From assembly GCF_006345805.1 (NCBI RefSeq), contig NW_021827538.1, positions 1 through 28,061 of the forward strand: 28,061 bases of DNA, in the 5' to 3' direction. Under the pieces are notes generated by a model. The model was not told where the DNA came from and ran no database searches. It saw only the letters and a program-made list of their open reading frames with translations. The stretch comes from Octopus sinensis (taxonomy: Eukaryota). How positions within the stretch are numbered: position 1 is the first letter of the stretch; each line of letters opens with the position of its first letter. The translations under genes were made by a program, and so were the position numbers. Below, piece after piece: positions 1-28,061 of this stretch.

Positions 1-59
1 ATGTCCCTGTAAATTTTGGAGCGAATCGGACGGGATGTAGTGGCATTGATAGCGATCCA
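1..59. repeat. Partial copy of the 110-bp unit duplicated at 2840-3059
   Basis: 1-59 matches 2999-3057 with one mismatch (gatagc vs gaaagc). It runs off the window start. Confidence 0.85.
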
Positions 60-60
60 A

Positions 61-374
61 GCAGCACGTAAAAAGCACCATCCGAACGTGGCCGATTGCA
101 GCACCGCCTTGACTTGCTTCTGTGCCGGTGGCACGTAAAAAGCACCATCCGATCGTTGCCACTGCGAGCCCCCCTGGCACCAGTGCCGGCGGCACGAAAA
201 AAGCACTCACTACACTCACAGAGTGGTTGGCGTTAGGAAGGTCATCCACCTGTAGAAACACTGCCAGATCAGACTGGAGCGTGGTGCAGCCTCCTGGCTT
301 CCCAGACCCCGGTCACACTGCCCAACCCGTGCTAGCACGGAAAACGGACGTTAAACGATGATGAGGATGATGAT
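61..374 (+). mobile_element. 5'-truncated RTE-LINE 3' tail or tail-derived short element
   Basis: Carries gagtggttggcgttaggaagg...gctagcacggaaaacggacgttaaac followed by (GAT)n, the same end as the RT element at 9221-10910. Has three gcacgtaaaaagcac-type modules. Confidence 0.85.
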
Positions 375-573
375 TCTCCGTATTTGTTTCTCTCTCTTTC
401 TCTCTCACTTTCCCACTCTCTACTTTTTTTTCTCTCGGACTCTCCCTCGCTTTCTCTTACTCTCTATCTTTATCTATCTTTCTCCCATTTATAAACAACA
501 GACGAACTTGCGAGCTGAATAAAAATAATAAAATATTGGAAACCAAAGTTTGAAGGGATAGAATCTGAGGATA

Positions 574-835
574 GTAGAGTCACCATGGCTGGCATTGTTA
601 ACGACGGACAGCAACGTAGTGACAGTTAAACGGCTGGCGTAAAATTTTGAACTTGATGTAAAAGAAAATTCGTAAACACCAAGTTTTGAAGTGATTCTTT
701 CTCACGACAGTAGACTCACCATGGCAAGCATTCAAAACTTCTTCATCATGGACGGCAACACATTGACGATTAAAAGGCTGGCGCAATTTGTTTAGCTTGA
801 TGTAACAGAGAATTCCTAAACACCCGCTCCTTGAA
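574..835. repeat. Diverged direct repeat, ~136-bp period, in an unclassified interspersed repeat
   Basis: gtagagtcaccatggc...ggctggcg...cttgatgtaa...taaacacc starts at 574 and again at 710. Confidence 0.7.
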
Positions 836-1062
836 ATTTTAATCCCCTTCCAGCCCCATTTAGACCCCTTTTCACATTTTGGTTAATATAACCCGATTTC
901 ATTCGGGTCTACTGGGGCCACATTTTATAAGATGAGGAATTTTGTCCTAGAGGTGACGCCTTTCATTTGAGGAACAAAATAGTTGTCATGCAAACTTGTC
1001 AGCACCTTTAACATAGGTGTGCATATTTTCAGCTGAATCGACCGACTACGTAATGCACACAT

Positions 1063-1076
1063 TATATATATATGTG

Positions 1077-1135
<59 letters not shown>

Positions 1136-1136
1136 A
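1063..1136. repeat. (TA)n/(TG)n microsatellite
   Basis: Direct reading. Confidence 0.95.
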
Positions 1137-1277
1137 CGCATTATATATACAAATGTATACAAATGAGATATATATCTGTATAAATTAAATTAGAGATAAA
1201 ACCACTAATAGGCAAATCAAACAGTGAAAAACCAAAAACAAAAACATAAAAAAAGAAAATATAACATAGAAAATATA

Positions 1278-2273
1278 TCTACATATATAAAAATGTAGTT
1301 GTGTGAGTGTCTGTCCCCTTCGATTTAGATTCCTAACTACTCCCACATTTTGCGGTGCAGTTTAACCAAATTCGGGTATCTTATAGTCGTGATTCATATC
1401 GAGCCCGTCTGGGTATTAGCGCGCGGTCTACGATGAGTCTACGATTTAAAAATAATTTAACATTATTTTTTTTATTCCATTTTAATGCATATTTTTTCGT
1501 GTGTCGATGGCGGCGGAGTTGGCGTCCACGCTCACGCCTGCACCTGTGTTGCTTCTCCCCCTTCCCTCCCTCGTGAAGCTGTGGGGAAGGGAGTGTAAGG
1601 AAATCAACGTCGTAATGCGTTGTGAAGGAGACCAGCGTTCTTTTAGAACAACGACTTCATGGCTTGAAGTTGCCAAAACAGAAATCGCTAAAAAAGCTGA
1701 AACAGATCCACAAAAACGGCAAAAACTGCCACACAGGGCAGGTTTCCTGTGCAAACAATTTGCACAACCGAATGTTTTAGTTGTTGCACAAATCTTTATA
1801 TATAAAAGTAAGGTTGTGTGCCTGTCTCCTACGATTTAGATTCCTAACTACTCCCACATTTTGCGGTGCAGTGTAACCAAAACCGGGTATCTTATAGTCG
1901 TGATTCATATCGAGCCCTTCTGGGTATTAGTCTACGATTTAAAAAAAAATTACCATCATTCTTTATTCCATTTTAATGCATTTTTTCGCTATTATATAAG
2001 GGAAGGACTCTCTAAAAATGTCTACGATGAGTCAACGATTAAAAAAAAATTACCATCATTTTTTATTCCATTTTAATGCATTTTTCGCTATTATATAAGG
2101 GAAGTAACACTCTAAAAATGTCTACGATGAGTCAACGATTTAAAAAAAAATTACTATAATTTTTTATTCCATTTTTAATGCATTTTTTGCTATTTTTTTT
2201 GCTATAACTCACTAAAAATGCTTATATAGTTATTTCCCTTACAAACCCGAGCAACGCCAGGCGATACTGCTAG
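1278..2273 (+). mobile_element. Non-autonomous Helitron-like element with two tandem 5' modules
   Basis: 5' A|TC at 1278 (tctacatatataaaa) and at 1793 (tctttatatataaaa), each followed by the same ~150-bp homologous block. The 3' end is a GC-rich subterminal hairpin (cccgagcaacgccagg) then CTAG|T at 2270-2274. Confidence 0.75.
1934..2195. repeat. ~100-bp tandem repeat, ~2.6 copies, inside the Helitron
   Basis: acgatt(t)aaaaaaaaattac...ttattccattttaatgcatttt recurs at 1934, 2035 and 2135. Confidence 0.9.
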
Positions 2274-2424
2274 TAAAATATAAAATTGAAAACTTTAAAT
2301 TATTTAAATTGAAAATAAAATTATTAAATTATATTTATAATTTGTTTAAAAATATATATAACTATGAAAAAGTATGAAAAAGTTAAATATATATAAATAC
2401 AGATACATACACTTTGTATATATA

Positions 2425-2547
2425 CATTATATATACATATTTATATATAGAACACACACACACACACATACCTTATATATACATATTTATATATAGAACA
2501 CACACACACACACACACATACATTATATATACATATTTATATATAGA

Positions 2548-2576
<29 letters not shown>
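2425..2576. repeat. Triplicated compound microsatellite unit (46-56 bp)
   Basis: cattatatatacatatttatatatagaa(ca)n-ta units start at 2425, 2471 and 2521. Confidence 0.9.
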
Positions 2577-2578
<2 letters not shown>

Positions 2579-2839
2579 AATGAACGCAAGAATATCTGAT
2601 TCATAATATTTGTTCTCATGCTCGTGTGTCGTTTGTTGGTGACAGACATATACTTAAAAGAACAACGCCGATGTGATAGGAAGGTAGGAAACAGTGTCAG
2701 TGAAAAAGAAAGGAAATAGCGATAGTGACAGATACTTTAAATAACGGTAGTGGACTTCTGAAAGTTATGAAGAGGAGTGAGAGAGTACTGGAGGAAGTAG
2801 GGTGAGTGAGGAAGATGGCCCCTAGCAACCACACCTTTT

Positions 2840-3059
2840 AAGATAGGGATTTCTAAGGTAGCCCACGCGCATCGTCACCTCATTCTACATGTCCCTGTAA
2901 ATGTTGGAGCGAATCGGACGGGATGTAGTGGCATTGAAAGCGATCCAAGAAGATAGGGATTTCTAAGGTAGCCCACGCGCATCGTCACCTCATTCTACAT
3001 GTCCCTGTAAATTTTGGAGCGAATCGGACGGGATGTAGTGGCATTGAAAGCGATCCAAG
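2840..3059. repeat. 110-bp tandem duplication
   Basis: 2840-2949 and 2950-3059 differ by one substitution (atgttgg vs attttgg). Confidence 0.95.
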
Positions 3060-3102
3060 CGGTAAAAACGCATTTCAGTTTTATATATAAATATATATAT
3101 AT

Positions 3103-3196
<94 letters not shown>

Positions 3197-3225
3197 TGAT
3201 AGATAGATAGATAGATAGATAGATA
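3103..3225. repeat. (GATA)n microsatellite
   Basis: Direct reading. Confidence 0.95.
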
Positions 3226-3325
3226 TGGAGTTAAACACGGGTGTTGTTCAAATTCTTTTACTTCCTGGTACCTGTTTATGTATTTTTTCTGTGTTAATTG
3301 TTAACAAGGAAAAATACTATTCATT

Positions 3326-3389
<64 letters not shown>

Positions 3390-3394
3390 TGTGC

Positions 3395-3597
3395 ATCTGT
3401 GACTGTCCACCCTCACCATCGTTTGAGAAACAGTGTTGCTGTGTTTACTCCCTATAACTTGGCAGTTCAAAAAAAGACCAATAGAAAAACTACTAAGCTT
3501 ACAAAGAGTAAGGCCTGGGATCGATTTCTTCTACTAAAGGTGGTGCTCCAGCATGACCACATTGAAATTACTGAAACAAGTAAAGGAATAAGAGAAT
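3395..3597 (+). mobile_element. 3' part of a tRNA-derived SINE, diverged
   Basis: Homologous to the 3' halves of the SINEs at 8362-8710 and 22932-23320 (aaggtggtgctccagcatg...actgaaacaagtaaaggaata). Confidence 0.75.
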
Positions 3598-3932
3598 ACA
3601 TATACATATGTGCACACATACATATAAGTTAGTTCCTGGTAGATTATTTGCAGAGAAACCCAACCTGAGCTCTGGGCTGTTGGATTCCAGACCAATACCA
3701 AAATTCTTCAAGCATAAGAAATGCCGGTTTCACAACAGTAACACCATAGTTATGTTACTATCATACACAAACATGTATATATATATACATACATGTGTAT
3801 ATATAAACATGTGAGTGTGTATGTGTATATATATACACACATATATATATATATATACATACGTATATAAAAATAAGCATATCTATATATATGTGTGTAT
3901 TTATGAGAAGGTTGTATGTTATTTCAGGAAAA

Positions 3933-4260
3933 TTTCTTTATTATTTCTAACAAGACTATGGCTATGCTGGAGCACTGCCTTTAATTGAGGAAATCGACCC
4001 AGGATTTTTTCTTTGTAAGCCTAGTACTTATTCTATCAGTCTCTTTTCCTAAACTGCTAAGCTATGGGGGACATATACACACAGACACATACATATATAT
4101 ACAATGGGCTTCTTTCAGTTTCCATCTACCAAATCTACTTACAAGGCTTTGGTTGGCCCCAGGCTATAGTAGAAGTCACTTGTGCAAGGTGCCACACAGT
4201 GGGACTGAACCCAGAGCCATGTGGTTGGTAAGCAATCTACTTACTACACAGCCGCTCCCA
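3933..4260 (-). mobile_element. tRNA-derived SINE
   Basis: The minus strand starts ggagcggctgtgtagtaag with B-box-like ggttcagtccc. Body and 3' end are shared with the other copies. Confidence 0.85.
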
Positions 4261-4369
4261 CACCTATACACACATAGAAATGTATATACACACAGACATG
4301 TACATATGTGTATATCCATCTATATATACATACATAAAGATGTATACACACACACACACACGAGGAGGC

Positions 4370-4500
4370 AATGCCTACTACTCCCGGATATATTATAAGT
4401 ATCCTCTTAACTGTTGCCATATCTTCATTGCTGTTCGAGCGAAGCAGACTCACAGGATATTTCTGAGACAGAAAGACTTCAAGCCAGTATCAAAACCCAA
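4370..4500 (-). mobile_element. Possible ancient LINE C-terminal fragment
   Basis: The minus strand reads roughly CLRNIL*VC...SNED across a stop and a shift, resembling the RTE/CR1 CLRRIL..W...SNEE motif. Confidence 0.3.
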
Positions 4501-6339
4501 TAACCAACCCTGGTAAATAATATTCTTCTCCTATTTATTTAACACACACTTTACCACCACATTTACACTGCTAAACATTCATTAGACTTATTTCAAACAT
4601 AAATATACTGTTATATAGATATTGTTTTATTTGCACACACCATTTTATAGACTAAACATTGTTTAAACATTTTGCATTGTCACATCACATGTAAAACCTT
4701 TCATTTCCAGAATATAAAGTATGGTTGTGTTATAACTATGTCAAAACTATTTGATGGAAATGTTCATCTAAGGATACATCATTTTACGTAGTTTAAAGTG
4801 GATTTCTAAGTCTCAAGTGAAATTTAAAATTTGCAAATTAATTTCATGGCAGATAAATTAATTGGCTGTTTTTCATAAACTTAATTTTTTAAAAGCTTTG
4901 TTGAGGGAGAAGGGCCTTGCATACGACCCTTTCATTTTCCAGGGTCTCTGACAGGGATGAGTGGGAGAAACACATTCTCAAAACAAGGGGCCTAATGTGA
5001 ATGCAGACAAAAGAGAAATCCTCTGCTAAAAGCAGCTCAGGGGCCAGCTTTTGGTGTGAAATTTGGTGATAGATTTAGTCTGCAACATAGGGTGGCCACA
5101 ATGGGATTTGAACTCAGTTCATAAAGAACCACATTACCTACTGGAAGGCATCGTGTCCAATATTTAATTCTACCACCTCAAACTAGTATTTAAATTATTG
5201 ACCCCTGCATAATAAAAGTCAAAGTTGACCATGCCAGAATTTGAACCCAGAACACAAAGTGTCAGTACTAATACCATTCTAACGACTCTACTAATTGAAA
5301 TGTTTTTAACTGATTTTTTATTTCAATATTAAACTTTGTATATAAATGGAATTGTTCTGGTGATTTCATTTCTATTTTATATCTTGAAGCAAACAAGAAG
5401 AATTGTTTAAATATTAAACAATTTGGTGACAACATATATTTTCTCTCTCAGCACATCTTCATCCTACATCAACATTTTAATGTGCAATGCATTAAATATG
5501 TTTTCTCACCATCTTCAATATTATTTATCAGATGGATGGCTTCTGAGAATTACTTCACCTTGTCTGCATTTATTATAAATTCTTACAAACTAACAACAAA
5601 GTCCCTAAAATGCCCCTAAAAACATATTCAATCATGACAACTTATGGGAGAGTCATGGTTAGAGAGTTTTTGACTATAGCATTGCTAGACAAGAATTAAC
5701 TTTCAGGTAAAAATCAAAAATGGAAATCATAGTTTTAATATATTTTAAACAAATGTATTTCTTTTCTTTTAAATATATTTACTGTTTATAAAAATAATTT
5801 TAATGTTTCAATATTTCAACTTTATAAATTGTATTTTGGAATTATAAAAGTTAAGCATCCTATTAAATTAAAAAAGATTGTATTTTTAATATATTTTTAT
5901 AAATTACATTTAAATATTGTAATTTTAATAATAATAATCTATGTTATAAATTTGTATATTTCTTTAAGTTAACCAAGAGAATTGTCTAAAAATTAAACAA
6001 TTCCAAGGTAACATCAGATATACCAATGAACATGCACCTGTGTATAATTTAATTAATCATTTGTTATTACCTGGCCAAGGTACGACCTGGTTATGTTTCT
6101 CTAATGATGCTCTCTCAAGCAATAATATATTCATAGAAATCAAACAGTTAAACAAGTGAACTTATTCATGTAAAAAGGGGTCAGTTGGCAAAGGCATTCA
6201 CACATTTTACTAAAAGACTGTTTCTAGTATCTGCTCTGGTGCCCTGAGTTCAATACCAAGTGAGGTCAGCTTTACTTTATATTATGATTGATAAAGAAAC
6301 AGTCAAGTACTGGAGTAGATTTGTCATCATTGTTGTTGT

Positions 6340-6800
6340 TCTTCCTCTTCAACCACTTCTTTCTTGCTACGTGCAAGACATTGCCAGGGGTTACACAAGT
6401 AGAGAGAAAGGCTCCTCCAGATTTCAAATCTCTTCAAGTCATTCTATATCTTATGTCATCTGGTTGACCACTTTTGATTTTAAATACAGCCTGAGAGGTC
6501 AGATCTTCTGATGCTGTTTTTCAACTTATTTTCCATCAATGTAGACCCAGAGTTTGTTTACATGCCTCCTCTTCATCCATTTCCTCCCTCTTTCATCGTT
6601 CTTCTCTTTGTTTATATTATCAAGTCTGCAACAACTGTTGTAGTTGACCCTTCCACTTTTTTCAGTCGTTTAAGGCTCTGGTCTCAAAGACACCCATCCG
6701 GTCACTGCCACTGTGCTTCTGTTGTTGTTGTTGTTGTCAACACCAGCTCATTGGCCATTCCCAGCATCAGCTCTGCCACTATAAATCCGTATGGAGTCAG
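6340..6800 (-). mobile_element. Degraded RTE-like LINE ORF2 C-terminus
   Basis: Across frameshifts the minus strand gives VFETRAL(K)RL, RKW..HV, GQP and WQCLARS in the order expected for RTE C-terminal motifs. Confidence 0.5.
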
Positions 6801-6853
6801 GATCTTTAGGTTTGTGAATCTGTGGTGTATATATATATATATATACACACACA

Positions 6854-7008
6854 CAGGAGTGGCTGTGTGGTAAGAAGCTTACTTCCCAACCACATAGTTC
6901 CGGGTTCAGTTCCACTGCGTGATACTTTGAGCAAGTGTTTACTATTATAGCCTCAGGCCAACCAAAGACTTGTGAGAGGATTTGGTAGATGGAAATGAAA
7001 GAAGCCCG
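6854..7008 (+). mobile_element. SINE 5' half (tRNA head), interrupted by an insertion
   Basis: caggagtggctgtgtggtaag (A box), ccgggttcagttcc (B box), body to gaaagaagcccgat. Confidence 0.85.
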
Positions 7009-7498
7009 ATATCATCATCATCATCATCATTGTTTAACGTCCGCTTTCCATGCTGTCATGGGTTGGACAATTTGAGTGAGGACTGGCGAACCAGATGGTT
7101 GCACCAGGCTCCAATCTCATCTGGCAGAGTTTCTATAGCTGGATGCCCTTCCTAATGCCAACCATTCCGAGAGTGTACTGGCTGCTTTTACGTTACACTG
7201 GCACAAGGGCCATCCAGGCGATACTGGCCACATCCACTCTCAAATGGTGCCTTTTACGTGCCACCTGTACAGGAGCCAGTCCAGTGGCACTGGCAACAAC
7301 CTCGCTCGAATCATTTTATGTGCCACCAGCACAAGTGCCAATGAGGCAATGCTGGTAATGATCACACTCAAATGGTGCTTTTCATGTGCCACCAGCATGG
7401 GAGCCAGACAGCTGCTCTGGCAATGATCACACTCGGATGGTGCTGTTAGCACTCCACTGGCACGGGTGCCAGTCATCGAATTTGGTTCAATTTCGATT
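7009..7498 (-). mobile_element. RTE-tail element nested in a SINE
   Basis: (ATC)n tail at the left, reverse complement of the RTE 3' end, about five internal ggtgc-tttt-gtgccac modules. Confidence 0.85.
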
Positions 7499-7499
7499 A

Positions 7500-7729
7500 T
7501 ATATATATATGTGTGTGTGTATATGTTTGTGTTTATGTTTGTCCCCCAGCTTTGCTTGACAACCGATTTTGGTGGGTTTGCGTCCCTGTATCTTAGCGAT
7601 TTGGCAAAAGAGACTGATAGAATAAGTATTGGGCAAAACAAAGAATAAGAACTGGGGTCCGTTTATATTTGACTACAGGCGGTGCTCCAGCATGGCTGCA
7701 GTCAATTGACTGAAACAAATAAAGGAATA
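7500..7729 (+). mobile_element. SINE 3' half, continuing 6854-7008
   Basis: TG-rich linker, then ttgacaaccga...ggcggtgctccagcatggctgcagtcaattgactgaaacaaataaaggaata. Confidence 0.8.
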
Positions 7730-7737
7730 CAATATAT

Positions 7738-7769
<32 letters not shown>

Positions 7770-8142
7770 CTAGCAGTATCGCCCGGCGTTGCTCGGCTTT
7801 GTAAGGGAAATAACTATAAAGCATTTTTAGAGAGTTATAGCAAAATAATGGAAAAAAATTTTGGTAAATTTATTATTTTTGAGAGTTAAAAAGGTGGAGT
7901 TGCGTCTCCTAGACAGTCTGTGGTTTGTGTTTCTGATTCTCGACCCCATGTCGAATTTATCGATTTTTTTCAGAACGGGGGAACTTTTCAAAATTTTCGC
8001 TGCGTTAGTTTTGAATTATGACATTGGGCTATGTGTGTCAAGTTTCATCAGAATAGGTTCAAAGCCGTGGTCAGGGTGAGGGTACAACCTAACAGACACA
8101 CAGAAACACACACAGACAAACTGCCATTTATATATAGAGAGA
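7770..8142 (-). mobile_element. Non-autonomous Helitron-like element
   Basis: The minus strand reads A|TCTCTCTATATATAAATGG at the 5' end. Its 3' end, ccgagcaacgccgggcgatactgCTAG|T, is nearly identical to the 3' end at ~2205-2273. Confidence 0.8.
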
Positions 8143-8189
8143 GATATGTATGTATATTATATATATATATATATATATATAGATATATA

Positions 8190-8241
<52 letters not shown>

Positions 8242-8290
8242 TTTATATATATATACATATATATACATACATAACATATATATATATTAT
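8143..8290. repeat. (TA)n-rich microsatellite tract
   Basis: Direct reading. Confidence 0.9.
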
Positions 8291-8361
8291 GAGAGACAAC
8301 GTAAAGGGGGAATGGTAATGTGGGAGGTGACAAGAATTAGAAGCAGTGGGGCAAGGGCACA

Positions 8362-8710
8362 AGAGTGGTTGTGTGGTAAGAAGCATGCTTGCCAACCACA
8401 TGGCTCTGGGTTCAGTCCCATTGCATGGCACATTGGGCAAATCAAAACCTTGTGAGTGGATCTGTTAGACGGAAACTGAAAGAAGCCCATCAGATATATT
8501 TATGTGTCTCTGCTTCTCCCACCAACAGAGCTTGACAACCAATATTGGTATGTTTACATCCCTGTAACTTAGCAATTTGGCTAAAGAGACCAATAGAATA
8601 AGTATTGTTCTTAGAAAGAATAAGTCCTGAGGTTGATTTGTTTGACTAAAGGCAGTGCTCCAGCATGGCCACACTCAAATGACTGAAGCAAGTACAAGAA
8701 TAAAGGAATA
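8362..8710 (+). mobile_element. tRNA-derived SINE, near full length with an internal deletion
   Basis: gagtggttgtgtggtaag A box, ctgggttcagtccc B box, shared body and 3' end. Confidence 0.85.
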
Positions 8711-8721
8711 CATATATATAC

Positions 8722-9054
8722 ACGTCGCCTTACTGGCACTTGTGCCTGGGCTAGTAGGGTGCTAAGAGCACCATCCAAGCGTGATCGTTGCCAGAGTGGT
8801 TAACTGGCTTCCGTGTCAGTGGAACGTAAAAGACACCATTCGAGCGAGGTCGTTGCCAGTACTGCCTGACTGGCATGTAAAATGCACCCACTACAGTCTC
8901 GGAGTGGTTGGCATTAGGAAGGGCATCCAGCTGTAGAAACTCTGCCAGATAAACATTGGAGCCTGAAGCAGCCATCTGGTTTGCCAGCCCTCAGTCAAAA
9001 TCGTCCAACCCATGCTAGCATGGAAGGCAGACGTTAAACGATGATGATGATGAT
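8722..9054 (+). mobile_element. RTE-tail element
   Basis: ggagtggttggcattaggaagggcatccagctgtagaaac...gacgttaaac followed by (GAT)n. Confidence 0.85.
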
Positions 9055-9083
9055 ACATAATATATATATATCTATATATATAT

Positions 9084-9134
9084 ACATCATCATCATCGTT
9101 TAGCGTCCGTTTTCCATGCTAGTATGGGTTGGAC

Positions 9135-9135
<1 letters not shown>
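9084..9135 (-). mobile_element. Very short RTE-tail copy, tail-to-tail with 8722-9054
   Basis: Reverse complement of 9002-9054 with a few mismatches. Confidence 0.8.
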
Positions 9136-9183
<48 letters not shown>

Positions 9184-9220
9184 ATATATATATATATATA
9201 TAGATATATATAATATATGA

Positions 9221-10910
9221 AAGCAGTTCGGTTTTGTACCAGGTAGAAGCACCACTGATGCTATATTCCTGGTCCGACAACTGCAGGAGAAGTACCTAGC
9301 TAAAGATAAACCCCTCTACATAGCTTTGTAGACTTTGGAGAAAGCCTTTGACAGGGTTCCCCGTTCCCTTATCTGGTGGTCGATGCGGAAACTGGAGATT
9401 GAAGAATGGCTAATAAGGGCTGTACAGGCTCTATACAGAGAAGCTGTCAGCAAGGTTAGGATGGCAACGAATATAGTGAAGAATTCCGGGTAGAAGTAGG
9501 TGTGCACCAGGGCTCAGCCCTCAGTCCCCTTTTATTCATCATAGTCCTTCAGGCAATAACAGAGGAATTCAAAACGGGATGCCCCTGGGAGCTCCTCTAT
9601 GCCGATGACCTAGCTCTCATAGCAGAATCACTACCGGAACTAGAAGAGAAATTCGGGTGTGGAAGCAAGGGTTGGAATCAAAGGGCCTTAGAATAAATGT
9701 AGCAAAGACCAAAGTATTAGTAAGCAGCAAGAGGTACTCAGCACACATCCCTCGGGTAGGTGGCCCTGCTCAACCTGTAGGAAAGGTACAGGTAGAAACT
9801 CCATAAGATGCACCCAATGTAAGTTATGGACACATAAGAGGTGCAGCAACATTAAAGGGAAATTAACAGATAAGATAGCTTTCATGTGCGGCAGATGCAC
9901 AGGGACAATAGACACAACAGACACTCAGAAAACAGATTCCATCACACTCCAGGGAGAGAAACTAGAAGTAGTTGATAGTTTCCGCTACCTGGGTGACCAA
10001 GTTAGTAGCGGAGGTGGATGCACAGAGAGTATCACCACTAGAATACGAATAGCTGGGCAAAGTTCAGAAAGCTCCTACCCCTACTGGCAACAAAAGGTCT
10101 CTCCCTCAGAGCAAAAGGTAGATTGTATGATGCATGTGTGCGAACTGCCATGCTTCACGGTAATGAAACATGGGCTGTGACTGCAGAAGACATGCGTAGA
10201 CTTGAAAGAAATGAAGCTAGCATGATCCGCTGGATGTGTAGTGTCAGTGTGCACGCAAAACAGAGTGTAAGTATCTCTGAGAGAAATGCTGGATATAAGA
10301 AGCATCAGATGTGGTGTGCAAGAGCGACGCTTGCGATGGTATGGTCATGTGCTGCGGATGGATGAAGAGAGATGTGTGAAGAAGTGCCACTCCCAAACAG
10401 TTGAAGGTATCAGGGGGAGAGGTAGACCCAGGTAGACATGGGATGAGGTGGTCAAGCATGACCTCAGAGCATTGGGCCTCACTGAGGCAATGGCGAAGGA
10501 CCGAGATCTCTGGAGATATGCTGTGACTACAAAGACCCGGGCTGCTTTCTGCAGCAATTCCACATACCCCCTACCCATTCTAAGTACCCCGGATCCCCAA
10601 AGTACCCTGGATTCCCAAAGTACCCCGATCCCCAAAGTACCCCGGACCTCGTTGCCCCCGTGCCGTTGACACGTTAAAATGCTCGAACCGATCGTGACGA
10701 TGCCGGACCCTCCGGCCCCTGTGCAGGTGGCACGTAAAAAGCACCCAATCCACTCACGGAGTGGTTGGCGTTAGGAAGGGCATCCAGCCGTAGAAACTCT
10801 GCCAGATTCAGACTGGAGCCTGGAGCGGCCCCTGGCTTCCCAGACCCGGTCGAACCGTCCAACCCGTGCTAGCGCGGAAAGCGGACGTTAAACGATGATG
10901 ATGATGATGA
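9221..10910 (+). mobile_element. 5'-truncated, frameshifted RTE-clade non-LTR retrotransposon (RT, PHD finger, C-terminus, 3' UTR)
   Basis: Across frameshifts it translates as QFGFVPGRSTTDAIFLVRQLQEK, EKAFDRVP, VHQGSALSPLLF, LLYADDL (YADD catalytic motif), KTKV, LEVVDSFRYLG, MLHGNETW and RRLRWYGHV. It ends with a 3' UTR and (GAT)n. Confidence 0.92.
10582..10651 (+). repeat. 18-bp minisatellite (aagtaccccggatcccca), 4 copies, in the RTE 3' UTR
   Basis: Units start at 10582, 10600, 10618 and 10635. Confidence 0.9.
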
Positions 10911-10959
10911 AATAACAAAATTATGAGAGAGAAAATACATCATCTGATATATTATAAAG

Positions 10960-11090
10960 GTTTTGACATCCATTTTCCCTAACTGGCATGGGTAGGACAG
11001 TTGACGAGGAAGCAGTGAACCAGAGGACATTGCTGAGCTCCAATGAAAGATTTGGCAAGATTTCTACAGCTGGATGATCTTCTTAACACC
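10960..11090 (-). mobile_element. Old degenerate RTE-tail copy
   Basis: gcatgggtaggacag...tggcaagatttctacagctggatg is homologous to the other tails. Confidence 0.6.
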
Positions 11091-11576
11091 AGATGCACAC
11101 ACACACACGTGTGTATGTGTTTATGTATGCATAAAAGTATATGAATGTATAAACATGGGTTTACTTATGTTTGATATTACATCTGATTTTGTATGCTAGC
11201 ATGGGTTAGGTGAATATATTATTGAAGCATTGTTTTACAGACAGCCTTCCCATTGCTCACCCAAAACCATTTTGCAAGAACAAAAGTTCTTATTTCCCAT
11301 GTCTTCCAAGGTGGGGGTGATTGGTTGACAGATGTTTCTGCCTGGAGCAATAAAAAGAGATTGCAAACATAAACAAATGCACAGACACCTACGCGCACAC
11401 ACACTCAGCTCGAGTTCACTGCTTCCTGTAGCAGAAACAGCTGGAAGCTAATGAAGGTGTCTACGTAACTCTTGTTCTTTTGTCGTTCATTGATTCATAT
11501 CTATAAACATACATAGACATAAATATTTGTACATGGGTATGTGAAGGTATATATATGTATATATAATATATATATA

Positions 11577-11637
<61 letters not shown>

Positions 11638-11641
<4 letters not shown>

Positions 11642-12005
11642 TCATCATTATTTACCATCCGCTTTCAATGCTAGCATGGGTGGACGGTTCAACTGGGGTG
11701 TGGGAAACCAGAAGGCTGCACCAGGCCCAGTCTCATCTGGCAAAGTTTCTACAGCTGGATGTCCTTCGTAACACCAACCACTCCGTGAGTGTAGTGGGTG
11801 CTTTTTATGTGCCACCGGCACGGGGGCCAGGCGATGCTGGCAATGGCCATGATCGGATGGTGCTTTTTATGTGCTACCAGCACGAAGGCCAGTCGGGCGG
11901 CGCTGGCTACGGTCACGTTCAGATGGTTCTTTTACATACCACCGGCACTGGTATCACAACTACAATTTCCATTGATGTTGATTGACTTGGATTTTGATTT
12001 TGATT
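11638..12005 (-). mobile_element. RTE-tail element
   Basis: (ATC)n at the left, gctagcatgggtggacg, tttctacagctggatg, three ggtgctttttatgtgccac-type modules. Confidence 0.85.
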
Positions 12006-12439
12006 TATATATATAAATATTTAGCAGAAGTAACAAAGTGACCCAAGATCCGAAAGTTTCGTTTATTAGCATTTATCAAACTGGTTCTTTGGAGGTATAT
12101 TCCCAGACCTCCAAACACCACTTTGATGAGTGTCAACTCTTGGACCTTGAGTCCCTACTGTCACGCCCCTATCACCCCTACCTCTATCTTTCATCTCTCA
12201 ATCACTCTCTCTTCTTTTCTTTTTACTCTACTATCTTACTGCTATGATAAAGATTGGCAGTAAATCTCTTCTCTTCACCATTCTTCCAATGAAACTAGGG
12301 ATGTTACTGGACCTACCTGGGTCTCTCCCTAACACCCAAACCACTCCTTTTCATATATTTATTACCCTAGATCTCTCACCCATCCCAAGGTATATATCAA
12401 ACCCAGAGACTGAGGGGAACCTTTAGTTTTGTCAAGGAC

Positions 12440-12620
12440 ATGGTGATCGTCTCTAGTGACGGTGCCATAAGATGCACCCAGTGCACATTGTGCAGTGGTT
12501 GGTGTCAGGAAGAGCATCCAGCTGTAGAAAGAAAACCAGAAAATGTAACTTCAGGCAAGATATTCTCTGAACCATCCAACCCATTCCAGCATGGAAAGTG
12601 GGGGTAAAATGATGATCATC
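12440..12620 (+). mobile_element. Old degenerate RTE-tail copy
   Basis: gtggttggtgtcaggaagagcatccagctgtagaaa...ccaacccattccagcatggaaagtgg...atgatgat. Confidence 0.65.
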
Positions 12621-14288
12621 ATACATACATACAGACGTATGGATGTATAAATATACATATGTGCATCTTTCTTTGTCTATATATTATACACATTCATTCA
12701 TATATATGTGTATGTGTATATAAATACATCTACGATTAGATTAAAGTCTAATTATTATGAGGGGTTTTGTAGGTTTTTCTTCCCCAAAATAAACCAAGTA
12801 GAATGGCACAAATGAAACATAAACATTCATTCCAATTTAATTTTACAATAGAAATATTGGCAATTATCTGCTTTTCTCTTTATAAACTTTGTTGTCAACA
12901 ACAACAGCAATAACAACAACATATCCTTATCCAGCTTTTCTCCAAAATATGTTGTTTAGTCCATGTATATTCAAAGAGCTGACATCCTGAAGAAGGATGA
13001 TGATGATGGGTCACCAGAATATCATTAAACACCCCACCAATATTTCCTAATCCACCTCATGAAACCCCCAATACTTCATAATAAACTACACCAAGTTATA
13101 ACTCCTCACCTAACACAAAACAAAACACACTTCACCTGCCAAACCCCTTTTTCATACAAACACATCTTTCTCATTGCTACCCAAACATTGTCCCTTATAT
13201 TAAAGATAATTAAGATGAACCTACCTTTCATTAATTGGGCTTATTCATTAACCAATCTTTATGATCTCAACAGCAACAAATAATAACGATCCTCTCAACA
13301 TGCTGTCTATCAGTGTGATTATATGAAAGCCCATCTTTGGATAAGCTTTCCGAGTTAATCAATGTTGTGTATGATAATTGTGTGGATTATATTGAAATGT
13401 CGAGAGATTTACAGCATTTGTCAGGTTAAGAACAGTTTCATCTCCAGCTTTATTGGTATCTGTGAATCCAGGTAAATATGATAGAAACCAAGCCAACCAT
13501 GACTGTCACATCATTTCCAGTGCATATAATTATTAATAATACTCATATTCCTGATTTGTAGGGACGTGGTATTTCATTATGCAACCATAAATTCCTGTAA
13601 AATATATTAAATCGTTTTAGAAGTCAACACCACATTCTACTTTGTTAGCAGTGTTTTTCACATTATTCTATTGATATTCCATAGAAATTATAGTTGGCTC
13701 TGATTTTTTGCTAAAACCTTTCCTATCGAGATGTCAGATGTAAACAAACAATGAGATACACAATGAGAACAAACAACAGATGTTTTTCTCTTTGATCTCA
13801 TTGTTTGTTTCCGTCTGACATTTCGATATGAAATGTTGTAGCAGGAAATTAGTCCTGGCTATAATTTCTACCGATAATATCTGTAGAAATAACCTCAGCA
13901 AAATATTTATATTCCTTCTTACTACAAAACTTTTCACCATCACTTATATTCAGTCAATAAAGATAATGGTGTATTTATATCTTCAAGTTTTATTTCTAAT
14001 GATTATTCCATTGGAAACAGTTTAAATGTTTAACTTCACTGTCAAATAAACAATTTGTTTAATGTATTTAATGAAATGTGTGTTTTCCTTGAAATTCTTT
14101 GAATGAATCAAGTAAATATTATTTTATCAAAAGCTTTTCACAAAACTAATAAAGTTTCCATTTTATTTCAGCTTTCATGTAAAAATTAGTGAATTTTGAA
14201 GAGATAAATTGTATTCCAAAGGAAGAAAACAAAATCCACAGAAAAGAATATATTTAACAGAAAAAGATAATAATTCTATATTCATAAA

Positions 14289-16442
14289 ATGGAGATGATT
14301 AATGAAGAAAACAAAATGTTGGCTCTCATTCCTGCCACAGTCTGTGATACAACAGCAATTTATAAGGAAACTACACCAAATCTTCCCCAAATATTACACA
14401 CACAAAACACAAAGAAAACAGAAGAACAGGAAAGAAAAGACACAAAGAAATCTAAAGAACAGGAAAAGTCCATGTTACCAAGTTTCCTTCATATTGTGAC
14501 ATGTAACCGAACACTAATCAAAACAGACCACATCAATACGTTTATAGATTATGTAAAGGATAAATGTAATCACATGGACTCTCTGGGTTTAAATGGATCT
14601 CGAATTTTACGTAATATCAAACGTAAAATGCCAAGATTTCTGGAATTTGCAAAACAAAATAATGATTTTGTTCACCTAAACCTTGATTGGTTTCAACAAA
14701 GACTCTTTGACATTTATGTCACCTGTAACCCATACAACCACAAGACCATTGAACCACCAAAAGTAACCACAAAATTTCGTCCTCTTCGGCCAGTTGTGAC
14801 CAGAGAAGTAGAGATTGAGGAATCTGGTGAAGACTTAAGCAACCCAATATCCAATATTGTTGTCATACAAGGGGGTATTGTAACATATTCCCGCCACTTT
14901 ATGACAATATGTTGTATAACAAGAGACGGCAACAGAAACGATGTTCGTTGCTCATCTTCTGTCACTGATTTTACCAGAATCAGTGAAGACACAGTCCTCG
15001 CCACCCTGCCCTTCCGAAAAATGATTCTTATTATCAACCCTTTAAGTTTGAGAATCAAAAGAATTCAGCTAGGATTAATCTTGGTTTCTTATTTGGAACA
15101 TTCTACACTTATAGGTGTAGAAATGTTTGGTCGGACCATATACGTCATTGACTGGGAAGAGAATAGAATAAAATACGAATTCATAACGAAAGAAACCCCT
15201 TCAGATATTGCTGTAGGAGCACAAAATAAACTCTTAGTATCCTTTTCCAATATTAACAGGGTTACCTGTTACAATGTGGATGGTCAGCAGTTATTTGAGG
15301 TGGATACAAATTCCCTGGACATTCCAAGCCACATCTCTGTGTACCAAAACCATTTTTATGTCCTTCAGGGACATATTATTTATCGGATATCAGGTACAGG
15401 TGCTGTGACAACAAGAGAAATTGGCATGAAATGCCGCCATATTTCTGTTGGCAAAGAAAACATTTTTGTAACTGATTATTTTGATGTCCTTCATATCATT
15501 GGAACAAATGAAGACTTTTGGCCCAGGCAGTCACATAACCCCCAGCTATGGACCCCAACATTGAACAACTATATTTATATTGAGGATTGCTACAACATTA
15601 CAAATATTCTACCTATGTCTACATCTTCTATATTAATAATTTACAAAAACAAGAAAGCTAAATTATTCACTGATAACAGGGAAATAATTAACCAAAATAA
15701 TTCAGTTTTCCTTGAGCTTCCTTCTTTCTGTTGTAGAATAAACGCAAACAGATTCCTGGTATTTTATCATGAAATGAAAGGATTTCAGTATATCACCTGT
15801 CCTGAACTAAGAAAAGGCCCTTTAATAAAGGTGCAAACTGGTTACATGAAAATATGTCATATTGTATCAAATAAGTATTTAGCTGTGACCACCGATGAAA
15901 ACAAAAGCGAGGTCCAAATCCTCTTGATCAACGAAGATAAAGTTGACATTGCAGAAAGAATTTCTCTGGGACATCATAATGTCAGCATTGCTGCAACTCC
16001 AATTAATTTTGTAGTCGTAGATGGAAACGAAAATAAAATGGTATTTTATTCCACATGTGGTGAAGAACTTTTTCAAAAATACCTTCCATTCTATGGCTAC
16101 CCTCATCACATCTACTCTGATAATGTTTATTTCTATGTCCTCTTCAGGAGACACTCTATTCTCAGATGTTACGATCTATATGGACAAATGAAATGGCAGT
16201 GGGAACTGCCTTTCCCTGTTCACCCTCACATTGCTGTTTTCCAAGGAACTCTTTATGTCCCGGACACTCAACTCAACAGGGTTCTTCTTTACAAGTATCA
16301 AGTCCGGTCGTCTGGCTGTCTTTTACCCATTAAAAATCCTTATATCAGAAATCTAAATCTACGACTCAAAGAAAAGGAGAATGACCAAAAACTTGTCATT
16401 GGCGAAATATGTAATTTGTCCAATGGACAGTTGGTGGTCTGA
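14289..16442 (+). CDS. N-terminal part (717 aa) of a large intronless multi-beta-propeller (NHL-like) protein: short helical region plus ~2 propellers
   Basis: A 2.15-kb stop-free frame in AT-rich DNA. The ATG has A at -3 and G at +4, with a candidate acceptor ttttatttcAG at 14170-14171. Blade-like motifs recur (TPSDIAVGAQNKLLVS, CYNVDGQ, HPHIAVFQGTLYVPDTQLNRV). It ends at the frameshift mid-blade (QLVV*). Confidence 0.8.
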   Translation: MEMINEENKMLALIPATVCDTTAIYKETTPNLPQILHTQNTKKTEEQERKDTKKSKEQEKSMLPSFLHIVTCNRTLIKTDHINTFIDYVKDKCNHMDSLGLNGSRILRNIKRKMPRFLEFAKQNNDFVHLNLDWFQQRLFDIYVTCNPYNHKTIEPPKVTTKFRPLRPVVTREVEIEESGEDLSNPISNIVVIQGGIVTYSRHFMTICCITRDGNRNDVRCSSSVTDFTRISEDTVLATLPFRKMILIINPLSLRIKRIQLGLILVSYLEHSTLIGVEMFGRTIYVIDWEENRIKYEFITKETPSDIAVGAQNKLLVSFSNINRVTCYNVDGQQLFEVDTNSLDIPSHISVYQNHFYVLQGHIIYRISGTGAVTTREIGMKCRHISVGKENIFVTDYFDVLHIIGTNEDFWPRQSHNPQLWTPTLNNYIYIEDCYNITNILPMSTSSILIIYKNKKAKLFTDNREIINQNNSVFLELPSFCCRINANRFLVFYHEMKGFQYITCPELRKGPLIKVQTGYMKICHIVSNKYLAVTTDENKSEVQILLINEDKVDIAERISLGHHNVSIAATPINFVVVDGNENKMVFYSTCGEELFQKYLPFYGYPHHIYSDNVYFYVLFRRHSILRCYDLYGQMKWQWELPFPVHPHIAVFQGTLYVPDTQLNRVLLYKYQVRSSGCLLPIKNPYIRNLNLRLKEKENDQKLVIGEICNLSNGQLVV

Positions 16443-19400
16443 CATCAACCATGATTGCTTGTTGTACATTTCTGAGGAAGGAGACATTGTGTCCAGATTA
16501 TCTCTGCCGTCTACAGCCACAGATATATGTCGATGGGATTCTAATCATATAGGGGTCACATTACCCCTACAGAAACAATTAAGGGTCATCGGAAACCTAT
16601 CAAAGACAGTGAGAAGTGTATCATTAAGGCAGCCTTATGTACGGGTGTGTAAGATGGGTGAATGTGAAATTGTTTGTTATTGTGATAAACCATCACATTT
16701 AGACATTTTAGCCATCAATTATTATAATCAAGTCGAAGTAATTAAGACAATTAATATCCCTGTGTTTGTGAAATCATTATCAATAGACAAGAAAACAGAA
16801 AAGCTATTAATTGTTACTAGGGGAAAAGCTTTTCAGTACAACACTAGAATAGGTGGTGGTGGTCATGGCAGTGCACGTCGTCAGAGTGGTGGAAGTGATG
16901 GTAGTATTAGTAGTGGTGATGGTAGTATTAGTAGTAGAGATGGTAGTATTAGTAGTAATGATGGTAGTATTAGTAGTAGAGATGGTAGTATTAAGTCTAA
17001 AATAAAAGCTTTCTTCACGCTCTTTTGTTGTGGTGGTCATCGTCGTCCTCTTCCTGGTGATGGTCATCATCGTCCTCTTCGTGGTGGTGGTCATCATCAT
17101 CGTCGTCTTCATGGTGGTAAAACTAGATATCGTTATGTTAGTAAAACTAAGATGGTCCCCAGTGTTTTAATGTCCCAAGTGAAACGTCCCCTCAGTCTCC
17201 AAGGTGGATCTATTGACCAAACGTCTGTTTATCTGATAGACAGAAGCCGTATGTTTGCCATAAACGATCAGAATTTGTTGGTTAATGATCTCGTTACTAA
17301 TAATCAACTTAATTATTATATCGACCTGGTGGATGTATTTTCCAGACACATTTCTCTCAGTGAAATGTTGTCTTCCACTTTATATCTACAGGACCTCACA
17401 GTTTCTGATAAAGCCAGACATATTCCTCTCCCTAAACATTTGGGAGACAAAGAACCAGCGTGGATTAAACGTTTGGTTCTTTCTGAAAATAATCTGATTG
17501 CAGGATTTGACAGGAATAATGGAAACATTAAGATATTCACATTGGATGGTCACCTTATGGATTCAATCAAAGTGAATGTTTATAATTATATTAAAATGTG
17601 TCGATGGCAGTCAAACACACTGGTCATTATGACTGGGGATCTTTCTAATAATAAATACCAACTGTTGACATTAAAAGTGGAATTTCCATTGTCGTTGGTA
17701 AATTACAAAACGAGAAATAATTATAAATGTGTGGCTTCTTTATCAAATAATCAACTGGTTTTGAGTGAATGGAGATATGGAAGACATTTGCATTTTGTTG
17801 ATATTGATGAAATACATTCGAGTGTGAAGGAAACAAACAAAATAGACATACCTGAACCATTATTAACGGGAGACAAATATGGAAATAATTATTCTTATGA
17901 CATCCAGGATATTAAAGTTACTGATGAAGATGTCATCATTGTCTTCAACTTGAGATTCATCATTTTCTTCAACAGTGGTGGTCAATATTTACATTCAGTC
18001 AGACACTACATGAAGTATTATTCTGGTGGTGATGACAGGATGACAATTGATGACAGTTTTTTGTACATTTATGGTCATTGGGAGAAATATTTAGGTTCAT
18101 CTGGATATCGAAACATTTTGTGTTTGACCCAGAATGGGGAATACAAGAGAATATTTTTAAATAAAAGAATTTATAAAGATGAAGTACAATTCTCCAGTAT
18201 AGACTGTAAAGGACCAAGGTTTGTTGGAAGCTCCAGGAAGGGAATGAGATGGAAGGAATTGTATGTTGAAGGGTTGTTTATGGTGAATCGAGACAGCTTC
18301 CCGGTTGCTCGTTTACAAACAGACGAATGTCCTGTTCAAGTAAAAGATTTTGATGTCTCTGAGGAAGGAAAGACAGTTGTGTGTGAAAAAGCCAATAATG
18401 GAAATGTTAAAATATTCGATGAAGACGGCCAGTTGCTATGTCACAGAAATGTTGCAAGTTTAGTTGGTGGTGTGTGTTTTACACAAGAATCACACATAAT
18501 GGCCACGGTTCCTAAAAGGAAAGAAATATTTCAACTGAATGGAGAAGATTTGCAGACATCTCAAGTTTGGTCGAGTCTCATCCCTTATGGTGTAATATGG
18601 AGAAAAGTGGTGGGTATTTACTGGTGTGTACATAATGAATTGATTGAATGTCATTGCATAAAGATTGATGGGGACCAAGTGAACATTCTGGAATCTGTGT
18701 CGTCATTAAATCTTGATTCTGGTCTTCGTTTCCCTTCCATTACATCTGAAACGAACAAGGAAATATTCAGTAATGAATTAATTAGTAAATTGGAATACAG
18801 AGGAGGAGATGGAGATGGAGGAGGAAGAAGAAGAGGTAAATCAGGTGAAATAATTGGTAAAGGTAGATTAAAGGTGATATGTGGTAATTACATAGCGGAG
18901 ATTAATAATTCAGGAATTGATGAAATATCAGTGAGGAGATTTCCATATAGGACAGCAATGGTCCCTTTTTCCATTCCTGCATTCGAGGAACCTCTTGATT
19001 ATAATCGGAGGGACATTAGGGACCAGAACAGTAAACTAATTAAGTTAGATGAGAATGTGAGTGTGTTGATGTTTCAAGAAAGTGTCACATTAATCAGAAC
19101 AACAACAACAGTGGACATACTTCAACATGAACAACAACAACGACCACCACTGGACATATGTCGGTGGACAGAGGAATGTTTCATTGTCGCCTTTGGGAGA
19201 GAAATGAGGGTCTTCAACAGGGATCTCCGTCGTTTAAAAACCATCAGAACTGAGAAATACTACAACAGGATTTATAAATACAACGACAATCAACTCGTGT
19301 GTGGTGGTCATTATATTAGAGACATAACTCAAGAAGAGAGACACAAGAAATACAAAAGAATATGGGAGAACAACAAGGATTACTATTATTGCAAAGACCC

Positions 19401-19962
19401 CGACATCTTTGACCCTTATTATGTGGATGTGGTTGATATCAAAGATGGGAAATGTAAAGATGAAGTGTGTCGTGGGAAGACGGGGAGATATGGAAGGTTG
19501 GAGGGAGATGGAGGGGTGTTGGATGGTGTGGGAGTCACATCTTTTGGTGATGTTGTTGTTGTGAGGAGGGAGATGAAGAAGGAGTCTGTAATTTGGGAAC
19601 TTTTTTGTTTTGTGGAATGGTTCAGGGAAAAGTCTTTGGTGAGGAGGATAAGAATAGAAGGAGGAATGCTTTATGCTCCGGAATATTATATTCCAAAACC
19701 TCGTCTGACCATAATTGGTGAATGTGTTTATATAACAGATTTAAGAAACAATATTTACGAAATACCTCGACATATTGAAGAGGAAACATCTGAAGATGAT
19801 GAAATCCTGGAATTAGAAGATAATCCAAAATATTTACTCCTCAGAGAGGATGATAATGAAGTCTATGAAGTTCTTGGTTTGGATGTTTCAGACAATTCTT
19901 TGATGGTTTTTGGAATTATTCCTGGACGTCAATCTTTTGCTTTCTTTTATTTTGACAAATAA
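16381..19962 (+). CDS. C-terminal part (1193-aa ORF, homologous frame from 16438) of the same multi-propeller protein, ~4 propellers
   Basis: A 3.58-kb stop-free frame with repeated DICRW/KMCRW blades, IKIFTLDG and VKIFDEDG motifs. It is homologous to the paralog at 26716-28061. The first 19 codons are an off-frame reading of the upstream ORF's tail. Confidence 0.85.
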   Translation: MTKNLSLAKYVICPMDSWWSDINHDCLLYISEEGDIVSRLSLPSTATDICRWDSNHIGVTLPLQKQLRVIGNLSKTVRSVSLRQPYVRVCKMGECEIVCYCDKPSHLDILAINYYNQVEVIKTINIPVFVKSLSIDKKTEKLLIVTRGKAFQYNTRIGGGGHGSARRQSGGSDGSISSGDGSISSRDGSISSNDGSISSRDGSIKSKIKAFFTLFCCGGHRRPLPGDGHHRPLRGGGHHHRRLHGGKTRYRYVSKTKMVPSVLMSQVKRPLSLQGGSIDQTSVYLIDRSRMFAINDQNLLVNDLVTNNQLNYYIDLVDVFSRHISLSEMLSSTLYLQDLTVSDKARHIPLPKHLGDKEPAWIKRLVLSENNLIAGFDRNNGNIKIFTLDGHLMDSIKVNVYNYIKMCRWQSNTLVIMTGDLSNNKYQLLTLKVEFPLSLVNYKTRNNYKCVASLSNNQLVLSEWRYGRHLHFVDIDEIHSSVKETNKIDIPEPLLTGDKYGNNYSYDIQDIKVTDEDVIIVFNLRFIIFFNSGGQYLHSVRHYMKYYSGGDDRMTIDDSFLYIYGHWEKYLGSSGYRNILCLTQNGEYKRIFLNKRIYKDEVQFSSIDCKGPRFVGSSRKGMRWKELYVEGLFMVNRDSFPVARLQTDECPVQVKDFDVSEEGKTVVCEKANNGNVKIFDEDGQLLCHRNVASLVGGVCFTQESHIMATVPKRKEIFQLNGEDLQTSQVWSSLIPYGVIWRKVVGIYWCVHNELIECHCIKIDGDQVNILESVSSLNLDSGLRFPSITSETNKEIFSNELISKLEYRGGDGDGGGRRRGKSGEIIGKGRLKVICGNYIAEINNSGIDEISVRRFPYRTAMVPFSIPAFEEPLDYNRRDIRDQNSKLIKLDENVSVLMFQESVTLIRTTTTVDILQHEQQQRPPLDICRWTEECFIVAFGREMRVFNRDLRRLKTIRTEKYYNRIYKYNDNQLVCGGHYIRDITQEERHKKYKRIWENNKDYYYCKDPDIFDPYYVDVVDIKDGKCKDEVCRGKTGRYGRLEGDGGVLDGVGVTSFGDVVVVRREMKKESVIWELFCFVEWFREKSLVRRIRIEGGMLYAPEYYIPKPRLTIIGECVYITDLRNNIYEIPRHIEEETSEDDEILELEDNPKYLLLREDDNEVYEVLGLDVSDNSLMVFGIIPGRQSFAFFYFDK
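16897..16992 (+). repeat. In-frame 21-bp coding minisatellite (DGSISSx), ~4.5 copies
   Basis: gatggtagtattagtagt(ggt/aga/aat/aga) at 16897, 16918, 16939 and 16960, partial at 16981. Confidence 0.95.
17032..17118 (+). repeat. Imperfect in-frame coding repeat, GG-H(H)-R(R)-PL, three units
   Basis: GGHRRPLP / GDGHHRPLR / GGGHHHRRLHGG, built from ggt, cat and cgt triplets. Confidence 0.85.
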
Positions 19963-19963
19963 A
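19958..19963 (+). promoter_or_regulatory. Candidate polyadenylation signal AATAAA overlapping the stop codon
   Basis: aaa-TAA-a contains AATAAA at 19958-19963. The hexamer is common in AT-rich DNA. Confidence 0.35.
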
Positions 19964-20027
19964 TATTTCCAGAAATATTAAACTTCAATCTTCTTCTTCT
20001 TCTTCTTATTGTTGTTGTTGTTTTAAA

Positions 20028-20080
20028 TGGCTTCGCCCGGGAATCGAACCTGCATCGCATACATTGCATTCTACACACTA
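20028..20080 (-). other. tRNA-like 3' fragment (B box plus acceptor-like end), not a complete tRNA
   Basis: The minus strand reads ...gcaGGTTCGATTCCcgggcgaagcca. No matching 5' acceptor strand or proper anticodon arm is present. Confidence 0.4.
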
Positions 20081-20224
20081 ACACTTATTATTGTAACATT
20101 CCTCAACACTCTCTCTTTGTGTGTGTGTATATATTTATATACAGTATGTGCTCATGCGTTTATATATATATACACAGATATTTAGGAATGTATGTATAGA
20201 AATAAGGCTATTAGTATGTATGTT

Positions 20225-20282
<58 letters not shown>

Positions 20283-20354
20283 TGCATGTATGTATAGGAA
20301 TGTCTGGTCCGAAAGCAGAGACTTTCATATTCATTGATTCTCCATTAAAAGGCA

Positions 20355-20568
20355 GACGACCACCGCCGACGTCTCCGCCGCCGTCGTCGTGGCCGTGGTG
20401 GTCGTCGTCGTCGTCGTCGTGGTGGTGGTGGTGGTCGTCGTCGTCGTCTCCGCCGTCGTCGTCGTCATCATCATCATCATCATCATCACCATCATCATCG
20501 TCATCATCATCATCATCATCGTCATCATCATCATCATCATCATCATCGTCATCATCGTCGTCGTCATC
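20355..20568. repeat. Compound trinucleotide microsatellite (GTC/GTG/ATC)
   Basis: Direct reading. Confidence 0.95.
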
Positions 20569-20754
20569 AGCTTTGTGTGTGCGTGTGTGCAGTCTGCATC
20601 TGACAGTTTTTAACGTTTAATAAGAACAGATTGTTGTTGTTGTTGTTGTTGCAGTGACATTCCAACTGCACACACGCACAAACATTGCCTTTCGTCCTCG
20701 TAGGGTTGTTGTTGTTGTTGTTGTTGCTGTTGGGGGTTCATAAAAAAAGAGAAA

Positions 20755-21385
20755 GACACTTTAAGAAGCATTCAGTAAAAGCTTTCCCATAGCTGGTCAT
20801 TTTTCATGCTAGAAATAGAAACCACTTTATTTTTCATATAAAATTTGAAGGACACTTTAAGAAGCATTCATAAATAAAATTGACCTGTATATGGTCTCAT
20901 TTCATGCTAGAAAGAGCCACCTAAACCTTCACATTTTTGTTTCATCACAAATAAAAATGGAAGGACAATTTACAAAGCATCCATGTTAAATGTTGTCCTA
21001 TAGATGGCCTAACATGATGCTAGAAATAACAGCCAAATACTCTGAAATTTGTATCGTTTTTCATAAAAAAAGTGAAGGACACTTTAAGAAGCAACTCTAA
21101 AAATATTGTCCCGTGGCAGTTTAAGTGTAAAATATTATAAAAGTATGCATTTATGAGTTTTATGTGTTTAAAAAACATAGCAAAGACATGTGTGTATATG
21201 TAGGTATATACATGTGTATAAAGGTATTTTTGTGTACAAATGGGTATTTTTGAATGAAATTTGGTAGAGATAACTTTCAAACGATGTAGATTACGATTAA
21301 AAAGAAATTTGTTGGCAAAATGTTTTGTAAGGGTTCGAGGGAAAAAGTGTGTGATTTAAGGGAGATTTGGCTGTTGTTTCTAGCA
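20755..21385. repeat. Four diverged 96-114-bp tandem units plus a 21-bp inverted repeat pair
   Basis: gacactttaagaagca-type anchors at 20755, 20851, 20964 and 21078. tgctagaaataacagccaaat (21018-21038) is inverted at 21365-21385 with one mismatch. Confidence 0.75.
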
Positions 21386-21734
21386 CACCACCCTCCTTGT
21401 CTTCTTTTTTTTTCTCATTTTTTCCCTCAGAAACACATTTATGTTATAAAAAAATAAAAAGAATATTTTTAAAATCTCTGATTATTTTTAGCCCCACTTC
21501 CTGGCCCCCGATTCTTTCTCTTTATATAATTGTAAAATATTGGAGAGCCTGAGAAGATTCTTGCTGGGATTTATCCACAGGGATTTAAATAAGAGCTTTG
21601 TAAAAGAGGATTTCTTTTGAGAGCATCCTTTTCTCTTAGAAAATGAAAGTGGAAGTTTCATTAAAAATATCCATTCTCCTGGAAGTTCTGAGGAAACAAA
21701 GTCCATGGGGTGTTCATCTGTAGTTAAGCCACAG

Positions 21735-21777
<43 letters not shown>

Positions 21778-22238
21778 GTAGAAATGTAGGTGTGTATATA
21801 TATATTATATGTATGTGTGTTTGTGTATACATTTATTCATGTATATGTACAAGTTTAAAAAAGAAATATCAAAAGATGTTGGAATATTTGAGGTATTGGA
21901 TAATTTCAGACTCTATTGTATAGGATTGCCGATACATTTATATAGGAATATAAATATACATCATAATTATACCCACAGGAAAGCAGAATATTATACATAC
22001 ATACATATTCATATATAAACTCAGATATATATACACCTACAGATATATATATACATATAATTATACATTATTATACGTAACCTTCATGCACACACATAGA
22101 AAAGACGACGGGTAAATCCATCTGTGACAACCCATGCTTAAGGGTGTCTGGTGATATTTCTGGTCTGGTATCACACAAACCGCCCAGTCTGGAGTCTCTC
22201 TATAACTTCTGCCGCTTCCCGTTCAATTGTTTCTATCT

Positions 22239-22317
22239 GTTGCCTAGCAACGCTAATTTGAATGACAAAAAACGTGGAGAAAAAGGCGGGAAATTTAGAC
22301 AAAACTTTGTCTAAATT
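22239..22317. promoter_or_regulatory. Candidate promoter motif cluster: RFX X-box, CHR-like hexamer, E2F site, palindrome
   Basis: GTTGCCTAGCAAC at 22239-22251, TTTGAA at 22257-22262, GCGGGAAA at 22286-22293, and a 12-bp-arm inverted repeat at 22292-22317, in a locally CpG-richer patch. Confidence 0.45.
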
Positions 22318-22734
22318 ATTTATTTAAAATCAAAGAGACATTGTCAGCATTTTTATGAATTAAATAATGTAAAATGACATTAAAGTTCTCACAATTAAGT
22401 CATTAATTAGGAATTATAATTAATTTGGACGTGAAAAAGAAAGGAAAATTTCGATATGTATTTATGTATGTACATAAGCAGGTAAATATTTATATATGTA
22501 AGTATGTATGAATATTTACATACGTCTATAGAGAGAGAAAGGGGGAGAGAGAGGGTGGAGTATTACACATGTATACACATAAGACGAATGATGTCTGGGT
22601 GTGTATCAGTGTGTCTGTGTGTGTATATACACGCCTGTTTATGTTTGGGCGTGTGTGTGTATTTATGTGTGATGTTGTGTGTGTGTGTGTGTATCCGGGA
22701 ACGTCACTTTCTGCCTCTCTCTCTATTTCTGACT

Positions 22735-22739
22735 GTCTC

Positions 22740-22830
<91 letters not shown>
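22735..22830. repeat. (CTAT)n followed by (TA)n microsatellite
   Basis: Direct reading. Confidence 0.95.
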
Positions 22831-22835
<5 letters not shown>

Positions 22836-22892
22836 TGTTTGACTCTCTCCCCTATCTATCTAGCCATCTCTCTCTCTATTTGTCTATCTTTT

Positions 22893-22931
<39 letters not shown>

Positions 22932-23319
22932 TTTTTCTCTTTTACTTGTTTCAGTCATTTGGCTGCGGCCAAGCTGGAGCACCGCCTTTAATCGAGCAAC
23001 TCAATCCCGGGACTTTTTCTTTTGTAAGCCTAGTACTTATTCTATCGGTCTGTTTTGCCGAACCGCTAAGTAACGGGGACGTAAACATCGGTTGTCAAGC
23101 AATGCTAGGGGGACAAACACAGACACACACACACTCATATATATATATAAATATATACGACGGGCTTCTTTCAGTTTCCATCAAACAAATCCACTCACAG
23201 GGCTTTGGTCGGCCCGAGGCAATAGTAGAAGACACTTGCCCAAGATGCCACGCAGTGGGACTGAACCCGGAACCATTTGGTTGGTAAACAAGCTACTTAC
23301 CACACAGCCACTCCTGCGC

Positions 23320-23320
<1 letters not shown>
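22932..23320 (-). mobile_element. Near full-length tRNA-derived SINE
   Basis: The minus strand starts ggcgcaggagtggctgtgtggtaag, with B box ccgggttcagtccc, complete body and A-rich 3' end. Confidence 0.9.

Positions 23321-23321
<1 letters not shown>

Positions 23322-23367
<46 letters not shown>
23322..23367. repeat. (CA)n microsatellite
   Basis: Direct reading. Confidence 0.95.
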
Positions 23368-23370
<3 letters not shown>

Positions 23371-23826
23371 GGGACCAATCTTAGATTACCCCAATCTGTT
23401 AATAACTGTAATTGCATAAGCAGAAATAAATGTGTGTTTGGTAATCAATGCCTCAGGAAGGAGGTAGTTTACCAATGCACTGTGGATACACAATTTAGTA
23501 GTAGGGTGTATATCGGAGCAACTATGAATAGCATGAAACAGAGACTTAATTATCACAGATATACTTTTAGAAATATAAATAGGATGTACTCTACAGGGTT
23601 AAGTGCATACATCTGGGAACTCAAAAGTAAGAACTTAGATTTTAGATTAAATTGGAAAATACTAACTTCGGCACCTGTGTATAATGGAAAAAATAAAAAA
23701 TGCTCTCTATGTATTAATGAAATTTTTTTCATTATTAAAGCGGGTAGGCATATTATTAACAACATAAATGAAAAAAACTTTTTTTGCATTCATAAACTAC
23801 CGTTCACTTTTTCTAGATTGAAATAG
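23368..23826 (+). mobile_element. GIY-YIG endonuclease domain of a 5'-truncated Penelope-like element
   Basis: 152 open codons: CNC-x5-C-x4-C, VVY...VYIGAT, KQR-x3-H, LSAYIWELK, WKIL, CSLC-x2-E, IINN, CIH. This is a typical PLE endonuclease layout with no RT upstream. Confidence 0.85.
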
Positions 23827-25894
23827 AACTTAGCATTTCTACTAATAATATTTTAACTCCCTTCTGTAACTAACTATACTAGTGGTCTTCTATAATTCTT
23901 AAACATGCAACTTATAAATTTATAATTTTATATAATTTTGTAGCTACACATGTATAATAATAGATGTGTCCAGTATTAATTGTTTTTTGTTTTTTGTATG
24001 TGGGTTTTTTGTCTTGTTTTTAAGGGAAATACACTATGACAAGAAATAACTTATTCATTTTGGTATTTGCCTTGTAATATGTGATTCTTGAAGTTTTCTA
24101 ATATTGCATAGTGTATATGAATATCTTGGTTAGTTACCTAGCTCTAGATAATGTAATACTATTGTATAATATATGAGAGCCTTTTGGGAGTTTGTTTTGT
24201 TTAGGTTGAGAATCTAGGTTTTTTGTATGTGTTTATTTGGCAGGTTTATATTGTATATTTGGTCTTTCTTTATACTCACCTTAATTTGTAACTTATGCTA
24301 TTTACTAATAAACCTTTTCATTTACAAACATTTGGCTTTATAAATATTAGCAGCCTTATATATTTAGTCTATATTTATAGTCTTCTGGATCTGTACATTT
24401 AATTATCCATCTATCCATTTTTTACTCACTATCTACAGGTATAAATCTTCATAATATTAGCCTGTATACCAAGTTTATATTGGTACTTTCTTCAATATAT
24501 ATCTTCTCTTTTATGTATATATGGATATATGCATATTAGCATTATTATATATTAGGTGTACCTGTACCTATGCATTTATCTGAATTGGTTCTCTATGGTA
24601 TCTATCTATGCATTTAGTCATCTAATTATTTATTTATTTATTTACTTATTTAAGTGTAGATTTATACATAAATATCAATCATTTATTTTTAATAATAATA
24701 TATGAATCCATATATACTGGTTTGTACTCATATTATGTGTGTAATCGTAATTACTTCTTATTTATTTTATCACATTTTAACTTAAGTATTCACAATCTAT
24801 TAATTTATTTTATTTCTGTGATTTTCTTATATACGATTGCATTAGTGAGTCCCCCAGTTGATATTATTTAATGCCTAATCTTGTTTATAATGGCATAGTA
24901 TTTATTAAGTAAAAAAGAGATATATATTTATATATAAAAATTAATCTATAGTTTTTAACTTAGCGTACATGGAATCATAACAAATTACCATGAATCTAGT
25001 AACCGCTATGTTGACTATAAAAAAACCGGTGTTAAATACGGAGGGTACCTAATGAAATAGCATCCAACATAGTGATATATTGATATATAAATATATACAT
25101 CTTTGAAACAAATATTTTATGGAAATATGTGAGTGGATCTTTCTTGTTATTTGAGGCATAGTTATAATTTTGAAAGACTAGATGGCTGCATAGTTGCTCC
25201 CCTATTTATTTATCTATGTGCTAGAGGTTGCTTGTTGATATGTATGTGTATAAGTGTATGTGTGTGTGTATACATATAATTATGTATGTATGTGCGATTG
25301 ATCTGTGGATGTGCGTGTGCGTATATGCGTTTCTTGACTAACCAACCGTAAAATTTCTTTTGTGATTCAAATTTCAAACTACAAGCCAATCGAATTAATC
25401 TAGAATAATCAATTTCAAGCGGACAGAATAACTAAACTCATAGTTATATCAATTTTGAAAGGATGGACTTGTTACAATCTTAACTGTATCTATTATTATT
25501 ATTATTATTAATATTAATAGTAATTGTTATTGACTTTTATAGGTTTATAATTTTATGAACTGAACTATGGTTTTCTATTATTACTTTTCAGGTATAGGTA
25601 GAATTTTAATTTAAATAGTAGTGAGCATATATCTCCCTATGTGTTAGTTTTTAGAACTATTAGCCAAATATGTAAAATAACTGTGCTTATTAATATTAAT
25701 ATATACACTGATATATATTTTGTTTTATTTTGTTTTGTTTACCTTGCATTATTGTATCAATGAGTATTATATATGTGTAGCATTATGGAGTTTATGCACA
25801 AGTTTTTATATTTTACATTTTTATATTTTTATATTTATATGTATATGGAAAAATAATTTTTTCATAATTTTTTCACAATTATAACAAATTAAAT

Positions 25895-26004
25895 TCTCTG
25901 AAGAGGCCGTGGGGCATCCTTGTTAATGCCTCATTTATACCTGCCTTTATGGCTTATAGGTTAAATGAGGTATGACTGCCCTTACTGCCAAAACAGCTGT
26001 CAGA
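25895..26004 (+). ncRNA. Type I hammerhead ribozyme relic with extended stem II, palindromic stem III and G12A core change
   Basis: Stem I tct/aga; CTGAAGA at 25898-25904; stem II ggc...gcc enclosing a long hairpin; AAAA instead of GAAA at 25990-25993; ACAGCTGT palindrome; GTC cleavage triplet at 25999-26001. Same strand as the GIY-YIG ORF. Confidence 0.75.
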
Positions 26005-26194
26005 TATGATATAATTACATATTATATTTTATATTTTATATTTCTATTTCCTTGTTTATTTATATTTACTATATATGTTGTATAATGCCTTTACTGATAT
26101 GTAATGGTGTAATAAAGTATTGATTGGGTATCATCTGATGGTTGATGTTTTATTGATTTAAGTATGTTTCTCCATTTTCTAATTTTGTAATATA

Positions 26195-26255
<61 letters not shown>

Positions 26256-26373
26256 GTGTGTATGTATATGTATATATATAATATTGATTAAGGGTAGAAA
26301 TTGATATTTATCAATTAAGACCAGTGGTCTAGCGTATTAAAAAAGAATCCGAAGATTATAATATTTATATATA

Positions 26374-26570
26374 CCAATTGAGGATTGAACAAGAAAAGTG
26401 GACAGTCAACATGCTAGATATAGACGTCAAATCGCCATTCTCCACAAAAGATTATGTTCTCAGATTAAACTCAGTTTGATCTGAGAACATAATCTTTTGT
26501 GGAGAATGGCGATTTGACGTCTTTATCTAGCATGTTGACTGTCCACTTTTCGTGTTCAGTCCTTAATTGG
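26374..26570. mobile_element. 197-bp foldback (MITE-like) element flanked by TA
   Basis: Arms 26374-26470 and 26474-26570 around a 3-nt loop (tca). I count two mismatches and three G.T pairs. Both ends read ta|ccaatt. Confidence 0.8.
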
Positions 26571-26715
26571 TATATATATATATATATATATATATATGTC
26601 TGTATTTAACTCTCTCACTTTGTCTTTATCTACAACAACCTCCACTCTGTACCAGTGTCTGAGGTTTGGTTGTTTATAGAAGTGGTATGTTTAACAAGGA
26701 GTGTTTCAGCCTGTG

Positions 26716-28061
26716 TTGGCAAAATATGTAATCTGTCCAATGGACAGTTGGTGGTGTCTGACATCAAGCATGATTGCTTGTTATACATTTCTCAGGAAGG
26801 AGACATTGTGTCCAGATTATCTCTGCCGTCTACAGCCACAGATATATGTTAGTGGGGTTCTAATCATATAGGGGTCACAGATGGTTGCCAGTGTTTTACA
26901 GTCCCAAATGAAACCTCCCCACAATTTCTATGGTGGATGTATAGATAAAAATGTTTGTTAGACAACATCCCTATGTTTGTTATAAATGATTACTATTTGG
27001 TGGTTAAGGATCTCGTTACAAATAATCAGCTTAATATTGACATGGCACATCTATTTTATAGAAACATCTGTGTCAGTGAAATGTTGTCTTCTAAATTCTA
27101 TCTACAGGATCTCCAGGTTTCCGAGACAAACAACCAGTGCAGATTTTTCGTTTGGTTATTACTGAAAACAACCTGATTGCAATATACGACAGGAAAAATA
27201 AAAAACATAAGAAATTCACATTTGATGGTCATCTCTTGGATTCTATCAAATTGAATGTCTCTGCCATCAATATGTGTCGATGGCAGTCAAACCCACTGGT
27301 TATTACAACTGGTGATGGTGACAACCAAATGTTGACATTAAAAGTTGAATTTCAATTGTCATTGGTGATTTAGCAGACAAGAAATAAATATCATTGTATT
27401 GCTTCTTTGTCGGATGGTCTACTAGTATATAATTGGGATGGAGATGAACGTACTTTGTATGTCATTGATTTTGATGAAATCCATTCGACTGTGAGTATAA
27501 TGAAGCAAATAGACATACTGAGACATTATTGATGAGAGGTGGTGAGGTTATTGATTATGTTGAAGGCATATGCAATATTACAGTGACTGTTAATGATGTC
27601 ATCCTCGTTAGCAACAACAAATTCATCAATTTCCTCAGTAGTGATGGTCAGTATTTACATTCAGTTAGACACTACATGAAGTATATCAGTATTCATAGCA
27701 ACATAACAGTTGATGAGAAAAGATATCATCTCTATGGTATATTTAACAACATAGTGTGTTTCACACAGACTGGTGACCACAGCAAAATATATTTAAATGA
27801 AAGAATTTGTGTATGTAAAGTGGGCTTTAGCTGTATAAACAGTAAAGGGCCGAGATTTATTGGAAGTCACAGAAATAAATTGTATGTTGAAGGTTTGTTT
27901 CAGCTTAATCGGGAGAGATTCCCTGTTTGTCGTTTACAAACAGACGACTGTCCTGTTCAAGTAAAAGATTTTGATGTCTCTGAGGAAGGAAAGACAGTCG
28001 TGTGTGAAAAAGCCAATAATGGAAATGTTAAAATATTTGATAGAGACGGGGAGTTGCTATG
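26716..28061 (+). pseudogene. Decayed tandem paralog of the multi-propeller gene (propellers 3-5 region), truncated by the window end
   Basis: Colinear with ~16398-18440. Lesions: TAG at 26850-26852, a 590-bp deletion (gene 16561-17150), a 37-bp deletion near 27124, a stop at 27371-27373, and a 1-bp deletion near 27520. Confidence 0.85.

What the first reader, a model, noticed from the sequence alone, without database searches (positions are those of the whole stretch)
16381..16442. One 2-bp deletion splits the gene and leaves a usable out-of-frame ATG
Seen: this copy reads ttg gtg gtc TGA c. The paralog at 26748-26762 reads ttg gtg gtg tct gac (LVVSD). Restoring 2 nt near 16437 joins 717 aa and 1174 aa into one frame. 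It is the only lesion in 5.67 kb, so it is recent, polymorphic or an assembly error. The shift brings ATG 16381 (A at -3) into frame with the C-terminal part. Inference: the allele could yield a 2-propeller and a 4-propeller product, i.e. gene fission near a domain boundary.
Basis: partly seen in the sequence, partly recalled or inferred. Interest (0 to 1): 0.7.

Follow-up and report, generated by a model that had tools for sequence, protein, structure and literature searches.

The report
Single frameshift in an octopus multi-propeller gene
One copy of a large, octopus-only, many-copy gene for a roughly 1,800-residue multi-propeller protein carries a single 2-base deletion that cuts its reading frame in two; this is most likely a very young dead allele or a sequencing-consensus error, not a gene splitting into two working genes.

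Summary
The window gene (14289-19962, one exon) reads TTGGTGGTCTGAC at 16431-16443. Eight other copies of this site read TTGGTGGTGTCTGAC or a point variant, and 47 family proteins read NGQLVV(S/L)D without a break. This is the only lesion: 717 codons, then 1174 codons in the +1 frame, both colinear with intact relatives of 1,783-1,903 aa.

The gene belongs to an uncharacterised family found only in octopods, with dozens of copies spread along one 29-Mb Octopus vulgaris chromosome. Many of those copies are broken.

The two-product "fission" reading is weakly supported:
- ATG 16381 comes from conserved Glu-Asn-Asp codons and is present in five of the six intact genes read.
- An ATG in that 27-codon stretch is expected by chance (P about 0.5).
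- 44 other ATGs lie upstream of it.
- The break falls inside the second β-strand of the third propeller, not between domains.

An O. bimaculoides copy that stops 46 residues earlier kept its N-terminal ORF under purifying selection while its C-terminal part decayed.

Single-indel split copies also occur in the ONT O. vulgaris and PacBio O. sinensis assemblies, so a consensus error remains a serious rival. Reads would decide.

The parts
14289..16442 (+). N-terminal reading frame of the gene (717 codons plus TGA). It holds a disordered/helical head, two six-bladed β-propeller-like domains, a conserved NPYIRNLN stretch, and the first strand and a half of the third propeller.
   Evidence: ORF list and translation. 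95-97% aa identity to residues 1-716/717 of the intact O. vulgaris proteins P0001, P0002, P0078 and P0082, and to 1-712 of P0083. AF2 model of P0060, which has the same numbering.
16431..16443 (+). Lesion site. It reads TTGGTGGTCTGAC, 2 nt shorter than every relative (GTGT reduced to GT after GGTG). This creates TGA at 16440-16442.
   Evidence: The frame switch is at 16439/16438 for all relatives.
16438..19962 (+). C-terminal reading frame (1174 codons plus stop), open and colinear with residues 717-1798 of intact relatives. It holds the rest of propeller 3, a variable low-complexity loop and further propeller-like domains.
   Evidence: AF2 model. Foldseek finds multi-propeller proteins.
16381..16383 (+). 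Out-of-frame ATG (A at -3), in frame with the C-terminal part. It arises from conserved GAG-AAT-GAC (E-N-D) codons. A second ATG lies at 16423-16425.
   Evidence: Present in five of the six intact genes read, L001-L005. Expected by chance (P about 0.54).
16894..17118 (+). In-frame minisatellites (21-nt and 27-nt units) that encode the Gly/Ser/His/Arg-rich loop. They are present in this copy and in P0001 and absent from P0002.
   Evidence: Tandem Repeats Finder. The blastn gap 16868/16890-17150 against L001. pLDDT below 50 in the AF2 model.
26710..28061 (+). The downstream 'paralog': a 5'-truncated, decayed pseudogene fragment of the same family that runs off the window. Its first 164 nt are 93% identical to the gene and the rest about 70%. 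It has at least two in-frame stops and several frame changes.
   Evidence: The same gene-plus-fragment arrangement occurs in L002, at 97.5% identity to this fragment.

Best explanation
The window holds one copy of an uncharacterised, octopod-restricted gene family. Family genes are single-exon and multi-copy, and encode proteins of about 1,800-1,900 aa: a helical head followed by five to six β-propeller-like domains.

This copy has a genuine, very young 2-nt deletion, a slip in GTGT within GGTGGTGT. The deletion puts a TGA after codon 717.

Consequence (inferred): a loss-of-function or truncation allele, buffered by many intact paralogs. If the gene is transcribed, ribosomes would stop at 16440-16442. 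At most they would yield the 717-aa N-terminal protein. The 3.5 kb that follows would behave as a long 3' UTR, which probably lowers mRNA stability. That step is an inference from general knowledge of nonsense-mediated decay in invertebrates.

The C-terminal frame is not expected to be translated, and if the allele persists it should decay. This is ordinary birth-and-death turnover in a gene family, not a functional fission.
For: The lesion is derived and unique to this copy:
- Eight other copies of the site at DNA level and 47 proteins read through it.

Family context:
- Hits come only from Octopus vulgaris, O. sinensis, O. bimaculoides and Argonauta hians. There are 64 hits, but only 21 clusters at 50% identity.
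- Six intact genes are single exons, located at 6.8-22.7 Mb of OX597841.1.
- Many annotated members are truncated or have internal gaps.
- Truly decayed copies exist: the window fragment, the L002 fragment, L009 and L010.

Recency:
- There are no other stops or frameshifts.
- Private substitutions at otherwise invariant columns number 0 in the N part and 7 in the C part, against 1-11 in the eight close intact paralogs.
- The high dN/dS of the C part (2.4 against P0002) is a family trait. Intact P0002 against P0001 gives 1.33, and the pooled ratio over 15 pairs reaches 1.4-7.3 in the same patches.

A 2-nt loss outside a homopolymer is not the typical long-read consensus error (general knowledge).

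Arguments against a C-terminal product:
- 44 upstream ATGs.
- The ATG is pre-existing and expected by chance.
- The break lies inside a β-strand.
- In L010 the C part decayed after an upstream stop.
Against: - No reads, population data or RNA data are available, so a consensus error cannot be excluded.
- A single lesion in an otherwise perfect 5.67-kb ORF is also exactly what an assembly error looks like.
- Three other single-indel split copies occur in long-read assemblies: L007 and L008 in O. vulgaris (ONT) and L011 in O. sinensis (PacBio). Each has open frames on both sides, and L011 has an intact ortholog that is 97-99.6% identical.
- The window's source assembly is unknown. None of its ORF variants is in the protein collection.
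Confidence: 0.47

Rival explanations
1. Consensus (assembly) error. The gene is intact in the animal, and the 2-nt gap is an artefact of long-read consensus in a region where short-read polishing is hampered by paralogs that are 93-98% identical.
For: - It is a single lesion, with no sign of relaxed constraint on either side.
- Sister loci in public long-read assemblies show the same pattern of one small indel in an otherwise open full-length ORF. L007 has G4 reduced to G3 at residue 464. L008 has TT reduced to T at residue 733/734. L011 in O. sinensis has an intact O. vulgaris ortholog, P0089.
- The O. vulgaris reference was built from 27x ONT R9.4.1 reads polished with 10x/Illumina reads using Hypo (PMC10700109).
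- In the Illumina-based O. bimaculoides assembly, the one truncated copy I examined is genuinely decayed rather than carrying a single lesion.
Against: - A 2-nt deletion at a two-unit GT repeat is less typical of ONT or PacBio consensus errors than 1-nt homopolymer errors (general knowledge).
- Polishing with mis-mapped paralog reads would restore the gap, not create it, because all paralogs carry the longer form.
- The window's sequencing technology is unknown.
Confidence: 0.36
2. Incipient truncation to a stand-alone N-terminal gene. The allele is real, and its 717-aa product (helical head plus two propellers) is made and retained, while the C-terminal part is dispensable and will decay.
For: - O. 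bimaculoides LOC106870252 (P0065, 683 aa, locus L010) ends at a TAG 46 residues upstream of this junction.
- Its N-terminal 674 codons have no stop and no frameshift. The C-terminal remainder has 7 frameshifting indels and 5 further stops. About 7 lesions would be expected in the N part, so P is about 7e-4.
- N-part dN/dS is 0.31, the same as intact-to-intact comparisons at 0.35-0.36.
- All codons lie in one exon (the intact paralogs are single-exon genes), so exon-junction-dependent decay should not apply (inference).
Against: - There is only one precedent. Gene conversion of its N part from intact paralogs could mimic selection, and mosaic copies are seen in this family.
- There are no expression data.
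- The window product would end with a dangling strand and a half of the next propeller.
Confidence: 0.1
3. True gene fission. Both an N-terminal protein and a C-terminal protein started at ATG 16381 (or 16423) are produced.
For: - The ATG has A at -3 and is in frame with 1174 intact codons.
- The break is within 17 residues of a low-confidence stretch between domains.
- The O. vulgaris annotation lists comparable half-genes as separate proteins.
Against: - 44 ATGs lie upstream in the same transcript.
- The ATG is present in five of the six intact genes read and is expected by chance.
- No conserved C-only gene was found. Truncated models have full-length cluster mates in sister species or other annotations.
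- The first blade of propeller 3 would be disrupted, and that domain is modelled poorly on its own.
- In L010 the C part decayed.
Confidence: 0.04
4. Bypass of the lesion at the RNA or ribosome level. One route is a +1 ribosomal shift at GUC-U-GAC, giving a full-length protein one residue shorter. The other is a cryptic 106-nt intron (GT 16411 to AG 16516) that restores the frame.
For: - UGA-C is a weak termination context, and a shift that skips the U of a UGA stop resembles the antizyme mechanism (general knowledge).
- The best-scoring frame-restoring GT/AG pair, itself only a modest match to the splice consensus, exists.
Against: - The 118 nt downstream fold less stably than their shuffles (z = +1.5).
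- The site is not conserved as a shift site, because every relative is in frame.
- The splice would delete about 35 codons of the most conserved blade.
- Intact paralogs are single-exon genes.
- A-to-I editing of the stop cannot help. The old frame hits a second TGA three codons later.
Confidence: 0.02

Closest known systems
Young or segregating frameshift pseudogenes in expanded lineage-specific gene families (birth-and-death evolution; for example segregating olfactory-receptor pseudogenes, from general knowledge)
   Same: There is one disabling indel in one of many near-identical paralogs. The neighbouring copies range from intact to heavily decayed.
   Different: The family is uncharacterised and much larger per gene (5.4-5.7 kb in a single exon). 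Whether the allele is fixed, polymorphic or an artefact is unknown.
Genes split by indel errors in long-read assemblies (a known annotation artefact, from general knowledge)
   Same: A single small indel separates two long open frames that together match an intact relative. This is also seen in L007, L008 and L011, where the halves are annotated as separate proteins.
   Different: Here the indel is 2 nt and is not in a homopolymer. The sequencing technology behind the window is unknown.
NHL-repeat β-propellers of TRIM-NHL proteins (TRIM71, Brat, TRIM2/3)
   Same: The family profile gives weak matches to NHL blades. One match lies at the junction blade itself, profile positions 719-750 against TRIM3 (E = 0.002-0.09). 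The blade motif resembles hydrophobic-V-S/A-D followed by D/N-x-x-hydrophobic-hydrophobic.
   Different: No Pfam NHL hit. No RING, B-box or coiled-coil domain. There are five to six tandem propellers instead of one. Foldseek finds only generic multi-propeller proteins such as IFT-A, LRP2/4, DDB1 and Utp21, with TM-scores of 0.30 or lower.
Antizyme-type +1 programmed frameshifting at a UGA codon
   Same: The local sequence GUC-UGA-C would restore the ancestral frame if the U were skipped (read directly from the sequence).
   Different: There is no conservation of the shift site and no downstream structure. The site arose by a recent deletion in one copy.

Membership tests
Octopod-specific ~1,800-aa multi-propeller family (e.g. 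O. vulgaris CAI9742836.1 = P0002; O. bimaculoides LOC106878473; Argonauta hians Ahia01_000013500) | Colinear homology over the whole length of full-length members | tested here: met
   N piece: 95-97% aa identity to residues 1-716/717 (1-712 in P0083). C piece: 83-98% per aligned block (88-92% overall) to residues 717-end of P0001, P0002, P0078, P0082 and P0083.
Octopod-specific ~1,800-aa multi-propeller family | Coding sequence in a single exon | tested here: met
   Six intact members have gene length equal to 3 x aa + 3. The window copy is colinear with them at DNA level across the whole CDS, apart from the low-complexity loop that L001 lacks.
Octopod-specific ~1,800-aa multi-propeller family | One uninterrupted reading frame through the NGQLVVSD blade motif | tested here: not met
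   The window copy shifts frame inside this motif. 47 family proteins read through it. The copy is therefore a disrupted member.
NHL-repeat / TRIM-NHL proteins | Significant match to the NHL repeat model (Pfam PF01436) or to solved NHL domains | tested here: not met
   No Pfam hit at E <= 1 except a sub-threshold DUF5711 match. Profile against PDB gives E = 0.002-0.09 with no stretch passing on its own.
NHL-repeat / TRIM-NHL proteins | N-terminal RING, B-box and coiled-coil | tested here: not met
   No such Pfam domains. The N-terminus is modelled as disordered plus short helices.
Functional gene fission (split gene pair) | Both halves independently expressed and maintained by selection | not testable with these tools
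   No RNA, ribosome or population data. Indirect evidence is negative for the C half: no conserved C-only gene, and the C part decayed in L010.
Programmed +1 ribosomal frameshift (antizyme type) | Shift site conserved among orthologs and paralogs | tested here: not met
   All eight other DNA copies and 47 proteins are in frame at this site.
Programmed +1 ribosomal frameshift (antizyme type) | Stimulatory RNA structure 3' of the shift site | tested here: not met
   Fold of 16443-16560 gives -22.4 kcal/mol against a shuffle mean of -27.3, z = +1.5. No Rfam match in the window.

The most novel reading that the evidence does not exclude
The allele is real and catches a multi-propeller gene in the act of splitting. 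The helical-head-plus-two-propeller module would be expressed alone; an apparently selected counterpart exists in O. bimaculoides LOC106870252. The C-terminal propellers carry the patches with dN/dS above 1. They would be expressed separately from an internal start at 16381 or 16423.
Probability: 0.04. Interest if true: 0.45.

Novelty: new member of a known kind. Interest (0 to 1): 0.18.

Why it matters
In itself it matters little. A single frameshift in one of dozens of paralogs is the expected debris of a fast-turnover gene family, or a consensus error.

It does have practical value as a warning. Public octopus annotations already list halves of such single-indel copies as separate 'hypothetical proteins': 465 + 1304 aa, 417 + 1028 aa, and 680 aa. 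That inflates gene counts and suggests fissions that may not exist.

The context is more interesting than the lesion:
- The family is undescribed, as far as my literature searches reach, and restricted to octopods.
- Its genes are intronless and spread along one small chromosome.
- The N-terminal half is under purifying selection, while patches in the C-terminal half have dN/dS well above 1.
- One truncated N-only derivative appears to be maintained in O. bimaculoides.

Tried and rejected
- **Pfam** on both pieces and on seven other window ORFs found nothing above threshold.
- **Rfam** on the whole window found nothing.
- **Exact-sequence look-ups** of eight ORF variants from the window, meant to identify the source assembly, found none in the collection. 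No fetched locus is the window; the best match is 98.4% nt.
- **Literature searches** by topic and by six LOC identifiers found nothing on this family.
- **Decay of the C part as the cause of its dN/dS of 2.4** was rejected. Intact paralogs show the same patches, and the window has no excess of private changes.
- **Stop-codon editing or readthrough as a rescue** was rejected. A second TGA follows three codons later in the old frame.
- **A +1 frameshift signal** was rejected. There is no downstream structure and no conservation.
- **A cryptic frame-restoring intron** is possible on paper but unsupported. It would also remove the most conserved blade.
- **A recurrent breakpoint near residues 702-716** was considered, because P0030, P0017, P0066 and the window fragment's 5' end all fall there. 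It was set aside because P0030 is an alternative model of a 1,763-aa gene and P0017 and P0066 look like predictor joins that skip part of the gene.
- **A transposable-element origin of the family** was considered. No TE domains were found, and the duplication units include at least 10 kb of flanking DNA, so duplication is segmental rather than retrotransposition.
Full report
**1. What is in the sequence**

The window is eukaryotic. It has low coding density and many microsatellites and interspersed repeats.

Two long ORFs abut on the + strand. ORF1 is 14289-16442 (717 aa, TGA at 16440-16442). A second frame is open from ATG 16381 to 19962.

The site reads TTGGTGGTCTGAC at 16431-16443. The downstream paralogous fragment reads TTGGTGGTGTCTGAC at 26748-26762.

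A DNA alignment compared the window gene with two intact Octopus vulgaris genes, the fragment downstream of one of them, and the window's own fragment. It shows a 2-nt gap in the window gene only.

Every relative aligned by tblastn ends its residue 716/717 at 16439 in one frame and resumes at 16438 in the +1 frame. No other frame change or internal stop occurs.

**2. What the gene is**

I searched the C-terminal piece alone against the large protein collection, with no read-through. It gave 64 hits, all from Octopus vulgaris, O. sinensis, O. bimaculoides and Argonauta hians, and all uncharacterised. Full-length members are 1,783-1,913 aa.

I searched the N-terminal piece against 1.8 billion cluster representatives. 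It found only 21 clusters, and full-length members match it with their N-terminal ~700 residues. The ancestral state is therefore one protein.

47 family proteins, Argonauta included, read through the motif ICxLxNGQLVV(S/L)D...DCLLYI without interruption.

Six intact O. vulgaris genes are single exons, with gene length equal to 3 x aa + 3. They lie at 6.8, 7.7, 9.1, 9.6, 10.3 and 22.7 Mb of the 29.19-Mb chromosome record OX597841.1. Protein accessions of family members on that record run from CAI9742755 to CAI9743161.

Duplication units include at least 10 kb of flanks. The window gene is a mosaic relative of these copies. It is 98.4% identical to L001 over 12998-16868 and about 93-95% identical downstream. 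No fetched locus is the window itself.

Pfam finds nothing above threshold. A family profile touches NHL blades of TRIM71, Brat and TRIM2/3 only weakly (E = 0.002-0.09).

AF2 models give the following architecture (24-sequence alignments; mean pLDDT 62-66, with the β-domains mostly 75-90):
- a disordered and helical head, residues 1-170;
- β-domain A, 189-405, about 24 strands;
- β-domain B, 424-669, about 24 strands;
- a low-confidence stretch, 671-701, which nevertheless contains the conserved NPYIRNLN motif;
- β-domain C starting at 704;
- a low-complexity loop encoded by minisatellites at 16894-17118;
- further β-domains at residues 327-755 and 834-1174 of the C-terminal piece.

Foldseek against the PDB returns generic multi-propeller proteins such as IFT-A, LRP2/LRP4, DDB1 and Utp21. 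'Two propellers upstream, three to four downstream' is a fair description.

**3. Where exactly the break falls**

Numbering in the P0060 model equals that of ORF1. Strand 1 of domain C is IGEICN (704-709). Strand 2 is LVVSD (715-719). ORF1 ends at V717.

The break is therefore near a boundary but inside the first blade of the third propeller.

A protein started at ATG 16381 would carry 19 out-of-frame residues in place of strand 1 and most of strand 2.

The first 132 residues of the C-terminal piece have pLDDT 27-44 when modelled without the preceding residues. The same region scores 73-85 in the model that spans the junction. This is suggestive only, because AF2 is not a stability test.

**4. 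The 'usable ATG'**

ATG 16381 has A at -3. It is the AATGA of the codons GAG-AAT-GAC (E-N-D). Five of the six intact genes read (L001-L005) carry the same GAGAATGA.

The new frame is open for only 27 codons before the junction. ATGs occur in that frame at 20 per 697 codons upstream, so 0.77 are expected and P(at least one) is about 0.54.

Forty-four ATGs lie between 14289 and 16380. A scanning ribosome on a full-length mRNA would not reach 16381, so an internal transcription start would be needed. Nothing here speaks for one.

**5. Age of the lesion**

Neither half shows decay. At alignment columns that are otherwise invariant among 11 full-length relatives, the window has 0 private changes in the N part and 7 in the C part. 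The eight close intact paralogs have 1-11 in the C part, and three more distant ones have 23-46.

The C part has dN/dS 2.4 against P0002, and the N part 0.47. This is a family trait, not decay. Intact P0002 against P0001 gives 0.38 for the N part and 1.33 for the C part. Pooled over 15 pairs of six intact genes, the ratio is:
- 0.30-0.44 for residues 200-400 and 500-800 (0.82 for 401-500);
- 1.4-1.65 for residues 900-1200;
- 1.7-7.3 for residues 1500-1800.

The lesion is therefore very recent, or it is not real.

**6. Real allele or consensus error?**

I fetched loci behind 'truncated' family models to see what lesions look like elsewhere.
- L009 (P0064) is truly decayed, with 10 stops.
- L007 (465 aa + 1304 aa models) has a single 1-nt deletion, G4 to G3, at residue 464. 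Its frames are otherwise open.
- L008 (417 aa + 1028 aa models) has a single 1-nt deletion, TT to T, at residue 733/734. Its frames are otherwise open.
- L011 in O. sinensis (680-aa model) is a single frame change with open frames on both sides. Its O. vulgaris counterpart P0089 is an intact 1,718-aa protein that is 97-99.6% identical.

The O. vulgaris reference was assembled from 27x ONT R9.4.1 reads and polished with linked Illumina reads (PMC10700109). Residual indels in multi-copy regions are plausible in such an assembly.

This pattern raises the prior for an artefact. Two points pull the other way. A 2-nt loss at a two-unit GT repeat is not the typical long-read error. And mis-mapped paralog reads would repair the gap, not create it.

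The window's source assembly could not be identified. I put a real allele at roughly 0.6, including the N-only variant, and an artefact at roughly 0.36.

**7. A natural precedent**

O. bimaculoides LOC106870252 (P0065, 683 aa; locus L010, from the Illumina-based assembly) ends at a TAG at codon 675 of the P0009 gene. This is just after β-domain B and 46 residues upstream of the window's break.

Downstream of that stop the family homology continues, but with 7 frameshifting indels and 5 more stops. The 674 upstream codons have only in-frame indels and no stop. About 7 lesions would be expected upstream under uniform decay, so P is about 7e-4.

Upstream dN/dS is 0.31, against 0.35-0.36 for intact pairs over the same codons.

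Either an N-only protein has been kept by selection, or gene conversion keeps refreshing the N part. In both cases the C-terminal part did not survive as a gene.

Other truncated models have full-length cluster mates in a sister species or in another annotation of the same species. No conserved C-only gene is in evidence.

**8. Bypass mechanisms considered**

- Skipping the U of GUC-UGA-C would restore the frame with one residue lost. But the 118 nt downstream fold less stably than shuffles (z = +1.5), and the site is not conserved as a shift site.
- The best-scoring frame-restoring GT/AG pair (GT 16411, AG 16516; 106 nt), itself only a modest match to the splice consensus, exists on paper. 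It would delete the conserved blade, and nothing supports it.
- Editing or readthrough of the TGA meets another TGA three codons on.

**9. The 'paralog'**

The fragment from 26710 to the window end is 5'-truncated and decayed. It is a mosaic: 93% identical to the gene over 164 nt, then about 70%.

It belongs to a duplicated gene-plus-fragment unit also seen in L002, at 97.5% identity.

It still reports the ancestral reading at the site correctly. The intact genes are better witnesses.

**10. Verdict**

The cautious half of the interpretation (recent, polymorphic or an error) is right. The fission-into-two-products half is not supported, apart from the possibility of a stand-alone N-terminal product.

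This is an ordinary event in an unusual, undescribed gene family. Interest in the lesion itself is low. The family context is recorded under 'noticed in passing'.

Noticed in passing
window 17100-19959 (C-terminal part of the gene); loci L001-L006, genes at 10001 to about 15400: Among six intact O. vulgaris paralogs, pooled pN/pS is 0.30-0.44 for residues 200-400 and 500-800. It rises to 1.4-1.65 for residues 900-1200 and to 1.7-7.3 for residues 1500-1800. The C-terminal propellers therefore contain hypervariable patches, which suggests diversifying selection. Pairs are not independent, and gene conversion was not modelled.
   Followed up: partly
L010 8001-13100 (O. bimaculoides CM046628.1, LOC106870252 / XP_014771757.1): An N-only 683-aa ORF of the family is kept open and under dN/dS 0.31. 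The C-terminal remainder behind its stop carries 7 frameshifting indels and 5 further stops. This may be a selectively maintained truncated derivative.
   Followed up: partly
L007 about 5908; L008 about 5845; L011 about 9953-9959: Three other family copies in long-read assemblies carry exactly one small indel and otherwise open full-length frames. Their halves are annotated as separate hypothetical proteins. They are likely consensus errors or very young alleles, and they inflate the family's gene count.
   Followed up: partly
O. vulgaris OX597841.1, 6.76-22.68 Mb (loci L001-L009): Family copies are spread over at least 16 Mb of one 29-Mb chromosome, with protein accessions from CAI9742755 to CAI9743161. 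A few members lie on other chromosomes. One divergent member (P0070/P0091, about 33% identity) is shared at 90% identity or more by three Octopus species on a chromosome of about 200 Mb, and may be the founder gene.
   Followed up: no
window 16894-17118: In-frame minisatellites of 21 nt (SDGSISS units) and 27-30 nt (GGHHRPLPG-like units) encode a disordered loop inside the third propeller. The loop is present in this copy and in P0001 but absent from P0002, so its length varies among paralogs.
   Followed up: partly
window 26716-26879 versus 26879-28061; L002 20137-20607 versus 20601-22950: The downstream pseudogene fragments are mosaics. A short 5' patch is 93-96% identical to functional genes and is joined to old sequence at about 50-70% identity. 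This suggests gene conversion or recombination among copies.
   Followed up: partly
window 71-374, 7011-7297, 8763-9135, 10652-10910, 11606-11951; also 3360-4330, 6852-7008, 7497-7770, 8356-8722, 22896-23354: There are two families of interspersed repeats, about 300 bp and about 400-900 bp, in both orientations and 70-87% identical. They are also present in the paralogous loci. ORFs inside them have no Pfam match.
   Followed up: no
P0007 (2053 aa), L002 19390-22767, P0059, P0074: Some annotated models fuse family segments to C2H2 zinc fingers, or to ankyrin or 'MIB2-like' sequence. They may be chimeric gene predictions across neighbouring genes and pseudogene fragments.
   Followed up: no
window 14155-14171: A polypyrimidine-AG (ccattttatttcag) lies about 118 nt upstream of the start codon and could be the acceptor of a 5'-UTR intron. 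In that case the whole coding sequence would sit in the last exon.
   Followed up: no

What the first reader, a model, noticed from the sequence alone, without database searches (positions are those of the whole stretch)
14289..19962. Giant single-exon protein built from about six tandem NHL-like beta-propellers
Seen: joining the two ORFs gives ~1891 aa with no intron. The same blade pair recurs: TDFTRISEDTVLAT, SFCCRINANRFLVF, TDICRWDSNHIGVT, KMCRWQSNTLVIM, GGVCFTQESHIMAT and LDICRWTEECFIVA, usually followed by a Y-x2-[VI] blade (GYMKIC, PYVRVC, NYKCVA, PYGVIW, YYNRIY). Approximate modules: 14840-15520, 15580-16300, 16390-17400, 17460-18280, 18335-18950, 19030-19959. Known: single propellers of this style cap the expanded molluscan B-box/TRIM-NHL-like proteins. 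Inference: here the binding domain is multiplied about six-fold with no RING, B-box, signal peptide or clear TM segment. I do not recognise this architecture; it may be a cytosolic multivalent sensor or scaffold from a lineage-specific family.
Basis: partly seen in the sequence, partly recalled or inferred. Interest (0 to 1): 0.85.

Follow-up and report, generated by a model that had tools for sequence, protein, structure and literature searches.

The report
Octopus hypervariable six-propeller gene family
This is one slightly broken copy of an octopus-only family of more than 150 intron-less genes, each encoding a giant protein of about six beta-propeller rings; two of the rings carry hypervariable surface loops under diversifying selection, the hallmark of a recognition (immune-like) receptor repertoire, and I found no paper describing it.

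Summary
Two ORFs (14274..16442 and 16357..19962, + strand) are one gene split by a 2-bp deletion that intact paralogues lack. Joined, they give about 1,890 aa. The window is an unplaced scaffold whose genome has the size and scaffold count of the Octopus sinensis assembly.

AlphaFold models show a disordered N-terminus, a small helical domain and six beta-rich modules. Four modules are confidently six-bladed propellers. There is no RING, B-box, signal peptide or TM segment, and no Pfam family reaches threshold. "NHL-like" is only a remote relation, seen for module 1.

The gene belongs to a family of at least 150 copies, at least 35 with open frames of 1,600 aa or more, concentrated on one 15-Mb chromosome. 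Named relatives occur only in octopods (Octopus species, Argonauta).

Among recent paralogues, propellers 4 and 6 have pN/pS of 1.9 and 3.4 (P = 5e-5 and 4e-8). Discrete hypervariable codons sit in alternate loops, meaning one face, inside an invariant framework. The other modules are under purifying selection.

Best reading: a germline-diversified intracellular recognition-protein repertoire. Expression and ligands are untested.

The parts
14289..19962 (+). Whole gene: a single-exon CDS of about 1,890 codons, interrupted once by a 2-bp deletion. It is one member of the octopod six-propeller family.
14289..14516 (+). N-terminal region (aa 1-76), predicted disordered and rich in Lys/Glu. Not a signal peptide.
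   Evidence: pLDDT below 35. Mean hydropathy of the first 25 residues is 0.36, and no 19-residue window reaches 1.6.
14517..14723 (+). Small helical domain (aa 77-145, four helices). Paralogues carry one of two sequence types here. Possibly an oligomerisation or effector module.
   Evidence: pLDDT 51-62. G41/L42/F76 are invariant in alignment A3. No Pfam or PDB match.
14853..15503 (+). Propeller 1 (aa 189-405): six blades, under purifying selection. The only module with detectable remote similarity to an NHL-repeat protein.
   Evidence: pLDDT about 66-88. pN/pS 0.2-0.3. hhalign 93.8% against the Owenia NHL protein.
15558..16295 (+). Propeller 2 (aa 424-669): 24 strands, six blades, under purifying selection.
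   Evidence: pLDDT about 71-91. pN/pS about 0.5. Weak similarity to bacterial NHL/SGL/DUF5128 propellers.
16432..16442 (+). Frameshift site. GGTGGTCTGAC replaces the GGTGGTGTCTGAC or GGTGGTGTCCGAC of intact paralogues, a 2-bp deletion that creates TGA at 16440-16442.
16456..16842 (+). Module 3, first part (ORF2 aa 7-135): beta strands at low confidence, under purifying selection.
   Evidence: pLDDT 44-72. hhalign M3-M6 97%. pN/pS 0.42.
16843..17154 (+). Disordered low-complexity insert inside module 3. It holds coding minisatellites of 21 and 27 nt (16894-17118) and varies in length between paralogues.
   Evidence: P0005 lacks the insert. pN/pS about 1.
17155..17412 (+). Module 3, second part, plus a helical linker (ORF2 aa 240-325). 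Conserved.
   Evidence: pN/pS 0.32.
17413..18270 (+). Propeller 4 (ORF2 aa 326-611): hypervariable. Discrete variable codons lie in alternate loops within an invariant framework.
   Evidence: pLDDT mostly about 65-89, lower after aa 574. pN/pS 1.89, P = 5e-5. Alignments. 20 of 25 hypervariable positions lie in even-numbered loops.
18271..18939 (+). Module 5 (ORF2 aa 612-834): the most conserved stretch among recent paralogues. It contains an NHL-style blade motif (VKDFDVSEEGKTVVCEKANNGNVKIFDEDG), but the fold is poorly predicted.
   Evidence: pLDDT below 50. pN 0.011 and pS 0.016. hhalign M4-M5 65%.
18940..19959 (+). Propeller 6 (ORF2 aa 835-1174), with a helical insert. Its C-terminal two-thirds (aa 959-1174, nt 19312-19959) are hypervariable. 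The GIIPGRQSFAFFYFDK end is shared by the close paralogues.
   Evidence: pLDDT mostly 70-93. pN/pS 3.39, P = 4e-8. Alignment. 21 of 22 hypervariable positions lie in odd-numbered loops.
26715..28059 (+). Decayed second family member. It is 5'-truncated (starts at about residue 704), lacks residues 759-964, lies in three different frames and runs off the contig end.

Best explanation
SHOWN. The locus is one member of an octopod-restricted multigene family of intron-less genes of about 5.6 kb. This copy carries a 2-bp frameshifting deletion, so it is either a young pseudogene or an assembly error.

Each gene encodes a protein of about 1,700-1,900 aa with no signal peptide or TM segment, so it is presumably cytosolic or nuclear. 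The protein has a disordered N-terminus, a small helical domain and six beta-rich modules. At least four modules are six-bladed beta-propellers, distantly related to the NHL/SGL class.

The family has at least 150 copies in the genome. Older, divergent copies are scattered on several chromosomes. A recent star-like burst sits on the 15-Mb C30 and on unplaced scaffolds such as this window.

Reading frames are kept open by selection. Propellers 1, 2, 3 and 6a are under purifying selection. Propellers 4 and 6b accumulate amino-acid changes faster than silent changes, at discrete positions in alternate loops, which means one face of each ring.

INFERRED mechanism. The conserved propellers and the helical domain form a constant scaffold, for oligomerisation or signalling. 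The hypervariable faces of propellers 4 and 6 are ligand-binding surfaces. Gene duplication plus diversifying selection then produce a germline repertoire of intracellular recognition proteins. These would act as innate-immune or restriction-factor-like sensors of fast-evolving targets such as viruses, other intracellular parasites or mobile elements.
For: Architecture:
- AlphaFold2 models give a helical domain and 24-strand propellers.
- Foldseek matches only multi-propeller proteins, at E 1e-17 to 1e-11.
- Modules are similar to each other in register.

No other domains. No TM segment or signal peptide.

Family size and integrity:
- 150 scored matches out of 224 candidates. 35 have open frames of 1,600 aa or more and 38 have 1,000-1,599 aa.
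- Full-length ORFs are confirmed.
- The CDS is intron-less in O. bimaculoides and Argonauta.

Restriction to octopods.

Selection for coding capacity: neutral simulations expect about 9-10 stops between close copies and 32-39 between deeper pairs. None is observed.

Diversifying selection:
- Whole-gene dN/dS is 0.8-1.0 between the closest copies and 0.4-0.6 at greater depth.
- In five phylogenetically independent pairs, M4 has pN/pS 1.89 (P = 5e-5) and M6b 3.39 (P = 4e-8). M3, M3b and M6a lie at 0.3-0.5. M1 is 0.2-0.3 and M2 about 0.5.
- Hypervariable codons are flanked by invariant nucleotides, third positions included. There is no base-specific bias.
- Their positions alternate between loops.
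- The same positions vary among O. vulgaris paralogues from an independent assembly: 44 of 46, against 17 of 764 invariant positions.
Against: - There is no expression, localisation or binding evidence of any kind.
- No recognisable signalling or effector domain (death-fold, TIR, NACHT, RING) is present.
- Modules 3 and 5 are not confidently folded. I could not inspect coordinates, so 'one face' rests on loop parity in a DSSP string. For M4 the enrichment is not significant once loop length is allowed for (P = 0.28).
- pN/pS was computed by counting on pairs, not with recombination-aware codon models. Paralogue gene conversion may distort pS: silent divergence varies between regions in the same pairs, from 0.015 to 0.1.
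- The intact copies were chosen for being intact, so the stop-codon test suffers from ascertainment.
- About half of the scored copies are fragments or are broken. That also fits a high-turnover 'ampliconic' family with a different biology.
- Absence from squids and cuttlefish was judged from protein databases, not from their genomes.
Confidence: 0.55

Rival explanations
1. An ampliconic 'conflict' family. The genes were amplified on one small chromosome because they take part in intragenomic conflict or reproductive competition, such as meiotic drive and its suppression, or gamete or sperm-egg recognition. Rapid evolution would reflect an arms race within the species, not with pathogens.
For: - Copies are concentrated on C30 and on the homologous 29-Mb O. 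vulgaris chromosome.
- The recent burst is star-like.
- Many copies are broken or fragmentary, and a decayed copy lies in this very window.
- Duplication units exceed 10 kb.
- dN/dS exceeds 1 in binding modules, which is also typical of reproductive and drive genes.
Against: - Nothing links C30 to sex determination or drive.
- Older family members are single, conserved and scattered on other chromosomes. Some have near-identical O. vulgaris counterparts, which suggests an ordinary cellular role that predates the burst.
- No tissue data exist.
Confidence: 0.15
2. A constant structural or scaffolding protein, for example a cytoskeleton- or vesicle-associated multi-propeller like EML, IFT or COPI subunits. 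Its variable loops would merely be unconstrained, and its copy number a by-product of segmental duplication.
For: - Foldseek's best matches are scaffolding multi-propeller proteins.
- Most of the protein is under purifying selection.
Against: - Relaxed constraint gives pN/pS of at most 1. It does not give 1.9-3.4 with P below 1e-4.
- The variable sites are discrete, recur in two species and are enriched in Trp, Tyr, Arg, Asp and Glu.
- Foldseek identity is only 8-11%, with low TM scores. This is fold-level similarity only.
Confidence: 0.1
3. A non-functional repeat. The ORF would be carried by, or would itself be, a mobile or satellite-like element, and the copies would be decaying pseudogenes.
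For: - Copy number is high, and many copies are truncated or frameshifted, including both copies in the window.
- Transposon fragments and microsatellites surround the gene.
Against: - The ORF has no transposase, integrase, RT or helicase domain.
- Similarity to close paralogues continues more than 2 kb beyond both ends of the ORF and shows no sharp element boundary.
- 35 copies keep open frames of 1,600 aa or more although about 9-40 stops are expected under neutrality.
- Framework modules show dN/dS of 0.2-0.5.
- Intact intron-less orthologues exist in O. bimaculoides and Argonauta.
Confidence: 0.05
4. An ordinary TRIM-NHL gene whose RING, B-box and coiled-coil exons lie upstream and were missed.
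For: - Module 1 is remotely similar to an annelid NHL-repeat protein.
- A helical segment precedes the propellers.
- A PHD-finger ORF lies 4 kb upstream.
Against: - An in-frame stop lies 15 nt upstream of the ATG, and this ORF lead-in recurs in four paralogues.
- Gene models in O. bimaculoides and Argonauta are single exons equal to the ORF, and three O. sinensis RefSeq proteins match the direct ORF translation at 100%.
- The named family proteins carry no RING or B-box among their precomputed Pfam domains, and a direct scan of 23 members found none.
- The PHD ORF belongs to a dispersed repeat that sits at varying positions near other copies.
- TRIM-NHL proteins have one propeller, not six.
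Confidence: 0.03

Closest known systems
NHL-repeat six-bladed propellers (Pfam PF01436; TRIM-NHL proteins such as Brat, LIN-41/TRIM71 and TRIM2/3/32; lophotrochozoan NHL-like expansions) and the related bacterial SGL/DUF5128 propellers
   Same: - The ring has six blades of about 36-42 residues each.
- Blade motifs have the NHL style, for example ...G.IVV.D..N..I.IF..DG.
- The only extra-octopod hits of the family profile are NHL, SGL or DUF5128 proteins.
- Module 1 aligns to an Owenia NHL protein at 93.8% hhalign probability. That protein also shares the 'DxCRI' blade.
   Different: - No member reaches the NHL HMM threshold.
- There are six propellers in tandem instead of one.
- There is no RING, B-box or filamin domain.
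- The family is restricted to octopods and is hugely amplified.
- It has hypervariable loop positions.
Fungal HNWD/NWD proteins (HET-E, HET-D, HET-R of Podospora): STAND/NLR-like proteins whose WD40 propeller repeats carry hypervariable positions. Recalled from my own knowledge, not tested here.
   Same: - A beta-propeller serves as a diversified recognition surface.
- Discrete hypervariable positions on one face are under positive selection within an otherwise near-identical framework.
- It is a multigene family with signs of sequence exchange.
   Different: - There is no NACHT/NB-ARC domain or HET effector domain here.
- Variation here lies between whole paralogous genes, not between repeat units inside one gene.
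- The propellers are six-bladed and NHL-like, not WD40.
- The lineage is animal.
TRIM5alpha/TRIM22-type restriction factors, whose B30.2/SPRY variable loops are under positive selection. Recalled from my own knowledge.
   Same: - A cytosolic protein with a helical region followed by a target-binding domain.
- Surface loops evolve with dN/dS above 1.
- Lineage-specific gene expansions occur.
   Different: - The binding fold differs (SPRY versus propeller).
- TRIM5 has RING and B-box effector domains.
- TRIM copy numbers are far lower.
Multi-propeller scaffolds: DDB1 (three propellers), IFT-A subunits, UTP/WDR proteins, EML-type proteins, LRP/megalin YWTD arrays
   Same: Several propellers in one chain. 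These are the best Foldseek matches.
   Different: - Sequence identity is 8-11% and TM scores are low.
- Those proteins are conserved and single-copy, mostly with seven-bladed WD40 rings or extracellular YWTD rings.
- None has six NHL-like rings or hypervariable faces.
Other germline-diversified invertebrate recognition families (snail FREPs, bivalve C1qDC and TLR expansions, sea-urchin Trf/185-333) and lamprey VLRs
   Same: Lineage-specific expansion by duplication with diversifying selection on binding surfaces. Bivalve C1qDC and TLR papers turned up.
   Different: - Those are secreted or membrane proteins built on other folds (fibrinogen, C1q, LRR).
- This family has no signal peptide or TM segment and is built from propellers.

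Membership tests
NHL repeat / TRIM-NHL | Blades match the Pfam NHL repeat model (PF01436) above its 20-bit cut-off | tested here: not met
   No NHL hit for the window ORFs at E up to 1 or for 23 family members at E up to 0.1. A six-frame scan of the whole genome with PF01436 finds 17 matches at about 9 loci, none on C30 or in this family.
NHL repeat / TRIM-NHL | Six-bladed beta-propeller of about 40-residue, four-stranded blades | tested here: met
   Modules 1, 2 and 6 are modelled with 24 strands and module 4 with 23, at pLDDT of about 70-90. Modules 3 and 5 are not confidently modelled.
NHL repeat / TRIM-NHL | Detectable homology to bona fide NHL proteins | tested here: inconclusive
   The profile search gives E 4.9e-4 to an Owenia protein that carries Pfam NHL repeats, and E 1.4e-5 and 3.5e-4 to bacterial NHL/SGL/DUF5128 proteins. 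hhalign gives 93.8% for M1, 25% for M6 and no more than 6% for M2-M5 against the Owenia protein. The PDB NHL domain (Thin) scores only E 2.4.
NHL repeat / TRIM-NHL | N-terminal RING, B-box and coiled-coil (tripartite motif) | tested here: not met
   The first 184 aa have no Pfam hit. No RING or B-box was found in 23 members scanned directly, or among the precomputed domains of the 64 proteins. A stop lies 15 nt upstream of the ATG. Gene models in two other species are single-exon. A short helical domain exists, but whether it is a coiled coil is unproven.
WD40 multi-propeller proteins (IFT-A, UTP, EML, DDB1-like) | WD40-type repeat signatures or family HMMs; usually seven blades | tested here: not met
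   Only isolated sub-threshold hits in single members (ANAPC4_WD40 0.004, WDR90 0.012, CFAP43 0.063). The models have six blades. Foldseek similarity is at fold level only, with 8-11% identity.
Transposable element protein | Transposase, integrase, RT or helicase domain; defined termini | tested here: not met
   No such domain was found. Homology to close paralogues extends more than 2 kb past both ORF ends without a sharp boundary.
Germline-diversified recognition-receptor multigene family (functional class) | Many paralogues with dN/dS above 1 confined to surface positions of a binding domain, on a conserved framework | tested here: met
   At least 150 copies. pN/pS is 1.89 for M4 and 3.39 for M6b, against 0.2-0.5 in framework modules. 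Hypervariable positions lie in alternate loops. The pattern is replicated in O. vulgaris.
Germline-diversified recognition-receptor multigene family (functional class) | Expression in immune or barrier cells and binding of non-self ligands | not testable with these tools
   No transcriptome or binding data were available. The literature searches found nothing on this family.
STAND/NLR-type sensors with propeller sensor domains (fungal HNWD, APAF1-like) | Central NACHT/NB-ARC NTPase domain | tested here: not met
   No NTPase domain was found in any member.

The most novel reading that the evidence does not exclude
Octopods have evolved their own large, germline-encoded repertoire of intracellular immune or restriction receptors. 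These would be built on an otherwise unknown hexa-propeller chassis, with specificity held in hypervariable faces of propellers 4 and 6. The repertoire would be housed mainly on one small, fast-turning-over chromosome. It would be a cephalopod counterpart of plant or fungal NLR repertoires and of primate TRIM5, using a beta-propeller as the variable module.
Probability: 0.4. Interest if true: 0.9.

Novelty: new variant of a known kind. Interest (0 to 1): 0.8.

Why it matters
Cephalopods lack adaptive immunity, and to my knowledge few expanded pattern-recognition families have been reported in them, so how they achieve recognition breadth is an open question. This family offers a concrete candidate. 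It has at least 150 copies and is found only in octopods. It combines a conserved scaffold with two propeller faces showing textbook signatures of diversifying selection.

It would also be a rare animal example of a beta-propeller used as a hypervariable recognition module, and of a six-propeller chain. It suggests that one small octopus chromosome is a hotspot for this gene amplification.

The hypothesis can be tested directly with existing RNA-seq and population data and with binding assays. If the family instead turns out to be a conflict or reproductive family, it would be the first ampliconic gene system I know of in a mollusc.

Tried and rejected
- Self-BLASTP of the joined protein found no internal repeats. 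Shuffled Smith-Waterman and profile-profile comparison were needed.
- Pfam gave nothing above threshold for the window ORFs, 23 members or the N-terminal 184 aa. A profile search against PDB sequences also gave nothing.
- Foldseek on whole models returns only generic multi-propeller proteins. It cannot tell NHL from WD40.
I did not attempt it by other means. Five edge-disjoint sequence pairs were used instead.
Site analyses therefore rest on 11 distinct partial copies and 4 full-length close copies.
- The look-up of encoding contigs does not serve O. sinensis records.
- Seven literature searches found no description of the family.
- The transposon idea was rejected: no transposon domains, and flanks are shared beyond the ORF.
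- An intron at the ORF junction was rejected in favour of a 2-bp deletion.
- DGR-like base-specific mutagenesis was rejected because no base bias appears at hypervariable codons.
- The AATAAA scan was uninformative in this AT-rich DNA.
- The regional distance-matrix comparison for recombination was inconclusive, with rho of 0.33-0.58.

Full report
WHAT IS IN THE WINDOW

The window is a complete 28,061-bp unplaced scaffold (C4009) of a 2.72-Gb genome with 13,516 scaffolds. These figures match the Octopus sinensis assembly of Li et al. 2020 as tabulated in PMC10700109.

On the + strand there are two long ORFs, 14274..16442 and 16357..19962, in frames one base apart. The first ATG is at 14289, in a good Kozak context, and an in-frame TAA lies 15 nt upstream.

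I aligned 16380-16500 to seven paralogues from the same genome. The window reads GGTGGTCTGAC where all the others read GGTGGTGTCTGAC or GGTGGTGTCCGAC. The two ORFs are therefore one gene broken by a 2-bp deletion in a short GT/GGT repeat, not by an intron. Joined, the gene encodes about 1,890 aa.

Whether the deletion is real cannot be decided here. It could mark a young pseudogene or be an error of this long-read assembly. The copy shows no other lesion, and its dN/dS against intact copies (0.81-0.98) is close to that between intact copies (0.77-0.82).

ARCHITECTURE

AlphaFold2 was run with an alignment of 22 homologues.
- For ORF1 (717 aa, mean pLDDT 67) it gives a disordered N-terminus (1-76), a four-helix domain (77-145), a linker and two all-beta domains (189-405 and 424-669) with pLDDT mostly between about 70 and 90. 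The second domain has 24 strands, meaning six four-stranded blades; the first is read as six blades once merged strands are split.
- For ORF2 (1,174 aa, mean pLDDT 57) it gives a weakly modelled module 3, interrupted by a disordered low-complexity insert of about 100-190 residues. It also gives a well-modelled 23-strand module 4 (aa 326-611), a poorly modelled module 5 (612-834, pLDDT below 50) and a well-modelled 24-strand module 6 with a helical insert (835-1174).

Foldseek against the PDB returns only multi-propeller proteins. ORF1 matches IFT-A, UTP21, axonemal WD proteins and COPI. ORF2 matches DDB1, IFT-A, UTPs and megalin. E-values run from 1e-17 to 1e-11, but identity is only 8-11% and TM scores are low. 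This confirms tandem propellers and nothing more specific.

The modules are homologous to each other. Shuffled Smith-Waterman gives z up to 10. In-register hhalign probabilities are 97% (M3-M6), 93% (M4-M6), 83% (M3-M4), 80% (M2-M4) and 65% (M4-M5).

No 19-residue window reaches a transmembrane hydropathy. The maximum is 1.4, inside beta strands, and the N-terminus is not signal-like. Pfam finds nothing above threshold in the window ORFs, in 23 family members or in the N-terminal 184 aa. In particular there is no RING, B-box or NHL.

IS IT NHL-LIKE?

The Pfam NHL model does not hit the family. In a six-frame scan of the whole genome it finds only 17 repeats at about 9 loci, none of them in this family. 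A family profile covering the helical domain and propellers 1-2 finds nothing among PDB sequences. The best E is 0.6, and an NHL domain scores E 2.4.

That same profile was searched exhaustively against 1.84 billion representative proteins. Only 25 proteins scored E of 0.001 or better. The three non-octopod hits were an annelid (Owenia) protein with genuine Pfam NHL repeats and two proteins from unnamed ENA metagenome contigs that carry NHL, SGL or DUF5128 'six-bladed propeller' domains.

hhalign aligns module 1 to the Owenia protein with 93.8% probability over 130 columns. The other modules are too diverged to show this.

So 'NHL-like' is a fair description of the fold class and of a remote relationship. 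Membership of the NHL family is not established.

THE GENE IS ONE OF A VERY LARGE, OCTOPOD-ONLY FAMILY

A word-indexed search of 5.8 billion proteins returned 64 relatives. All are 'uncharacterized' or 'hypothetical' proteins of O. vulgaris, O. bimaculoides or O. sinensis, plus one from Argonauta hians at 39% identity.

In the window's own genome, a 220-aa probe found 150 scored matches out of 224 candidates.
- 35 lie in open frames of 1,600 aa or more.
- 38 lie in frames of 1,000-1,599 aa.
- The rest are fragments or carry stops.
- Fourteen loci that I fetched contain single uninterrupted ORFs of 1,284-1,939 aa; eleven are 1,600 aa or longer.

Most close copies (85-96% identity over the 220-aa probe) lie on C30 (15.1 Mb) in both orientations, spaced 10-100 kb apart, or on small unplaced scaffolds. 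The best O. vulgaris relatives all sit on one 29.2-Mb chromosome. More divergent members (40-70% identity) are scattered on C1, C2, C10, C25, C27 and C28. Several have near-identical O. vulgaris counterparts, which suggests older, stable lineages.

The CDS is intron-less in other species too. The O. bimaculoides gene for P0027 spans exactly 5,352 nt for 1,783 aa. The Argonauta gene spans exactly 5,742 nt for 1,913 aa. Three O. sinensis RefSeq proteins equal the direct ORF translation.

Close paralogues share more than 2 kb of flanking sequence on each side (12078-22546 in window coordinates). The duplicated unit therefore exceeds 10 kb and is not a compact mobile element. The window also holds a second, decayed copy at 26715-28059. 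It is 5'-truncated, internally deleted and split across three frames.

THE KEY FINDING: A CONSERVED SCAFFOLD WITH TWO HYPERVARIABLE PROPELLERS

Whole-gene dN/dS is 0.8-1.0 between the closest copies (dS about 0.055) and falls to 0.4-0.6 for older pairs. The genes are nevertheless not drifting. Random substitutions at the observed divergence would introduce about 9-10 stop codons between close copies and 32-39 between older ones, and none is seen. None of 2,000 simulations was stop-free. The caveat is that I picked intact copies.

The high average hides strong regional contrast. I used 11 distinct close copies covering modules 3-6, whose tree is star-like. From them I took five edge-disjoint pairs.

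| Region | pN/pS | Note |
|---|---|---|
| Module 4 | 1.89 | 292 non-synonymous vs 38 synonymous differences; P = 5e-5 for excess |
| Module 6b | 3.39 | 213 vs 16 differences; P = 4e-8 |
| Module 3 | 0.42 | |
| Module 3b | 0.32 | |
| Module 6a | 0.50 | |
| Module 5 | 0.74 | very low diversity |

Four full-length copies give 0.2-0.3 for module 1 and about 0.5 for module 2, and they reproduce 1.8-2.7 for M4 and M6b.

The alignments show what this means. The framework is invariant down to third codon positions. It is punctuated by single codons or short patches that take four to seven different residues among 11 copies, often through two or three nucleotide changes. One example is AGFDRNNGN, where F becomes W, C or Y and RN becomes ER, GG, WT, EE, RK, WK or ME. 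Trp, Tyr, Arg, Asp, Glu and Gly are frequent, and there is no base-specific bias.

I mapped these positions onto the model's strand order.
- 20 of 25 hypervariable positions of module 4 fall in even-numbered loops.
- 21 of 22 of module 6 fall in odd-numbered loops.
- In a propeller, alternate loops all lie on the same face.
- For module 6 the bias survives correction for loop length (P = 0.001). For module 4 it does not (P = 0.28), because the variable loops are also the long ones.

The pattern is not an assembly artefact. 44 of the 46 hypervariable positions are also variable among O. vulgaris paralogues from an independent assembly, against 17 of 764 invariant positions.

INTERPRETATION

Shown:
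- An octopod-restricted, highly amplified family of intron-less genes.
- They encode proteins with no secretion or membrane signal, made of a helical domain and six propeller modules.
- Coding capacity is maintained.
- Diversifying selection is focused on one face of propellers 4 and 6.

Inferred: these faces bind ligands, and the family is a germline repertoire of intracellular recognition proteins. The constant propellers and the helical domain would serve assembly or signalling. The closest functional analogies are fungal HNWD proteins with hypervariable WD40 propellers and TRIM5-type restriction factors. Both come from my own knowledge and were not tested here.

The main rival is an ampliconic conflict or reproductive family. 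The chromosome concentration, the recent burst and the high rate of copy decay all fit it. Only expression data can separate the two. The non-functional repeat, the plain scaffold and the 'missed TRIM exons' readings are each contradicted by specific results; see the rival explanations.

NOVELTY

The proteins exist in databases only as 'uncharacterized'. Seven full-text searches found no description of the family, its architecture, its amplification or its hypervariability.

The fold class and the principle of diversified repeat-scaffold receptors are both known. What appears new is the hexa-propeller chassis, the use of NHL-like propeller faces as the variable module in an animal, and the scale and location of the expansion.

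LIMITS
- There is no expression or binding evidence.
- Selection was measured by counting, not with recombination-aware codon models.
- Absence from decapodiform cephalopods rests on protein databases only.

Noticed in passing
window 16894-17118: Coding minisatellites lie inside the gene: 21-nt units x4.8 encoding SDGSISS-type repeats, and 27/30-nt units encoding GGHHRRPL-type repeats. They form a disordered insert in module 3 whose length differs between paralogues; P0005 lacks it altogether.
   Followed up: partly
window 9692-10180 (+): A 162-aa ORF has a PHD finger (Pfam E 6.7e-6). It lies in a dispersed repeat that recurs at 72-81% identity at various positions near other family loci (for example L023, L025, L026 and L030). 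It is probably part of a transposable element, not an upstream exon.
   Followed up: partly
window 23074-23826 (+): A 250-aa ORF (…VVYQCTVDTQFSSRVYIGATMNSMKQRLNYHRYTF…) has no Pfam hit. The motif looks like the GIY-YIG nuclease of Penelope-like elements. Adjacent DNA (22930-23320) is a repeat found near many other loci.
   Followed up: no
window 20182-20620: A long trinucleotide repeat ((CGT/TCA)n, 20382-20569) creates spurious Asp/His/Ser-run ORFs in several frames, just downstream of the gene. (TA)n, (TCTA)n, (ATAG)n and (AC)n microsatellites are scattered through the scaffold.
   Followed up: no
window 1929-2194 and 2840-3059: Tandem repeats with 100-bp units (2.6 copies) and 110-bp units (2.0 copies, 99% identical). 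The 1273-2304 region also matches multi-copy repeats next to paralogue L031.
   Followed up: no
G000:C9762:39393-40052 and G000:C11383:39408-40067 (L003, L004): Two unplaced scaffolds carry 100% identical copies at nearly the same coordinates. They are probably redundant haplotig or duplicate scaffolds, so copy counts in this assembly are slightly inflated.
   Followed up: partly
ORF2 aa 612-834 (window 18271-18939) across paralogues L001-L019: Silent divergence differs several-fold between regions in the same gene pairs: pS is about 0.1 in modules 1-2, about 0.045 in modules 3-4 and about 0.015 in module 5. Nearest neighbours also change from region to region. This suggests gene conversion or mosaic exchange between paralogues.
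   Followed up: partly
Paralogue N-termini (L027, L028, L030, L031 versus L029, L032-L034 and the window): The family has two unrelated-looking N-terminal sequence types (MEKINEENK… and MEDQTENT…) upstream of a helical domain that still aligns. Among close copies this helical domain shows 14-15 non-synonymous against 0-0.5 synonymous differences. The numbers are small, but the domain may be a third fast-evolving part.
   Followed up: partly
P0007, P0059, P0073 (O. vulgaris models): A few annotated relatives are fused to C2H2 zinc fingers or to ankyrin/MIB2-like sequence. These may be annotation run-ons or real chimaeras.
   Followed up: no
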